This document shows positions 1 through 64,000 of a DNA stretch of 64,000 bases, piece by piece (within the stretch, counting starts at the first letter, position 1; every line of letters starts with the position of its first letter). The stretch spans positions 572,000-635,999 of the forward strand of contig NZ_OZ241747.1 in the NCBI RefSeq assembly GCF_965201005.1, in the 5' to 3' direction. Made by a program: the position numbers and the translations under genes. The notes below the pieces were generated by a model that saw nothing but the letters and a program-made list of their open reading frames with translations, had not been told where the DNA came from and searched no databases. Origin of the DNA: Mucilaginibacter sp. Lineage in GTDB: Bacteria > Bacteroidota > Bacteroidia > Sphingobacteriales > Sphingobacteriaceae.

Positions 1-401
1 TTATTATTGTTGGCGGCATCGTTCAGCAGTTCCATTTGTTTTTCAACGGTCAGGCCAAAGGTTTTATCTACCCATAGTTCGGCCTCGGTCAAAATCTGTC
101 CGCCTTTGGCTTTAAGGGCCGGCAAAGTATCACCAAACTGGATAATCTGGGAAGATAAAAAATACAAAACCGCCGCTACAAAAACGATGAGGGTAAGCAA
201 CGTGAGCACAATGGCCAGCACTTTTGGGATTTTAAAAGTTTTGAGTTTGCTGTAAAACGGATTGAGCAAAATGGCCAGCAAAATGGCAAACGCCAGCGGC
301 ACCAATAAATCCGCGAGCAGATAAAGCATCATCACCAGCAGCGAAATGCCAAAAAGGATAGTGGTGGCTTTAAGGTAAAACGGATATTGTTTGATGAGCA
401 T
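1..401 (-). CDS. AI-2E family transporter (PerM/YhhT-like), N-terminal part; the rest lies beyond the window edge
   Basis: Absent from the ORF track because it has no stop in the window. The minus-strand frame is open from nt 1 up to an ATG (complement of 399-401). Translation MLIKQYPFYLKATTILFGISLLVMMLYLLADLLVPLAFAILLAILLNPFYSKLK... is a run of TM helices typical of this family. The + ORF 7..255 is its antisense shadow. Confidence 0.5.
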   Translation of the reverse strand, partial: MLIKQYPFYLKATTILFGISLLVMMLYLLADLLVPLAFAILLAILLNPFYSKLKTFKIPKVLAIVLTLLTLIVFVAAVLYFLSSQIIQFGDTLPALKAKGGQILTEAELWVDKTFGLTVEKQMELLNDAANNN

Positions 402-424
402 CCAGGCAGGTTTTTTGTATAAAA

Positions 425-540
425 ATGCTTCTTTTACGGTATAAAATCGGGCAGGTTCAAGCAGGGGCAGGTTCAAGCAGTCGGAAAGCATAACCGTTTA
501 TCCGGCACAAGGTTTATTTTATGCCGATAAAAGAAGCACC
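425..540. repeat. ATGCTTCTTTTA-family palindromic element (L...R pair, 116 bp)
   Basis: Left arm is ATGCTTCTTTTACGGTATAAAATCGGG (425-451). Right arm is TTATTTTATGCCGATAAAAGAAGCAC (515-540) and is its reverse complement apart from a few positions. The interior holds a tandem duplication of GCAGGTTCAAGCAG (451-464 and 467-480). Confidence 0.85.
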
Positions 541-543
541 ACT

Positions 544-825
544 TTAATCCACAGAAACGGTCAGTCCTTCCTGCTGCAAAATTTTGCGGTAAACTTCCAC
601 CTCGGTAAAAGAACCTTCCAAAATGGCGCATTTGCCTTTGGTGTGCACTTCCCAGGCAATTTTTTCGGCCTGGGCATCGTTGTAGTCCAAATATTTAACC
701 AGGCAATAAATCACATGCTCAAAAGAGTTGACCTCGTCGTTCCACAAAATCAGGCGGTGGCTTTCTTTCAAACCGGCCAGCAACTCCTCCAGCGTGAAGC
801 TTTCCTCTTTAACCTCTGTTGACAT
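544..825 (-). CDS. clpS: ATP-dependent Clp protease adaptor ClpS
   Basis: 93-aa ORF with the ClpS core ...LILWNDEVNSFEHVIYCLVKYL...AEKIAWEVHTKGKCAILEGSFTEVEVY... Confidence 0.9.
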   Translation of the reverse strand: MSTEVKEESFTLEELLAGLKESHRLILWNDEVNSFEHVIYCLVKYLDYNDAQAEKIAWEVHTKGKCAILEGSFTEVEVYRKILQQEGLTVSVD

Positions 826-928
826 AGCGCAAATTTAATAAAAATTAAAACCTGATATTTAGCAAAAATCAGATAAACCCCGGTTGTTTAAAATTGTCTC
901 TAAACTGAAAAATTATATTTAACAAAAA

Positions 929-1753
929 ATGAAAACTGCTTCTGTTTTATGGTTGATGGCCGGCTGTTTCGGCAGTGTTTTTACGGCCGGTGCACAATCA
1001 AAATCCATTAAAAACCTCAAAAAGTCAAACCAAAATATTGTGGTTGACGGCCAGTTGAAAGATTGGGGCGATAGTCTGGATTATTATAACCCGGGAAAAA
1101 AGCTGCATTACGGGCTGGCCGAAAACCAGGAGAACCTGTATTTTGCGATCCGGATAGAAGACCGCGGGCAGCAGGAGCAGGCCATGCGCAACGGCATTAC
1201 GCTGGCTTTTAACCCCGAAGGAAAAAAGAAGGAAACGTACAGTTTAACTTTTCCTTCGCCCGATCAGGACGAGAACAGCCTGTTTATCATGCCAAAAGCC
1301 GATCATGCCATTACCGAACAGCAATTAAAGCAGGAAGACCTGGAAGAGCACCGCAAAGCCGATTTGCTGAAACTGCGCGATATCCGGGTTAAAGGTTTCC
1401 CCGATGTGGAAACAGACCACATCACCACCGCCAATACTTATGGCATAAAAACAGTATTGCAGTTTGATGATGGCGGCGCACTGGTGTATGAAGCGGCGAT
1501 TCCGGTAAAAATGCTGCACTCGGATCTTACCAGCAAACCCTGGGTTTTTGATATCAGGATCAACAGTTTTAATCCCAATAGTAACAAAGACGGCTTAAAA
1601 CCACCCGGTGAAAATGGCGGCATGAACGGCGGCGGAATGCGTGGCGGCGGTATGCGCGGCGGCCGGGGCGGGATAGGCAATATCGGAAACCCTTCCGATG
1701 GGCAGGGCAATGCCGGTAAAGCAGTGGAGATCAGGGATAAATTTGTGTGGTAA
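929..1753 (+). CDS. secreted hypothetical protein with a Gly/Met/Arg-rich C-terminus
   Basis: Has an N-terminal signal peptide (MKTASVLWLMAGCFGSVFTAGAQ) and a low-complexity tail GGMNGGGMRGGGMRGGRGG. The TAA stop lies inside a repeat arm (GGTAAAAGAAGCAT). Confidence 0.6.
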   Translation: MKTASVLWLMAGCFGSVFTAGAQSKSIKNLKKSNQNIVVDGQLKDWGDSLDYYNPGKKLHYGLAENQENLYFAIRIEDRGQQEQAMRNGITLAFNPEGKKKETYSLTFPSPDQDENSLFIMPKADHAITEQQLKQEDLEEHRKADLLKLRDIRVKGFPDVETDHITTANTYGIKTVLQFDDGGALVYEAAIPVKMLHSDLTSKPWVFDIRINSFNPNSNKDGLKPPGENGGMNGGGMRGGGMRGGRGGIGNIGNPSDGQGNAGKAVEIRDKFVW

Positions 1754-2000
1754 AAGAAGCATCAGCTTAAACTTGACGAAATTATTTTTGCGCTCGAAAA
1801 AGGCAATAATAAAAGGCTTGGAATAGAAAAATTAACTGAAGAAGAGCTTGATGTGCTAAAAGAAGAATATAATCTGGAGGAAGAATTTGAAAATACTTGT
1901 AGTAAGCAAGTTACATGAACTGATCGTATTGAACCAAGCAGCAAAAAGCCGTTTCATCATCACTTGAAACGGCTTTTTGCTGATGCTTCTTTTACCACCT
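1749..2000. repeat. inverted pair of ATGCTTCTTTTA-family arms (R...L) bracketing a 215-bp AT-rich insert
   Basis: GGTAAAAGAAGCATCAGC (1749-1766) and GCTGATGCTTCTTTTACC (1979-1996) form an exact 18-bp inverted repeat. A degenerate third arm, GTGCTAAAAGAAGAAT, sits at 1851-1866. Confidence 0.85.
1943..1978. terminator. bidirectional rho-independent terminator between convergent genes
   Basis: 13-bp stem AAAAAGCCGTTTC / GAAACGGCTTTTT with a 10-nt loop. The A-run on one side and T-run on the other let it serve 929..1753 (+) and 2006..4720 (-). Confidence 0.75.
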
Positions 2001-2005
2001 AAAAA

Positions 2006-4720
2006 TCACTCTACTTTATAGTGATAAACCTCCCGCGCCAAATTTCCTTCATCATCAATGCCTTCAATTACAACGCGGTACGTGGCTTTGCTGTCCGCAT
2101 TAAAAAAGCTGAAACTGGCTTTTCCGGCTGCATCGGTAATTAAATTTGGTTTCCAATAAATTGTGGTGCGCAAATCGGCCACCACTTTATTGGTTTTCGG
2201 ATCGTCGTACTGCGGCGAATAAAATTCTTTGGTATTGGTAAACCCTTTTGGGCTATACGTTACAATTCCGGGCGTGTAAATCTGGCTGACATAACTCGGG
2301 TCGTTGCCGCGCCGGGTAGTAATCAGCAAAACGCCGCCGCCGCCGCGGCCACCATAAATAGCCGTATAACCGCCGGAGCGCAACACTTCAATCGTGGCTA
2401 CATCTGTCGGCGGGATAGATTGCAGGTAATTAGAATCTACATAAACGCCGTCTAAAATTATCTGCATCGGCTGGTTAAAACTGCGGGTAGAATAAGGGAT
2501 TCCTCCCCGGAAAATCACGCCCAGCAATCGGCCTTGCAAGCACTGATCTATCGTGGCACAACCCATTTGCCTGAAAATATCGCCGTTCACAATCTGATCG
2601 GCATTGCCCGAACCGTTTAAGTTTGCTGAGTTTTTTACCGGTTCTTTTTTCTCCGAAATCGTTACTTCTTTCAAAATGATCGTCCGGTTTACCAAGCCGT
2701 ATTTGCGCAAATCATCGTATTGTATTTTGCTGTTGCGCAGGTAACCGGCCAGTTCTGTATCCAGGTTAACGGAAACATCCGGTGCATTTTTGTTTTTGGT
2801 GACAAATTGTGGCGGAACATTGTCCAGCGTTACTTCCACATTTTTTCGTCCGCTGGCACCGCGCGCCTGGATCACAAAGCGGATGCTGTCGGGGAAAATC
2901 AGATTATCAAACTTAAACCGGCCATTGGCATCGGTTACCGTATCCAGCAAAAACGCACCTTTTGTGGTGGTAAACAGGGTAACCTTGCTTTTGGCCAGTG
3001 GTTTGCCGCCTAAAGTTTTTACAAAACCCGAAATCTCCATTGATTTTTCAGGCTGAAAAGTAATTGGCGGGAAACTATTGCCCATCAGCAGCGACCAGGC
3101 AAAACGACGATAACCCTGCGTCAGCATCAGCACATCCAGATCGGCCTGGGTTTTTTCGGTTGGATGAGCAAAATAATAATTTGGCTGCTCAATGTACCCT
3201 TTGATATCCGAAGTTAAAAGCAAATCAGACAAGATCGTGTTTTCCTTGTTTTCATCCACCGGCATCTTCGTTTCATCCGTAACCGCTACCGAAAAACTGC
3301 CCACAACCGGTGCTTTTGCTTTGTTTAGCACGGTAAAATTAAGGTCAACTTTTTGCCGGGGCGACGTGGTTTCGGGTGAGGAAACGGCCACATTTAACTG
3401 ATCAGGATTTTGTATGAAGATGATGCGTTCGTTCATCGGCTGGCCTTCCTGCGTAAACAGCGTAAACTGTGCAATCCCCGAAGGAAACCTGTTTTTTGGG
3501 ATTTTGGCCGAAAACGACTGACTTAGTAACTGACTTTTGGCCGTATAATAAACATCGCCGCCGGATTGGCCGATCACCATAATTTCTGTGCCTTGTTTTT
3601 GTTTGAAGGTTTCGTTGCTCACATTGATGCGGATGTTGATAAACTCCGGATCGCTGTTTAAAGCCAGCACAAAACCCTGATCGGAAGCTTTTGGCAGTTC
3701 CAGTGTTTTTGCAGAACCATCCGGAAAAGTGATTTTGGCCGAATAACTTTTGCCGCTTTCCGGGAAAAGCGAAAACGCGCCCATGCCCAAATGCTGCGTA
3801 CTGATTTTGGCAACTTTAACATTAGCATTGCTAACAACGCTGCCTGTAATATCCACGCCCAAACCATCGGCACCAACCGCTTTAAACGCCACTTTGCTGC
3901 GGATACCGTTGACCAGATTACCGCTTTCCGGAAAAAACTGCACATCCACATCGCTGGAAGTGGCCTTGATCGGTACTGTTTTTACCACTGTTTTTTTAGG
4001 ATCGGTGGTTAATGTGGTGATGATTTGCCCGGATTTTAAATTTCCCGGCTGCGGGTTACTAAAATTTAAACTGAGGTTTCCGCTGGCATCTGTGGTCCCT
4101 TTTCCTTTTAAAACCGTTTTAAAATCCAGCTGCACGCGGTAAGTTACCGGTTTATCTGCATAAGGTTTATTTTCGAGATCGGCATAATGGATCACCGCGT
4201 TGATCCTCTGCAAACCGTTTTCTGCAATAAATTTGTAATTTACCGTGGTAAAAACAGTATTGGAAATAGAATTGCCAACGCTAATGGTTTTATCAAAAAA
4301 ATAATCTTCGCTGAAATTACGCATCCATTGCGTGTATGCACGGATGCGGTAATTGCCTTCCTGCAACGTATCGGTAAGCGGGAAACTGCCCCAGCTGATG
4401 CCGGCCGTAAGCGGCAAACGCAGCGATTGTTTAATAGAATCTTTATCATTGATCAGTTCGACATACAGAATCTTGCTTAAACCCGAAGGCCGGTGTTTGC
4501 CGCCAATGGTGGTGTAAGCTTTAAAATAAATCTGATCACCGATGGCATAATAAGGTTTATCCAACTGGATATGAACCTTTTCTATCGGATAATTATCGGT
4601 AAATTTTTGCAGCTGCGTCAGTATTTTTTTTAGCGGGTCATCATCCTGCCGAACCGCAAAACCGGCAAATAGGATTGCAAAGAGCAGCAGCGCAACTGTT
4701 AAAAATTTCTTTGATTTCAT
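2006..4720 (-). CDS. large secreted protein with a carboxypeptidase-regulatory/MG2-like N-terminal region and a TonB-dependent-receptor Plug-like domain
   Basis: 904-aa ORF with signal peptide MKSKKFLTVALLLFAILFAGFA. The C-terminal third carries a Plug-like segment (...QIILDGVYVD...VATIEVLRSGGYTAIYGGRGGGGVLLITTRRG). No full beta-barrel is apparent. Confidence 0.7.
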   Translation of the reverse strand: MKSKKFLTVALLLFAILFAGFAVRQDDDPLKKILTQLQKFTDNYPIEKVHIQLDKPYYAIGDQIYFKAYTTIGGKHRPSGLSKILYVELINDKDSIKQSLRLPLTAGISWGSFPLTDTLQEGNYRIRAYTQWMRNFSEDYFFDKTISVGNSISNTVFTTVNYKFIAENGLQRINAVIHYADLENKPYADKPVTYRVQLDFKTVLKGKGTTDASGNLSLNFSNPQPGNLKSGQIITTLTTDPKKTVVKTVPIKATSSDVDVQFFPESGNLVNGIRSKVAFKAVGADGLGVDITGSVVSNANVKVAKISTQHLGMGAFSLFPESGKSYSAKITFPDGSAKTLELPKASDQGFVLALNSDPEFINIRINVSNETFKQKQGTEIMVIGQSGGDVYYTAKSQLLSQSFSAKIPKNRFPSGIAQFTLFTQEGQPMNERIIFIQNPDQLNVAVSSPETTSPRQKVDLNFTVLNKAKAPVVGSFSVAVTDETKMPVDENKENTILSDLLLTSDIKGYIEQPNYYFAHPTEKTQADLDVLMLTQGYRRFAWSLLMGNSFPPITFQPEKSMEISGFVKTLGGKPLAKSKVTLFTTTKGAFLLDTVTDANGRFKFDNLIFPDSIRFVIQARGASGRKNVEVTLDNVPPQFVTKNKNAPDVSVNLDTELAGYLRNSKIQYDDLRKYGLVNRTIILKEVTISEKKEPVKNSANLNGSGNADQIVNGDIFRQMGCATIDQCLQGRLLGVIFRGGIPYSTRSFNQPMQIILDGVYVDSNYLQSIPPTDVATIEVLRSGGYTAIYGGRGGGGVLLITTRRGNDPSYVSQIYTPGIVTYSPKGFTNTKEFYSPQYDDPKTNKVVADLRTTIYWKPNLITDAAGKASFSFFNADSKATYRVVIEGIDDEGNLAREVYHYKVE

Positions 4721-4801
4721 GGTTTCAACAAAAAGAAAATCGGGATAAAATAGTAAACATGTTTTTCCTGTAAATGTTGCTGCACGCCAATCAGATCAGC
4801 G

Positions 4802-5338
4802 TTAAAAAATATTTTTCCACATCATGCTTTCTACCGGCCTGGTGGTTGGTTTACTGTATTTTGCGTTGGCTTTTGTGTTGTACATCGTTTCAATTTCGCC
4901 TTCTACCACAAAGTAAATCAGCTGTCCGATCGGCATCCCCGGATAAATTTTCACCGGCTGCGTTACCGAAATTTCCAGCGTCCAGGTATTGCAAAAACCC
5001 ACATCGCCTTTGCCCGCCGTGGCGTGGATATCAATGCCCAAACGGCCGGTACTGCTTTTACCCTCTAAAAAAGGCACATGGCGGTGGGTTTCGGTATATT
5101 CCACTGTTACGCCGAGATATAAAGTGTTGGGCTGAAGCAAAAAACCTTCTTTCGGGATTTCAAAATGATCGATTTCGTTATGTTGTTTGGCATCCAGCAC
5201 ACGGTTGCGGTACGTGGCCAGGTATTTTCCCAAATGCACATCATAAGAATTTGTGCCGAGGCAGGCCGAGTCAAAAGGTTCAATAATAATCGTCCCTTTT
5301 TCTATTTCCTGTAAAATAAGTTTGTCTGATAAGATCAT
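4802..5338 (-). CDS. dcd: dCTP deaminase
   Basis: 178 aa with MILSD..I...IE.G.I.IEPF and the conserved FLEGKSSTGRLGI and WTLEI motifs. Confidence 0.9.
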   Translation of the reverse strand: MILSDKLILQEIEKGTIIIEPFDSACLGTNSYDVHLGKYLATYRNRVLDAKQHNEIDHFEIPKEGFLLQPNTLYLGVTVEYTETHRHVPFLEGKSSTGRLGIDIHATAGKGDVGFCNTWTLEISVTQPVKIYPGMPIGQLIYFVVEGEIETMYNTKANAKYSKPTTRPVESMMWKNIF

Positions 5339-5409
5339 AGCTGCAAAAATGCGGAACCGAAATTAAAGTATTTTAAAGGATATTGCCATCCTTTTCGCAA
5401 CTTTACTTT

Positions 5410-6051
5410 ATGGGGATTGCATACCGGAAAAAGGTGGACGACAACACCGAATTTGCCCTTTGGAAAATTGAAGAAAATGCCGAAGAACTTTACAAACAAT
5501 TACAGCTGGACGCGGCCGAAAAAGCATTTGCCCAGCAACTGAGCAGCAGCAAACGCTATCTGCACTGGCTGGGCACGCGCGTGCTGCTGCGCAAACTGCT
5601 AAACACCGAAGAATATATTGATTGCCAGGTTGATGCACACGGAAAACCTTATTTAACCTCGCTGCCGTATCATATTTCGCTGAGCCATTCTTATGATTAT
5701 GCGGCGGTGATGATCAGCAAAAACAAAGCGGTTGGCATCGATATAGAAAAAATCGAACAGAAAGTGGAGCGCATCGCCCGCAAATTTATACGTCCCGAAG
5801 AAATGGCTTTTATCAGCCCGGACGATAAAATCAACCAGTTGTATGCCTGCTGGTGCGCCAAAGAAGCAGTTTACAAATGTTATGGCCGCAAAGAAATTTC
5901 GTTTTTAAACCATATTATTTTAACGGATTTTGTTTGCTGCGATGCCGGAACGATTGCTGCGGAAATAAAAACTGACACCATTGATTTGAATTTTAAGGTA
6001 GAATATTTGCAGTTTAACGGTTATATGATCGGTTATGCGAAGGAGGTTTGA
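5410..6051 (+). CDS. 4'-phosphopantetheinyl transferase (Sfp-type)
   Basis: Motifs ISLSHSYDYAAV, GIDIEKI and W.AKEAVYK are present. The ORF track starts at TTG 5383, but the ATG at 5410 (MGIAYRK...) is the more likely start. Confidence 0.75.
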   Translation: MGIAYRKKVDDNTEFALWKIEENAEELYKQLQLDAAEKAFAQQLSSSKRYLHWLGTRVLLRKLLNTEEYIDCQVDAHGKPYLTSLPYHISLSHSYDYAAVMISKNKAVGIDIEKIEQKVERIARKFIRPEEMAFISPDDKINQLYACWCAKEAVYKCYGRKEISFLNHIILTDFVCCDAGTIAAEIKTDTIDLNFKVEYLQFNGYMIGYAKEV

Positions 6052-6165
6052 AGCGGTGCGGAGGTTTGGGGCAAGAGGTATCAGCAATCAGCCGACCTTG
6101 TTTATTTTTGACCTTCACTTTTTCATGCCTCTAACCCCGTACCTCATACCTCTCACCTCTAACCT

Positions 6166-6888
6166 ATGAAAAACAAGCAAGTATTCTTCGAGGATTGGGG
6201 CTTAATCGATTACAAAGAAGCCTGGGACAGGCAGGAAGCGATTTTTGCCGCCACCGTAAAACTGAAAACCGAACTGCGCAACCGCGGCGAAAACGATGCT
6301 TCTTTTACAGGCATAAAAACAGTAACGCACAATTATCTGATTTTTTGCGAACACCCGCACGTTTATACGCTGGGCAAAAGCGGCAAAAAAGAACATCTTC
6401 TATTGACCGAAGACCAACTTGCCGAAAAACATGCAGTTTTTTACCCGATCAACCGTGGCGGCGATATTACGTACCACGGGCCGGGGCAGTTGGTGGTTTA
6501 TCCGATTTTAGATTTGGACAACTTTTTTACCGATATCCATTTATATCTGCGCACTTTGGAGGAAGCCGTGATTTTGACTTTGGCTGATTTTGGCATCCCA
6601 GGCGGGCGTTATCCGGGTTATACCGGCGTTTGGCTTGATGCCGATGATCCGCAGAAAGCCCGTAAAATCTGTGCCCTTGGCGTGCGCTGCAGTCGCTGGG
6701 TTACCATGCACGGTTTGGCTTTCAACATCAACCCAAACCTCGGTTATTTTAAAAATATCATCCCCTGCGGGATTGAAGACAAAGCCGTAACCTCAATGGA
6801 GCAGGAACTGGGCAAAAAAGTACCGGTAAAAGAAGCATCAGAAGTTTTGAAACGGCATTTGTACATTTTATTTGGGATGCTGGCATGA
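6166..6888 (+). CDS. lipB: lipoyl(octanoyl) transferase LipB
   Basis: Motifs EHPHVYTLGKSGK, INRGGDITYHGPGQLVVYPILDL and KICALGVR...TMHGLAFNI are present. It contains two repeat-family copies (6295-6326 and 6825-6839). Confidence 0.9.
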   Translation: MKNKQVFFEDWGLIDYKEAWDRQEAIFAATVKLKTELRNRGENDASFTGIKTVTHNYLIFCEHPHVYTLGKSGKKEHLLLTEDQLAEKHAVFYPINRGGDITYHGPGQLVVYPILDLDNFFTDIHLYLRTLEEAVILTLADFGIPGGRYPGYTGVWLDADDPQKARKICALGVRCSRWVTMHGLAFNINPNLGYFKNIIPCGIEDKAVTSMEQELGKKVPVKEASEVLKRHLYILFGMLA

Positions 6889-6994
6889 ATTTAAAAACAG
6901 TTTATCAGCGGTGGATATTAACAATTAGCTACCCTTGTTTAATTTATGGCTTATCCGATCGAAATGCTTTTCTCTAAAATAACCCCTTCTGTTA

Positions 6995-8344
6995 GTGGAA
7001 ACTAAAAAAACAACGTTCGCCAATGTGCTGGTAATAGATGACGAACAGAAGCTGGCCGCCCTGATTTCAAGAATACTGGAACTGGAAGGTTATCAGGTAT
7101 TTAAAGCTTTTACAGCAAAAGAAGGTTTAAAGATATTGGTGCTGGAGGAAATCCATGTGGTTATCAGCGATGTAAAATTACCTGATATCAACGGCGTTGA
7201 ACTGGTAAAATCAATCAAAGAAAAAAAGCCTTATGTAGAAGTCATCAACTTGACTGCTTATGGCACGATAGCAGATGGCGTGAAAGCTATCCAAAATGGC
7301 AGTTTTGATTATATCACCAAAGGGGACGATAACGATAAAATTATCCCGCTGGTTTTTAAGGCCGCCGAAAAGGCCCTGTTTCAGTTACGGAGGTTTAATA
7401 TGGAAAAGCGGTTGCACAACACCCGTGATTTTAAAGATATATTGGGCAAATCCAAAGCTATTTCAGCAGCAATTGATACCGCAAAAAAAGTATCGCCAAC
7501 GGATACCACGGTATTGCTGCTTGGGGAAACCGGAACAGGTAAAGAAGTATTTGCAGAAGCCATCCATTATAACAGTAACCGCCGGGCGCACGCTTTTGTG
7601 GCCGTAAATTGCAGTAGTTTTGCGCCCGAATTGCTGGAAAGCGAATTGTTTGGCTACAAAGCAGGTGCTTTTACCGGTGCCCAAAAAGATAAAAAAGGAC
7701 TGTTTGAGGAAGCGCATAACGGAACCATATTTTTGGATGAGATAGGGGAGATGGGCCTTCAGCTTCAGGCAAAGCTGTTGCGGGTGCTGGAAAGCCGGAC
7801 GTTTATCAAAATCGGGGATACGCAAACAACAAAAGTAAATATCCGCATACTGGCCGCCACTAACCGCGATTTGCAAAAAGAAGCAGATGAGGGCAATTTT
7901 CGCTTGGATTTATATTACCGCTTATCTGTTTTCACCATTTTATTGCCTTCTTTAAATGAACGGGGAAGTGATATCGAATTGTTTGCCAGATATTTTCTTG
8001 AAGAATTTTCTGCTAAGGTTGGCAAACGTATCGACAGGATGAGTGAAGGGTTTTTGCTCGCCCTTAAACAGCATAAATGGAAAGGGAACGTGCGCGAGTT
8101 AAAAAATGTGATAGAACGAGTGGCCATTCTGGCTGATGATGCGGTTATCGATACAGATTTATTACCGGTTGAATTCAGGATGGCAAATTTTGAAAAAGAA
8201 GCATTAGACCTGGAATCTACCGAAAAACAGCATATTTTAAAAGTTTTAAATCACGCGCATGGTAACAAAACTGAAGCTGCACGTTTACTAAACATCGGCC
8301 TTACCACCCTCTACCGCAAACTGGACCATTACAAGCTTTCCTGA
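6995..8344 (+). CDS. sigma-54-dependent response regulator (REC + AAA+ + Fis-type HTH), probable kdp regulator
   Basis: Receiver domain (VLVIDDE...ISDVKLPD), Walker A GETGTGKE, GAFTGA loop, and C-terminal HTH (AARLLNIGLTTLYRKL). It lies directly upstream of kdpFABC. The start is GTG. Confidence 0.9.
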   Translation: METKKTTFANVLVIDDEQKLAALISRILELEGYQVFKAFTAKEGLKILVLEEIHVVISDVKLPDINGVELVKSIKEKKPYVEVINLTAYGTIADGVKAIQNGSFDYITKGDDNDKIIPLVFKAAEKALFQLRRFNMEKRLHNTRDFKDILGKSKAISAAIDTAKKVSPTDTTVLLLGETGTGKEVFAEAIHYNSNRRAHAFVAVNCSSFAPELLESELFGYKAGAFTGAQKDKKGLFEEAHNGTIFLDEIGEMGLQLQAKLLRVLESRTFIKIGDTQTTKVNIRILAATNRDLQKEADEGNFRLDLYYRLSVFTILLPSLNERGSDIELFARYFLEEFSAKVGKRIDRMSEGFLLALKQHKWKGNVRELKNVIERVAILADDAVIDTDLLPVEFRMANFEKEALDLESTEKQHILKVLNHAHGNKTEAARLLNIGLTTLYRKLDHYKLS

Positions 8345-8361
8345 TAAACCCTTTCTTTATG

Positions 8362-8396
8362 AAAAAAAACCCTTCCATTTTGGAAGGGTTTTTTTG
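8362..8396 (+). terminator. rho-independent terminator after the response-regulator gene
   Basis: AAAAAAAACCCTTCCA-TTT-TGGAAGGGTTTTTTT is a perfect stem followed by a T-run. Confidence 0.85.
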
Positions 8397-8503
8397 TTAA
8401 AAATAATTAAGGTATAAATTATTTTACTGATAATAAGGGAGTTAAGAAACAGTTTTCGATCTGGTTCTGGTTTTGGACAAGGCTTTTCCAAAATCATCAA
8501 ACT

Positions 8504-8587
8504 ATGCTCACAATCTTGTTGTTCCTGGCACTGCTTATTAGCTGCTATTTTATTTTTAAAGCAATCGACTGGTTCGAAAAAATCTGA
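8504..8587 (+). CDS. 27-aa hydrophobic micro-ORF upstream of kdpF (possible leader or small membrane peptide)
   Basis: The ORF runs from ATG to TGA and encodes MLTILLFLALLISCYFIFKAIDWFEKI. It ends 4 nt before kdpF. No homology is recognised and it is below the ORF-track size cutoff. Confidence 0.25.
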   Translation: MLTILLFLALLISCYFIFKAIDWFEKI

Positions 8588-8591
8588 AATT

Positions 8592-8669
8592 ATGTTACTA
8601 CTATTCATCATCTCTATCGCAGTATTTATCTACATGATCTATGTACTGCTTAAACCTGAAAAATTTTAA
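8592..8669 (+). CDS. kdpF: K+-transporting ATPase subunit F
   Basis: 25-aa ORF MLLLFIISIAVFIYMIYVLLKPEKF. It has the single TM helix plus the (Y)xLLxPExF ending typical of KdpF and ends 10 nt before kdpA. Confidence 0.7.
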   Translation: MLLLFIISIAVFIYMIYVLLKPEKF

Positions 8670-8679
8670 CTGAAGTACA

Positions 8680-10398
8680 ATGAACACTGAATTACTTGGA
8701 ATCATTGCATCCTTTCTCATCACACTGATTATTGCCGTTCCGTTGGGCAAATACCTGGCAAAAATGTTTGCCGGTGAAAAGGTTTGGACTGATTTTATGA
8801 AACCACTCGAAAATGGTTTGTTCAAAATTTCCGGCATCAACCCGGGCGAGCCAATGAACTGGAAACAGTTTCTGAAAGCCATGATGACCATCAATATTTT
8901 ATGGCTGGTTTACGGCTTTTTTGTGTTGATGAACCAGGATAAACTACCGCTAAACCCGGACGGCAATCCCGGCATGTCGGCAGATTTGGCTTTTAACACC
9001 ATTATCAGCTTCGTGGTAAACTGCAACCTGCAGCATTACTCCGGCGAAAGCGGCGCAACTTATCTCACACAGCATTTCATTTTTATGTTCCTGCATTTTA
9101 CCAGTGCAGCTACCGGTATTGCTGCGGCCGTAGCAGTTTTTAAAGCTTTCCGCGATAAAACTACCACGGATTTGGGCAACTTTTGGAGCTATTTTGTAAA
9201 AACCATTACCCGTTTACTATTGCCGCTTTCTATTGTTATTGCGCTGATTTTGACGTTTAACGGAACGCCCTCAAGTTATGCGGGCAAAGACCGGTTTATA
9301 TCGATGCAAGGCGATACCGTAAATGTTTCCCGCGGACCGGCAGCGCAAATGATCGCTATAAAACATCTTGGCACAAACGGCGGCGGCTGGTTTGGTGCCA
9401 ACTCTGCACATCCGCTCGAAAACCCAAATTACCTGACAAATATGGTCGAAATCGTTTCGCAAATGATTATTCCGATGGCAATGGTTCTGGCTTTTGGCTA
9501 TTTTATCCGCAGGAAAAAATTAAGCCGGATCATTTTTGGCGTAATGATGGCCGGTTTGCTGATGCTTCTTTTACCCGCTATTTTTAGTGAATTGGGTGGA
9601 AATCCATCGATTGCGAAAATGGGCATCAGCCAGAACACCGGCGCAATGGAAGGTAAAGAAGTACGTTTCGGGCCAACCGCAACCGCTTATTGGAGCACGT
9701 TAACTACCATCACGTCAACTGGTTCTGTCAACGGAATGCACGACAGCACCATGCCGCTAACCGGTGCCTGGGAATTATTGGCGATGATGATTAACGCTTT
9801 TTTTGGCGGCTGCGGCGTAGGTATTTTAAATTACCTGATCTACCTGATTATCGCTGTTTTTATTGCCGGATTAATGGTAGGCCGCACACCAGAATTTTTA
9901 GGCCACAAAGTGGAAGCCCGCGAAGTAAAAATTGCCGCTCTGATTACGTTGCTGAGCCCGTTTTTAATTATGGCCGGAACTGCTTTGGCCAGTTATGTTT
10001 TTGTGGCGCACGGCAATGCCAACTGGGCAGTAAAGCCAACGTCCTGGCTCAATAATCCCGGCTTTCATGGCTTTTCGGAAATGCTGTATGAGTTTACTTC
10101 GGCCAATGCCAACAACGGTTCTGGTTTTGAAGGGCTGGGCGATAACAATATCTTCTGGAACGTTTCAACAGGTTTTGTGCTTATCCTCGGCCGCTTCCTG
10201 CCAATCATCGGCCCGGTGGCCATTGCAGGTTTACTGGCACAAAAGAAGTATGTGCCCGAATCTGCCGGAACGCTTAAAATTGATACCGTAACCTTCGGCG
10301 TTATAACGTTTGCCGTTATTATGGTTTTAAATGCCTTGTCGTATTTCCCTGCACTGGCTTTAGGCCCGCTGGCAGAGTATTTCTCTATGCCTAAATAA
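8680..10398 (+). CDS. kdpA: potassium-transporting ATPase subunit A
   Basis: 572-aa polytopic protein with KdpA signatures (NLQHYSGES, LGTNGGG, selectivity-filter-like repeats) in the operon position. Confidence 0.95.
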   Translation: MNTELLGIIASFLITLIIAVPLGKYLAKMFAGEKVWTDFMKPLENGLFKISGINPGEPMNWKQFLKAMMTINILWLVYGFFVLMNQDKLPLNPDGNPGMSADLAFNTIISFVVNCNLQHYSGESGATYLTQHFIFMFLHFTSAATGIAAAVAVFKAFRDKTTTDLGNFWSYFVKTITRLLLPLSIVIALILTFNGTPSSYAGKDRFISMQGDTVNVSRGPAAQMIAIKHLGTNGGGWFGANSAHPLENPNYLTNMVEIVSQMIIPMAMVLAFGYFIRRKKLSRIIFGVMMAGLLMLLLPAIFSELGGNPSIAKMGISQNTGAMEGKEVRFGPTATAYWSTLTTITSTGSVNGMHDSTMPLTGAWELLAMMINAFFGGCGVGILNYLIYLIIAVFIAGLMVGRTPEFLGHKVEAREVKIAALITLLSPFLIMAGTALASYVFVAHGNANWAVKPTSWLNNPGFHGFSEMLYEFTSANANNGSGFEGLGDNNIFWNVSTGFVLILGRFLPIIGPVAIAGLLAQKKYVPESAGTLKIDTVTFGVITFAVIMVLNALSYFPALALGPLAEYFSMPK

Positions 10399-10428
10399 GC
10401 AGCCTTATCCGGCTTTATAAAAATCAAA

Positions 10429-12462
10429 ATGACAACAAAATCCAATAAATTATTTGAACCGGCTTTGGTACAAACTGCCTTAAAAGAGTCGTTTATTAAA
10501 CTAAACCCGCAGGTAATGCTGCGTAATCCGGTGATGTTTACGGTAGAGATCGGAACCGCGGTAATGCTGTTCGTAAGTATTTATAGCTTCGGCCACCGCG
10601 ATCAGGGTACTTTCGGTTACAACTTTGCTATTTTTATCATCCTTTTTTTGACTGTGTTATTTGCCAATTTTGCCGAAGCCATTGCCGAAGCACGCGGTAA
10701 AGCTCAGGCAGATAGTTTGCGTAAAACACGTGAAGAAACACCTGCAAATTTGGTTTCTGCGGATGGTGGCATCACTTCCATTTCATCAAACCAGCTAAAA
10801 AAAGGCGATGTTTTTGTATGTGAAAGTGGCGACACGATACCAACCGACGGCGAAATTATCGAAGGTTTGGCAACGATTGACGAATCGGCCATTACAGGCG
10901 AATCTGCGCCCGTGATCCGAGAATCCGGTGGCGATAAATCTTCCGTGACCGGCGGCACAAAAGTACTTTCAGACAAAATCAAAGTAATCGTGACCACCGA
11001 ACCAGGCGAAAGCTTTTTGGACAAAATGATTGCTTTGGTAGAAGGCGCGTCCAGGCAAAAAACGCCAAACGAAATTGCGCTGACCATTTTGCTGGCCAGT
11101 TTTACGCTGATTTTTATCATCGTTTGTGTAACCTTAAAACCCTTTGCAGATTATGCGCATACGCCAATAACTATCGCCGCTTTGATTTCGCTTTTTGTTT
11201 GTTTGATCCCAACCACAATTGGCGGTTTGTTATCTGCAATTGGTATCGCCGGGATGGACCGCGCATTGCGTGCCAACGTGATCACCAAATCGGGCAAAGC
11301 TGTGGAAACTGCTGGCGATATTGATGTTTTATTGTTGGACAAAACAGGCACTATCACCATCGGTAACCGCAAGGCCACCAACTTTTGGCCGGTAAAAACA
11401 GTATCGCCTGACGAGCTGATCCAGGCTGCCGTGCTTTCTTCGCTGGCAGATGAAACGCCTGAAGGGAAATCTATTATCGAGCTGGCGCAGCAAAGCGGTG
11501 TCCGTTTTTTGCAAACTGCGCCTCAAGGTGCCAATTTTATAAAATTTACTGCCGAAACCCGTTCGAGCGGTATTGATTTGTTAGACGGTTTGCGCATCCG
11601 TAAGGGGGCTTTTGATTCGATCCGAAACCTTTCTGTAAACGCCGGGAACGCTTTTCCGGCGGATGTTGCAGAACGTGTAAAAACGATTTCTTCCAACGGT
11701 GGCACGCCGCTCGTAGTGTCGCAAAACGAAGTGGTTTTAGGTACGATAGAATTGCAGGACATTATCAAAACCGGTATTTCAGAACGTTTTGAACGCCTGC
11801 GGAAAATGGGCATAAAAACAGTAATGGTTACGGGCGATAATCCGCTGACGGCCAAATTTATTGCCGAAAAAGCTGGCGTTGACGATTTTATCGCGGAAGC
11901 AAAACCCGAGGATAAAATGAATTACATCAAACACGAACAGCAAAACGGAAGATTGGTTGCGATGATGGGCGACGGCACTAACGATGCGCCCGCTTTGGCG
12001 CAGGCCGATGTTGGTGTGGCCATGAACAGCGGTACGCAGGCCGCAAAAGAAGCCGGAAATATGGTGGATTTGGACAACGACCCGACCAAACTGATCGAGA
12101 TTGTGGAAATTGGCAAGCAGCTGCTCATCACGCGCGGTACGCTCACTACTTTTTCCATCGCCAACGATGTGGCCAAATACTTTGCCATCGTTCCTGCTTT
12201 GTTTATTGCCTCAATCCCTGCCTTGCAAAGTATTAATATCATGCATTTGCACAGTCCGGAATCAGCCATTTTATCGGCTGTAATTTTCAACGCGATCATT
12301 ATCCCACTTTTGATCCCGCTGGCCTTAAAAGGTGTGGAGTACAAACCGATTGGTGCCAGTGCCCTGCTTCGCCGTAACTTGTTGATTTATGGTTTTGGCG
12401 GAGTGGTTGCCCCTTTTATCGGCATAAAATTAATAGACCTTTTGATTGGTACAATGGTGTAA
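10429..12462 (+). CDS. kdpB: potassium-transporting ATPase subunit B (P-type ATPase)
   Basis: Contains [19 protein letters not shown] and [16 protein letters not shown]. Confidence 0.95.
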
Positions 12463-12468
12463 AGCGCA

Positions 12469-12496
12469 ATGCTTCTTTTATCCCTATAAAATTATT
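12469..12496. repeat. solo ATGCTTCTTTTA-family arm between kdpB and kdpC
   Basis: ATGCTTCTTTTATCCCTATAAAATTATT starts 7 nt after the kdpB stop and ends 4 nt before the kdpC ATG. Confidence 0.8.
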
Positions 12497-12499
12497 ATA

Positions 12500-13066
12500 A
12501 TGAAAAAATATATTCTTCAATCCATCCGGTTAACCTTGGTGCTTACCGTTTTGCTTTGTGTGATCTATCCCGTGTTTATTGCTTACGTTGGCAAACTATC
12601 AAAAGGCCAGGGCAACGGCGAAACCATTACCGTAAACGGAAAAGTGGTTGGCTATGCCAATATCGGCCAAAAGTTTGACAAAGACGGCTATTTCTGGTCG
12701 CGCCCATCGGCTGTTGCTTATAATGCGGCCGGTTCTGGCGGTTCTAACAAAGGCCCTTCCAACCCGGATTATTTGAAAGATGTAGAAGGCCGTATCCAAA
12801 ACTTTTTGAAACACGATCCCGGTGTTAAGCGTGCGCAAATCCCTGCTGATCTGGTTACCGCTTCTGGCAGTGGTTTAGACCCTGATCTTTCTCCGGAAGC
12901 AGTGCAGGTTCAAACGGCACGTATCGCTAAAGCACGAAATTTATCTGTGCAGCAAGTAAGCGAATTGGTCAATCAGCACATCGAAAAACCTTTATTGGGT
13001 TTTTTCGGACCGGCAAAAGTGAATGTTTTAAAGTTAAACGTAGCTTTAGATGCGCTTAAAAAATAA
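12500..13066 (+). CDS. kdpC: potassium-transporting ATPase subunit C
   Basis: MKKYILQSIRLTLVLTVLLCVIYP... plus the VTASGSGLDPDLSPEA motif. The ORF-track start at 12446 would run through the repeat arm, so ATG 12500 is preferred. Confidence 0.9.
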   Translation: MKKYILQSIRLTLVLTVLLCVIYPVFIAYVGKLSKGQGNGETITVNGKVVGYANIGQKFDKDGYFWSRPSAVAYNAAGSGGSNKGPSNPDYLKDVEGRIQNFLKHDPGVKRAQIPADLVTASGSGLDPDLSPEAVQVQTARIAKARNLSVQQVSELVNQHIEKPLLGFFGPAKVNVLKLNVALDALKK

Positions 13067-13121
13067 AAATATAACGGCCACAAATGCTTTATTAAACACA
13101 TGTGGTTTTGATCTGCAAAAA

Positions 13122-14207
13122 ATGAAAAAAATATTGTTAGCTGTTTTTACCGGTCTTTTTTTGTCGGCCGCTGTAAAAGCTCAGGATTCAACACAATCTT
13201 CCGGCAAATTAACCATAAGTGGCTATGCCGAATTGTATTACGGGTACGATTTTAACCGGCCAAAAGATAATAACCGGCCAAATTTTGTTTACTCGCACAA
13301 CCGCCACAATGAAGTAAACCTAAACCTGGGTTTTATCAAAGCAAATTATGATAACGGCACGGTTAGGGCAAACCTGGCATTAATGGCCGGAACGTATGCC
13401 AATGCTAATTTAGCCGCAGAGCCCGGCGTTTTAAAAAATGTTTTTGAAGCAAATGCAGGTTACAAACTTTCTAAAACAAGCAACCTTTGGGTTGATGCCG
13501 GTATTTTTTCTTCGCACATTGGTTTTGAAAGCGCGATCTCTAAAGATTGCTGGGTTTTAACCCGTAACATCTCTTCAGAAAACACACCATATTATGAATC
13601 CGGAGCTAAATTAAGCTATACCACGGCCAATAATAAACTTACTTTAGTGGGTTTGTATTTGAATGGCTGGCAACGCATTTACCGTCAGGCTGGCAACAGT
13701 CAGCCTGCCGGTGGCTTGCAGGTTTTTTATAAACCAGATGATAAAATAACGCTGAATTATAGTAACTATTTAGGAACAGAAGGTGCCGATTCTATCCGCG
13801 TACGTCGTTTTTATAATAATTTTTATGCTATATTTCAGGTAAACAAAGCTTTTGGCTTAACTGCTGGTTTTGATTACGGCATCCAGCAGCAGGCTAAAGG
13901 CAGCAGCAGTTATAACCATGTAATTTCGCCGGTGGCCATTGCTCGTTATCAGTTTACCGATAAATGGGCAATGGCCGGGCGGGTAGAATATTATGAAGAC
14001 AAAACGGGTATTTTTATTGCAACCAATACACCTAACGGTTTTAAAACCACGGGCTATTCTTTAAACCTGGATTATGCACCGGCCACAAATGCCATTATCC
14101 GTTTAGAAGGAAAAGTTTATAACAGTAAAGATGCCATTTTTACAACGCCTGCCGGAACAGCAAACACAAGCCCTTTGCTTACCGCAAGTTTCGCGGTTTC
14201 ATTTTAA
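13122..14207 (+). CDS. kdp-locus outer-membrane porin (beta-barrel)
   Basis: Signal peptide MKKILLAVFTGLFLSAAVKA, an alternating beta-strand pattern and a C-terminal aromatic residue (..SFAVSF). It sits between kdpC and kdpD, as in other Bacteroidota kdp loci. Confidence 0.7.
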   Translation: MKKILLAVFTGLFLSAAVKAQDSTQSSGKLTISGYAELYYGYDFNRPKDNNRPNFVYSHNRHNEVNLNLGFIKANYDNGTVRANLALMAGTYANANLAAEPGVLKNVFEANAGYKLSKTSNLWVDAGIFSSHIGFESAISKDCWVLTRNISSENTPYYESGAKLSYTTANNKLTLVGLYLNGWQRIYRQAGNSQPAGGLQVFYKPDDKITLNYSNYLGTEGADSIRVRRFYNNFYAIFQVNKAFGLTAGFDYGIQQQAKGSSSYNHVISPVAIARYQFTDKWAMAGRVEYYEDKTGIFIATNTPNGFKTTGYSLNLDYAPATNAIIRLEGKVYNSKDAIFTTPAGTANTSPLLTASFAVSF

Positions 14208-14220
14208 GATAAATGTTATG

Positions 14221-14377
14221 GCCTGTTTAAATGTCGTCTGGTTTTTTGCAAATGCTTCTTTTATCGCCTAAAATTTGGTGTTTTTGTGTGAATTTTCAAT
14301 CAGCAACAAATATAAAAAACCAAATTTACAGGCATAAAAGAAGCATTGCAGTTTCTTCAACAGCAGTTTAAACAGGC
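14221..14377. repeat. full nested palindromic element of the ATGCTTCTTTTA family (157 bp)
   Basis: The outer arms are GCCTGTTTAAA (14221-14231) and TTTAAACAGGC (14367-14377), each 20 nt from the core. The core arms are ATGCTTCTTTTATCGCCTAAAATTTGGTG (from 14252) and CCAAATTTACAGGCATAAAAGAAGCAT (to 14346). The centre is variable. Confidence 0.85.
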
Positions 14378-14390
14378 TTTAAATATACCA

Positions 14391-14419
14391 ATGCTTCTTT
14401 TAGCACCTAAAAACAGTAT
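14391..14419. repeat. compact palindrome (A-type arm + B-type arm) abutting the kdpD-N start codon
   Basis: In ATGCTTCTTTTA-GCACC-TAAAAACAGTAT, the final AT of the element plus G14420 form the ATG start at 14418. Confidence 0.8.
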
Positions 14420-15533
14420 GGATACTTCGGTTAGGGATTTTATTGAACTGGTAAAAAAATCAAGGCGCGGCAAATTTAAAATTTACATCGGCATGAGTGC
14501 CGGTGTGGGCAAAACTTACCGTATGCTGCAGGAGGCGCACACGCTTTTGCGCAACGGCATTGATATCCAGATCGGTTATATCGAAACCCACAACCGCGCC
14601 GAAACACATGCCCTGCTGGCCGGTTTGCCCATGATTGTGAAACGCAAGGTTTTTTACAAAGGCAAAGAACTGGAGGAAATGGATTTGCAGGCCATCCTGA
14701 ACCGGCACCCGGAAGTGGTGATTGTGGACGAGCTGGCGCATACCAACATTGAAGGCAGCAAAAACAGCAAGCGCTGGCAGGATGTACTGGACATTTTGGA
14801 AGCAGGCATCAGTGTGATTTCCGCAGTGAACATTCAGCATCTGGAAAGCATCAACGAAGAAGTGGAAACCATTACCGGGATTGCCATTACCGAACGGATC
14901 CCGGACAAAGTGCTGGAACTGACAGACGAAATTGTTAACATTGACTTAACGGCCGATGAACTGATTGACCGGCTGAAAGAAGGCAAAATTTATGACAAAA
15001 GTAAAGTAAACCTGGCACTGCAAAATTTTTTTCAGGCTGATAAGATTTTGCAATTGCGGGAAATGGCTTTAAAAGAAGTGGCGCACCATTTAGAGCGGAA
15101 AATTTCGATCGAAGTCCCGAAACAAATCAAGCTGCGTTCTGAGAAATTTCTGGCCTGCATTTCTTCCAACTCAGAAACGGCAAAAATCGTGATCCGGAAA
15201 ACCGCGCGGCTGGCCTCATATTATCGCTCGCAGTGGATTGTGCTGTACGTGCAAAGCAGTAACGAAAGTTTAGACAAGATCAAACTTGATAAGCAAAGAT
15301 ATCTCATCAACAACTTAAAATTGGCCACAGAACTGGGCGCAGAACTGCTGAAAATCAAAAGCGATGAAATTATGCAAACCATTATGCAGGTGGCCGAAGA
15401 ACGGGAAATTACAACCATTTGCATTGGCAAACCACATTTAAAATTGTTTCAGGTAATATTAAGGACGGGCGCATTTAACGTGCTGCTTAATAAGCTGGCA
15501 GCTACAGAAACTGATTTAGTTATACTATCATGA
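14418..15533 (+). CDS. kdpD: KdpD N-terminal sensor domain + Usp-like domain protein (split KdpD, no kinase core)
   Basis: Contains GKFKIYIGMSAGVGKTYRML (the KdpD P-loop), VIVDELAHTN and AVNIQHLES, followed by a Usp-like C-terminal half. The start is taken at ATG 14418 rather than the track start at 14346. Confidence 0.85.
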   Translation: MDTSVRDFIELVKKSRRGKFKIYIGMSAGVGKTYRMLQEAHTLLRNGIDIQIGYIETHNRAETHALLAGLPMIVKRKVFYKGKELEEMDLQAILNRHPEVVIVDELAHTNIEGSKNSKRWQDVLDILEAGISVISAVNIQHLESINEEVETITGIAITERIPDKVLELTDEIVNIDLTADELIDRLKEGKIYDKSKVNLALQNFFQADKILQLREMALKEVAHHLERKISIEVPKQIKLRSEKFLACISSNSETAKIVIRKTARLASYYRSQWIVLYVQSSNESLDKIKLDKQRYLINNLKLATELGAELLKIKSDEIMQTIMQVAEEREITTICIGKPHLKLFQVILRTGAFNVLLNKLAATETDLVILS

Positions 15534-17287
15534 AAGTAAAAAATAAACTCCGCTTAGGGTTCGGCTTTTTGTTTATCGTTGTGCTCTTTTTTGGCACCGT
15601 TTCCATCTTCTACATCAACGAAATCTCAAACAGTGCAAAAGTTATTTTAAAAGACAACTACGAAACTTTAAACTTTGCACGGGAAATGCGTATGGTTTTA
15701 GATGAAAATACTTTGCCGCTCAATACCGCTTCGCAGGCATCTTTTGACCGGCAGCTGGCAAAGGAGGAAAATAACATTACCGAAACCGGCGAGCAGGCCG
15801 CAGTAAAAAGTTTGCGTACTGCTTTTACCGTTTTACAAAATACGGCTTTGCCCATGGAACAGCAGCTGCAGGCCGAAAAAAATGCCCGAAGGAATTTGCG
15901 CAAAATTGAAATCCTGAACATGCAGGCAATTGTCCGCAAAAACGATCAGGCACAGGCTTCTGTTAAAAAAGCCACGTTGTTTTTAGGTTTGGCCGGCACC
16001 TTTACGTTTTTGGTGCTGTTCAGTTTCAGCGTTAACTTTCCCGGATTTATCTCCAACCCTTTAAATACTTTGCTGGAAGGCATCAGGGAAATTGGCCGGA
16101 AAAACTACAGCCAGCGTGTTCATTTTGAAAAGCAGGACGAGTTTGCGGAAGTAGGCCGTGCTTTTAATGATATGGCAGCCCGGCTGAACGAATGGGAAAA
16201 CAGCAATTTGTCCAAAATTATGTCGGAAAAGCTGCGGATAGAAACCATTATAGAGCAAATGCACGATGCAATTATCGGGATTAACGAAAAACAGGAAGTG
16301 CTGTTTATTAACTCCGCAGCAAAAATTTTATTAAACCTGAATGAGCAAAGTTTGGCAGGAAAATCTGTTGATGCCATTACAAAAAGTAACGATCTGTTCA
16401 GTTCGATCATCAAAGAGACTAAAGCAGGAAAGCCGTTTAAAATTGTGGAGAATGGGAAAGATGCTTATTTTCAGCTGGAAGTGAGGGAGATTTCGGTCCC
16501 GAATATCGAACCTAACAGGAGTGAAACGATATCTATCTCACATCATTCGGCCGGAAAAGTATATGTTTTGCGCAACATCACAGAGTTTAAAGAAAGGGAC
16601 GAGGCAAAAACCAATTTTATCGCCACTATTTCGCACGAACTGAAAACGCCTATCTCTTCCATGAAATTAAGCCTGAAGCTTTTGGCAGACAGCAGGATTG
16701 GCGGATTGAACCCGGAGCAGGAACAATTGGTGCTTCACCTTAACGAAGATGCAGAACGCCTGCTCAAAATCACGTACGAACTTTTAGACCTTTCGCAGGT
16801 GGAAACTGGTAATATCCAATTAAATTTTGTACCAACGCGGCCAGAACAGATCATAGAATATGCAGTCAAAGCGATCAGTTTTGAAGCTGAACAAAAAAAG
16901 GTAACGATTGAACAATCTGTTGATTTAAAGCTGCCCAATGTGCAGGTTGATGTTGAAAAAACAGCCTGGGTGATGATCAATTTTCTTTCCAATGCTTTAC
17001 GCTACAGCCCGTCGGGGTCTAAAATCATCGTTCAGGTTTCACAGAAAATGCAAATGGTCGAATTTGCTGTAAAAGACTTTGGAAAAGGGATTGACACGCA
17101 GTATTTAGAACGTTTGTTTGACCGCTATTTCCAGGTGCCAACGGACGGGCAAAATAAATCTGGCTCGGGGCTGGGGCTGGCAATTTCTAAAGAGTTTATT
17201 GCCGCACAGGATGGCCGGATTGGTGTAGAAAGTGAAATTGGCGCAGGCAGCCGGTTTTATTTTCAGCTGCCGGTAATGGTTGCTTAA
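15530..17287 (+). CDS. HAMP/PAS sensor histidine kinase (kinase half of the kdp two-component sensor)
   Basis: Has two TM segments, a HAMP region, a PAS-like region, the H-box FIATISHELKTP and the G-box GSGLGLAISKEF. It overlaps the preceding gene by 4 nt. Confidence 0.85.
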   Translation: MKVKNKLRLGFGFLFIVVLFFGTVSIFYINEISNSAKVILKDNYETLNFAREMRMVLDENTLPLNTASQASFDRQLAKEENNITETGEQAAVKSLRTAFTVLQNTALPMEQQLQAEKNARRNLRKIEILNMQAIVRKNDQAQASVKKATLFLGLAGTFTFLVLFSFSVNFPGFISNPLNTLLEGIREIGRKNYSQRVHFEKQDEFAEVGRAFNDMAARLNEWENSNLSKIMSEKLRIETIIEQMHDAIIGINEKQEVLFINSAAKILLNLNEQSLAGKSVDAITKSNDLFSSIIKETKAGKPFKIVENGKDAYFQLEVREISVPNIEPNRSETISISHHSAGKVYVLRNITEFKERDEAKTNFIATISHELKTPISSMKLSLKLLADSRIGGLNPEQEQLVLHLNEDAERLLKITYELLDLSQVETGNIQLNFVPTRPEQIIEYAVKAISFEAEQKKVTIEQSVDLKLPNVQVDVEKTAWVMINFLSNALRYSPSGSKIIVQVSQKMQMVEFAVKDFGKGIDTQYLERLFDRYFQVPTDGQNKSGSGLGLAISKEFIAAQDGRIGVESEIGAGSRFYFQLPVMVA

Positions 17288-17323
17288 ATGGAAAGATTTT
17301 GCGTGTCGGGTTTATATGGTGCG

Positions 17324-17347
17324 ATGCTTCTTTTATCACCTAAAAAT
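17324..17347. repeat. solo ATGCTTCTTTTA-family arm at the 3' end of sdaA
   Basis: ATGCTTCTTTTATCACCTAAAAAT ends at the sdaA stop codon (complement of 17347-17349). Confidence 0.8.
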
Positions 17348-18774
17348 CAGCAATCAGGAATTGAAATCGGGATTTGTATCGCCAGGCCGCCATCCGCAGT
17401 TTCCTTGTATTTCGAGTTCATGTCCTGCGCGGTTTCCCACATCGTTTTTACCACGGCATCCAAGCTCACGCGTGCATTGTCCGGGTTGGATTGCAAGGCT
17501 AATTGCGATGCTGTGATCGCTTTGATCGCGCCCATCGTATTGCGCTCGATACAAGGCACTTGTACCAATCCGCCAATTGGGTCGCAGGTCATGCCCAGAT
17601 GATGTTCCATGGCAATTTCCGCAGCCATTAAAACCTGGCGTTGCGATCCGCCCAAAACTTCGGTTAAACCTGCCGCGGCCATGGCGGAGGAAACACCGAT
17701 TTCTGCCTGGCAGCCGCCCATCGCTGCCGAAATGGTAGAACCTTTTTTAAAAATACTGCCGATCTCCGAAGCCGTCAGCAAAAACCTGATAATCTGATCG
17801 ATACTGTTTTTATCACAGAAAATCAGGGCATAATGCAACACAGCCGGGATTACGCCTGCCGCGCCGTTGGTTGGTGCCGTAACCACCCGGCCAAACGAAG
17901 CGTTCTCTTCATTTACGGCCAAAGCAAAGCAGCTCACCCAATCCAAAATATACTGAAAACTGCTGCTTTTTTGTTTGATGGCCGCAACCCAGCTTTCGTA
18001 ATCCCGGTATTCTGCATCGCCCAAAAGCCTTTTGTTGCTGCGTGCCGCCCGCCGTGCCACGTTCAATCCGCCGGGCAAATAGCCGGAAGTGTGGCAGCCA
18101 CGGTACAAACATGTTTTCATCACTTCAAAAATCTGTAAAATACCGGTTTGGGTGGCTTCTTCGGATCGCCAGGCCAGTTCGTTTTCCATCACCACGTCGG
18201 AAATTTTCAGGCCGGTTTTCAAACACCAGTGCAGCAAATCATTGGCGGTATCAACCGGGAAGGGCAAATCAACTTCTGTTTTTGCTGCGGATTGTCCGTT
18301 TTCTTTCACTACAAAACCACCGCCGATAGAATAATACGTTTCTGAAATTGCTTTTCCATCTGCCAGAAAAGCCTGAAACGTAACCGCATTCGGGTGAAAA
18401 GGCAAACTGTTGTTCATCAAAAAAAGCAAATCATGGCCGATACTGAAACCAATGCTGTTTTTACCACCTAAATTTAGTTGTTGGTTGATGGCAATGCTTT
18501 CGATTTTTGGCTCGATCTGATCCACCGGAAACGTAACGGGATCATCTCCGCTTAAACCTAATAAAACGGCAATGTCCGTTCCGTGGCCTTTCCCGGTTTT
18601 GGCCAGCGAACCATACAGCAGGATTTTGATCTGTATAACTGATTCCATCAAATTGGCATCCTCCAGCAAAACCACAAACTGCTGCGCCGCCCGCCACGGC
18701 CCCAAAGTATGCGAACTGGACGGCCCGATACCGATTTTAAACATATCAAAAACAGAAATCTGCTCTTTTTGCAT
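17347..18774 (-). CDS. sdaA: L-serine ammonia-lyase (single-chain, iron-sulfur dependent)
   Basis: Starts [20 protein letters not shown] and contains [16 protein letters not shown] and C.ERN. It carries two B-type repeat copies (17801 and 18452). Confidence 0.9.
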
Positions 18775-19001
18775 GATTAAAAATAGTGTTTTTAATTTGA
18801 TGTTGGTTTATACGGAAAATATTGTTGAACAAACCACGATTGTGGTTGTAAAAACGGTGCGGGAAATTGGCCTAAAAGTTACCGAAAAGCAATATATGTA
18901 AATTGTTAACGGTAAACCTTCAAATATTGTATGTGTAAATTTAATTAAGGTTTTTGAATCGAAAGCCAATTGCTGTTTGGGTTTTTTGCGGATTTATTTC
19001 T

Positions 19002-19092
19002 ATGCTTCTTTTATCGCCTAAAAAACTGTGAAGACAGGTTTGCTGCTTTAGATAAATACAAACCACCAAATTTATAGTGCTAAAAGAAGCAT
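19002..19092. repeat. ATGCTTCTTTTA-family palindromic element (L...R, 91 bp)
   Basis: The arms are ATGCTTCTTTTATCGCCTAAAAAACTG... and ...AAACCACCAAATTTATAGTGCTAAAAGAAGCAT. Degenerate outer arms sit at about 18970 and about 19108. Confidence 0.85.
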
Positions 19093-19379
19093 CAGGGTTT
19101 TAAAACAAAGCTAAACCAGCTATATAATGAGTAAAGTTTTTCCTATATATTTTAATTGGGGTTTACAATAAAGAAAACAACAGGATTGGACCTTCTATAA
19201 CCAACCATTCAAAAATCTTAGTTTTCAACTGGTTCTTTTTTTCGCATTTAATGTTCATATCAAGCATGGAACAAAAGTAGTGCCTGCATTTTTCTAAATT
19301 GTCATATCTATATAAGTTTAAACATTTAATCGTTTGATTAACATAAAAATAATAATTTTTTAACAATTACATTCAGCAG

Positions 19380-19395
19380 ATGCTTCTTTTATCAT
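19380..19395. repeat. solo ATGCTTCTTTTA-family arm next to the groEL terminator
   Basis: The sequence is ATGCTTCTTTTATCAT. Confidence 0.75.
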
Positions 19396-19414
19396 ACATT
19401 TTTTGGCAGAAACA

Positions 19415-19447
19415 AAAAAGCTTGTCTGGTTTCCCAAACAAGCTTTC
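19415..19447 (-). terminator. rho-independent terminator of groES-groEL
   Basis: On the minus strand the sequence is AAAGCTTGT-loop-ACAAGCTTTTTTGTTT. This is a 9-bp stem plus T-run, about 40 nt after the groEL stop. Confidence 0.7.
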
Positions 19448-19483
19448 AGTATATATTAAAATTTATAATGGTTGCACAGCTGA

Positions 19484-21124
19484 TTACATCATGCCGCCCA
19501 TACCGCCGCCGCCCATTGGAGGCATACCACCACCACCTTTTTCATCTTCAGGATCATCGGCCAAAACACATTCTGTTGTTAACAACATTGCAGCGATAGA
19601 AGCAGCATTTTCCAAAGCCACACGGCCTACTTTAGTTGGATCGATCACACCGGCACCGATCAAATTTTCGTATTTATCGGTACGTGCATTGTAACCAAAA
19701 TCAGCAGTGCCTTCTTTTACTTTTTGCACCACGATAGAACCTTCAATACCTGCATTTTCGCAGATTTGACGTAATGGCTCTTCAATAGCACGACGAATGA
19801 TCTGGATACCTGTGTTTTCATCTTCGTTAACGCCTTTAACCTCGGTCAAAGATTCTACCGCACGGATGAAAGCTACACCGCCACCGGCAACAATACCTTC
19901 TTCAACCGCAGCACGTGTTGCATGTAAAGCATCATCAACACGGTCTTTTTTCTCTTTCATTTCCACTTCTGTGGCAGCACCAACATACAATACAGCAACA
20001 CCGCCGGACAGTTTGGCTAAACGCTCCTGTAGTTTTTCTTTATCGTAATCAGAAGTAGTAGTTTCAATCTGAGATTTGATCTGGTTAACACGGGCTTTAA
20101 TCTCTTCGGTTTGGCCGGCACCGTTGATTACGGTTGTGTTGTCTTTATCAACAACAATTTTCTCGGCAGTACCTAAATAAGAAAGATCAGCATTTTCCAA
20201 TTTGTAACCTCTTTCTTCAGAAATTACTGTTCCGCCAGTCAAAATTGCAATATCTTCTAACATCGCTTTACGACGATCGCCAAAACCGGGAGCTTTAACA
20301 GCAACCACTTTCAGCGAACCACGGATTTTATTTACAACCAAAGTAGCCAAAGCTTCCCCGTCCAAATCTTCCGCAATAATTAACAATGGTTTACCGGTTT
20401 GTACTTGTTTTTCCAAAACCGGCAACAATTCCTTCATAGAAGAAATCTTTTTGTCGTAAATTAAAATGTAAGGGTTTTCTAATTCCGCTTCCATTTTATC
20501 GGCATTAGTTACAAAGTATGGAGATAAATAACCTCTGTCAAACTGCATACCTTCAACCGTTCTTACTTCAGTTTCGGTGCCTTTTGCTTCTTCAACTGTG
20601 ATAACGCCATCTTTTCCAACTTTTTCCATTGCTTCTGCAATTAGCGAACCGATGATTTCGTCGTTGTTTGCAGAGATAGAAGCAACTTGTTTGATTTTGT
20701 TATTGTCTTCGCCAACTGTTTGAGATTGCTCTTTCAGGTTAGCCACAACAGCCGCAACCGCTTTGTCAATACCACGTTTCAAATCCATCGGGTTTGCACC
20801 GGCGGCAACGTTTTTAATACCAGCGGTTACAATTGCCTGCGCCAAAACGGTAGCCGTAGTTGTTCCGTCACCTGCAATATCAGCAGTTTTGGAGGCCACT
20901 TCTTTCACCATTTGCGCACCCATGTTTTCCAAAGAATCTTTTAATTCGATTTCTTTGGCAACAGTAACACCATCTTTAGTGATAATCGGGGAACCAAATT
21001 TTTTGTCGATAATTACGTTCCTGCCTTTTGGGCCTAAAGTAACTTTAACCGCATTGGCCAAAATATCAACACCGCGTTTTAAAGCGTCGCGCGCTTCTAC
21101 ATTATATTTAACTTGTTTTGCCAT
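19484..21124 (-). CDS. groL: chaperonin GroEL
   Basis: Starts [20 protein letters not shown] and contains [12 protein letters not shown]. The C-terminal tail is [17 protein letters not shown]. Confidence 0.97.
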
Positions 21125-21186
21125 TGTATTGGTTTTTAAGAATGAATAGAATAGTTTAGGCTGAAAATATCAAACCCGGATATGAT

Positions 21187-21462
21187 TTACAGAACTGCGT
21201 AAACGTCTGATTCACGCATGATTAAGTACTCTTTGCCTTCATAAGTAATTTCAGTACCGGCATATTTGCCATATAAAACCTGATCGCCAACTTTAACGGT
21301 CAGCGGCTCGTCAACTTTGCCTTCGCCAACGGCAACGATTGTTCCGCGTTGTGGTTTTTCTTTTGCAGTGTCAGGGATAAAAAGTCCGGATGCCGTTTTT
21401 TCTTCAGCAGCGGCAGCTTCTACTACTACTCTGTCTCCAATCGGTTTGATGTTTAATGACAT
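21187..21462 (-). CDS. groS: co-chaperonin GroES
   Basis: 91 aa with [10 protein letters not shown]...[26 protein letters not shown]. Confidence 0.97.
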
Positions 21463-21575
21463 TTTTGTATTTAGTTTTTGAATGAAAAATAAAATTACTA
21501 CTGCTTATCGTCAAACAGCAACTGTGCCAAAGCCCTGTTTCTGTACATATTGACTTATTGGCTTGCGAAACTTGT

Positions 21576-21583
21576 CAAAATTA
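21576..21583 (-). promoter_or_regulatory. candidate Bacteroidota -7 box (TAATTTTG) for groES-groEL
   Basis: This is the only TAnnTTTG match on the minus strand in the 236-bp region upstream of groES. It implies a 5' UTR of about 105 nt. No clear -33 TTTG was found. Confidence 0.3.
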
Positions 21584-21642
21584 CTTTCCCTTAAATATTT
21601 TAATTGATTTTAGTTGATGGAAATGTGCCATCCTGACAGCCC

Positions 21643-21678
21643 AACAAAAAAGGCTTTCGTATCATCCGAAAGCCTTTT
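21643..21678 (-). terminator. rho-independent terminator of secG
   Basis: 11-bp stem AAAGGCTTTCG / CGAAAGCCTTT with a 7-nt loop. On the minus strand it is followed by TTTTTTG. Confidence 0.8.
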
Positions 21679-21682
21679 ATTA

Positions 21683-21700
21683 ATGCTGTTTTTACCACCT
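21683..21700. repeat. solo B-type arm overlapping the secG stop codon
   Basis: ATGCTGTTTTTACCACCT; the secG TAG is the complement of 21699-21701. Confidence 0.8.
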
Positions 21701-22043
21701 ATTTTTTAGGCAGCGGCTGTTGTACCGGAGGCAAATTCAGCGGTGCGCTCACCGGAGCGGTTGGTTTTGAAGCTTTGTCAATCTGTTCCTGGTTTTGCAC
21801 ACGGTTTGCAGATGATGGACCGTTTTTAGAAACCACATTTACAGCCAGCGAAAGCACCATCAGCGCAATAGCCAAAAACCAGGTCCCTTTTTCCAGAAAA
21901 TCACCGGTTTTTTGTACGCCCATCATTTGAGACGAACTCGAAAAATTAGAATTCAGGCCGCCGCCTTTCGGGTTCTGGATCAGCACGATCAAACCAAGCA
22001 GCACGCAGATAATCACAATCAAAACAACAAGCACTAAATACAT
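21699..22043 (-). CDS. secG: preprotein translocase subunit SecG
   Basis: 114 aa with two TM helices and LIVLIQNPKGGGL. Confidence 0.85.
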   Translation of the reverse strand: MYLVLVVLIVIICVLLGLIVLIQNPKGGGLNSNFSSSSQMMGVQKTGDFLEKGTWFLAIALMVLSLAVNVVSKNGPSSANRVQNQEQIDKASKPTAPVSAPLNLPPVQQPLPKK

Positions 22044-22049
22044 TTTATA

Positions 22050-23825
22050 TCAGTTTATTTTTTTCTCTATTTCTGTTAGTTGGGCTGCAAAGTAAACGCT
22101 TTTTTCCGGAAATTTCAACAGCAGCTTTTTATAAGTATCTAAGGCTTTGTGGTAAAGCATTTGGTCCAAGTAAACTTTTGCCAGCGTTTCCGTCACCAAA
22201 ATATCTGCATCTTCCGAACTCTTTTTAGCCTTGTTTTCTGTGTCCAACTTATCCATACTTGGCGGGTGGATGTGCGGTTCTTCAATAATAAAACGTTCAA
22301 TCAGCTGCTTCTCCTTCTTTTTAACTGGCAATTCTTCTATCGGCGGCAACACGTTTTCGGGCACTTTCAGCGGTGCTTTGGTATGAAAAATACTTTCTAT
22401 ATATTGCTGGTGCAGCTCCGGGCCAACGCTTAAATCAGTGTTGTTTTGTACATTTTTAGTGTAAGGCTGATAGTTCCCATCATGTTCTTTGCGCGTTCTG
22501 TCCAGCCACCACATAAACGTGTACGGCATTTTATCATCATGATATTTGGAAACCGTATCTGCTTCATTTTCAGTTTGATAATCCGTTTTTATAGGTTCAG
22601 CCAAAGCTTTTTCTAATGGATCATCACCTTTTTCTATCAATTGTTTTTCAGTTTCAGGCGTTTGGTTTTGCCCGAATTTCTGGTTAAAAGAAAAATAATC
22701 GATCGAAGCAATGTTGCTCAGCATTGCTTTTTCCGCCTCATCGCGGGCATTTAAAGGTGTTTCTTCCGAAGTAATTTCGGGTGTAACTGCAACTTCCGGT
22801 GCTAATGATTCAGGTTCGGATCCGGGAACAATTTGGGGCGATGCTTCTTTTACCACCTCAAATTTGATGTCCTCAATCGCCATGATTTCCTCAAAAACCT
22901 CTTCGTCAATTTCCTGGCCGGCGGGTTTTTGATTAAAGTTTTCTTCGAATGCTAAAATCGTTGGTTCAGGGAAAACAAGTTTTTCATCGTCCTCATTTAC
23001 AAATGTTTGGCTTATGTCTTCTGCCCGGAAATCATTTTCGGCAGCCATTGCTTCCTCCAAATTTTCACCTGTAAAAGAAGCATCAACGTTTTCTGCGGAA
23101 GGGATATCTTCTGTAAAAACCGCTTCCTCGTCCTCAATTTCCGCAGGTTTTGGTTCGATAAAAGCCGCGTCGGTAGTTTCCTGCGGATCAGTTTCTTCCG
23201 ATTTTTCCTGACTATCGGTTCCGGTCAAATTTCCCTCAATAAAAACAGCATCGTTTTCTGCGGAAGGAGCAGCCCCGGCCACATCTGAATCCGCAGTAAC
23301 CACTTCCAGTTCCAAATCAATAAACGCGGCATTGTTGATTTCGTCAGCAGGTATTTCATCCGAAAAGTCCGCTTCCGTTTCAGGTTTTGGGTTGATAAAA
23401 ACAGTATTGGTTTCTTCTTTCGCAGCAACTTCCACCGGATAATTTGCTGCAAAAGCTGCCGGTGCGTCCACCAAATTTTCCTCTGTAAAAACAGTATCAG
23501 TTGTTGTTTTATGATCGGTTTTACTTCCATCAAAACCAACAAAACGATCTGGTTTTGGCGCAACCAGCAATTCCGGCCGGTGGATCAGCCGGAACAAAAC
23601 TTCCCGGTTTGCCGCATAAACTGCCGCCGAACGAAGTGCTTTTTCTGCAATTTCGGCATCTGGCTTTTGCACTGCTTTGGCCAGCAACATCCGGAAAATA
23701 CCGCAGGCCGGATAATTTTGCACCAACGCTTCCAACTGCTGCCGGTGCATTGCGTTTGCCGCCGCCGGATTGGCCAATAGTTGCTGCAAAAATTCGGGGT
23801 TTAACCCGTTTTGTATCTGATCCAC
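22050..23825 (-). CDS. acidic repeat protein with a C-terminal TPR-like helix pair
   Basis: 591 aa. The central Asp/Glu-rich region carries the repeated peptide D-[AT]-[AVS]-F-[TI]-x-[EG]-N-L, encoded by the genome-wide repeat motif. The C-terminus is ...ETLAKVYLDQMLYHKALDTYKKLLLKFPEKSVYFAAQL. Confidence 0.7.
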   Translation of the reverse strand: MDQIQNGLNPEFLQQLLANPAAANAMHRQQLEALVQNYPACGIFRMLLAKAVQKPDAEIAEKALRSAAVYAANREVLFRLIHRPELLVAPKPDRFVGFDGSKTDHKTTTDTVFTEENLVDAPAAFAANYPVEVAAKEETNTVFINPKPETEADFSDEIPADEINNAAFIDLELEVVTADSDVAGAAPSAENDAVFIEGNLTGTDSQEKSEETDPQETTDAAFIEPKPAEIEDEEAVFTEDIPSAENVDASFTGENLEEAMAAENDFRAEDISQTFVNEDDEKLVFPEPTILAFEENFNQKPAGQEIDEEVFEEIMAIEDIKFEVVKEASPQIVPGSEPESLAPEVAVTPEITSEETPLNARDEAEKAMLSNIASIDYFSFNQKFGQNQTPETEKQLIEKGDDPLEKALAEPIKTDYQTENEADTVSKYHDDKMPYTFMWWLDRTRKEHDGNYQPYTKNVQNNTDLSVGPELHQQYIESIFHTKAPLKVPENVLPPIEELPVKKKEKQLIERFIIEEPHIHPPSMDKLDTENKAKKSSEDADILVTETLAKVYLDQMLYHKALDTYKKLLLKFPEKSVYFAAQLTEIEKKIN

Positions 23826-23845
23826 GGTTTGAAACTACGATTTGC

Positions 23846-24373
23846 TTACCAATTGGCAAAAGCCTTGTTAAAAATATCTTCAGTCAGTTGCGTATTGATG
23901 GCTGCAATCAGCCCTTGTTCGCGCGTGCCAATATCGCCCTGATAATCCTGATAACGCGAAAACGATTGCTCAAAATTTTGTTTTGGGTCTAAATTATTGG
24001 TGTATTTCACGTTCACCGTAATGGTTAAACGGTTGGTGTTGGATATTGGTGCGATGCTGCTGTTGGCCGCCGGCAAAACCGTTGGCGCAATGGTGTAGCC
24101 CGTAATGCGGCCTTCCAAAGTGCAATCTGCATCGCCCCGAACCGTGCTTAAACGGGTTTGCGTGCGGATACGGTCCTGCAAAGCGGTGGTAAAAGTCTGG
24201 CTTAAATTGTTGATCACCAGCGGTGCCACGTTTTCAAAAATCGGAATGTTGATGGTTTTTAACGCGCCAACCGAACCGCCGTTTAATTTGTAGGAGCAAG
24301 CCTGAAAGCAAAAAAATATCGGCAGTAAAAAAAACAAGCCCGATTTTTTGCCGATAAAAGAAGTATTGGCCAT
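23846..24373 (-). CDS. LptE-like lipoprotein
   Basis: Has a lipoprotein signal (LLPIFFCFQAC) at about 175 aa. The assignment rests on its position between the sigma-54 activator and the TPR/secG genes. The N-terminus MANTSFIGKK is encoded by a repeat-family arm. Confidence 0.45.
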   Translation of the reverse strand: MANTSFIGKKSGLFFLLPIFFCFQACSYKLNGGSVGALKTINIPIFENVAPLVINNLSQTFTTALQDRIRTQTRLSTVRGDADCTLEGRITGYTIAPTVLPAANSSIAPISNTNRLTITVNVKYTNNLDPKQNFEQSFSRYQDYQGDIGTREQGLIAAINTQLTEDIFNKAFANW

Positions 24374-24383
24374 TAATGTATGT

Positions 24384-25640
24384 TTATAAATTCAGTTCTT
24401 TAATTTTTCGGTACAAAGTGCGCTCGGAAATGCCCAGTTCCTGAGCGGCAAATTTGCGTTTGCCTTTGTGTTTTTTCAACGCTTTTTTTATCAGGTCTGA
24501 TTCTTTTTCCAGCAATGAAAGTGATTCTTCCACTTCTTCAGCTTCGTGTGCAATGCTAAAATCTTTGTTGTTTTGCGTTGGTTGCTGGATAGTTAATTTG
24601 GGTTCCTGCGGATGATTGTTCTGGTGATGAAACTGATGGTCGCCTTCAATCTCAATATCGCGGTAAAGCTGGTTCAAAACCTGCGGATTGCCGGTATAAT
24701 TTGCCGTAACGCCGCCATTTTCAATAATATCGACCACTAATTTTTTAAGGTCCGTCACGTCGCGCTTCATGTCAAAAAGCACTTTGTACAAAATATCACG
24801 TTCCGAAAAATCGTCTTTTTTCTGTTGATTGATGCGCATCGGCAAATTGCTGCCGCTGTTTTCCTGCGGGATGTATTGCAGCAAACTTTGCGCAGAAATG
24901 GTATGATCGCGCTCTAAAACGGCTAATTGCTCGGCAATATTTTTCAGCTGACGAACATTTCCCGGCCAGCTGTAATTCACCAGCATTTGCTGCGCTTCTT
25001 CATTCATTTGTATGGGCGGAGAACGATATTTCGCCGTAAAATCTGCCGTAAATTTTCTAAAAAGCAGATAAATATCTTCTTTCCGGTCGCGCAACGGCGG
25101 GATGCGCAACGGAACGGTATTCAGCCGATAATACAAATCTTCCCGGAAACGGCCTGATTTTACCGCATCATAAACATCCACGTTGGTGGCCGCAATTACA
25201 CGTACATTGGTTTTTTCTACTTTGGATGAACCAACTTTAATATATTGCCCGGATTCCAAAACCCGCAGCAAACGCGCCTGAGTCCCCAAAGGCATTTCGG
25301 CAATTTCATCCAGAAAAATCGTTCCGCCGTTTACCGTTTCAAAATAACCTTTACGCTCGCCAATGGCACCCGTATAAGCACCTTTTTCATGTCCAAAAAG
25401 TTCCGAATCAATGGTTCCTTCGGGGATGGCACCGCAATTTACCGCGATAAACGGACCATGTTTCCTGGGGCTCATCTGGTGGATGATGTGCGAAAAAACC
25501 TCTTTACCGCTGCCGCTTTCGCCTGTAATCAGCACCGAAATATCTGTTGGTGCCACCTGGTTGGCAATATCTATCGCCCGGTTAAGCAAAGGCGAATTAC
25601 CAATAATCCCGAAGCGCTGTTTAATTTCCTGAATCTCCAT
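24384..25640 (-). CDS. sigma-54 interaction-domain transcriptional activator (no receiver domain)
   Basis: Walker A GESGSGKE, a GAYTGA loop, and a C-terminal Fis-type HTH (AAQELGISERTLYRKI). Confidence 0.85.
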   Translation of the reverse strand: MEIQEIKQRFGIIGNSPLLNRAIDIANQVAPTDISVLITGESGSGKEVFSHIIHQMSPRKHGPFIAVNCGAIPEGTIDSELFGHEKGAYTGAIGERKGYFETVNGGTIFLDEIAEMPLGTQARLLRVLESGQYIKVGSSKVEKTNVRVIAATNVDVYDAVKSGRFREDLYYRLNTVPLRIPPLRDRKEDIYLLFRKFTADFTAKYRSPPIQMNEEAQQMLVNYSWPGNVRQLKNIAEQLAVLERDHTISAQSLLQYIPQENSGSNLPMRINQQKKDDFSERDILYKVLFDMKRDVTDLKKLVVDIIENGGVTANYTGNPQVLNQLYRDIEIEGDHQFHHQNNHPQEPKLTIQQPTQNNKDFSIAHEAEEVEESLSLLEKESDLIKKALKKHKGKRKFAAQELGISERTLYRKIKELNL

Positions 25641-25647
25641 ACTGTTT

Positions 25648-27066
25648 TTAGCCTACAATTTTACCAATTAAGGTTGCGGTTGTACATTTTTCGATCAAAA
25701 CATTGGCATAATCGCCCGGCTGGTAGCGTTTATCTGCCGGAAAAACCACCGTTGCATTCAAATCATTCCGTCCGCTATAATCTAAAGCTGATTTTTTAGA
25801 ACGTTTCTCGATCAAAACCTGCTGCACCTGGCCGATTTGTTCTAACAATCTGAAATGCGAATGCTGTTGTTGTTTAGCCACAATTTCGCGCAACCGGCGG
25901 CTTTTGGTTTCCTCCGGAATATCGTCCGCATAACGCTTTGCCGCCAGCGTTCCCGGCCGTTCCGAATACATAAACATGTAGGCGAAATCGTACTGCACAT
26001 AATCCATCATGCTCAGCGTTTCCTGGTGTTCTTCTTCCGTTTCCGAACAAAAACCGGTAATCACATCGGTAGAAATGGCACAACCGGGAAGAATGCGACG
26101 AATGGCATCAATCCGGTTCATGTACCAGGCACGGTCGTAAGTACGGTTCATCAGTTCCAAAATCCGGCTGTTGCCCGATTGTACCGGCAAATGGATGTAT
26201 TTGCAGATGTTGTCGTACTTTTTCATCGTGTAAAGCACTTCATCCGTAATATCTTTTGGGTGAGATGTTGAAAAACGTACGCGCAACTTTGGGTTGATTA
26301 ACGCCACAAATTCCAGCAACCCGGCGAAATTTAGGATGATGCCGTCTTCATTCGTCCATTTGTACGAATCCACATTTTGCCCAAGCAGCGTAACTTCTTT
26401 ATAACCGGCATTAAATAAATCCGCACATTCTTTGACGATAGAAAAAGCATCACGGCTACGTTCGCGGCCGCGTGTAAACGGAACCACGCAAAATGAACAC
26501 ATGTTGTCGCAGCCGCGCATAATCGACACAAAAGCGTTGATGCCGTTGCTGTTTAAACGCACCGGACTAATATCAGCGTAAGTTTCTTCGCGGGAAAGCA
26601 GCACGTTTACCGCTTTTTGTCCGCTGTCCACCTGTTCAATCAAATTTGGCAGGTCGCGGTAAGCATCCGGGCCAACCACTACGTCAACCAATTTTTCTTC
26701 TTCCAAAAACTTGGCTTTTAAACGTTCGGCCATGCAGCCCAAAACGCCAACCACCATTCCCGGGTTCCGCTGTTTGGAAACTTTAAATTCTTTCAAACGA
26801 TTACGTACACGTTGTTCCGCATTTTCGCGGATTGAGCAAGTGTTGATAAAAACCACGTCCGCTTCCTTAAAATCCGAAGTGGTTTCAAAACCCTGATCCG
26901 CCAGAATGGAAGCAACAATCTCACTGTCCGAAAAATTCATCGCGCAGCCATAACTTTCAATATACAGTTTGCGGCCATTGTTTTTCAATATCGTTTTATC
27001 CAGCACCAACGCTTCGCCTTGCCGGCTTTCATCGTGTTTGCTGGTTGGAAAATCCAAATTCATCAT
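25648..27066 (-). CDS. miaB: tRNA (N6-isopentenyl adenosine(37)-C2)-methylthiotransferase MiaB
   Basis: Contains [10 protein letters not shown], the radical-SAM motif [13 protein letters not shown] and a TRAM-like C-terminus. Confidence 0.9.
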
Positions 27067-27150
27067 AAAAAATTGAACTGCAAAAGTAAGAAAATGTTAT
27101 TTAATTGCGTGACAGATTGGCAGTATTAAACACAAATCGGCTTAAATAAT

Positions 27151-27175
27151 GATTTTATACCGATAAAAGAAGCAT
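27151..27175. repeat. solo ATGCTTCTTTTA-family arm (R orientation)
   Basis: GATTTTATACCGATAAAAGAAGCAT matches the extended arms at 515-540 and 39309-39335. Confidence 0.8.
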
Positions 27176-27268
27176 TGCCTGTTTCCAAACGTATCATTTT
27201 AAATACTATTCTATATCTTGTACAAATTTGCTGCTGCCCAACGTATAAAAGCAGGAAGGATTTGGGAA

Positions 27269-29104
27269 ATGAAATTTAGAAGGTTACGCCGCAGATTTAA
27301 AAAATTACGCCGTAAAAAATGGTTCAAAAGGCTGGTTTTGCCTTTGTTTGTGCTGCTGTTTTTTACGCTGATAATTGCGCTGGCCATCAATATTTACTTC
27401 TCGCCGGTTTTGTCCAATCAGCTAAAAAAAACGGTTTTTAAGTGGGGAAACGGTTTGTATCAGATTGATTTTGAGAGAAGTAGCCTGCATGTGTTGGCCG
27501 GCCGCATTGTGATCGATCACCTCAGCCTGAAACCCGACACGGCTGTTTTTGACCGGCTAAAAAAAGCAGGCAAAGCACCAAATAATCTGTACACGCTTTC
27601 GGTTGACAGGATAGTTTTTAAACATATCCATCCGTTTAAACTGTATTTTAAAAAGGAGTTTGAGGTAGATGAAATTTCCGTCAGCAAACCAAATGTGCAG
27701 GTTTTTTACCAAGATCTGCACCAGCCGGAACGCATCAAAAACGATCCGAAAACGATTTACCAGGAAATTGCAGGCACGCTGAAATCGATCCATGTTGGCC
27801 GGATTTTGGCGGATAACATCAGTTTGCGTTATCAGGAAAAAACCGCTGGCGGGACACGCATCCGGCATCTGCAGAAAATCAACCTGAAAGCAAGCGATTT
27901 TCTGATTGATCAAAGCAGCCAGTTGGATCAAAAACGTTTTAATTTTTGCCGGGACATTACCGCTTCCATCAGCGATTATGCACTGCAGACTGAAAACCAT
28001 CAGCATGAATTTACGGCCAAATCAGTCACGTTTTCCAGTTCAAAAGCAAGCGTGAAACTAATTGATGCTGTTTTTATGCCGGTAAAAACAGCATCGCCAA
28101 CGCCAGATCAGCGGCGGCGCGAACTGCAGATGGAAAGTGATTCGGTGTGTATCAATCACTTTGATTATCAGCAATTTATTTCAAACAGAAAAATAAAAGC
28201 TTCGGATGTAACCGTTTTTGGCCGAAAAATAAGCTTCTTTTATAACCGAAATTTGCCCCGCCCTGAAAAACCTGCGGGTGCGGCCAAAACCGGTTTGTAC
28301 AAACTATTGAAAAGCGTGCATCGGGACATCAACATCCAAACCATCAATTTTAAAAACGTGGAAGTGGTTTATGCAGAGATCAGTGCCAAAACCAAGCTGC
28401 TCGGCGTGATAACTTTTGAAAACTTGAACGGTTCCATCAGCAATTTCCTTACCGGAAACGATCCGCTGCAGGCCAACCGCAACATAACGGCCAGTTTAAC
28501 GGCCAACTTGATGGGTTACGGCAAACTGAACGCCAATTTGCAGTTTGATGCGGCCAGCCCGGCCAATATTTTATATTATAAAGGCAGTTTGGGCGTGATG
28601 AACTTAGTGAACCTGAACAACGCCACCAAGCCGCTTGGCCTGATCCAGTTTACCAATGGGATTGTGACCAGTTTGGATTTTGATATGCAGGCCGATGCAC
28701 AAAAAGCCATCGGAAAAGTTACCTTTTTGTATAATGATCTGAATGTAATTTTGCTTAAGCAGGACGAGAAAAATGGCTTGCACCGCATGTCGTTTATGTC
28801 GATTTTGGCCAATGCTTTTGTGCTGATCCGCGATAACCCACGCCAGAATGCTGCCGCAAGGGTTGCAGATGTGGTTTATTTGCGGCCGGAAAACACATCT
28901 TATCTGGGTTTGATCTGGCGTTCGGTTTATGCCGGGATCAAAGAATCGATTGGTTTATCCGCGGAAGTTGAGCAAAAACTGCGGCAAAAAGTGGTTGATT
29001 ACAAGCAGAACAAAGAAATACGCAATCAAAAAAAAGCCGGCCGGCAGGAGCGGAGGCGGTTGCGCCGCTTAAAAAGAAACCTAAAAGAAGCACAGGATGA
29101 TTAA
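27269..29104 (+). CDS. membrane-anchored hypothetical protein (basic N-terminus + single TM; possibly AsmA/DUF748-like)
   Basis: Starts MKFRRLRRRFKKLRRKKWFKRLVLPLFVLLFFTLIIALAINIY and has a basic C-terminal tail. The ORF-track start at 27218 is TTG, so ATG 27269 is preferred. The family call is weak. Confidence 0.6.
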   Translation: MKFRRLRRRFKKLRRKKWFKRLVLPLFVLLFFTLIIALAINIYFSPVLSNQLKKTVFKWGNGLYQIDFERSSLHVLAGRIVIDHLSLKPDTAVFDRLKKAGKAPNNLYTLSVDRIVFKHIHPFKLYFKKEFEVDEISVSKPNVQVFYQDLHQPERIKNDPKTIYQEIAGTLKSIHVGRILADNISLRYQEKTAGGTRIRHLQKINLKASDFLIDQSSQLDQKRFNFCRDITASISDYALQTENHQHEFTAKSVTFSSSKASVKLIDAVFMPVKTASPTPDQRRRELQMESDSVCINHFDYQQFISNRKIKASDVTVFGRKISFFYNRNLPRPEKPAGAAKTGLYKLLKSVHRDINIQTINFKNVEVVYAEISAKTKLLGVITFENLNGSISNFLTGNDPLQANRNITASLTANLMGYGKLNANLQFDAASPANILYYKGSLGVMNLVNLNNATKPLGLIQFTNGIVTSLDFDMQADAQKAIGKVTFLYNDLNVILLKQDEKNGLHRMSFMSILANAFVLIRDNPRQNAAARVADVVYLRPENTSYLGLIWRSVYAGIKESIGLSAEVEQKLRQKVVDYKQNKEIRNQKKAGRQERRRLRRLKRNLKEAQDD

Positions 29105-29121
29105 CCGATGCTTCTTTTAGG
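29080..29121 (+). terminator. repeat-family hairpin (R...L) enclosing the stop codon of 27269..29104
   Basis: CCTAAAAGAAGCA-16 nt-TGCTTCTTTTAGG is a 13-bp stem. The TAA stop (29102-29104) lies in the loop, and TATGCTTTTTTG follows the stem. Confidence 0.65.
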
Positions 29122-29232
29122 TATGCTTTTTTGTTGCCATGCCGAAATTTATTTGGCATCCCACGAGCAAATCCGCTACTTTTTACGAGATCCTGAAACA
29201 AGTTCAGGATGACAATCTAAGTTCAGGATAAC

Positions 29233-29258
29233 AAAATTTTGTCGGTAAAAACAGTATC
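29233..29258. repeat. solo B-type arm downstream of ilvE
   Basis: The sequence is AAAATTTTGTCGGTAAAAACAGTATC. Confidence 0.75.
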
Positions 29259-29276
29259 CGAAATCAAGACAAAACT

Positions 29277-30344
29277 TTACACGATATAATTCCAGCCGTT
29301 TGTGTCTTCTGTTCGGCCGTATTTTATATCATCCAGCGTGCGGCGCAATTTGGCGGCAATTGCCGCTTTTGCCGGATCAGGAAGTGTATAGATTTTCCCT
29401 TCAAAACCAATTTCTGCAATAGGCGTGATGGTTGCTGCCGTGCCTACGCCAAAAGCTTCGGTCAGTTTTCCGGTTTTGATACCGTCCAAAACTTCGGCAA
29501 CGGCCACGCGGCGTTCTTCTACCGGCATGTTCCAGCTTCGGGCAAGTTCTAAAATACTATCGCGCGTAACGCCTTTTAAAATCGTATCGCGTGTGGATGG
29601 CGTAACCAATTTCCCATCTAAAACAAAAATAATATTTGCCGCGCCGAGTTCTTCCACATAAGCATGTTCGCGGGAATCGGTCCAGATGATCTGATCAAAA
29701 CCTTCTTCGGCCGCTTTTTTGGCCGGCAAAAGCGAACCGCCATAATTTCCGGCAGCTTTTGCAAAACCGAAACCGCCATCGCTGGCACGCGAATATCCGG
29801 TTTCCACTTTCACTTTTAAATACTTGGAAAAATAAGGGCCAACCGGGCAAGTCATCACGCAAAATTTGTAACTTGATGACGGGTGCACGCCCAGTGCCGC
29901 TTCGGTGGCAAACATAAACGGACGGATGTACAGCGCGTGGTTTTCCTGCTCCGGGATCCATTGACGGTCAGCTTCCACCAGCGCGGCAATGCTTTGGATG
30001 AACAAATCTTCGGGAAGTTGCGGCATACACAAACGCTCGGCGGATTTGTTAAAACGCTCGGCATTTTTGTTTGGTCGGAAGATGGAAACCTGTCCGTTTT
30101 GAAGTTTATAAGCTTTTAAGCCTTCAAAAAAAGCCTGGCCGTAATGCAGTGCAGAAATTGCAGGGCTTAATTTCAGTTCGCCATAAGGTAAAATCTCAAA
30201 ATTCTGCCATTGTCCGTTTTTGTAATCGGCCACCAGCATGTGGTCGCTAAAAGTTTGTCCGAAAACCAAATTGCCATAATCTGTTTCTGCCAGGCGGGAA
30301 TTTTCTATTTTGCTGATTTTAATGTCGAGCGTATCTGTAACCAT
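29277..30344 (-). CDS. ilvE: branched-chain amino acid aminotransferase
   Basis: Fold-type IV PLP enzyme pattern (YGQAFFEGLKAY, IRPF..ATEAALGV, GNYGGSL, VEELGAANIF, TPS...ILKGVTRDS). The start is taken at ATG 30344 (MVTDTL...). Confidence 0.85.
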   Translation of the reverse strand: MVTDTLDIKISKIENSRLAETDYGNLVFGQTFSDHMLVADYKNGQWQNFEILPYGELKLSPAISALHYGQAFFEGLKAYKLQNGQVSIFRPNKNAERFNKSAERLCMPQLPEDLFIQSIAALVEADRQWIPEQENHALYIRPFMFATEAALGVHPSSSYKFCVMTCPVGPYFSKYLKVKVETGYSRASDGGFGFAKAAGNYGGSLLPAKKAAEEGFDQIIWTDSREHAYVEELGAANIIFVLDGKLVTPSTRDTILKGVTRDSILELARSWNMPVEERRVAVAEVLDGIKTGKLTEAFGVGTAATITPIAEIGFEGKIYTLPDPAKAAIAAKLRRTLDDIKYGRTEDTNGWNYIV

Positions 30345-30360
30345 GATGCTGTTTTTATAG
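30345..30360. repeat. B-type arm directly abutting the ilvE start codon
   Basis: The + strand reads GATGCTGTTTTTATAG. On the gene strand this is CTATAAAAACAGCATC followed immediately by ATG. Confidence 0.75.
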
Positions 30361-30585
30361 ATATAAATGTGGTGCAATTTACTATTTTTGTTTATCTTCT
30401 TTAAAAGTCATCCTAATGAGTTTTATGTACTATCGAGCAAAAAACTGTAACAAAATCGAACGCTTTTGTTCATAATCGAACATAATCAGATTTGCAAATT
30501 ATTGATTATAAACTCATTAGCTGTTGGCTTAAAATGTGCCATTGACAAGTCATACATCATTAATAAAGTTTTTAAAAGCCTTGTC

Positions 30586-32964
30586 ATGACTAAATTAGAT
30601 TTCAAAATCGCATTGCGCACTTTTTTAAAAAGCAAATGGTATAATTTTTTAAATCTAACCGGATTAGCAGTTGGTTTGGCCGCATTCATTTTAGTTACCT
30701 TGTACGTTGATCATGAAACCAGTTATGACCAGTGGAACAAAAACATCGACCGTATTTTTTTAGTTGAGAGGGAAATGCCAACCGGCCCATCACCTTACAC
30801 ACCAGGAAAACTTGCAGCTGCCATAAAAAGCCAGTGTCCGGAAGTTGAAGAAACAGGAAGGACAAACACAGCCTTGTTTCAAATTCCATTTTATACTGCA
30901 TCAGGAAGATTTCTGATCAAAAAATGGGTTGGCGCAGACTATTCAATTGCTAAAATATTAGGTGTTAAACCTAAAAGGTTCAATTTGAATCCGAACAGCA
31001 CAACACCAACTATTTTACTGTCAAAGCAAACCGCTAACGTACTCTTTCCTGCTGGGAAATCTGTTCAGAATCAGACCGTAAACATGCTTTCAAAGTCTGG
31101 GATGCCGATGATGATTGCTGGAGTAGCTGAAGATGCGCCTGGAAATACGAACCTAAACTTTGATTGTATTGGGTTTGCTGAAGATATTACTTCAGGGAAA
31201 GACCAAAGTTATGCAAACCAGGTTTATCAAACTTATTTATTGGTAAAACCTAACACGGATATCAAGCTGCTTTCCAAAAAAATCGATCAGATTTACAAAG
31301 AAGGCGTGATGGCAGATACGAGCCAGGTTGCTAAGGAAGCATTAAGCCGATCCGGAGCAGCTATCTATTTGGACCCTTTAAAAAACCTGCATTTAAAACC
31401 TCATTATGGTTCTTCTGTAAATAATCAGCTGGTAGATGGCCTGATCGTTCTGGCGATGATTATATTGATTGTAACTGGCGTTAATTTTACAAACTTGTAT
31501 ATTTCTCAGGCTAATAAACGTTCAAAAGAAGTGGGGATTAAAAAAGTTAACGGCATTATCAAACGGCAAATTGCTTTTCAGTTTCTGTCCGAAATATTTA
31601 TTCAATGTTTGATTGCTTTAGTTGTTTCTTTTGGAATCGTTGTCATTGGTTTACCTTATTTTAATCATTTGTTACAAGTCAACCTATTTATTTCAGGCAT
31701 CAGCTTCCACATTATATTCCAGCTGTTCCTTACCTTAATCACACTTACTTTACTGGCCGGAATTTACCCGTCGTTAGTGATGACAGGATTTAAACCGGTT
31801 GAGGTTTTTAGAGGAAACCAGCTTTTGGAAGGTGGTAAGTTTTCCTGGATACGAAGTTCAATCACCATATTTCAGTTCACCTTTGCTATTGTTTTTGTGA
31901 TAACCTTGATTGTTATCAATCAGCAGATCACGTATATGAAAACTGAAAATCCTGGTTTTACAGCCAAACAGGTTATTTACATAGATAACCTCGCCCTGTT
32001 TAATCATCCAAGCAAATTTGAACCCGTACGAAACCGCATAAAAGCTATACCTGGTGTAAAAAATGTTACTATTGCTTCTAATATTCCCGGCGGCAACCTC
32101 CCAACTACTTACGAATATGCTGTTCAGGGCAAAGCATTTGCCATGAATACGATTAGTGTGGATTATGGATATTTTGAAACCTTAAATATCGGATTAAAAG
32201 AAGGACATGTTTTTTCCTCGTCTTTTCCGGGAGACTCTGCAAATGCAATCATTAATGAGGCCGCAGCAAAGGCAATGGATTTGAAGCAACCTATTGGTAA
32301 GAACGTAAACGGAAAGGGAGGAAATTATAGCATAGTAGGTGTAGTTAAAGATGTGAAAGCCTACGGATTTGAGCAGAACATTCAGCCAACGATTTATTTG
32401 ATGAACGATCCGGGCGGATTTTCTAAACTACAAATTATGTTTAGTGCCGAAGGTAAAGCTATACCATCAATTCTCAGTACTTTAAGCCATCAGTGGCATG
32501 ACATCAATAAACTTGATGGCGATAGTTTCAGCTATCATTTTCTGGATGAATTGTATGGACAGCTTTTTGTAAAACAGGAACAATTGCAAACGATACTGAC
32601 CTGTTTTTCGGTGCTGGCCATATTTATTGCTTCGCTTGGCCTTTTTTCTACGGCAGCACACACTATTGCACTGCGTATGAAAGAAATTGCCATCCGAAAA
32701 GTGCTGGGTGCAAATGGAGAACAGTTGATGATAACGTTTAGCAAATCGTTTTTTTATACGGTTTTTATTGCCAATGTTATTGCATGGCCGGTTTCTTTTT
32801 TGGTTGCACAAAAGTGGCTCGAAACTTTTGCTTACCGAATTCATTTTTCTGTAATGCTTTTTGTAACAGCGATGACAATTTCTGTTGCAATTGTTATTTT
32901 AACGGTGTGTTTACAGGTGCTCAGGGCTGTGCGGTTTAATCCGGCCACTAAATTAAATGTATAA
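30586..32964 (+). CDS. ABC transporter permease, MacB/FtsX family (two FtsX domains)
   Basis: Starts MTKLDFKIALRTFLKSKWYNFLNLTGLAVGLAAFIL. It has two 4-TM FtsX-type blocks separated by a large periplasmic domain. The start is taken at ATG 30586. Confidence 0.8.
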   Translation: MTKLDFKIALRTFLKSKWYNFLNLTGLAVGLAAFILVTLYVDHETSYDQWNKNIDRIFLVEREMPTGPSPYTPGKLAAAIKSQCPEVEETGRTNTALFQIPFYTASGRFLIKKWVGADYSIAKILGVKPKRFNLNPNSTTPTILLSKQTANVLFPAGKSVQNQTVNMLSKSGMPMMIAGVAEDAPGNTNLNFDCIGFAEDITSGKDQSYANQVYQTYLLVKPNTDIKLLSKKIDQIYKEGVMADTSQVAKEALSRSGAAIYLDPLKNLHLKPHYGSSVNNQLVDGLIVLAMIILIVTGVNFTNLYISQANKRSKEVGIKKVNGIIKRQIAFQFLSEIFIQCLIALVVSFGIVVIGLPYFNHLLQVNLFISGISFHIIFQLFLTLITLTLLAGIYPSLVMTGFKPVEVFRGNQLLEGGKFSWIRSSITIFQFTFAIVFVITLIVINQQITYMKTENPGFTAKQVIYIDNLALFNHPSKFEPVRNRIKAIPGVKNVTIASNIPGGNLPTTYEYAVQGKAFAMNTISVDYGYFETLNIGLKEGHVFSSSFPGDSANAIINEAAAKAMDLKQPIGKNVNGKGGNYSIVGVVKDVKAYGFEQNIQPTIYLMNDPGGFSKLQIMFSAEGKAIPSILSTLSHQWHDINKLDGDSFSYHFLDELYGQLFVKQEQLQTILTCFSVLAIFIASLGLFSTAAHTIALRMKEIAIRKVLGANGEQLMITFSKSFFYTVFIANVIAWPVSFLVAQKWLETFAYRIHFSVMLFVTAMTISVAIVILTVCLQVLRAVRFNPATKLNV

Positions 32965-32993
32965 ACTATATCAGCTTGTTCAAATTAGTTTCT

Positions 32994-33085
32994 ATGCTTC
33001 TTTTATCACCTAAAAAACAAAATTTATTATCTTTTGAGATAATCATTAACCTGAAAGAACAAAAATACTGGCATAAAAGAAGCAT
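32994..33085. repeat. ATGCTTCTTTTA-family palindromic element (L...R, 92 bp)
   Basis: The arms are ATGCTTCTTTTATCACCTAAAAAAC... and ...ACTGGCATAAAAGAAGCAT. An outer-arm-like CTTAAACAGGC sits 21 nt downstream (33107-33117). Confidence 0.85.
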
Positions 33086-33203
33086 TACAACTCTATCTAG
33101 TATAAACTTAAACAGGCCATCAGTATAGTTGCAAGTGTTTGTGGTTAAGCGGTAAAACTTTTCAGGCTAAAAAACCTTAATTTGCAGCATCAACATAAAT
33201 TTT

Positions 33204-33677
33204 ATGGAATTTAAAAAGATTTTGATCGGGATTGATGACAGCCACCAATCAGAAAAAGCCGCGGCTTACGGTTTTGCGCTGGCCAAATTGCTTGGGGCAG
33301 AAGTAGGTTTGGTGGAAGTGATCGAGCCGATGATTGTGCCGCCTTTAAGCACCGGGATCGTGGGCGGCGAAATGGACATGCTGAACAACCTGCCGCCGGT
33401 ACAGGTGATGAACGCACAGGATGCTTCGGCCAAAAACGTAATGCAGCATTATGTGATGCAATACCGTGCAGAACACAACATTACGCAGTTTTTGGAAACC
33501 GGTGATGCGGCAACTGTAGTGGTAGATACGGCCCTGAAATTTCAGGCGGATTTGATTGTGGTCGGCTCACACGCGCGTACGGGTTTTAGCCGGTTTTTTA
33601 CGGGGAGCGTGTCCGAAGATGTAGCGCGCCACACCGAAATCCCGGTGCTGGTAGTGCCGATGAAGGACAAAGATTAG
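33204..33677 (+). CDS. universal stress protein (UspA family)
   Basis: 157 aa with KKILIGIDDS...ADLIVVGSHARTGFSRFFTGSVSEDVARHTEIPVLVV. Confidence 0.85.
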   Translation: MEFKKILIGIDDSHQSEKAAAYGFALAKLLGAEVGLVEVIEPMIVPPLSTGIVGGEMDMLNNLPPVQVMNAQDASAKNVMQHYVMQYRAEHNITQFLETGDAATVVVDTALKFQADLIVVGSHARTGFSRFFTGSVSEDVARHTEIPVLVVPMKDKD

Positions 33678-33761
33678 GCGGTAAAAACAGCATTCCGTCA
33701 TTTCGGGCAGAGGGAAAAATTTTATTAAAGCAGCCTGATTTTAGGTGGATAAAAGAAGTAT
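33677..33761. repeat. two same-orientation repeat-family arms (B-type, then A-type with C->T)
   Basis: GGCGGTAAAAACAGCAT is at 33677-33693 and GATTTTAGGTGGATAAAAGAAGTAT is at 33737-33761. Confidence 0.75.
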
Positions 33762-33835
33762 TGTTTTGCGGAAAATCTTTTGACAGGCCGAGGATGACAA
33801 AGGGTAAACTTTAGACAGAACGCTAAACAGGTACA

Positions 33836-33933
33836 ACGGTGGTGCAGCTCTCGCGTGAGGGATTGCAGTGGAAAGCCCGCAGCGCAGCGAGGACTTGGAA
33901 CGTAAAGCCCGACCGGCCCAAGCCGGGCACGCC
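33836..33933. other. GC-rich island of unknown nature in an AT-rich intergenic region
   Basis: The sequence is AACGGTGGTGCAGCTCTCGCGTGAGGGATTGCAGTGGAAAGCCCGCAGCGCAGCGAGGACTTGGAACGTAAAGCCCGACCGGCCCAAGCCGGGCACGCCC. AAAGCCCG occurs twice and there is a small CCGGC-CCAA-GCCGG hairpin. There is no usable ORF and no tRNA features. Confidence 0.5.
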
Positions 33934-34021
33934 CAAATTATTTTATTGAAAAGAGCAGGGAAGTTTAAAAAATAATAGTTTGAAAAAGGAGCGAGGGAAC
34001 GGTTTACGGATATTAAAATCA

Positions 34022-34067
34022 GATGCTTCTTTTAGCAGGTAAATTTTAAGGCGATAAAAGAAGCATC
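34022..34067. repeat. minimal ATGCTTCTTTTA-family element (46 bp) just after the stop of 34071..35381
   Basis: The sequence is GATGCTTCTTTTAGCAGGTAAATTTTAAGGCGATAAAAGAAGCATC. It probably acts as the 3' hairpin of the minus-strand gene. Confidence 0.85.
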
Positions 34068-34070
34068 TAA

Positions 34071-35381
34071 TCAATACAATAACCTGAACCTGATGGTGTG
34101 CTCAATCTGTTTCAATTCTGTTAAAACCTGCTGGCCGTAACCGGCGTTTACATCTGTGATCACGTAGCCGATTTGGGCGTTGGTCACCAAAAATTCGCCT
34201 ACGATATTAATCTGATGGCGGGCAAAAACGTCGTTGATTTTGGCCAGGATGCCGGGCACGTTTTTGTGGATATGGATCAACCGGTGTGCATTGTTGATGC
34301 GTGGCGGCTGCAGATCGGGGAAGTTGGTGCTGGTATGCGTTTTGCCTTCGTTCATAAAATCCATCACGCGTTTCGGGATAAAATCAATGTTGTGCGGGTT
34401 GTGCTTTACGTCATCAAATATAATAATGCCTTTTCCGCAGGCAAATTCGGCTGTTTTGCGGTTTATTTTTCCAAAACAACCAATTACTTTTAAGCGTCCG
34501 GCGTTTTCCATTTGCGCTTCGGTTGGCTGGGTTTCTTCATCGCAAAACAAAATCCCGGCTTCTTCCAGATACTTTTTTTCGATTTTTGGCCGGATGCGGA
34601 TGTTGTAACCTTCTTTGGCCAGTTGCACCACGGCTTCATCGGCCACATCGCCGGTAACCAAACATTTGATGCGGTTTTTGGGGTAAGAAATGGCACGCGG
34701 AAACTTGTTGATGTACAAAAACTCGTCAAAACTCGGCGTTACGTAATCTGCTTTTTCGATGATGGTTTTGCGTTCGATGTTCTCCGTATAAGCAAAAAAC
34801 TTTTTGATCAGGCCGTATTCTTTCAGCTGGAAATCAGAATGGCCGTCGCCGATACCAAAAATTTCGCCCTGTAAATTTAGTCCGCGCAGCAGTTTTACTT
34901 TGCCGCCTTCCTGCGAAAGCGGGTTGGTTTGATCGTAACCTGTGATGTTTCCCTGCTCATCAAACACAAAAGTATTGGCATAAATATTTTCTGTTTTGAT
35001 GTAATATTTAGAAACCACGGGAATGATAAATTCTTTAAAACCACCGGAAACGATCAAAACTTCATCGCTGTGTTCTTTAAAAAACTGGCGGTTGCGGGAA
35101 AAAGAGGCCGACACTTTTTTGCGCAGATGTTTCACTAATAAATCCAGATGACCGCGGTTGGCCTGCAGCAATTTTACGCGCTGTGATAAACTTTCGGTGA
35201 ACGACAGGCGGCCTTCCATGGCGGCGTTGGTTAAATCTTCAATCTGTTTATAAACTTTTTCGCGTTCGGGATGATTTTTTAAAGAAATGCGCACCAGTTC
35301 GTCCAATGCTTCAACTTGGGTGAATGTGCTGTCAAAATCTATGATAAAGTATTGGGGCATGAGTTTGGGAGGTTTGAGCAA
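34071..35381 (-). CDS. HAD-IB phosphoserine-phosphatase-like domain fused to a truncated 2-hydroxyacid-dehydrogenase-like/ACT region
   Basis: HAD motif I is FIIDFDSTFT, and further HAD motifs are LIVSGGFKEF and GDGHSDF. The C-terminus has an ACT-like fold (HRLIHIHKNVPGILAKINDVFA...). The start could instead be Met8 (35360). Confidence 0.7.
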   Translation of the reverse strand: MLKPPKLMPQYFIIDFDSTFTQVEALDELVRISLKNHPEREKVYKQIEDLTNAAMEGRLSFTESLSQRVKLLQANRGHLDLLVKHLRKKVSASFSRNRQFFKEHSDEVLIVSGGFKEFIIPVVSKYYIKTENIYANTFVFDEQGNITGYDQTNPLSQEGGKVKLLRGLNLQGEIFGIGDGHSDFQLKEYGLIKKFFAYTENIERKTIIEKADYVTPSFDEFLYINKFPRAISYPKNRIKCLVTGDVADEAVVQLAKEGYNIRIRPKIEKKYLEEAGILFCDEETQPTEAQMENAGRLKVIGCFGKINRKTAEFACGKGIIIFDDVKHNPHNIDFIPKRVMDFMNEGKTHTSTNFPDLQPPRINNAHRLIHIHKNVPGILAKINDVFARHQINIVGEFLVTNAQIGYVITDVNAGYGQQVLTELKQIEHTIRFRLLY

Positions 35382-35431
35382 TCAGCTTTCGGCAATGAAC
35401 TATGAACTATTAACACTGAGCCATCAACCAA

Positions 35432-35460
35432 ATGCTTCTTTTAGCACTATAAAACTGGTG
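35432..35460. repeat. solo ATGCTTCTTTTA-family arm overlapping the thioesterase stop codon
   Basis: ATGCTTCTTTTAGCACTATAAAACTGGTG; the TAG stop is the complement of 35447-35449. Confidence 0.8.
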
Positions 35461-35836
35461 TCGGTTTTTTGTTTTCATCGATGGCAACAAAAGTAAATTC
35501 GCCATGGATGGCGCGATAGCGTTCTTCGGCATATAGCTGCTCTACATAAATTTCCACCATTACTTTAAGGCTGGTGCGGCCGATATAAATGATGCGGCCA
35601 ACCAGTTCAATAATCGTCCCGGCCGGGATGGGCACTGTAAAATTGATCTTATCTGAAGAAACCGTGACCAGTTTTTTGCGGCAGAACCGCGTGGCAGCCA
35701 TAAACGCAACTTCGTCCATCAGCGCCATCGCCGTGCCGCCAAAAAGCGTATCGTAATGGTTGGTAGTGTTGGGGAATACGGTTTTGAAAACGCGTGTTAC
35801 CGAGTTTTCGATGCGTTCTTCTATGGTCATCTGCAA
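35447..35836 (-). CDS. acyl-CoA thioesterase (hotdog fold)
   Basis: 129 aa with NHYDTLFGGTAMALMDEVAFMAA...VTVSSDKINF. Confidence 0.8.
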   Translation of the reverse strand: MQMTIEERIENSVTRVFKTVFPNTTNHYDTLFGGTAMALMDEVAFMAATRFCRKKLVTVSSDKINFTVPIPAGTIIELVGRIIYIGRTSLKVMVEIYVEQLYAEERYRAIHGEFTFVAIDENKKPTPVL

Positions 35837-35890
35837 AAGTAGCTTTTATGTTGAAAAATTTGTAAAGATGCACTTGGCAGAATTTGCATC

Positions 35891-35904
35891 GGTAAAAACA
35901 GTAT
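35891..35904. repeat. solo B-type arm
   Basis: The sequence is GGTAAAAACAGTAT. Confidence 0.7.
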
Positions 35905-35943
35905 CATGTTTATCAACCACTTGAATTTCATTAAAATAATCAT

Positions 35944-36040
35944 GGTGCTTCTTTTAGCACCAAGAAATTAGTGTTTGCGGCTTGCCCCTTTATCTAAGCA
36001 AACAATGCCGGGCCATTTTTTTAGGTGCTAAAAGAAGCAT
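35944..36040. repeat. ATGCTTCTTTTA-family palindromic element (L...R, 97 bp)
   Basis: The arms are GGTGCTTCTTTTAGCACC... and ...GGTGCTAAAAGAAGCAT, with 16 bp complementary. Confidence 0.85.
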
Positions 36041-36155
36041 CATAAGTTTAATAAAATATGGACAGGTGCCTGTAAAAAAAGTGTTTATTATTATAAATAT
36101 TATTAAATAAACTGTGGTTTAAGGGCCGGGTTAAATTTCTAACGATCAATTTACA

Positions 36156-36249
36156 ATGCTTCTTTTATATCCATAAATTTTGCTTTTGTATTTGTTGCAG
36201 ATTGAAAAATCCCTAAAAACCACCAAAAGTTAGGTGATAAAAGAAGCAT
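36156..36249. repeat. ATGCTTCTTTTA-family palindromic element (L...R, 94 bp)
   Basis: The arms are ATGCTTCTTTTATATCCATAAATTTT... and ...AAACCACCAAAAGTTAGGTGATAAAAGAAGCAT. An outer-arm-like GCCGGGTTAAA sits 20 nt upstream (36125-36135). Confidence 0.85.
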
Positions 36250-36445
36250 ATAAAAACTTTAAAACGGAATTTGAACACGCCCAAAATATATATGATTTTC
36301 AAAAAAATGCTTATTTATAGTATTTGATAAATCAATATAATCACTATTTTTAACATTTTAAAAACCTGAATAATATTTAATTTGCAGCAGATTTTTTACG
36401 TAACCTAAAAATGACTTTTTTAATATTTTTTCCCGGCTTAGGTTT

Positions 36446-36453
36446 TAAATTTG
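36446..36453 (+). promoter_or_regulatory. candidate -7 box (TAAATTTG) for the glycosyltransferase cluster
   Basis: An exact TAnnTTTG match lies 17 nt upstream of ATG 36470, at the end of a 220-bp AT-rich spacer. It implies a very short leader. Confidence 0.3.
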
Positions 36454-36469
36454 ATTTAATAAGCTGTTA

Positions 36470-37492
36470 ATGTTTGAAAGAACGCCGGTTGCCCCGCCAA
36501 AAATAGTCCCGTTAACAAAAAGTGATCTTAAAAGGCCGCTTTGGTCTGTAATGATCCCGGTTTTTAACTGTATCGGTTTTTTAGCCCAAACTCTGCATTG
36601 TGTACTTATACAGGATCCTGGAGAAAAACTGATGCAGATTGAAGTAATTGACGATTTTAGCACGGATGGCAACGTACAGGCACTGGTTGAGCAGATTGGG
36701 CAAGGCCGTATAAAATATTTCCGGCAAGAAACAAATGTAGGCAGCTTGCGCAATTTTGAAACCTGTATCAATCGTTCTTGCGGTGCGCGCGTACACCTTT
36801 TGCATGGCGATGATTTGGTGTTGCCGGGTTTTTATCAGGAAATCGACCGGTTATTTAATCAAAACCCCGAAGCTGGTGCTGCTTTTACCAGCAATAGTTT
36901 GATCGATGCAAAAAATGCGGTGTTTTATAAGCGGGAAAGTATTCTCCGGTTTCCCGGTATTGTAAAAGATTTTTTAATTAAAAGTGCACAATGGCCCAAA
37001 TTAGAACCCGCGGCAATTGTGGTCAAAAGAAGTGTTTATGAAAATTTAGGAGGTTTTTATGCCGTACATTATGGTGAAGACTGGGAAATGTGGACCAGGA
37101 TTGCAGCCAATTATCCGGTTGCCTACTCGCCGAAGCACCTGGCCGCTTACCGGGTTTTAAGGGAAGGAAACATCACGCAGCAATCGTATTTAAACGGACA
37201 AAATGTGCGTGATATGATTAAAGTGATCGATATCATCCAAAACTATTTGCCGGCAGATAAACGTAAAAAAATTAAAGCAGCAGCCTTAAAATATTATGCT
37301 GTTCATTGTGCAAAAACCGCAATCAAACTGCAGCCAACACAAAAAGCAGCAGCTGTTTTGCAGGCAAAAGCAGCATGGGTATTAGATAAAAATTTTAAAT
37401 CAGTTTGTTTTTTAGGTATTTTTTGGATGAAGCATACTTTCAAAACCATAATCTCAGCACTTGCAAAATTTAAAACTGCATCAGCATGGTAA
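36470..37492 (+). CDS. family-2 glycosyltransferase, paralogue 1 of 4
   Basis: Contains PLWSVMIPVFNC (start of the GT-A fold), the DxD-like IDDFSTD, LLHGDD and YGEDWEMW. It is about 65% identical to paralogue 2. Confidence 0.85.
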   Translation: MFERTPVAPPKIVPLTKSDLKRPLWSVMIPVFNCIGFLAQTLHCVLIQDPGEKLMQIEVIDDFSTDGNVQALVEQIGQGRIKYFRQETNVGSLRNFETCINRSCGARVHLLHGDDLVLPGFYQEIDRLFNQNPEAGAAFTSNSLIDAKNAVFYKRESILRFPGIVKDFLIKSAQWPKLEPAAIVVKRSVYENLGGFYAVHYGEDWEMWTRIAANYPVAYSPKHLAAYRVLREGNITQQSYLNGQNVRDMIKVIDIIQNYLPADKRKKIKAAALKYYAVHCAKTAIKLQPTQKAAAVLQAKAAWVLDKNFKSVCFLGIFWMKHTFKTIISALAKFKTASAW

Positions 37493-38493
37493 ATAATAAA
37501 TTGGTTTTTGATCGGATACCCGCTTCTCCACCCAAAATTCAGCCGCTTGAAAATAGCTCCCGAAGGCCATTATGGTCGGTAATGATATCGGCTTATAACT
37601 GCATTGCGTATCTGGAAAGAGCTATCCGGAGTGTGCTTGTTCAGGATCCGGGCGCAGCTGATATGCAGATTGAAGTGGTGGATGATTGCAGTACAGATGG
37701 TGATTTGGCTGCATTGGTGCAGCAGGTTGGGCAGGGGCGGGTCGGTTATTACAGGCAGGAAATAAACTGTGGCAGCTTGCGGAATTTTGAAACCTGCATC
37801 AACCGTTCCAAAGGGATATACGTGCATATTTTGCATGGTGATGATTTGGTAAAACCAGGTTATTATCAGGAAATAAAAATGTTGTTTGATACTTATCCGC
37901 AAGCCGGTGCTTCTTTTACCAACAATAATTTTATAAATAAAACGGATGTAAACCTTTTTATCAAAGAAACGCTTGCCCACAAACCACAGATTTTAGAAAA
38001 CTTTTTGCTTAAAATCGCTAAATGGCAATTACTTGAACCTGCTGCAATTACTGTCAAAAGAAGTGTTTACGAGCATTTAGGGGGATTTTACGCCGTACAT
38101 TACGGTGAAGACTGGGAAATGTGGACCAGGATAGCAGCCAATTATCCGGTTGCCTACTCGCCAAAATGTTTGGCTTCTTACCGGGTTTTAGATGAGGCTA
38201 ATATTACTCAAAAATCGTATTTAACCAGCCAGAATGTACGGGACATGAGCAAGGTGATCGATATCATCCAGACTTATCTTCCTCCAAATCAAAGAAAAAA
38301 ACTGAAACAGACCGCACTGAAACGGTATTCAGTTTATTTTGCACAGGTTGCCAACACCTTATATCCTGCCCAAAAAGCCGCAGCATTTATGCAGGCAAAA
38401 GAAGCATGGCACATGCATAAAAATGTAAAAGCCTTATATTATATAGTTAAATTATATTTTAAAAAGTTTATTGGTTATAAAGGTAAATTATAA
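37486..38493 (+). CDS. family-2 glycosyltransferase, paralogue 2 of 4
   Basis: Same motif set (PLWSVMISAYNC, VVDDCSTD, ILHGDD, YGEDWEMW). It overlaps paralogue 1 by 7 nt. Confidence 0.85.
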   Translation: MVNNKLVFDRIPASPPKIQPLENSSRRPLWSVMISAYNCIAYLERAIRSVLVQDPGAADMQIEVVDDCSTDGDLAALVQQVGQGRVGYYRQEINCGSLRNFETCINRSKGIYVHILHGDDLVKPGYYQEIKMLFDTYPQAGASFTNNNFINKTDVNLFIKETLAHKPQILENFLLKIAKWQLLEPAAITVKRSVYEHLGGFYAVHYGEDWEMWTRIAANYPVAYSPKCLASYRVLDEANITQKSYLTSQNVRDMSKVIDIIQTYLPPNQRKKLKQTALKRYSVYFAQVANTLYPAQKAAAFMQAKEAWHMHKNVKALYYIVKLYFKKFIGYKGKL

Positions 38494-38499
38494 AACATT

Positions 38500-39783
38500 T
38501 TGGATACAGTTATTAAAGTTGAAAACATTTCAAAAGTTTACCGTTTGGGTGAGGTTGGAACCGGGACCATATCACGCGATCTGGAACGATGGCTTGCAAA
38601 AGTACGGGGCAAAGAAGACCCGTTTTTAACTGTAGGGGAAATAAACGATAGGACAAAAAAAGGGGGCAGCGATGTAGTTTGGAGTTTAAAAGATGTAAGT
38701 TTTGAGATAAAACATGGTGAAGCAGTTGGGATTATCGGTGGTAACGGTGCCGGAAAAAGCACGCTTTTAAAACTATTGAGCCGGGTTACAGGCCCAACTT
38801 CGGGCACCATAAAAGTTAAAGGCAAAATTGCAAGCCTGCTTGAAGTAGGTACAGGTTTTAACCCGGAACTCACCGGCAGGGAAAACATCTATTTAAACGG
38901 TGCGATCCTTGGTATGCGTAAAAAAGACATCACCAGGCATTTTGACGAAATTGTAGATTTTTCGGGTGTAGAACGTTATATAGATACTCCGGTAAAACGC
39001 TATTCATCAGGCATGTACGTGCGTTTGGCATTTGCTGTTGCGGCACATTTAGAAACAGACATCATGATCATTGACGAAGTCTTGGCCGTAGGCGATGCCG
39101 AGTTCCAAAAAAAATGTATGGGCAAAATGAGCCAGGTATCATCCGAGCAGGGCCGCACGATTTTATTTGTCAGCCATAATATCAACGCTATCAGAAACCT
39201 TTGCTCTAAAGCGATCTGGCTGGATAAAGGCAGGGTGTATGCAAACGGAAATGTAAACACGGTAGCCAATCAATACATGGGCGCCATCCAGCAAAAAGCA
39301 CCGAAGCAAAAATTTTATACGATAAAAGAAGCACCGGGGAATGATTTGATCAAAGTCTTTTCTGTAGAACTGATATCTGATTTACCTGATCCGTCTGCCG
39401 CTATTGATATCCGTACGCCTGTTACGGTAAAGTTCAGCTTTTACAGTTTTAGCGACCAGGTTAATTTATCAACCGATCTGATGCTTTACACTTTATTGGG
39501 CGAATGTATCTTTAGCGTCCCGTCTCAGCCCGTTTTATTTAATAAAGGAATGATAGAAGGGGAATGTACAATCCCCGGAAATTTGCTTAACGATGGCTCT
39601 TATTTTATAACCATTCTTTTTGTAAAAGATACCTCTGTTTATTTATACAAGCATGAGGCCTGCGTTTTTTTTGATGTGGCAGATTACCGCGAAAATGAAA
39701 ACAGGTATGATAAATGGCCGGGTTTTGTGCGGCCTGCTTTGCCTGTATTGTTAAAACCGTCTGACACAAAGATGGAGCTTTAA
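38500..39783 (+). CDS. polysaccharide/O-antigen-type ABC transporter ATP-binding protein (Wzt/TagH-like) with an extra C-terminal domain
   Basis: Walker A GGNGAGKST, signature YSSGMYVRLAFA, Walker B MIIDEVLAVGD and an H-loop SHN. An additional beta-rich region of about 150 aa follows. The apparent start is TTG. Confidence 0.85.
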   Translation: MDTVIKVENISKVYRLGEVGTGTISRDLERWLAKVRGKEDPFLTVGEINDRTKKGGSDVVWSLKDVSFEIKHGEAVGIIGGNGAGKSTLLKLLSRVTGPTSGTIKVKGKIASLLEVGTGFNPELTGRENIYLNGAILGMRKKDITRHFDEIVDFSGVERYIDTPVKRYSSGMYVRLAFAVAAHLETDIMIIDEVLAVGDAEFQKKCMGKMSQVSSEQGRTILFVSHNINAIRNLCSKAIWLDKGRVYANGNVNTVANQYMGAIQQKAPKQKFYTIKEAPGNDLIKVFSVELISDLPDPSAAIDIRTPVTVKFSFYSFSDQVNLSTDLMLYTLLGECIFSVPSQPVLFNKGMIEGECTIPGNLLNDGSYFITILFVKDTSVYLYKHEACVFFDVADYRENENRYDKWPGFVRPALPVLLKPSDTKMEL

Positions 39784-39825
39784 AAACATCATTTTTATAT
39801 CAGCATAAATTATTAAAAAAACGTT

Positions 39826-40848
39826 TTGCAAAGGATACCATCTACCCCGCCAGAAATCGCGCCGCTCGGCAAATCGGATGAACGCCCTTTTTGGTCTGTG
39901 ATGATCCCTGCCTACAATTGTTCTGTTTTTTTGCCCGATGCGATACAAAGTGTGTTAAGTCAGGACCCGGGCGAAGCCATGATGCAGATAGAGGTTGTGG
40001 ACGATTGCAGCACGGACGCCGATGTAGGGGCATTGGTAAAAAGGCTTGGAAAAGGAAGGGTTTCATATTACAGGCAGGAAAAGAATATGGGCAGCCTGCG
40101 TAATTTTGAAACTTGTATCAACCGCGCCCAGGGCTATCACATTCATTTATTGCATGGGGATGATCGTGTAAAGCCGGGATATTATCAACATATCCAATCA
40201 CTTTTTAAAAAGTATCCCGAAGCCGGTGCTGCGTTTTGCGCCTGGAATAATATAGATGAAGAAAATAATATTTTGCGGCGTTCTGCCATTGAAGTCGGAA
40301 AGCCGGATATTTTGGTTAATTGGTTGCCAAAATTAGCGGAACACACCAGGATTCAATACGTTGCCATTGTTGTAAAGCGGGAAGTTTACGAGAAGTTAGG
40401 CAGCTTTTACGGTGTTACCTACGGCGAAGATTGGGAAATGTGGGCACGTGTGGCCAGGGATTATCCGATAGCTTACACGCCGGAAATTCTTGCCGAATAC
40501 CGCGAACATAAAAGTTCAATTTCGAGCAACAGTTTTCTTACGGGCAAAAATATTCAGGATATTTCTAAAGTAATCCACACCATTAGTGGGTATCTGCCGC
40601 AAAAAGACCAAAAAAAAATCAATCGGCTGGCGCATAAAAACTTTGTTCACTGGTCATTTCAATATACAAAGTATTTATGGAAACAAACCCGGAATGCACG
40701 GCTTGCTTATAATCAGGTAAAAGAAATGCTCAGGGTTTACATCGATTTAAGGCTGTTGATATTGCTGTTCATGTTCGGATTGATGGTTTTGGCAGATTTT
40801 ATTTTTAAATTGTTAAAAAAGTTATACTACAGGATGCGGCTCGTTTGA
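39826..40848 (+). CDS. family-2 glycosyltransferase, paralogue 3 of 4 (with a C-terminal TM segment)
   Basis: Contains PFWSVMIPAYNC, VVDDCSTD, LLHGDD and YGEDWEMW, with the hydrophobic tail LLILLFMFGLMVLADFIF. Only a TTG start is available after the in-frame TAA. Confidence 0.8.
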   Translation: MQRIPSTPPEIAPLGKSDERPFWSVMIPAYNCSVFLPDAIQSVLSQDPGEAMMQIEVVDDCSTDADVGALVKRLGKGRVSYYRQEKNMGSLRNFETCINRAQGYHIHLLHGDDRVKPGYYQHIQSLFKKYPEAGAAFCAWNNIDEENNILRRSAIEVGKPDILVNWLPKLAEHTRIQYVAIVVKREVYEKLGSFYGVTYGEDWEMWARVARDYPIAYTPEILAEYREHKSSISSNSFLTGKNIQDISKVIHTISGYLPQKDQKKINRLAHKNFVHWSFQYTKYLWKQTRNARLAYNQVKEMLRVYIDLRLLILLFMFGLMVLADFIFKLLKKLYYRMRLV

Positions 40849-40872
40849 ACCTGTTTTTTTAAAAGGGATTAC

Positions 40873-40964
40873 ATGCTTCTTTTATCCGGTTAAAATTAGT
40901 GGTTATACTTAGTATTTTTGAAAAGGGCAAAAGTTCACTGTTTTTTGTACAATAAAAGAAGCAT
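40873..40964. repeat. ATGCTTCTTTTA-family palindromic element (L...R, 92 bp)
   Basis: The arms are ATGCTTCTTTTATCCGGTTAAAATTAGTGG... and ...GTACAATAAAAGAAGCAT. Confidence 0.85.
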
Positions 40965-41018
40965 GAAAATATTGAAAGTAAGGTTGATGGCCTGTTTAAA
41001 TTTTATCAAATGGCTTTC

Positions 41019-41101
41019 ATGCTTCTTTTATCACCTAAAATTTGGTGGTTTGCCGATAGTATTAATTACCAAAACAAAATTTACAGGCATAAAAGAAGCA
41101 T
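41019..41101. repeat. ATGCTTCTTTTA-family palindromic element (L...R, 83 bp), near-consensus copy
   Basis: The arms are ATGCTTCTTTTATCACCTAAAATTTGGTGGTTT... and ...AAAATTTACAGGCATAAAAGAAGCAT. An outer arm GCCTGTTTAAA sits at 40990-41000. Confidence 0.9.
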
Positions 41102-41159
41102 ATAAACATCCGGATGAGATTAAAAAAAACGCTTAACTAAAAATTAAACAATAGCAGTT

Positions 41160-42206
41160 TTGCAAAGGATACCCGCCACCCCGCCAGAAATCGCGCCGCT
41201 CGGCAGCTTGGATGAACGTCCGTTTTGGTCTGTGATGATCCCGGCCTACAACTGTTCTGTTTTTTTGCCCGATGCGATTGAAAGTGTGCTGGCGCAAGAC
41301 CCGGGCGAAGCCATGATGCAGATAGAAGTTGTGGATGACTGCAGCATGGACGAAGATGTGGAGGCATTGGTAAAAAGGCTTGGAAAAGGAAGGGTTTTAT
41401 ATTACAGGCAGGAAAAAAACGTGGGCAGCCTGCGTAATTTTGAAACTTGTATCAACCGAGCTAAGGGTTATCACATCCACTTACTGCATGGCGACGACCG
41501 CGTAAAATCGGGCTTTTACAGCAGTTTGAAAAGGTTGTTTGACAATTTCCCCGATGCCGGAGCTGCTTACTGCGCCTGGAATTATATTGATGATCAGGGA
41601 AATATTTTGCGGCCATCAAGGATAGAAGCAGAGGCAGAATGTGTTATAGATAATTGCTTATCATTACTGGCCGAGCAACAACTGCTTCAATACGTTTGTA
41701 TTGCTGTTAAGCGGGAAGTTTATGAAAAGTTAGGCAGCTTTTATGGTGTTACTTATGGCGAAGATTGGATTATGTGGGCAAGGATTGCAAAAGAATATCC
41801 GATAGCTTACTTACCTAAAATACTTGCCGAGTATCGGGAGCACGAAAGCTCTATCTCGAACACCAGTTTTATTTCTGGTAAAAATATACGAGACATCAGC
41901 AAAGTTTTCAGTATAATCAACAGCTATCTCCCAAAAGAAAAACAAAAAAAAGCAAGTTTGGCAGCCAGAAAAACATACTGTTACTGGGCGTTAGGTGTAA
42001 CATGTGATATTTGGCACACCACCAGAAACAAGGAGATTGTTTACAACCAGTTAAGAGAAATCGTTAAGCTGTACAAGGATCCGAAAGTCCTTAAGATAAC
42101 GGCCGGTTTGCTCTTTTTAATGCAGGTGGAACCTTTTTCCAAATACCTGAAGCGTATTATAAATTTCAATCCTAAAAATGAACAAAACAATACCGGCCAA
42201 AATTGA
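41160..42206 (+). CDS. family-2 glycosyltransferase, paralogue 4 of 4
   Basis: About 75% identical to paralogue 3. The first ~200 nt are about 90% identical at the DNA level, including the TTG start context GTTTTGCAAAGGATACC. Confidence 0.8.
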   Translation: MQRIPATPPEIAPLGSLDERPFWSVMIPAYNCSVFLPDAIESVLAQDPGEAMMQIEVVDDCSMDEDVEALVKRLGKGRVLYYRQEKNVGSLRNFETCINRAKGYHIHLLHGDDRVKSGFYSSLKRLFDNFPDAGAAYCAWNYIDDQGNILRPSRIEAEAECVIDNCLSLLAEQQLLQYVCIAVKREVYEKLGSFYGVTYGEDWIMWARIAKEYPIAYLPKILAEYREHESSISNTSFISGKNIRDISKVFSIINSYLPKEKQKKASLAARKTYCYWALGVTCDIWHTTRNKEIVYNQLREIVKLYKDPKVLKITAGLLFLMQVEPFSKYLKRIINFNPKNEQNNTGQN

Positions 42207-43452
42207 GCATGTACAGCTTGAGGGTTTGGCTTTTAAGCCAGCACAAAAAGGTTATTATTATTTAGTGTTCTGGTGGTATAATATCCCGTTGGGGGATTTA
42301 TATATTGAATTTGACGGGCAGGAAACCGACGATAGTAAACTGAACAAAGCCATTATTAATGCTATTGCGCCTGCAATTGATTTTTATATTTCAAAATACA
42401 AATCTCAAGGAAAAGATAATTACCAAAAGGAATTTACACAAGGTAATTTCGATGGTTTTAAAAAAACCATGGGCGAAATTTTTTCTGCCTGTCTGCCGGT
42501 TGATATTCCGCGTAAAGTGGACGTTTCTGTTGTTATTTGCACCAGAAACAGAAGCCGTGATTTAAAATTGTGTATAGAGAGCCTGCTTAAGCAAACCTGT
42601 CTTCCGATAGAAATTATTGTGGTTGATAACGCACCGACAGACGACAGTACAAAACTTGTTGCACAACAACACCCGGAAGTTACGTATTACCTGGAAGAAC
42701 GGCCCGGACTCGATATTGCGCGCAACACGGGGGCTTTAAAGGCTAAATATCACATAATTGCTTATACAGATGACGATGTTCAGGTACATCCTTTATGGAC
42801 ATACCGGGTTTGGGAAACGTTTTTAAAAGAAGATGTTCATGCCATGACAGGTTTGGTGCTTGCTTCATCACTTGATACGGAAAGTCAGCAAATTTTTGAA
42901 AAGCATTGGGCCTTTAACAAAGGTTATATTTATAAAATATATGATAATTATTTTATAAAGTCAAATTTAAAAGTTGGGCCAAAAGTTTGGGACATTGGTG
43001 CTGGCGCAAACATGGCTTTCAGAAAAGCTGTATTGGCAAAAGTAAACTGGTTTGATGAAAGGTTGGATGTTGGGGCGGCCGGTTGCAGCGGCGACTCTGA
43101 AATTTGGTTCAGGGTTTTAGAAAATAACTTTAACATCCAGTATAACCCTCAGGCTGTCGTTTACCACGAACACCGTAATGAATTGAGCAAACTGCATAAA
43201 CAGCTTTTTAATTATATGCGTGGTTTTGCTGCTGCCGCTTTGATCCAACATGATCAAAATAAGCACGCAGGCTACCGCAAACATTTGTTTTACACACTTC
43301 CGCGATACTATTTCTTTTCCATGGTCCGCGGTTTTCCGTTTTACAAATTCAATCACCAAACTGTTTTTAGTGAGGTACATGGTTTACTTTCGGGTATAAA
43401 ATTTTATTATCAGAACAAAAAAAAACCACCTTTCCGCTCTGGTATTAGTTAA
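42178..43452 (+). CDS. family-2 glycosyltransferase with a ~110-aa N-terminal extension
   Basis: Contains VSVVICTRNRSRDL, IIVVDNAPTDDS and AYTDDDV. It overlaps the previous gene by 29 nt. Confidence 0.8.
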   Translation: MNKTIPAKIEHVQLEGLAFKPAQKGYYYLVFWWYNIPLGDLYIEFDGQETDDSKLNKAIINAIAPAIDFYISKYKSQGKDNYQKEFTQGNFDGFKKTMGEIFSACLPVDIPRKVDVSVVICTRNRSRDLKLCIESLLKQTCLPIEIIVVDNAPTDDSTKLVAQQHPEVTYYLEERPGLDIARNTGALKAKYHIIAYTDDDVQVHPLWTYRVWETFLKEDVHAMTGLVLASSLDTESQQIFEKHWAFNKGYIYKIYDNYFIKSNLKVGPKVWDIGAGANMAFRKAVLAKVNWFDERLDVGAAGCSGDSEIWFRVLENNFNIQYNPQAVVYHEHRNELSKLHKQLFNYMRGFAAAALIQHDQNKHAGYRKHLFYTLPRYYFFSMVRGFPFYKFNHQTVFSEVHGLLSGIKFYYQNKKKPPFRSGIS

Positions 43453-43461
43453 AATTAAGCA

Positions 43462-44361
43462 ATGGAACAACCGCTTGTTTCTGTAATTATACCATGCTAT
43501 AATCAGGGTATTTATCTTGAAAAAGCCATCGAAAGTGTTTTTTCACAATCTTACCTGCATTTTGAAATTATTGTTGTGGATGACGGTTCGGCTGACCAGA
43601 CAAAAGAAGTTGTACAAAAATATAGTTCCGTAAAATACATTTATCAAACCAATCAAGGGGTTTCTGCTGCCCGAAACAATGGCATCAAAAACAGTAACGG
43701 AAAATTGCTGGTATTTCTGGATGCTGACGACTGGCTTTTGCCGGATGCTTTTTTTATCAATATAAATTACTTGGCACAAAATCCTGACGCTGTTTTTGTA
43801 TCTGGTGCGCATGAATTGTATTATCAGCCCGAAAACAAAAACTGGCTGATCCGGAAAGAAGTGAAAGAAAATCATTATTGCCGGTTGCTGGAAGGAAATT
43901 ACATAGGTATGCCTGCCGTGGCAATGTACCAAAGATGGGTTTTTGATGAATTTCAGTTTGATACCAACTTGGATTATTGCGAAGATTATGATTTATGCCT
44001 GCAAATTGCACGCAAATATCCGGTTATCCATCATACCGAGTTGATTGCGATTTATAATTTTCGTGAAGACAGCGTTTCTTCAAACATTTTAAAAATGCTA
44101 AAATATGCTTTATTGGTATTGAACAAACAAAAAAGCTTTATTTTAAATAACCGGGAAGAAGCATGTTTGCAGCACGGTTTAAGCAATTGGAAAACTTATT
44201 ATTCTGAAAAAATTTATAACCGTTTGCATTTTCAGTTGTACGGGCCAGAATTGCAGGTTGACCAACAAGAGCTTGAAGCTTTGAAGGAAAATTCCCCGGA
44301 GTTGTACGCTAAATTTATTACTGAAAACGGTTTCAACGATGATGCAAACTTGGCGGTATAA
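43462..44361 (+). CDS. family-2 glycosyltransferase
   Basis: Contains VSVIIPCYNQGIYLEKAIESV, IIVVDDGSAD and FLDADDW. Confidence 0.85.
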   Translation: MEQPLVSVIIPCYNQGIYLEKAIESVFSQSYLHFEIIVVDDGSADQTKEVVQKYSSVKYIYQTNQGVSAARNNGIKNSNGKLLVFLDADDWLLPDAFFININYLAQNPDAVFVSGAHELYYQPENKNWLIRKEVKENHYCRLLEGNYIGMPAVAMYQRWVFDEFQFDTNLDYCEDYDLCLQIARKYPVIHHTELIAIYNFREDSVSSNILKMLKYALLVLNKQKSFILNNREEACLQHGLSNWKTYYSEKIYNRLHFQLYGPELQVDQQELEALKENSPELYAKFITENGFNDDANLAV

Positions 44362-44425
44362 ACAAGTGGTTTGAGTGTTTTTTAAATTTCTGTTCCTGCC
44401 GAAACTTCATTGAAAAACGCTTCAC

Positions 44426-44499
44426 ATGCTTCTTTTATCACCCTAAATTTGGTCTTTTATATAGATTTTTCAGTAAAATTTATGGCATAAAAGAAGCAT
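44426..44499. repeat. ATGCTTCTTTTA-family palindromic element (L...R, 74 bp)
   Basis: The arms are ATGCTTCTTTTATCACCCTAAATTTGGTC... and ...AAAATTTATGGCATAAAAGAAGCAT. An outer arm TTTAAACAGGC starts exactly 20 nt downstream (44520-44530). Confidence 0.9.
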
Positions 44500-44554
44500 G
44501 GTAAACTTGCCGACAAAGCTTTAAACAGGCTCTTGTTTTCGGAAATGTTGGATG

Positions 44555-45517
44555 CTAATTTTCGCAAATTTCCCAGATCGATTGCTTCACCGGTTTAAAC
44601 TCAAAACCGATTGCCGCTTTTATCTTTCGGTTATCGTAATCCTGCACGCGGCTGGCCGCTTGTGCCGAAATTTTATCAACGCCCATTTTTTTGCCGGTAA
44701 AAACAGTACCGGTTGCCGATGCGCGCCAGGCAATTTCCAGCATCCAGGGTTTGGCTTCGGTTTGCGGCGGTTTTAGGTTAAAGTTTTTGGCAATTTCTGC
44801 AAAGAGGTTTTTATAGTTCCAGTTTTCAGCATTCAAAATAAAGCGTTCGTTGCTGATACCGCTTTCCATCAGCAAAATCATTGTTTTGGCCACATCTTCA
44901 ACGTCCACCAAACCGCAACTGCCGGAAGTATAAAATTTTAAACCGTTGCGCACCGTTTCAAAAATCTGTCCGGTGCCTTCTTTGCCCGCATTTTTACCGA
45001 TGATTAAGGATGGGTTAACAATCACGGCATCCAAACCTTCGGCCATGCCGCGCCAAACTTCCATCTCACTTTCGTATTTTGAAATGGCGTAGGCATTGTC
45101 TTTCGGCGTTTCTTCCAGGTGGTGGTTTTCGTTGATCAGCTCGCCGGGTTTTCCTTCGCCAATGGCCGCAATGGAACTTACATGGAGCAAACGGATGCCA
45201 TTCTCCGTACAAAGATTGACCAAGTTTGCCGTGCCTTCCACATTATTTTGGATCAGTTTTTTTTTGAGCGACGGATCAAACGAAACCAAAGCCGCGCAAT
45301 GATAAACCTGCGTAACGCCCGGCAATGCTTCTTTTAAGGCATTAATTTCGAGCAAATCAGCCTCAACCCAAACAATTTTATGCTGAAAAGGAAGCAGCAT
45401 TTCCGGGATTTTGGAAGATGCGCGTTTGGTGCAATGGATGCTGTTTTTACCACCTAAAATTAGTTGCCGGCAAACTTCGGAACCGAGAAAACCTGTTGCA
45501 CCTGTTACTAAAATCAT
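44555..45517 (-). CDS. NAD-dependent epimerase/dehydratase (extended SDR)
   Basis: Starts MILVTGATGFLGSEV (Rossmann GxxGxxG) and has the catalytic YAISK. It contains three repeat-family copies (44697, 45325, 45438). Confidence 0.85.
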   Translation of the reverse strand: MILVTGATGFLGSEVCRQLILGGKNSIHCTKRASSKIPEMLLPFQHKIVWVEADLLEINALKEALPGVTQVYHCAALVSFDPSLKKKLIQNNVEGTANLVNLCTENGIRLLHVSSIAAIGEGKPGELINENHHLEETPKDNAYAISKYESEMEVWRGMAEGLDAVIVNPSLIIGKNAGKEGTGQIFETVRNGLKFYTSGSCGLVDVEDVAKTMILLMESGISNERFILNAENWNYKNLFAEIAKNFNLKPPQTEAKPWMLEIAWRASATGTVFTGKKMGVDKISAQAASRVQDYDNRKIKAAIGFEFKPVKQSIWEICEN

Positions 45518-45705
45518 AAAAAATTTAATATCTCCATGCTGAATTTACACAATCGGCACAGCGGTAAAATTAACGTTAAATCAAATCAATGCTGATTTAA
45601 AAAGGCTGATTTAACTGATGATTATGTTAAAATAAAAATTTATGCCCGGGAAATAATCAAACAACGTTGCTAAGTAATTGGTTTTCTGTTTTATAACCCT
45701 TAAAC

Positions 45706-46005
45706 ATGAAAACGATCTTAAAATCAGCAGCTTTATTGATGTTCTTTTTTGCGGCAGCCTTATCGGTAAATGCACAAACTATTGTCCGTAAAAAACCGGT
45801 TGCGCCGCAAACAACTGCTGTGCGGCCACCGGCACCATCGCCAAAACATACCTGGGTAAGTGATGAATGGAAGCACGACCCGAAAGGTTACGTTTGGAAA
45901 GGCGGCCACTGGGAAACGCCGCCCAAAGACAAGGCTTTTTATGTTAAAGGCCATTGGCGCCACGTGCCAAAAGGTTATGTATGGATGCCGGGCCACTGGA
46001 AATAA
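45706..46005 (+). CDS. small secreted protein with YxWxxGHW-type repeats
   Basis: Has a signal peptide. GYVWKGGHW and GYVWMPGHW are direct repeats, with HTWVSDEW and FYVKGHW as looser copies. Confidence 0.6.
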   Translation: MKTILKSAALLMFFFAAALSVNAQTIVRKKPVAPQTTAVRPPAPSPKHTWVSDEWKHDPKGYVWKGGHWETPPKDKAFYVKGHWRHVPKGYVWMPGHWK

Positions 46006-46008
46006 TCC

Positions 46009-46040
46009 GATGCTGTTTTTACCGGGTAAAAAACTTGCTG
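46009..46040 (+). terminator. imperfect compact repeat-family hairpin right after the 45706..46005 stop
   Basis: GATGCTGTTTTTACC-GG-GTAAAAAACTTGCTG is a B-type arm paired with a degenerate partner. Confidence 0.45.
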
Positions 46041-46165
46041 CCAAAGCCCAAACCTAAAAATCGGTTGCAGCTGTGCCCCGGGGCAAAAGTGGGCTGTCGA
46101 TCTTCTGCAAAAAAACCGGCTTTTGCTTTTTGTTGATTACTGCTTTTTAATGATCCATATAATTA

Positions 46166-46221
46166 AACTGAAATATAAGTTAAATAACGTAAAAAACAGT
46201 TGTATAACTGAAATATAAGTT
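46166..46221. promoter_or_regulatory. two exact 16-bp direct repeats upstream of the BlaI-family gene (candidate operators)
   Basis: AACTGAAATATAAGTT occurs at 46166-46181 and 46206-46221, with a 40-bp period. Each has palindromic ends (AACT...AGTT). Confidence 0.4.
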
Positions 46222-46233
46222 TTAGTTTTGGGC

Positions 46234-46602
46234 ATGGAAGAATTGACCAAAACAGAAGAACGCGTGATGCAGGTTTTATGGCGATTGAAAAAGTGTTTTA
46301 TAAAAGACCTTATCGATGCCCTGCCAGATGATCCCAAACCGCCATATAATACCATTTCCTCTGTGGTGCGGCTGCTGGAGAAAAAAGGCTATGTAGCTTT
46401 TAAAGCTTATGGCAAAACGCACGAATATTTCCCGGCAATTTCAAAATCTGATTATCGGAAAGCTTCTTTTAAGAAGGTTTTTTCGGGATATTTTGACAAT
46501 TCTGCCGAATCACTTTTTTCTTTTATGCTGAAAGAAGAAAAACTGAGCGAAGAAGATCTGGACAAAATCAAAGCCATCATCAACAAAAACGAAGAAAAAT
46601 GA
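46234..46602 (+). CDS. BlaI/MecI/CopY-family transcriptional repressor
   Basis: Starts MEELTKTEERVMQVLW and has the winged-helix pattern ...NTISSVVRLLEKKGYV. The start is taken at ATG 46234 rather than TTG 46228. Confidence 0.8.
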   Translation: MEELTKTEERVMQVLWRLKKCFIKDLIDALPDDPKPPYNTISSVVRLLEKKGYVAFKAYGKTHEYFPAISKSDYRKASFKKVFSGYFDNSAESLFSFMLKEEKLSEEDLDKIKAIINKNEEK

Positions 46603-48251
46603 AAGCGGTGGTTTACCTGTTGCAGGTTTCGGCCTGCAGCGCAATTTTCTATCTGTTTTATTTCCTGCTGCTGCGGAAACTTACTTTTTTCACGCTCAAC
46701 AGATGGTTTTTGCTGACAACGGTTTTGCTAAGTTTTCTGATCCCGGCCATTTCGCTGCCGGTTGACCGCGGGCAGCCGCATATCGTTATCGTGCAGCAGG
46801 CGGTCAATGTGAACACTTTGCAATTCTCATCGGCAGAAAAAACAATTGTCCGGGTAAAAACAGCACCGAAAACTTTTGATTACCTACTGTTTTTAAGGGT
46901 AATTTATTGGATTGTGGTAATTGGTTTGTCCGTTAAGCTGATTGTTACTTTGATCCGGTTTTTTAGAAAACTCAAAGGCAAGCAAACGGTCAAATCCGGT
47001 CGTATAAATATCATCCAAAGTCAAAGTGAATTCCCAAACGGTTCATTTTTAAATTACATTTTTCTCAACGGTCAGGATTTGTCTGCGGATGAATTGCAGC
47101 AGATCATTACCCACGAAATGCTGCACGTACAATTGGCACATTCCGTTGATCGGGTCCTGATCAAAATCGCGCAGATTTTGCTTTGGTTCAATCCTTTTAT
47201 TTATTTCTATGCAAAATCCGCAGAAGAAAACCACGAATTTGAGGTGGACCGCGCGCTCACAAATGCTACCGACAAACGAAGCTATGCCAACCTGCTGCTG
47301 CATCTTTCGGTGGCTGGCGGTGGCACGCTTTACCACAGTTTTAGTAAAGTACCACTTAAAAAACGTATCGCCATGTTATTTAACCAACCCTCAGCAAAAA
47401 TGAAAAAAGTGATTTATGTATTGATCTTACCGGTGGTATTGATCAGTTGCCTGGCTTTTGCCAAATTGAAAAGCAATAAAACAGACAATAAGTATCTTAA
47501 AAAGACAGAAAAAGCAGACAAAAGCCCAATGGTTTTAAAAGATCAGTTTTATACACGTTTAAGATTAAAAGATGGAAAAGGGCGGGATTATGATAAAGTG
47601 ATTGTTCAAACGAAGGAAAATAATGGGCGGAGTACCTACTCAAATATAAAAGTTGACGGTAAAGCTGTTTTTTTAATTGATAAAAAGCCTTATACCGAAG
47701 AGCAGATCAAAAATATGCCAGGTTCGGTTATTGCAAAATTATTTTTAGATGGTTCTTTTTTTGGTAAAAAACAGGCAGCTTTTCCGGCTGATATAGCAAG
47801 ATACAACGCTATATTTATTTTGCACACCAAAAAAAGTGCTGATACCACAAAATATCGCCAGAAACTTAAACGTACACCGGAACAAATAAAAGGCAAAGCA
47901 GATAAGATACCCAACCATCCTTTCTTATTCGAAGTAAAAAAAGGCCATCGGTTCCCTGAACCTTTTAAACTTAAAGATCAGGACAAAAAATCGACCTTCA
48001 AAGTTACTAAACTATCCTATCTTGCTCCAAAGAATATACTTACACAGTTAAAGAACGATCAAAATAACTCTTATGTATCTGTAGGTAAAATAATCAACAT
48101 GAATACTTTTCAAAAGGAACAGGATAGGGTTTTTAAATTTCTTTCTGCGATGTTCCCTAATGTTGAAAAAAAGCATATTATTTTTAAGGTTGATACTACA
48201 CAACAAAAAAATGCTTGCACTGTAATTATGGACGTGTGGTTTGGCAAGTGA
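46599..48251 (+). CDS. BlaR1-like M56-family membrane metallopeptidase/signal transducer
   Basis: Has N-terminal TM helices and the zinc motif HEMLHVQLAHS. It overlaps the repressor gene by 4 nt. The Lys-rich C-terminal domain is of unknown type. Confidence 0.75.
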   Translation: MKAVVYLLQVSACSAIFYLFYFLLLRKLTFFTLNRWFLLTTVLLSFLIPAISLPVDRGQPHIVIVQQAVNVNTLQFSSAEKTIVRVKTAPKTFDYLLFLRVIYWIVVIGLSVKLIVTLIRFFRKLKGKQTVKSGRINIIQSQSEFPNGSFLNYIFLNGQDLSADELQQIITHEMLHVQLAHSVDRVLIKIAQILLWFNPFIYFYAKSAEENHEFEVDRALTNATDKRSYANLLLHLSVAGGGTLYHSFSKVPLKKRIAMLFNQPSAKMKKVIYVLILPVVLISCLAFAKLKSNKTDNKYLKKTEKADKSPMVLKDQFYTRLRLKDGKGRDYDKVIVQTKENNGRSTYSNIKVDGKAVFLIDKKPYTEEQIKNMPGSVIAKLFLDGSFFGKKQAAFPADIARYNAIFILHTKKSADTTKYRQKLKRTPEQIKGKADKIPNHPFLFEVKKGHRFPEPFKLKDQDKKSTFKVTKLSYLAPKNILTQLKNDQNNSYVSVGKIINMNTFQKEQDRVFKFLSAMFPNVEKKHIIFKVDTTQQKNACTVIMDVWFGK

Positions 48252-48259
48252 TCGCAGCA

Positions 48260-48285
48260 ATCTTCTTTTATCACCATAAAATTCA
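48260..48285. repeat. solo degenerate arm (one-base deletion) after the BlaR1-like stop
   Basis: The sequence is AATCTTCTTTTATCACCATAAAATT. Confidence 0.65.
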
Positions 48286-48334
48286 ATACTTGATAAGAAA
48301 TACCAGATATTTGGGCCAGAACTAAGCTGCTTAA

Positions 48335-49519
48335 ATGTCTTTAATTGATTTTTTTTCGCCTGTGGATGCCGGGCGTTTGCTGCCCGAAAACGGCTTTAAC
48401 AATGGCCGTTTGGGCACTTGTATTACTGTTTTTACCGATACTTTCCCGGATTTGGAAAACCAAAAACCTGATCTGGCCATCATCGGCGTGCTCGAAGACC
48501 GCAATGCAGACGGAAATTCCGGCTGCGCTTTGGGCCCGGATTATATCCGCGAAAAATTATATCAATTGTTTGAAGGAAGTTACAAAACCAAAATTAACGA
48601 TCTGGGCAACATCCGCCGCGGCGAAACGGTGGTTGACACTTTTATCGCCCTAAAAACAGTAGTGGCCGAACTGATCAAAAAAGATATTTTACCGGTCATC
48701 ATCGGCGGCAGTCAGGATTTGACCTATGCCCAATACCTGGCTTACGAAGTGCTGGGGCAAAAGGTCGATCTGGTGGTTGTGGATGCCAAACTGGACATGG
48801 ACGATGACCATTTCCCGGGAACGATTGAAACCACTTCTGCAGCTTACCTCAACAAGATATTTATGCACGAGCCGGATATGCTGTTCAACTTCAGCAACCT
48901 CGGTTATCAAACGTATTTTGTAAACCAGGAGCGGCTGCAAATGATGGAAAAGCTGTTTTTTGATGTGCACCGTTTGGGCAGTTTAAGCGGGAAAATCCAG
49001 CTGACAGAACCTGTAATCCGCAACGCCAGCATGATTAGTTTTGATGTCGGGGCGGTTCGTTCTTCGGATGCGCAGGCTAATTTTAACGCCGTGCCGAATG
49101 GTTTTTATGGCGAAGAAGCCTGCCAGGTTTGCCGTTATGCCGGATTTAACGATAAACTCACGTCGATCGGTTTTTATGAATTTAACCCCGCTTATGACAG
49201 CAACGGGCAAACGGCGATGTTGCTGGCGCAGATGATCTGGTATTTTATTGACGGTTTTTATAATCGGAAAAAAGACTTTCCGGTTCACCCGAAATCACAA
49301 TATCTGATCTATAAAACGAGTTTAAAGCATAAAGAACACGAACTGGTTTTTGTAAAAAGCAAAAAATCCGAACGCTGGTGGATGCAGATACCTTATCCAA
49401 CGGGCGGCTCTAAAAACGAGCGTTATCATTGGGTTCCCTGCCATTATGATGATTATTTGCTGGCAGTTTCCGGCGAAATGCCCGATCTTTGGTGGCGCAC
49501 TTATCAAAAATTAATCTGA
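48335..49519 (+). CDS. arginase/formiminoglutamase-fold protein with degenerate metal-binding motifs
   Basis: The fold markers read VIIGGSQDL (canonical GGDHS), VVVDAKLDMD (canonical DAHxD), ISFDVGAVRSSDA (canonical SxDxDxxDP) and FYEFNP. Confidence 0.65.
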   Translation: MSLIDFFSPVDAGRLLPENGFNNGRLGTCITVFTDTFPDLENQKPDLAIIGVLEDRNADGNSGCALGPDYIREKLYQLFEGSYKTKINDLGNIRRGETVVDTFIALKTVVAELIKKDILPVIIGGSQDLTYAQYLAYEVLGQKVDLVVVDAKLDMDDDHFPGTIETTSAAYLNKIFMHEPDMLFNFSNLGYQTYFVNQERLQMMEKLFFDVHRLGSLSGKIQLTEPVIRNASMISFDVGAVRSSDAQANFNAVPNGFYGEEACQVCRYAGFNDKLTSIGFYEFNPAYDSNGQTAMLLAQMIWYFIDGFYNRKKDFPVHPKSQYLIYKTSLKHKEHELVFVKSKKSERWWMQIPYPTGGSKNERYHWVPCHYDDYLLAVSGEMPDLWWRTYQKLI

Positions 49520-49534
49520 TATTTATATTACGTT

Positions 49535-49559
49535 ATACTTCTTTTATCACCTAAAAAAC
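49535..49559. repeat. solo arm (ATAC variant) immediately upstream of the TlpA-like start codon
   Basis: ATACTTCTTTTATCACCTAAAAAAC is followed by AAC and then ATG at 49563. Confidence 0.8.
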
Positions 49560-49562
49560 AAC

Positions 49563-50678
49563 ATGAAAAAAATACTTTTTATAATGCTGTCGGCCTCGCC
49601 GTTTCTGGCTACTGCACAAACTGCTAATTATGATATAAAAGGGAAAATAGGAAACCTTAACCAGCCTGCTAGGGCTTATTTGATCCATCGCGATCAGGGG
49701 AAAAACATCACTGATTCTGTTGTTTTGACAGCCGGAAATTTTGAGTTTAAAGGAAATATTGCATCGCCAACACAAGCATTGTTACTGCTTGACCATGCTG
49801 GGGCTGGGCTTCAAAGTTTGGGCAGAGGAGCAGATGTGCTGAATATTTATATCGAAAACGGAACGATTGCAATCAACGGAAAAGACTCGGTAAAAACAGC
49901 AAAAATCATCGGTTCTAAATTAAACGATGACAACGCAAAACTGGCCGCGGCCATTAAGCCGGTGCTGGATAAAGCGCAGGTTTTGAACAACGATTATCAG
50001 AAAGCCACAGAAGCAGACCGCCCGAAACTGGCCGAAAAATTTACCGCACTGCAAACCGAGCAAAAGGCGGTTTTGAAAACTTTTATCCAGCAAAACCCGC
50101 AATCGCTGGTTAGTTTGGATGCCTTGCGCGCTTTTGGTGGCCCATCGCCAAGTTACAGCGAAGTGATGCCGCTTTATGGCACTTTGTCCCCGGCGATACA
50201 AAACAGCAATAATGGCAAAGATTACAAAGCCTCTATTGAAAAACTGAAAGCAACGGCAGTAGGCTCTGTTGCGCCGGATTTTACACAGAATGACCCAGCC
50301 GGAAAACCCATCAGCCTGTCATCATTTAAAGGAAAATACGTGCTGCTGGATTTCTGGGCTTCCTGGTGCGGCCCTTGTCGGCAAGAAAACCCGAACGTGG
50401 TAAAAGCTTACAATGAGTATAAAAATAAAAACTTTACGATTTTGAGCGTTTCCTTAGATCGGCCAAACGGTAAAAATGCCTGGTTGCAAGCTATTAAAGA
50501 TGATGGTTTGGCCTGGAACCACGTTTCTGACCTTCAATTTTGGAACAATGAGGTTGCAAAATTATACAGTGTCCAATCAATCCCCGGCAACTTTCTGATT
50601 GACCCAACCGGAAAAATTGTAGCCAAAGATTTGCGTGGTGAAGAACTGGAGCAAAAGCTGGCACAAGTGCTGAAATAA
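49563..50678 (+). CDS. TlpA-family thiol:disulfide oxidoreductase with an N-terminal beta-rich domain
   Basis: Has a signal peptide and the thioredoxin motif LDFWASWCGPCRQENP. Confidence 0.85.
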   Translation: MKKILFIMLSASPFLATAQTANYDIKGKIGNLNQPARAYLIHRDQGKNITDSVVLTAGNFEFKGNIASPTQALLLLDHAGAGLQSLGRGADVLNIYIENGTIAINGKDSVKTAKIIGSKLNDDNAKLAAAIKPVLDKAQVLNNDYQKATEADRPKLAEKFTALQTEQKAVLKTFIQQNPQSLVSLDALRAFGGPSPSYSEVMPLYGTLSPAIQNSNNGKDYKASIEKLKATAVGSVAPDFTQNDPAGKPISLSSFKGKYVLLDFWASWCGPCRQENPNVVKAYNEYKNKNFTILSVSLDRPNGKNAWLQAIKDDGLAWNHVSDLQFWNNEVAKLYSVQSIPGNFLIDPTGKIVAKDLRGEELEQKLAQVLK

Positions 50679-50746
50679 CAAATTTAGGTTGATAAAAGAA
50701 GCATTGGATATATAATTGATACGATGCTTCTTTTATCAACTATTTT
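50679..50746. terminator. repeat-family hairpin (R...L) acting as a bidirectional terminator between convergent genes
   Basis: GTTGATAAAAGAAGCAT-19 nt-ATGCTTCTTTTATCAAC is a 17-bp stem flanked by T-rich tracts on both strands. It begins 1 nt after the + gene stop, and the last stem base is the first base of the minus-gene stop-codon complement (50740-50742). Confidence 0.75.
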
Positions 50747-51234
50747 TCGTCTGCCGATGGCCCGTATAATCCCGGAACCGGCAGATCATTCAGCCTTAAA
50801 TAAACGGTTAACTGGCCACGATGATGAATAAAGTGGTTCATCACGATAAAACGCAAAACGTTAATACGCGGCATATCAAAAATAATATGGTTGCCGTGCT
50901 GTAGTTTCCAGTTGGCCAATAACGTTTCATCCGAAGCACTTTCCAGCGCGGCCAAAGCATTGGCCACGTGCTTTTTGTGGTTTTGCAGAAGTTCTGCCTG
51001 TGTTGCCGCAGGTATCGGCCGATTGTCAGGAACGGAAAAATCCATATTTTCTTGTTGGATAATCGGTGTAATCCAGGAGGTTAGCTGTGCAACATGATTG
51101 GCCAGGGCACCAATGCTCATGCTTTTTTCGTGCGGTTTCCAGCCAAATTTTTCATCAGGGATACGTTCAAAAATCCGTTCGGTTAAAGCGGATTCGCGTT
51201 TTAATTCTTGTATAAATGCTTCGTTTAAGGCCAT
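50740..51234 (-). CDS. DinB-family protein
   Basis: 164-aa four-helix pattern with spaced His residues (..LANHVAQL.., ..HFIHHRGQLTVYLR). Confidence 0.7.
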   Translation of the reverse strand: MALNEAFIQELKRESALTERIFERIPDEKFGWKPHEKSMSIGALANHVAQLTSWITPIIQQENMDFSVPDNRPIPAATQAELLQNHKKHVANALAALESASDETLLANWKLQHGNHIIFDMPRINVLRFIVMNHFIHHRGQLTVYLRLNDLPVPGLYGPSADEK

Positions 51235-51282
51235 TTTTATTGTTTTAAGTTGGATTTTTGTTTGATGGAAATTAGCAAGGTG

Positions 51283-51307
51283 ATACTTCTTTTATCGGGT
51301 AAAATTT
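51283..51307. repeat. solo arm (ATAC variant) abutting the purD stop codon
   Basis: The sequence is ATACTTCTTTTATCGGGTAAAATTT; the purD TGA is the complement of 51307-51309. Confidence 0.8.
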
Positions 51308-52581
51308 CAGATCAGGTCAAAACCAATGTCTTTCCTAAATTGCATACCGTCAAAATAAATCCGGGCAGCATCCAAAGTAGCTTGTTGCAAAGCGTTAAAC
51401 ATCGTATCCTGTAAGCTGGTTATGGCCAAAACACGGCCGCCGACTGTTTTAATTTCGCCGTTTTCCAGCTTGGTCCCGGCCTGAAAAACCATGGACCCGC
51501 GCACATTTTCAATCCCTGTTATGGTTCTGTTCTTAAGATATTCGCCGGGATAGCCGCCAGCCACCATCATTACGGTTGCCGCAATTTGATCGGAAATTTT
51601 AAGGTTGATCTGATCCAGATTGCCTGATGCTGTGGCTTGTAAAATTTCTACCAGATCATTCTCAATCCGCGGTAAAACCGATTCCGTTTCCGGGTCGCCC
51701 ATGCGGCAATTATACTCGATTACGTAAGGTTCGCCGCCGCAGTTCATCAAGCCGATAAAAATAAAACCGACATACGGAATATTTGCATTTTGCAAACCCT
51801 GCATGGTTGGTTTTACAATGCGCTCCTCAACTTTGGCCATAAAAGTAGCATCCGCAAATGGCACCGGCGAAACAGAACCCATGCCGCCAGTATTTAAACC
51901 GGTATCGCCCTCGCCAATGCGTTTGTAGTCTTTAGCTTCGGGCAAAATTTTGTAGTTTTTGCCGTCCGTAAGCACAAAAACAGACAATTCTATGCCTTGC
52001 AAAAACTCCTCAACAACAACTTTTTTACTGGCGGCACCAAATTTGGCATCACGCAGCATGGCCGTTAATTCCTGTTGTGCTTCTTCCCAACCGGTGCAGA
52101 TCAAAACGCCTTTTCCCGCGGCCAAACCATCGGCTTTTAACACAATAGGCAAACCATGTGTGGCCAGGTAAGCCAAACCTTCGTCCAGCGTTTCGGGTGT
52201 AAATGTTTTGGAAGCAGCCGTTGGGATGCTGTTTTTAAACATAAATTCTTTGGAAAAATCCTTGCTGCCTTCCAATTGTGCGGCTTGCTTTTGCGGACCG
52301 ATCACAGGAATGTTTTTGAGCGATCCATCCGCCAGGAAAAAATCATGGATGCCGTTTACCAGCGGTTCTTCCGGGCCAACCAAAACCAGATCAATGCTGT
52401 TTTTATGCACTAAATTTTTGATCCCTTCAAAATCATTTACGTTGAGATCAACGTTTTGGCCATAAATACCGGTTCCGGCGTTACCAGGCGCAATAAATAA
52501 TTGATCGCATTTCGGGCTTTGCGATAATTTCCAGGCAAAAGCACTTTCTCTTCCGCCGGACCCGAGAAGCAGGATGTTCAT
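51307..52581 (-). CDS. purD: phosphoribosylamine-glycine ligase
   Basis: Starts MNILLLGSGGRESAFAWKL and contains VLKADGLAAGKGV and an ATP-grasp core. The start is taken at ATG 52581. It contains two B-type repeat copies (52226 and 52394). Confidence 0.9.
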   Translation of the reverse strand: MNILLLGSGGRESAFAWKLSQSPKCDQLFIAPGNAGTGIYGQNVDLNVNDFEGIKNLVHKNSIDLVLVGPEEPLVNGIHDFFLADGSLKNIPVIGPQKQAAQLEGSKDFSKEFMFKNSIPTAASKTFTPETLDEGLAYLATHGLPIVLKADGLAAGKGVLICTGWEEAQQELTAMLRDAKFGAASKKVVVEEFLQGIELSVFVLTDGKNYKILPEAKDYKRIGEGDTGLNTGGMGSVSPVPFADATFMAKVEERIVKPTMQGLQNANIPYVGFIFIGLMNCGGEPYVIEYNCRMGDPETESVLPRIENDLVEILQATASGNLDQINLKISDQIAATVMMVAGGYPGEYLKNRTITGIENVRGSMVFQAGTKLENGEIKTVGGRVLAITSLQDTMFNALQQATLDAARIYFDGMQFRKDIGFDLI

Positions 52582-52726
52582 TCGGTAAAGATAGAATTTG
52601 CAGGAGTGTTTTGTAGCCAAGCTACAATAAATCTGTTATTAATCCGTAATTTTACCTGCCATTTTGGCCTCGGCCAGCGGTGGCGTAATTGTTGCAAACG
52701 AAGAATTTTATCTTAAGATCAAATAC

Positions 52727-55700
52727 ATGTTGGGATTTATCAGTAAGCTTTTCGGTAATAAATCGGAGCGGGACGTTAAAGGCGTGCAGCCTTTGGTAGA
52801 AAAAATAAAGGCAGAATTTGCCAAGCTGGAGCAGATCAGTAATGATGAGTTGCGCGCAAAAACCATCGATTTCAAAGCCCGGATCAGTGCAGGCTTAGAA
52901 AAAACCGATGCCGAAATCAAAGCCGCAAAAGAGGAAGCAGAAAACGATTCTTCTATCGAAGTAAACCGCAAAGTGGAACTTTACGGTGAAATTGATAAGC
53001 TGGAAAAAGACCGCAACAAAGAGCTTGAAGTTATTTTGATGGAGATTTTGCCGGAAGCTTTTGCCGTGGTAAAAGAAACAGCGCGCCGCCTGGCCAATAA
53101 TAAAACGCTGGAAGTTACGGCCACAGATTTCGATCGGGAACTGGCAGCTCATAAAAAGAACGTTTTGATTTCGGGCGATAAAGCCATTCACCACAACTCC
53201 TGGCTGGCTGCCGGAAACGAAGTAACGTGGAACATGGTACATTATGATGTGCAGCTGATTGGCGGTATCGTTTTGCACGAAGGAAAAATTGCCGAAATGG
53301 CAACAGGTGAAGGTAAAACGCTGGTGGCAACATTACCTGCTTACCTGAATGCCCTGGCCGGGCAAGGCGTGCACATCGTTACCGTGAATGATTATCTGGC
53401 CCGTCGGGACAGTGAATGGATGGGCCCATTGTATGAGTTTCATGGCTTGTCGGTAGATTGTATAGATCGCCATGAGCCAAACTCCGAAGAACGCAGAAAT
53501 GCTTATTTAGCAGATATTACCTTTGGCACCAACAACGAATTTGGTTTTGATTACCTGCGTGACAACATGACACGCAGCCCTGAAGAACTGGTACAGCGCA
53601 AACTGCATTACGCGATGGTGGATGAGGTGGATTCGGTTTTAATTGATGACGCCCGTACGCCGCTGATAATTTCTGGGCCGGTTCCGCGTGGTGATGAGCA
53701 TGAGTTTTATGATTTGAAACCACGTATTGAACGTTTGGTAAACGTACAGAAAGCGTACATAACCACCAAGCTGAATGAAGCCAAAAAGCAAATTGCGGAA
53801 GGAAAATCCGGTGTGGATGAAGGCGGTTTGGCATTGTTGCGGGCACATCGCGGTTTACCAAAAAACAAAGCTTTGATCAAGTTTTTGAGCGAGCAGAACA
53901 TCAAACCGGTGCTCAACAAAACCGAAAACTATTACATGCAGGATCAGAATAAAGAAATGCCCAAAGTGGATGAGGAGCTTTATTTTGTAATTGATGAAAA
54001 AAACAACTCGGTAGAACTGACCGAAAAAGGGATTGAACTGATCACCACTTCCGGTGAAGATCCGCACTTTTTTGTAATGCCGGACGTGGGTACGGAAGTT
54101 GCCGAAATTGAAAAATCAAGTTTTTCTGCAGAAGAAAAAGTAGCTAAAAAAGATGAGTTGATGCGCGATTTTTCCATCAAATCAGAACGTATCCATTCTG
54201 TAAACCAGTTGCTTAAAGCTTATACTTTGTTTGAGCGCGATACCGAATACATTTTGGATGATGGAAAAGTAAAGATCGTGGATGAGCAAACCGGCCGTGT
54301 TTTAGATGGCCGTCGTTATTCTGATGGTTTGCACCAGGCTATTGAAGCCAAAGAAAATGTGAAGGTGGAAGATGCCTCGCAAACTTTTGCAACAGTTACG
54401 CTGCAAAACTATTTTAGAATGTATCACAAATTGTGCGGTATGACGGGTACAGCAGTTACCGAAGCCGGTGAATTCTGGGAAATATACAAGCTGGACGTGG
54501 TAGAAATACCGACCAATACACCTGCAAGCCGTGCTGATCGTCAGGATTTGGTTTACCGGACCATGCGCGAAAAATACAATGCCGTTGCCGATGAAATTGT
54601 AACGTTAACGCAAGCTGGCCGACCGGTTTTGGTGGGTACAACTTCCGTAGAAATATCTGAATTATTAAGCCGGATGTTGAAATTGCGTGGCATTAAACAT
54701 AACGTTTTGAACGCCAAAATGCACCAGAAAGAAGCGGATATTGTTGCTGAAGCCGGTAAAACCGGAACCGTAACCATTGCCACCAATATGGCTGGCCGTG
54801 GTACAGATATTAAGCTGGGCGAAGGAGTAAAAGATGCCGGTGGTTTGGCCATTGTGGGCACAGAACGCCATGAATCCCGCCGGGTTGACCGGCAGTTGCG
54901 CGGTCGTTCCGGTCGTCAGGGTGATCCGGGTTCTTCGCAGTTTTTCGTTTCGCTGGAAGATGATCTGATGCGTTTGTTCGGTTCCGAACGGATTTCGGGA
55001 CTGATGGTAAAAATGGGCATTGAGGATGGTGAAGTAATCCAGCATTCCATGATCACCAAATCTATCGAACGCGCACAGAAAAAAGTAGAAGAGAACAACT
55101 TTGGCATCCGTAAACGTTTGCTGGAGTATGATGACGTGATGAACTCGCAGCGTACCGTTATCTACACGCGCCGTAAAAATGCGTTGTTTGGCGAACGGCT
55201 GGATGTTGATTTGAACAATACCATTTTTGATGTAACAGAAGATGTGGTAACCGAGTTTAAAGACGCCAACAACTATGAAGGTTTTCAGTTGGAGATGATC
55301 CGTTTGTTTTCAGTTGATACAGCAATTACAGCCGAAGATTTTACCGCTAAAAACAGTATGGCATTGGTTGAAACGGCTTTCCACGAGATTACGGATTTTT
55401 ATAAACGCAAATCAGAGGCGATTGCCAAACAGGCTTATCCAGTTTTGAAAGATGTTTATGATACGCGCGGCAACATGATCGAAAACATTATTGTGCCTTT
55501 TACAGATGGTGTTCATGGCATTCAAGTTGCTGTCCCGTTGCAAAAAGCAGTGGAAAACAATGGTCAGGAAGTATTGAAATCCTTCGAGAAAAACGTGGTT
55601 TTGACCTTTATTGATGATGCCTGGAAAGAACATTTGCGCGAAATGGACGAGCTGAAGCAATCAGTACAAAACGCCGTTTACGAGCAGAAAGACCCGTTGC

Positions 55701-56035
55701 TGGTTTACAAGTTTGAAGCTTTTGAATTGTTCCGCCAGATGCTGGCCAGTGTAAACAAGGAAATTGTAAGTTTCCTGTTTAAAGGAGGCATTCCGGTACA
55801 GCAGCAACCGGAAGAAATCCGTGAAGCAAGGCCGGAGCCAAAGCTGGATATGCGGCAGATGCGCGTTTCTAAACCGCAATTGGTACACGAAACCAACGGC
55901 GTGCCGGATGAAGACACACGCGAACTGCAAAAACCAACGCCTGTAAAAGTGGAGCAGAAAATTGGCAGAAATGATCCCTGCCCTTGCGGAAGCGGTAAAA
56001 AATACAAAAACTGCCACGGTGTAGGTTCAGCATAA
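52727..56035 (+). CDS. secA: preprotein translocase ATPase SecA
   Basis: Starts [18 protein letters not shown] and contains [20 protein letters not shown] and [13 protein letters not shown]. The C-terminal zinc motif is [14 protein letters not shown]. The start is taken at ATG 52727. Confidence 0.95.
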
Positions 56036-56045
56036 ATTATTCTGG

Positions 56046-56519
56046 ATGACACACCAAAATTTATACCCTAAAAGAAGCATCCGGGCAACACCAGTCTGGA
56101 TGCTTCTTTTATCAATGTTTTTTCTGACTGTAAAATCCTCCGCACAAATACGCGGGGAAGTTGAGGTAATCAAAGACCCGCGGATTGATTCGATCATTGC
56201 ACACCGTTTAATCGATATAAAATCCCCGTTAGGAAAAATCGGAAACAGTTCTGGTTATGGCTATCGTGTACAGTTTTTCATCAGCCCAAAACGCAATGAA
56301 ATTTATGCAAAACAGGCTGCTTTTAATGAGCTTTATCCTGATTTGCGCACCTATATTATTTATCGCGAACCTAATTACAAGCTCAAAGCCGGTGATTTCA
56401 GGACTCGGTTGGAAGCACAAAAACTGATGCGCGATATCCGGCCGCAGTTTCCAACGTTGTTTTTGCTTTCCGAAAAAATCAATCTACCTAAACCCGACGC
56501 TGCTGATGCTAAAAACTAA
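56046..56519 (+). CDS. SPOR-domain protein (start ambiguous: ATG 56046 or ATG 56100)
   Basis: The C-terminal SPOR-like region is GYGYRVQFF...YKLKAGDFRTRLEAQKLM. The N-terminus MTHQNLYPKRSIRATPVWMLLLSMFFLTVKSSAQ is encoded by the palindrome. Confidence 0.65.
   Translation: MTHQNLYPKRSIRATPVWMLLLSMFFLTVKSSAQIRGEVEVIKDPRIDSIIAHRLIDIKSPLGKIGNSSGYGYRVQFFISPKRNEIYAKQAAFNELYPDLRTYIIYREPNYKLKAGDFRTRLEAQKLMRDIRPQFPTLFLLSEKINLPKPDAADAKN
56054..56113. repeat. repeat-family hairpin (R...L) between secA and the SPOR gene, inside the SPOR ORF's 5' end
   Basis: CCAAAATTTATACCCTAAAAGAAGCATCC-15 nt-GGATGCTTCTTTTATC has a 14-bp stem. Confidence 0.85.
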
Positions 56520-57690
56520 AATAAAAGAACTTGCCAAAAATATACATCAGGAAGTAATCGCCAGCCGCAGGCATCTGCACCAAAACCCCGAACTTTCTTT
56601 TGAAGAAGAAAATACGCGGGTTTACGTGGCAGGCAAGCTGGATGAACTTGGGATTTCGTATGAACGCATGGCCGGAAATGGTTTGGTTGCTTTGCTGCAG
56701 GGCGAAAAACCATCAAACCAAGTGGTAGCTTTGCGAGGCGATATGGACGCGCTGCCGATTTTAGAAACCAATGATGTGCCTTATAAATCGCAAAACCCGG
56801 GTGTGATGCACGCTTGCGGCCATGATGTGCACACGTCGTCTTTGCTGGGCACGGCGCATATCTTAAATCAGTTGAAAGCTAAATTTGGCGGAACGGTAAA
56901 ATTTATTTTTCAGCCTGCGGAAGAGAAACTGCCCGGCGGCGCAAGTTTGATGATTGCAGAAGGCGTACTGGAAAACCCGAAGCCGCAAGCCGTAATCGGC
57001 CAGCACGTAATGCCGCTGATTGATGCCGGAAAAGTTGGTTTTCGTGCCGGAAAATACATGGCTTCTACCGATGAACTGTATGTTACCGTAAAAGGAAAAG
57101 GCGGCCACGGCGCGCAGCCACAGCAAAATATTGACCCGGTAATTATTACGGCGCATATTTTAACGGCTCTGCAACAGGTAGTTAGCCGTTTTGCTGATCC
57201 GAAATCGCCCTCTGTTTTATCTTTTGGGAAAGTAATTGCTAATGGTGCAACGAACGTAATCCCAAATGAAGTTTACTTGGAAGGAACATTCCGGACGATG
57301 GATGAAAACTGGCGGCAGGAAGCACACGTCCGCATGAAACAAATGGCGGAAGGCATGGCCGAAAGTATGGGTGCCACATGTGATTTTGAGATCAGAAAGG
57401 GCTATCCGTTTTTGATCAATGAAGAAAAACTAACCGCTAATGTCCGGGCTTTTGCAGAAGATTATTTAGGAAAAGAAAACGTTTTGGATCTGGATTTGTG
57501 GATGGCCGCTGAAGATTTTGCCTATTATTCGCAAGTGGCCGATGCCTGTTTTTACCGATTGGGAACGCGCAATGAAGCACGCGGAATCGTATCTTCTGTA
57601 CATACACCAACTTTTGATGTGGACGAAAGTTCGCTGGAAGTAAGTACCGGTTTAATGGCTTATCTTGCTTTAAAACAGTTGGGCAATTAA
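56506..57690 (+). CDS. M20-family amidohydrolase (N-acyl-L-amino acid amidohydrolase type)
   Basis: Contains RRHLHQNPELSFEE, ALRGDMDALP and MHACGHDVH. Confidence 0.85.
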   Translation: MLKTKIKELAKNIHQEVIASRRHLHQNPELSFEEENTRVYVAGKLDELGISYERMAGNGLVALLQGEKPSNQVVALRGDMDALPILETNDVPYKSQNPGVMHACGHDVHTSSLLGTAHILNQLKAKFGGTVKFIFQPAEEKLPGGASLMIAEGVLENPKPQAVIGQHVMPLIDAGKVGFRAGKYMASTDELYVTVKGKGGHGAQPQQNIDPVIITAHILTALQQVVSRFADPKSPSVLSFGKVIANGATNVIPNEVYLEGTFRTMDENWRQEAHVRMKQMAEGMAESMGATCDFEIRKGYPFLINEEKLTANVRAFAEDYLGKENVLDLDLWMAAEDFAYYSQVADACFYRLGTRNEARGIVSSVHTPTFDVDESSLEVSTGLMAYLALKQLGN

Positions 57691-57693
57691 GCC

Positions 57694-57720
57694 GATACTG
57701 TTTTTATCGGTATAAATTTG
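57694..57720. repeat. solo B-type arm directly after the M20 stop
   Basis: The sequence is GATACTGTTTTTATCGGTATAAATTTG. Confidence 0.8.
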
Positions 57721-57819
57721 TCCCGTCGTTTTATCTTTTTTATGGAAGGAAGAAACCCTCATTAAATTTCAACATCTAAATAAAATTTCCCCCTTTGCAT
57801 AAAGATCAAAAATTAAAAT

Positions 57820-58248
57820 TTACTTGGTAAAAACACTTGTGACATTTGTGATTTTCCAGCCATCGCTGCATTCGTTCATCGTTACATAATTAACGCGAAC
57901 AAAAGTTGGATATTTCATTTCTACTTTTATCAAAACATAACTGCCGCGGGTTTCTAAAATATCAAATTTTGTAGTGCAATTTTGCTGTACGCCACGCAAA
58001 GTTTCCATTTGGTTTAGCAATTGTTTTTTGTTTATGCTGATGATCTGGTTGCCGCGCATTAGGTCAAACCTGGCGTTATCGGCAATAATATCCGCCAAAC
58101 CATCACATAAACCGCGTGCATCGGCATCAATAAATGCGGTGATAGAAAAAGTTATGCTAAAAGAAGCATGTGTTTTTGGCTTATCTGCCTTGGCAGTTCC
58201 GAACAAAAGCAAGAAGCCGATAAAAATGGTTGATTTTAATGTTTTCAT
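57820..58248 (-). CDS. small secreted hypothetical protein
   Basis: Has signal peptide MKTLKSTIFIGFLLLFGTAKA. The start is taken at ATG 58248. It contains an exact repeat copy at 58158. Confidence 0.5.
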   Translation of the reverse strand: MKTLKSTIFIGFLLLFGTAKADKPKTHASFSITFSITAFIDADARGLCDGLADIIADNARFDLMRGNQIISINKKQLLNQMETLRGVQQNCTTKFDILETRGSYVLIKVEMKYPTFVRVNYVTMNECSDGWKITNVTSVFTK

Positions 58249-58516
58249 AATTGTTATTTTTAAAAAGTTTGAATAGTTACTTGTAAAATTGGGTACAACG
58301 ATCATTCAATTATATTGCTGACTTGGAACTTCTCAACTGCTGGTTTGGGTTTTATTATTCTAAACTTCATGCGGCAAATCCTCCGCAGAAAGTTTAAAAA
58401 ATACACACTCAAAATAATATCAATATAATCTTCCAATAAGTTGATAAAGTAAAACAGAAGAACTAAGCTAATAGGATCAATCAGCATGATAAATTACTTT
58501 ATATTAGATAGTTAAG

Positions 58517-58822
58517 TTAATGTTTGTGACTGATTAAGTTTGCAAGTGCAGTATTTCCCAACGCATGGTTATTGCTTAAAACAGTGGTCAAAACGCCATC
58601 AAGCATCTTACGTATCCGTTTTCTGGAACTGTTTAATACTTTGCTGTTGTAATCTTCCTGGTAAAGCAATTGCTGGTTTGTGTTGTAAAATTTTACCGTT
58701 TGTTTTTTTGGGGAAGCGGTATTACTTTCAATCACCCAGCAACCCTGGGTTAGTTCTGTTTTTTGCTGAGCCTGTGCAGCCAATCCTGTACTTAACAGAA
58801 TCATAATGAGTAATCTTTTCAT
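58517..58822 (-). CDS. small secreted hypothetical protein
   Basis: 101 aa with signal peptide MKRLLIMILLSTGLAAQA. Confidence 0.45.
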   Translation of the reverse strand: MKRLLIMILLSTGLAAQAQQKTELTQGCWVIESNTASPKKQTVKFYNTNQQLLYQEDYNSKVLNSSRKRIRKMLDGVLTTVLSNNHALGNTALANLISHKH

Positions 58823-59038
58823 TTTTACCTGTACAATCCTTGTGGATCATGAATGTAAAGTTCTGATGAAAAGCAGCCGGATTTAACCGTTGTAAAACGG
58901 TATTTGCATACGTGCTGATACGCATTTTTTTAAAGTAACCACGCAGGGAAAAACAATTGGTTTATTTTGATTTGTTGGGATTAGCTGCCTTTTTAGGATT
59001 GCTTATCCTTACTTTTACAAGTATTATTTTAATTATTG

Positions 59039-59983
59039 ATGAAGTATATCGGCCTTTCCATACTGTTTTTATGTTGCTTAAATAATGCTTTCAGCCAGCA
59101 GATCAACCGTTTCAATCCGGATACGGTCAAAACCATTGTAATTGATTCTGCCGTGGCAACTATCCGTGGCCGAAGCGGCTTAAATGCACAGGATTTTATT
59201 GACCAAATTTTGCGCGACACCAGCTTTTATGAAGCCTTCCGCAACATGAAAAAGTATGCTTTTACAGCCGAAAACCGGATTTATACATATGATAAAAATG
59301 ATCGGGTGAATGGTAAAATCTATCGGAAATTAAAGCACAGCAATGTGGCCGGCGCGCACAAAATTCAGTATTTGGCCAAGCGCGACAGCGGACAGGTTTT
59401 TAAACGCAACGGCAAATACGAGCTTTATACCACCGAAATGTTTGATTACATTTTTATGAACGCTTACAATTCTGATTTTGTAAAAGGCGGCGATTCCCCA
59501 AATTCAGGAGGCAAAAATGAATCTTATAAAGACAAGTTAAAAACCCTCATTTTCAGTCCGGGACGGCCGGTCAGCGGTATTCCTTTTATCAGTAAAAAAA
59601 CAGAAATTTTCTCGCCGCAAATGCGTAATTATTATCGTTATGATTTTGCAAAAGGTACTTATTTAGATTCGATCCCGGTTTATCGTTTTAAAGTAACCCA
59701 GCGCCCAAGTTTAAATTCAGATCAAAAAGACGAAGTGATGATCAAAGAGTTGACAACCATTTTTGATCAGCGTGATTTTCAGATACTTGGCCGTTATGTT
59801 GATATGAAATTTAAAAATTTTGTGATGGATTTTAACGTGCAGATGAACATTGAACTAAACCGTTTTGACGGCGAACTGCTCCCGACTAAAATTACTTATC
59901 AGGGCAATTGGGACGTGCCTTTTCATAAAGAAGAACGTGCAAGTTTCTTGGTTTTGCACAAAGATTATCATTTAGAAAAGTAA
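59039..59983 (+). CDS. secreted hypothetical protein
   Basis: Has signal peptide MKYIGLSILFLCCLNNAFSQ. The signal-peptide core ILFL is encoded by a B-type copy (59060). Confidence 0.55.
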   Translation: MKYIGLSILFLCCLNNAFSQQINRFNPDTVKTIVIDSAVATIRGRSGLNAQDFIDQILRDTSFYEAFRNMKKYAFTAENRIYTYDKNDRVNGKIYRKLKHSNVAGAHKIQYLAKRDSGQVFKRNGKYELYTTEMFDYIFMNAYNSDFVKGGDSPNSGGKNESYKDKLKTLIFSPGRPVSGIPFISKKTEIFSPQMRNYYRYDFAKGTYLDSIPVYRFKVTQRPSLNSDQKDEVMIKELTTIFDQRDFQILGRYVDMKFKNFVMDFNVQMNIELNRFDGELLPTKITYQGNWDVPFHKEERASFLVLHKDYHLEK

Positions 59984-59987
59984 AATT

Positions 59988-60506
59988 TCAGGTTAAAGTT
60001 TTTTCCATCAGCCAATCACATTGCTTATCATTCCCAAGTTTAAAATCCATTTCCCCGGTTTTTACAAATCCCCAATCCAAATAAAAGTTGATTGCTTTTT
60101 GGTTGTGTTCCCAAACGCCCAGCCATAGTTTTTCAGCTTGATTTTTTCGGGAGAAATCAATGGCAAATTGCATCAAACCTGCACCAACTTTTTGATTATG
60201 ATAAAGTTTGGAAACATACAATCTTGAAAGTTCTGCTGATTTTATGCCGGTAAAAGAAGCATCCGTCAATATCAGTTTCATACAACCAACGGGCATACTG
60301 TTTTTAGTGGCATAAAAACAGTATGTGTTTAGATCAGCTAATTCTTGTTGAATCTTTTCAATTGCAAAACTCTCTTCCAGATACAATTTCATATCTTCTG
60401 CAGAATTAGACTCAGCAAAAGTTTCTTTAAATAAAGCTGCACCAAACTTTGCAAATCCGACAGCTTCTTCGATAGTTACTTGGCGGATGGAAACTTCCGG
60501 ATTCAT
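59988..60506 (-). CDS. GNAT-family N-acetyltransferase
   Basis: Has an acetyl-CoA-binding pattern (RLYVSKLYHNQKVGAGLMQ). It contains two compact repeat palindromes (60234-60262 and 60294-60325). Confidence 0.8.
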   Translation of the reverse strand: MNPEVSIRQVTIEEAVGFAKFGAALFKETFAESNSAEDMKLYLEESFAIEKIQQELADLNTYCFYATKNSMPVGCMKLILTDASFTGIKSAELSRLYVSKLYHNQKVGAGLMQFAIDFSRKNQAEKLWLGVWEHNQKAINFYLDWGFVKTGEMDFKLGNDKQCDWLMEKTLT

Positions 60507-60518
60507 AGGTTATTTATT

Positions 60519-60624
60519 AACACACCCCTAACCCCTCTCAAGAGGGGAAGCATAGTTTAATACCTTGTAGTTTATAGAGGTCTGCAAGCGATTTCCCCCT
60601 CTTGAGAGGGGTTAGGGGTGTGTT
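60519..60624. repeat. unrelated G/C-tract palindrome: a 29-bp perfect inverted repeat separated by 48 bp
   Basis: AACACACCCCTAACCCCTCTCAAGAGGGG (60519-60547) and CCCCTCTTGAGAGGGGTTAGGGGTGTGTT (60596-60624). Each arm also contains its own 7-bp palindrome, CCCCTCT-CA-AGAGGGG. Confidence 0.9.
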
Positions 60625-60645
60625 GTTTATGCGTTTCGATTCAAC

Positions 60646-62094
60646 CTAAAACGCTGCATTTTTTGGAAAACGCGGGAAAGGGATCACGTCGCGGATGTTG
60701 CCCATTCCTGTTACAAATTGTACCAATCGCTCAAAACCTAAACCAAAACCTGCGTGTTCGCAGGCACCAAAACGGCGCGTGTCCAAATACCAATCCAGTT
60801 CTTCTTTCGGGATATTCATCTCATCCATGCGTTGTTCCAGCTTGTCCAAACGTTCTTCCCGCTGTGATCCGCCAACCATTTCGCCGATTCCGGGAAATAA
60901 AATATCCATTGCCCGAACGGTTTTTCGCCCTTCTGCGTCCGGTTCGTTCTGGCGCATATAAAAAGCTTTGATCGCGGCCGGATAATCCGTTAAAATCACT
61001 GGTTTTTTAAAGTGTTTTTCAACTAAATAACGCTCATGTTCTGATTGCAGATCCGCGCCCCAGCCTTCAATTAAATATGTAAATTTCTTCTTTTTGTTTT
61101 GAGAAGAATTTTTGAGGATTTCAATTGCTTCGGTATAAGTCAGCCGTTCAAAATCGTTGTCCAAACAAAATTGCAGCTTCTCCAGCAAAGTCATTTCCGA
61201 GCGTTCCTGCTGCGGTTTTTGCTTTTCTTCTTCGGCTAAACGTTGCGCTAAAAATTCCAGGTCGTCAGTATTTTTTTCCAATGCTTCTTTTATCACCTGT
61301 TTTAGCAATTCTTCGGCTAAATCAGCATTATCGTCCAAATTATAAAAAGCCATTTCCGGCTCGATCATCCAAAATTCTGCCAAATGTCGCGTGGTGTTAG
61401 AATTTTCTGCACGGAAAGTTGGACCGAAAGTATAAATATCACTCAAAGCCATTGCGCCCAATTCGCCTTCCAACTGACCGGAAACCGTTAAGTTAGTTGC
61501 TTTTCCGAAGAAATCTGCTGTGAAATCAATTTCTCCTTCTGCTGTTTTCGGCACATTATTTAAGTCGAAATTAGTCACGTGGAACGTCTCGCCTGCGCCT
61601 TCTGCATCCGAAGCGGTAATAATTGGCGTGTTCAAATACACAAATCCGCGCTCCTGGAAAAACTGGTGCACAGCAAAAGCCAAGGTATTTCTCACCCTAA
61701 AAACAGCACCGAAAGTATTGGTACGAAAACGTAAATGCGCAATTTCACGCAGAAATTCCAAGCTGTGTTTTTTGGGCTGAAGCGGATATTTTTCCGGATC
61801 AGAATCGCCCAGAATTTCGATTGATGCTGCTTTTAGCTCTACTTTTTGGCCTTTTCCCAACGAAGCAACAACTTGTCCGGTTACGCTGATGGCCGCGCCG
61901 GTTGTTATGCTTTTTAAAATTGCCGGATCGGTATTTTCAAAATCAACAACAATTTGCAAATTTAGGTTGGTTGAGCCATCATTTAAAGCAATAAACTGGT
62001 TGTTGCGGAAAGTGCGCACCCAGCCTTTTACGGTAGTTTCAAATCCGGTTTCCGCGCTTTGCAAAAGCGATTTGATTTTTGTTCGCTGCCTCAT
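60646..62094 (-). CDS. asnS: asparagine-tRNA ligase
   Basis: Class IIb pattern with [21 protein letters not shown] and GSQREE. The C-terminus is [27 protein letters not shown]. The start is taken at ATG 62094. Confidence 0.92.
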
Positions 62095-62282
62095 ATCAAT
62101 AAAGTATTTTTTGGAGCCGCGAAAATACAATTATTTAAGCACTGCCGGATTTTAAGGATTGTATTTTGAAAAACTGCAAAACTTAATCCTGATAAACAGA
62201 AAGTTTTTGGCAGGTTCAGTCATTTGCAACCAGCTTTGGTTAAAGTTAATGTTTATTTAACTTTGATTTAAAGCGTATTTTA

Positions 62283-62375
62283 ATGCTTCTTTTATCACCT
62301 AAAATTTAGTGGTTTTGCGTTTTTTAAATCGGGAATGATTGTAAAAAAGCAAAATTCAGGTGATAAAAGAAGCAT
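62283..62375. repeat. ATGCTTCTTTTA-family palindromic element (L...R, 93 bp)
   Basis: The arms are ATGCTTCTTTTATCACCTAAAATTTAGTGGTTTT... and ...AAAATTCAGGTGATAAAAGAAGCAT. Confidence 0.9.
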
Positions 62376-62498
62376 TGCGTTTTTTGTTTACTCCAGTTAC
62401 GTCCGGTTGTATGATTCCTGTTTTCAGGCTATTTAAAAAAAAGTTTAGCTTGATAAATTTGTTTTGATAGGATTATCGGTACAAAATTTACCAGTAAC

Positions 62499-62855
62499 TT
62501 AACTTTTGGGGAAAGGCATGTCAGATGATTTCATTTTTTCCAGCCGTTTGTAGTTATAAACGCCCAAATAGGCAAAACCGATGCCCAGCAATGATAAAAT
62601 GGCTGCCACGCCCCACTTTCCGCCAACTTTGTACAGTGCCCACTCGATGGTTGTAACGGATATATAACTTCCCATTATCTCGGCCATATTGAGTTCATGC
62701 CAGCGATACCAGGCCAGGTAACACAGGCCGGCACCAAAAATCAAACAAAAAACCAGTGAAGGCCAGGTACGCCTGGAGTGTTTGCCATAATATTCGTAAT
62801 CAGCGTAAGGGTTGCCAAACTGCGGTTTCGCCTTATTGTATCCTTCAAATGCCAT
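62499..62855 (-). CDS. small membrane protein (hypothetical)
   Basis: 118 aa with two or three hydrophobic helices. Confidence 0.5.
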   Translation of the reverse strand: MAFEGYNKAKPQFGNPYADYEYYGKHSRRTWPSLVFCLIFGAGLCYLAWYRWHELNMAEIMGSYISVTTIEWALYKVGGKWGVAAILSLLGIGFAYLGVYNYKRLEKMKSSDMPFPKS

Positions 62856-62858
62856 AAT

Positions 62859-63566
62859 TTAATATTTTTTGTAAAGATGCCCGTTTCGGTATAAACTCCA
62901 TACCATCCCGTATTGTACTGGCTGGCTAACGTAAGTGAACATATCTGCCGCTTGTGCCTGGCTGATGGAAAACCCGATTTGCCCCTGCTCATAAGCATCA
63001 TTGTTTAAAGGCACCTCGTCCCATTCTTTCATTTTTTTTATATCGGTGATATGTACTTTGGATGGGTTGAAATAAATACTGTCGCCACGGCTGCCCGCTA
63101 CCCTGAAATAAGTATAATAAGTATGTGTGCCATCGGTGTGCGTAATTTGAAATATGTCTCCTTTGCGAGGGTTTGAGATGGCCTCTTTGATCAAAACCTG
63201 GTTGTTTTCCTGCTTTTGCTGACCGGTTTTTATAAAAAGAAAGGCAATGCCAACAATTAAAGCTATCAAAAGCGGGAATACCAGCAGCCCGCGATACAAG
63301 CGGCCGGGTGTTTTAAGGTCTTGCTTTAAAGTGCGGAAACTGCTGTCCATTTCATCCGTCCATTTTACTTTCGGTACGTATTGGTTACAGTGCCCGCAAA
63401 AAGCCACTGCGTATTTAGACGAAGGCGCAACCGGCCCCAGCGTCCACATATATTTTTGCATAATACTTATTTGCAAGTGGCCTCCTGTGTTACAAACTGG
63501 GCAAATAATTTGAGGAACAGCTTCGGTTTTATAATGATGCGTACGTACCTGATAGTAAAGAAACAT
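62859..63566 (-). CDS. hypothetical protein with an N-terminal Cys4 (zinc-ribbon-like) motif and one TM helix
   Basis: CPVC...18 aa... and a later CGHC, followed by the TM segment LLVFPLLIALIVGIAFLFI. Confidence 0.5.
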   Translation of the reverse strand: MFLYYQVRTHHYKTEAVPQIICPVCNTGGHLQISIMQKYMWTLGPVAPSSKYAVAFCGHCNQYVPKVKWTDEMDSSFRTLKQDLKTPGRLYRGLLVFPLLIALIVGIAFLFIKTGQQKQENNQVLIKEAISNPRKGDIFQITHTDGTHTYYTYFRVAGSRGDSIYFNPSKVHITDIKKMKEWDEVPLNNDAYEQGQIGFSISQAQAADMFTYVSQPVQYGMVWSLYRNGHLYKKY

Positions 63567-63674
63567 GTATCGGAATTTTAAAAAACTTCTGCCGATTTAA
63601 CTGTTATGCTTATTTTTTGTTTAGGGTTGAAGTAAGAAATAAGTTATTTTAATATTTACCATAAAACAATTGAT

Positions 63675-64000
63675 ATGTTTATTATTTGGAGAGGTTACGG
63701 TTTTTTAGTCCCCATCATTACTATTGTAGTGGGTGGCTTGGTTAGCGGTGTTACCAGTGTCATCTTTAATCGTGTGCCGCTGTTAGGGATGTGTTTAGGC
63801 ACTTTAGCTTCGGCCGCTGTTATTTGGTTTGTTGGCAACAAGTTAAATAATCCTGCAAAAGCAAGGGTCATGATTGATAAGCAAACCGGCCAGGAGTTCT
63901 TACTCAAGCAAAACCACTCCCTGTTTTTTATCAAAATGCAATACTGGGCATATCCGATTGCTTTGATCGGCATTATTTTGCTTGTTACGATGGTGATATC
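63675..64000 (+). CDS. membrane protein, N-terminal part (runs off the window end)
   Basis: Absent from the ORF track because it has no stop. ATG 63675 opens the frame MFIIWRGYGFLVPIITIVVGGLVSGVTSVIFNRVPLLGMCLGTLASAAVIWFVGNKL..., which stays open to nt 64000. The track's minus ORF 63695..63973 is probably its shadow. Confidence 0.4.
   Translation, partial: MFIIWRGYGFLVPIITIVVGGLVSGVTSVIFNRVPLLGMCLGTLASAAVIWFVGNKLNNPAKARVMIDKQTGQEFLLKQNHSLFFIKMQYWAYPIALIGIILLVTMVI

What the first reader, a model, noticed from the sequence alone, without database searches (positions are those of the whole stretch)
22841..23499. An acidic linker protein is built from 7-8 in-frame copies of the repeat arm
Within CDS 22050..23825 (minus), arms in the same orientation occur at 23057-23084, about 23100-23125, about 23160-23180, 23225-23252, about 23320-23340, 23389-23410 and 23469-23499. 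One opposite-orientation arm lies at 22841-22869. They encode DASFTGENL, EAVFTEDIP, DAAFIEPKP, DAVFIEGNL, NAAFIDLE, NTVFINPKP and DTVFTEENL, plus KFEVVKEAS for the opposite-orientation arm. The match covers the extended arm as well as the core. For example, GATGCTTCTTTTACAGGTGAAAATTTGG compares with the consensus GATGCTTCTTTTATCACCTAAAATTTGG. Either the disordered region grew by repeated capture or duplication of the element, or this peptide repeat is the evolutionary source of the element.
Basis: seen in the sequence. Interest (0 to 1): 0.65.

Follow-up and report, generated by a model that had tools for sequence, protein, structure and literature searches.

The report
Genome-wide DNA word translated as protein repeats
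The repeated D-A-S-F-T peptides in this protein's floppy acidic linker are in-frame copies of a 12-letter DNA word that saturates the chromosome of this bacterium and its relatives, so the DNA word, not the peptide, is what evolution conserves.

Summary
Gene 22050..23825(-) encodes a 591-aa protein. Its predicted-disordered acidic linker carries seven same-strand units [D/N/E][A/T][S/V/A]F[T/I] and one opposite-strand unit (VVKEAS) at the stated coordinates.

Five of the eight contain an exact member of a word family, AT[G/A]CT[TC/GT]TTTTA plus an A/T-rich tail. This family occurs 72 times in the 64-kb window (about 0.03 expected). The density is 5.4/kb between genes and 0.49/kb inside genes, where one reading frame dominates.

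- In 80 orthologous loci, all 11 genomes with the word in flanking DNA carry 2-5 such peptide units. All 69 genomes without the word carry no such repeats (five have a single chance match).
- All 26 D/N-A-S-F units in 12 orthologues use GCT TCT TTT, while conserved Ala and Ser elsewhere in the gene use mixed codons.
- At the opposite-strand site the peptide changes (VKEAS, VKTAS, VKTVL) while the DNA stays within the allowed variants.
- In PurD, KdpB and LipB the word sits in gap-free alignment with distant homologues, so it arose by substitution.
- Copy number changes by tandem duplication of 78-87-bp coding units.

The peptide is therefore a tolerated passenger and is not the source of the element. 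What maintains the word is unproven. Its genomic signature is closest to DNA uptake sequences.

The parts
22050..23825 (-). CDS of a 591-aa protein: helical N-terminal domain, long acidic linker, TPR-like helical C-terminus. It lies between lptE-like (23846-24373) and secG-like (21699-22043) genes.
   Evidence: ORF list. 88 homologues with E<=1e-44 and intact frames. Conserved N- and C-terminal blocks. No Pfam or NCBIfam family beyond a weak TPR_14 hit. LptE assignment for the neighbour; the secG label rests on the ORF's sequence and my own knowledge, not on a family search.
23058..23549 (-). Predicted-disordered acidic linker (aa 93-256) that holds all same-strand units.
   Evidence: AlphaFold2: pLDDT <50 and no secondary structure over residues 93-256. 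About 27% D+E.
23472..23498 (-). Unit 1, DTVFTEENL. Exact core variant ATACTGTTTTTA at 23486-23497, plus tail GAAAATTTGG.
   Evidence: orthologous copies in L001 and L002.
23382..23408 (-). Unit 2, NTVFINPKP. Exact core variant ATACTGTTTTTA at 23396-23407.
   Evidence: The near-identical protein P0002 has DAVFINPKP here, which by codon inference (not read from DNA) would be the variant ATGCTGTTTTTA.
23307..23333 (-). Unit 3, NAAFIDLEL. A decayed copy (AATGCCGCGTTTA, 9/13 to the core).
   Evidence: L002 carries a similar unit, NAAFIGHEL, with ATGCTGCTTTTA; positional orthology was not checked.
23226..23252 (-). Unit 4, DAVFIEGNL. Exact core variant ATGCTGTTTTTA at 23240-23251, plus tail GGAAATTTGA.
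23145..23171 (-). Unit 5, DAAFIEPKP. A decayed copy (GACGCGGCTTTTA, 10/13).
   Evidence: Aligns with exact copies DASFIDPKP/DASFTDEKL in orthologues.
23100..23126 (-). Unit 6, EAVFTEDIP. The 'EAVF' sub-unit (GAAGCGGTTTTTA) is not a member of the genome-wide word family. It is the partner of a DASF unit within the 78-87-bp tandem unit.
23058..23084 (-). Unit 7, DASFTGENL. Exact core ATGCTTCTTTTA at 23072-23083, plus tail GAAAATTTGG (22/28 to the consensus arm).
   Evidence: A word-family member or a one-mismatch copy at the aligned position in six relatives (L001-L005, L008).
22840..22867 (+). Opposite-orientation arm (25/28 to consensus, exact core at 22841-22852), read on the coding strand as V-V-K-E-A-S.
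   Evidence: A word-family member at the aligned position in 9 of 11 relatives (L004 two mismatches, L008 degenerate), while the peptide changes among VKEAS, VKEVS, VKTAS and VKTV[LS].
23349..23375 (-). Possible further degenerate EAVF-type unit, EADFSDEIP (aa 151-159). This is an inference from the ~29-aa periodicity.
   Evidence: Read directly from the translation and compared with the 87-bp unit of L003.

Best explanation
**What it is.** This bacterium belongs to the Sphingobacteriaceae, in a lineage next to Mucilaginibacter that is seen in lichen samples. It and at least 11 sequenced relatives carry about one copy per kb of a DNA word family. The word is AT[G/A]CT[TC/GT]TTTTA, followed by about 5 variable bases and an A/T-rich tail (TAAAATTTGG).

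- Between genes the word often occurs as inverted pairs.
- Inside genes it is tolerated mainly in one frame, xAT GCT TCT TTT A, read as [D/N]-A-S-F-[T/I].
- On the other strand it reads V-K-E-A-S or K-N-S-I.

The 'repeats' in the disordered acidic linker are such in-frame copies. In this frame the consensus tail TAA would be a stop codon. Coding copies carry GAA-AAT-TTG (E-N-L) or ATA-AAA (I-K) instead.

**Shown.**
- The constraint is on the DNA word and not on the peptide.
- In conserved genes the word arises in place by substitution.
- Sites are kept at orthologous positions and switch only among four allowed variants.
- Copy number in this linker changes by tandem duplication or deletion of 78-87-bp (26-29-aa) coding units.
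- The linker existed before the word did.

**Inferred.** The peptide units are tolerated passengers in a permissive region and have no role of their own.

**Inferred, about 0.35-0.4.** The word is recognised by a sequence-specific DNA-binding protein. It is then spread and maintained by biased conversion, as with the DNA uptake sequences of Neisseriaceae and Pasteurellaceae. The alternative is direct selection for an unknown chromosomal function.
For: **1. Abundance.**
- 42 exact ATGCTTCTTTTA copies and 72 copies of the four variants in 64 kb, against about 0.03 expected.
- 258 copies in 263 kb from 12 genomes of the lineage, against 8 in 1.23 Mb from 69 other Mucilaginibacter genomes.

**2. 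Co-occurrence.**
- 11 of 11 loci with the word in DNA outside the gene have 2-5 peptide units in the orthologue.
- 69 of 69 loci without the word have no such repeats (five have one isolated regex match).
- Among protein hits, P0001-P0037 carry 2-9 units (only P0029 has none) and P0038-P0088 carry none, apart from four single chance matches.

**3. Codons.**
- All 26 [D/N]ASF units use GCT TCT TTT.
- Conserved Ala columns in the same gene use GCT 22% of the time, and conserved Ser columns use TCT 17%.

**4. DNA conserved while the peptide changes.**
- At site 22841 the DNA reads GTA AAA GAA GCA TCG, GTA AAA ACA GCA TCG or GTA AAA ACA GTA TTG. The peptides are VKEAS, VKTAS and VKTVL.
- The same site is unrelated sequence in genomes without the word.
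- At aa 140 the close strain has DAV for NTV.

**5. Same word, same frame, in unrelated proteins.**
- DASFTGIK occurs in LipB (6296) and in a GNAT acetyltransferase (60251).
- 14 of 20 same-strand CDS copies lie in this frame.

**6. In-place origin.** Word-encoded residues in PurD (three sites), KdpB and the LipB C-terminus align without gaps to E. coli, Yersinia and Thermus homologues.

**7. Positional conservation.** Many sites are conserved across the relatives, always within the four variants. The single-step intermediates TT and GC are rare: 5 and 5, against 156 TC and 102 GT.

**8. Duplication.** 87 bp x2.3 at 90% in L003, 78 bp x2.9 at 87% in L004, and a 26-aa extra unit in P0002.

**9. 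Permissive site.** The linker has pLDDT <50. Its length and acidity are similar in orthologues without the word.

**10. Precedent.** Uptake sequences accumulate in coding regions. They favour particular frames, poorly conserved positions and their encoded tripeptides. The share lying in ORFs is 65%, 49% and 34.5% in three species (PMC2817400).
Against: - All word-bearing genomes form one lineage (GroEL 95.8-97.5% identical). The co-occurrence is therefore one evolutionary event, not 11 independent ones.
- Three of the eight units have decayed at the DNA level, so maintenance is not absolute.
- The EAVF sub-unit (GAA GCG GTT TTT) is also codon-conserved across species, yet it is not a genome-wide word. 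Some peptide-level constraint or concerted evolution inside the array cannot be excluded.
- The density in this linker (7.6/kb) is far above the CDS background. It needs the duplication component as well.
- Nothing here shows what protein reads the word, whether these bacteria take up DNA, or that the linker peptide has no function.
- Translation of the region is inferred from frame conservation only. No bacterial RNA reads were found.
Confidence: 0.8

Rival explanations
1. Selfish-element capture. Copies of a small mobile palindromic element (MITE, REPIN or RPE-like) inserted repeatedly and in frame into the linker and lengthened it. Rickettsia palindromic elements do this in Rickettsia genes.
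For: - Intergenic copies form ~95-165-nt composite palindromes with shared flanking blocks. These blocks are GCCTGTTTAAAT ... ATTTAAACAGGC. The composites fold strongly (z = -7.7).
- One composite (18962-19132) is present in the window but absent downstream of groEL in ten relatives. The composites may therefore move.
- LipB's DASFTGIK lies in a ~19-aa segment absent from Thermus LipB.
- Repeat number correlates with linker length within the lineage (r = 0.56).
- RPEs are a precedent for in-frame insertion (PMC10969869).
Against: - Only the ~27-nt arm is found in the gene, never a whole composite element or its flanking blocks.
- The same-strand units are direct repeats, not inverted ones.
- In PurD, KdpB and the LipB C-terminus the word occupies gap-free positions.
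- 44% of the copies are in CDS, with a strong frame bias.
- Linker length is similar in genomes without the word.
- The length changes actually observed are tandem duplications of coding units.
- No transposase or RAYT gene was found among the 50 of 56 window ORFs scanned against Pfam.
Confidence: 0.1
2. Functional peptide motif. D-A-S-F-[T/I]-x-E-[N/K]-L is a short linear motif, for example a partner-binding site repeated for avidity, and is selected at the protein level. The resemblance to the DNA word is secondary, or the peptide-coding repeat seeded the genomic element.
For: - Two or more units are kept in every orthologue of the lineage, and at least two are positionally conserved.
- The EAVF[V/T]EDIP sub-unit is conserved although it is not a genomic word.
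Against: - There is no synonymous variation at GCT TCT TTT in 26 units, although conserved Ala and Ser codons elsewhere in the gene vary.
- Peptides change freely as long as the DNA stays within the four variants.
- The same DNA occurs in both orientations in unrelated enzymes and is 11 times denser between genes.
- Orthologues in 69 other genomes have no such motif, although the protein is otherwise conserved.
Confidence: 0.07
3. Chance or compositional artefact. The units are low-complexity similarities in an acidic, A/T-rich stretch and have no relation to the genomic word.
For: Units aa 165, 219 and 234 match the 28-mer consensus at only 11-16/28. That level is common by chance.
Against: - Five exact 12-mers in 660 bp give P about 2e-5 even against the elevated CDS background.
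- The 28-mer search found 0 matches in shuffles.
- The orthologous sites are conserved in relatives.
Confidence: 0.01

Closest known systems
DNA uptake sequences in coding regions (USS of Pasteurellaceae, DUS of Neisseriaceae) and the peptides they encode (Findlay & Redfield 2009, PMC2817400)
   Same: - A short asymmetric core of 9-12 nt with a weaker A/T-rich flank, at about 1 per kb on both strands.
- Shared by a group of related species and absent from more distant ones.
- Enriched between genes, often as inverted pairs near gene ends.
- Also inside genes, created in place, in preferred frames and at poorly conserved positions, which raises the frequency of the encoded peptides.
   Different: - No uptake bias, receptor or competence has been shown for this lineage. 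To my knowledge, uptake sequences are established only in those two proteobacterial families.
- The core here has two co-equal states, TC and GT, with rare intermediates.
- 5-9 copies are packed into one linker and amplified by tandem duplication. I do not know of this for USS or DUS.
REP / REPIN / BIME elements mobilised by RAYT transposases (Di Nocera et al. 2013, PMC3733652)
   Same: - High-copy short sequences occurring singly or as inverted doublets of about 100 nt between genes.
- Two arm types alternate, as in BIMEs.
- The composite elements fold as long hairpins.
   Different: - REPs are extragenic. Here 44% of copies are inside genes and were made by substitution.
- No GTAG or CGTC end tag is present.
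- Single arms do not fold better than shuffled sequence.
- The exact word is conserved at orthologous sites across species.
- No RAYT gene was seen in the window.
Rickettsia palindromic elements and other MITEs inserted in frame in genes (reviewed in PMC10969869)
   Same: A repeated non-coding element ends up translated as extra peptide inside otherwise normal proteins.
   Different: - RPEs are whole ~150-bp insertions that add 30-50 residues.
- Here only a ~27-nt arm is present, conserved enzymes show no indel at the site, and growth of the linker is by tandem duplication.
HIP1 (GCGATCGC) of cyanobacteria (own knowledge)
   Same: A hyper-abundant short word in genes and spacers, kept at orthologous positions, with an unknown maintaining force.
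   Different: HIP1 is an 8-nt perfect palindrome linked to a methyltransferase site. The present word is a 12-nt asymmetric core with a tail.

Membership tests
DNA uptake sequence (USS/DUS-like) | A short asymmetric word, hugely over-represented (~1/kb), on both strands without strand bias | tested here: met
   42 exact copies (24 on +, 18 on -) and 72 copies with variants in 64 kb; it is the top 12-mer. 0.98/kb over 263 kb from 12 genomes.
DNA uptake sequence (USS/DUS-like) | Copies inside genes are made in place, are frame-biased, and lie at poorly conserved positions | tested here: met
   14 of 20 same-strand copies lie in one frame. Gap-free in PurD, KdpB and LipB at variable residues. Hot spot in a disordered linker.
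DNA uptake sequence (USS/DUS-like) | Shared by related species and absent from more distant relatives | tested here: met
   11 genomes with the word against 69 without it. GroEL identity is 95.8-97.5% among word-bearing genomes and <=95.4% for the others.
DNA uptake sequence (USS/DUS-like) | Competent cells preferentially take up DNA carrying the word, and a receptor protein exists | not testable with these tools
   This needs uptake or transformation assays. No literature was found on competence in Mucilaginibacter.
DNA uptake sequence (USS/DUS-like) | Competence machinery (comEC, comEA, dprA, a pilus or pseudopilus) is encoded in the genome | not tested
   Only the 64-kb window and +-10-kb loci were accessible. 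None of these genes lies in the window.
REP/REPIN | Extragenic location | tested here: not met
   32 of 72 copies lie inside ORFs of real genes.
REP/REPIN | Each unit is an imperfect palindrome that folds; a GTAG or CGTC tag is present at one end | tested here: not met
   Of four single arms folded, two are indistinguishable from shuffles (z = +0.95, +0.86) and two only marginally better (z = -2.2, -1.8). No GTAG or CGTC adjoins the arms in alignment A2. Tag criterion taken from PMC3733652.
REP/REPIN | Inverted doublets of ~100 nt form hairpins | tested here: met
   At least 9 composite elements were found. Element 14212-14386 folds at -38.3 kcal/mol, z = -7.7.
REP/REPIN | A cognate RAYT (Y1 transposase) gene is present | tested here: inconclusive
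   None among the 50 of 56 window ORFs scanned against Pfam.
MITE / RPE-type in-frame insertion | The whole element is inserted, giving an indel relative to homologues, with target-site duplication | tested here: not met
   No indel at 5 of 6 sites examined in conserved enzymes. Only arms, not whole elements, are present in the linker. Target-site duplications were not examined.
Protein tandem repeat / short linear motif under peptide selection | The peptide is conserved while codons drift | tested here: not met
   The codons are invariant (26 of 26 GCT TCT TTT) while the peptides vary within the DNA-allowed set.

The most novel reading that the evidence does not exclude
A lichen-associated lineage of Sphingobacteriaceae, which includes the cultured Mucilaginibacter arboris, carries a previously undescribed uptake-sequence-like DNA word, AT[G/A]CT[TC/GT]TTTTA-N5-TAAAATTT. 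The word would be spread by biased DNA uptake or gene conversion. To my knowledge this would be the first such system outside the Proteobacteria. The drive would be strong enough to write a recurrent peptide (D-A-S-F-T, or V-K-E-A-S on the other strand) into many proteins and to build most of a protein linker.
Probability: 0.3. Interest if true: 0.85.

Novelty: new variant of a known kind. Interest (0 to 1): 0.62.

Why it matters
This is a very clear case of a DNA-level force shaping a protein sequence. The same nine codons recur in one linker. The amino acids at these sites follow the allowed DNA variants and show no sign of being fixed by protein function.

For annotation, it warns against reading 'DASF' repeats as a functional protein motif. 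It also explains why assemblies of these genomes break at these sites.

For biology, the underlying word is not found in the searchable literature. Its genomic signature has so far been tied to natural transformation. A cultured member of the lineage exists, so the question of whether Bacteroidota have uptake sequences can be tested directly.

Tried and rejected
- **Rfam, whole window:** no family. The arms are not a known RNA.
- **Pfam and NCBIfam on the protein:** only a sub-threshold TPR_14 hit. The protein's function remains unknown.
- **Tandem Repeats Finder on the window gene:** no array. The window's units are too diverged, and arrays appear only in orthologues.
- **Promoter reading of the tail** (Bacteroidetes -7 box TAnnTTTG, own knowledge): rejected. 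Copies face both ways, often sit after stop codons or inside genes, and have no consistent distance to start codons.
- **Terminator reading:** downstream of groEL a canonical GC-hairpin plus T-run terminator is present and separate, and the word follows it.
- **Hairpin reading of single arms:** not better than shuffles. In close pairs the arms are mostly of the same variant, but n = 9 and the sites are not independent. This is left open.
- **IHF-site resemblance (WATCAANNNNTTR):** checked by eye; the spacing does not fit.
- **RNA evidence for expression:** three host polyA RNA-seq runs gave zero reads on 19000-25000.
- **Literature search for the 12-mer:** only unrelated primer hits.
- **Search for a RAYT, transposase or competence gene in the window:** none found; it contains ordinary housekeeping genes.
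Full report
**1. What is at the coordinates**

The minus-strand ORF 22050..23825 encodes a 591-aa protein. It starts at GTG, and the MDQ start is conserved in orthologues. The neighbouring genes are groEL, groES and a secG-like gene downstream. An LptE-family lipoprotein, a sigma-54 activator and miaB lie upstream.

The protein matches no curated family apart from a sub-threshold TPR hit at its C-terminus. It has 88 clear homologues (E<=1e-44) in Sphingobacteriaceae, mostly Mucilaginibacter. AlphaFold2 gives a helical N-terminal domain and a confident helical C-terminus. Residues 93-256 have no structure, with pLDDT <50. That segment is about 27% Asp+Glu.

The opposite-strand arm at 22840-22867 is read as VVKEAS and lies in a second low-confidence segment.

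**2. The DNA word is real and extraordinary**

- Its 12-nt core ATGCTTCTTTTA occurs 42 times exactly (24 on +, 18 on -). It is the commonest 12-mer in the window.
- Three sister variants (ATGCTGTTTTTA, ATACTGTTTTTA, ATACTTCTTTTA) bring the count to 72.
- A position matrix shows the invariant core, about 5 weakly conserved bases (TCACC), and then AAAATTTGG.
- Over 263 kb from 12 genomes of the lineage, positions 6-7 of the core are TC 156 times and GT 102 times. The single-step intermediates TT and GC each occur only 5 times.
- In 1.23 Mb from 69 other Mucilaginibacter genomes the four variants occur 8 times in total.
- The density is 5.4/kb between genes and 0.49/kb inside genes.

**3. How the units in the gene relate to the word**

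- Units at aa 248, 110, 140 and 192, and the opposite arm, each contain an exact member of the family.
- Units at aa 165, 219 and 234 match only 9-10 of 13 core bases.
- Unit aa 219 aligns with exact copies in orthologues. L002 carries a unit similar to aa 165 with one mismatch to the variant ATGCTGTTTTTA, but its positional orthology was not checked. Unit aa 219, and probably aa 165, are therefore decayed copies.
- EAVF (aa 234) is a distinct sub-unit.
- Five exact cores in 660 bp is about 15 times the CDS background (P about 2e-5).
- In this frame the consensus tail would read TAA. The coding copies have GAA AAT TTG (E-N-L) or, in other proteins and orthologues, ATA AAA (I-K). This explains the peptide consensus.

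**4.

One scan of the species-representative genome collection returned 80 orthologous loci with up to 10 kb of flank on each side.

- Eleven loci (L001-L010, L053) carry the word in DNA outside the gene, at 0.15-0.5 exact cores per kb plus variants. L001 has variants only. Every one of their orthologues has 2-5 units.
- The other 69 loci have zero exact cores, and none of their orthologues has repeats of this kind (five show one isolated match to the search pattern).
- The protein search agrees. Hits P0001-P0037 have 2-9 units (only P0029 has none), and P0038-P0088 have none apart from four single chance matches.

The refutation condition is not met. The caveat is that the word-bearing genomes form one lineage. 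Their GroEL is 95.8-97.5% identical to the window's, against <=95.4% for the rest. This is therefore one evolutionary origin.

**5. DNA or peptide?**

Three results point to DNA.

- (a) All 26 [D/N]ASF units in 12 orthologues are written GCT TCT TTT A. Conserved Ala columns elsewhere in the same gene use four codons (GCT 22%), and conserved Ser columns use six (TCT 17%).
- (b) At the opposite-arm site the word persists in 9 of 11 relatives, but as different allowed variants. The peptide follows: VKEAS, VKEVS, VKTAS, VKTVL. Glu to Thr needs the TC-to-GT double change. Genomes without the word have unrelated sequence at this position.
- (c) The same DNA in the same frame gives DASFTGIK in LipB and in a GNAT acetyltransferase. 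Opposite-strand copies give KEA or KNSI in PurD, serine dehydratase, a class-II (Asp/Lys/Asn-type) tRNA synthetase, KdpB and others.

The peptide is therefore a by-product. The idea that the peptide repeat seeded the element is rejected.

**6. How copies arise**

- In PurD (three sites), KdpB and the LipB C-terminus the word-encoded residues align without gaps to homologues of solved structure from E. coli, Yersinia and Thermus. The word was written by substitution and not inserted. The one exception is the LipB DASFTGIK, which lies in a ~19-residue segment absent from the Thermus enzyme.
- Many sites around the gene are positionally conserved in the relatives and toggle only among the four variants. 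Intermediates are rare. This toggling suggests templated replacement rather than stepwise mutation, which is an inference.
- Within the linker, copy number changes by tandem duplication. L003 has 87 bp x2.3 at 90% identity and L004 has 78 bp x2.9 at 87%, each unit holding one DASF and one EAVF.
- A 93%-identical protein from another sample has one extra 26-aa unit.
- The window's own spacing (30, 25, 27, 27, then 15+14 aa) is the decayed trace of the same ~29-aa unit.
- Linkers of orthologues without the word are about as long (median 170 vs 184 aa) and as acidic. The linker therefore pre-dates the word. Within the lineage, length rises with unit number (r = 0.56).

**7. What the word is for**

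This is not shown here.

*Facts.*
- Intergenic copies often form inverted pairs inside ~165-nt composite palindromes. These have a second conserved block, GCCTGTTTAAAT, and fold strongly.
- One composite (18962-19132) is absent from ten relatives.
- Single arms do not fold.
- Downstream of groEL a normal terminator is followed by a word palindrome. Its right arm is kept in all ten genomes while the left arm decays in four.
- No RAYT, transposase or competence gene lies in the window.
- There is no Rfam match.
- The 12-mer does not appear in the searchable literature except as chance primer sequence.

*Comparison.* The signature consists of:
- an asymmetric 12-mer plus A/T tail at about 1/kb on both strands;
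- sharing across a lineage;
- enrichment between genes with inverted pairs;
- in-place, frame-biased copies in genes.

This matches DNA uptake sequences best (PMC2817400). The word fails two defining features of REPs, which are extragenic location and a GTAG or CGTC tag (PMC3733652). RPE or MITE-type insertion (PMC10969869) fits the composite elements, but it does not fit the copies in genes.

I put about 0.35-0.4 on an uptake- or conversion-driven word. The remainder is split between an unknown chromosomal binding-site function and a REP-like system with unusual spill-over into genes.

**8. Verdict**

The phenomenon is a new variant of a known kind, namely uptake-sequence-type words being translated. 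It is unusual because one linker is largely built from such copies. The underlying word appears undescribed and can be tested in a cultured relative.

Noticed in passing
window 14212-14386, 36116-36290, 40979-41141, 40833-41004, 44386-44540, 32954-33125, 62243-62415, 18962-19132, 35905-36080: These are ~165-nt composite palindromic intergenic elements. The layout is an outer block GCCTGTTTAAAT, about 15 nt, arm A (ATGCTTCTTTTATCACCTAAAATTTGGTGG), a spacer, arm B (reverse complement of ATGCTTCTTTTATGCCTGTAAATTT), about 15 nt, then ATTTAAACAGGC. Copies are only 63-77% alike, but the 12-mer is invariant. Element 14212-14386 folds at z = -7.7.
   Followed up: partly
window 18962-19132 vs L002-L010, L053: The composite element downstream of groEL is present in the window but absent from the same spacer in ten relatives. 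The single word nearer groEL (19380) is conserved in all of them. The composites may therefore be mobile or recently formed.
   Followed up: partly
window 19380-19484 (and relatives): A canonical groEL terminator (AAAGCCTGTCTGG..CCAGACAGGCTTTTTTGTTT, with compensatory changes between species) is followed at once by a word palindrome, GATRCTGTTTTTA-N6-TAAAARMAGYATC. The left arm has decayed in the window.
   Followed up: partly
whole window and L001-L010, L053: The core has two co-equal states at positions 6-7 (TC 156, GT 102), and the single-step intermediates are nearly absent (TT 5, GC 5). Position 3 is G 175 or A 83. Orthologous sites switch between these states. No explanation accounts for the two peaks.
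   Followed up: partly
window 25638-25650 and 24355-24373: The word overlaps the start codon of the sigma-54 activator gene (CAT-ACTGTTTTTA on +). It also encodes residues 3-7 (NTSFI) of the LptE-family lipoprotein signal peptide. Both sites are conserved across the relatives covered by the alignment (10 and 11 genomes; L004 has a one-base gap at the first).
   Followed up: no
window 28065-28094 and 60295-60324: Perfect 13-bp-stem palindromes made of two words lie inside coding sequences, in an unknown 611-aa protein and in a GNAT acetyltransferase. As RNA they fold at -18.8 and -17.1 kcal/mol.
   Followed up: partly
window 36470-44361: A cluster of seven family-2 glycosyltransferase genes, broken by two unannotated ORFs at 38538-39783. 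Several are recent paralogues (300-nt stretches 63-88% identical; repeat families D1, D9, D11, D17). An epimerase gene lies beside them. The cluster is likely a polysaccharide locus.
   Followed up: no
window 8680-17287: A kdpA-kdpB-kdpC operon is followed by an OmpL-like porin gene, a KdpD-sensor-domain gene and a separate histidine kinase gene.
   Followed up: no
L001, L002, L004 (public records): Three metagenome-assembled genomes titled 'Janthinobacterium lividum' carry this Sphingobacteriaceae locus, with 50-67% identical orthologues and GroEL 95.8-97.5% identical where measured (L002, L004). The species label on those records looks wrong.
   Followed up: no
window 19000-25000 in public run X1: The run's assembly-graph contigs break or join at word positions (19022/19068, 19379, 21707, 22840, 24345). 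The word is therefore frequent enough to fragment short-read assemblies. Runs that hold the gene include lichen metagenomes.
   Followed up: no
window 23100-23126 and orthologues: The EAVF[V/T]EDIP sub-unit is written GAA GCG GTT TTT in the window and in several relatives (L001, L003, L004), although GAAGCGGTTTTT occurs only once in the window. The reason for this codon conservation is unexplained.
   Followed up: partly
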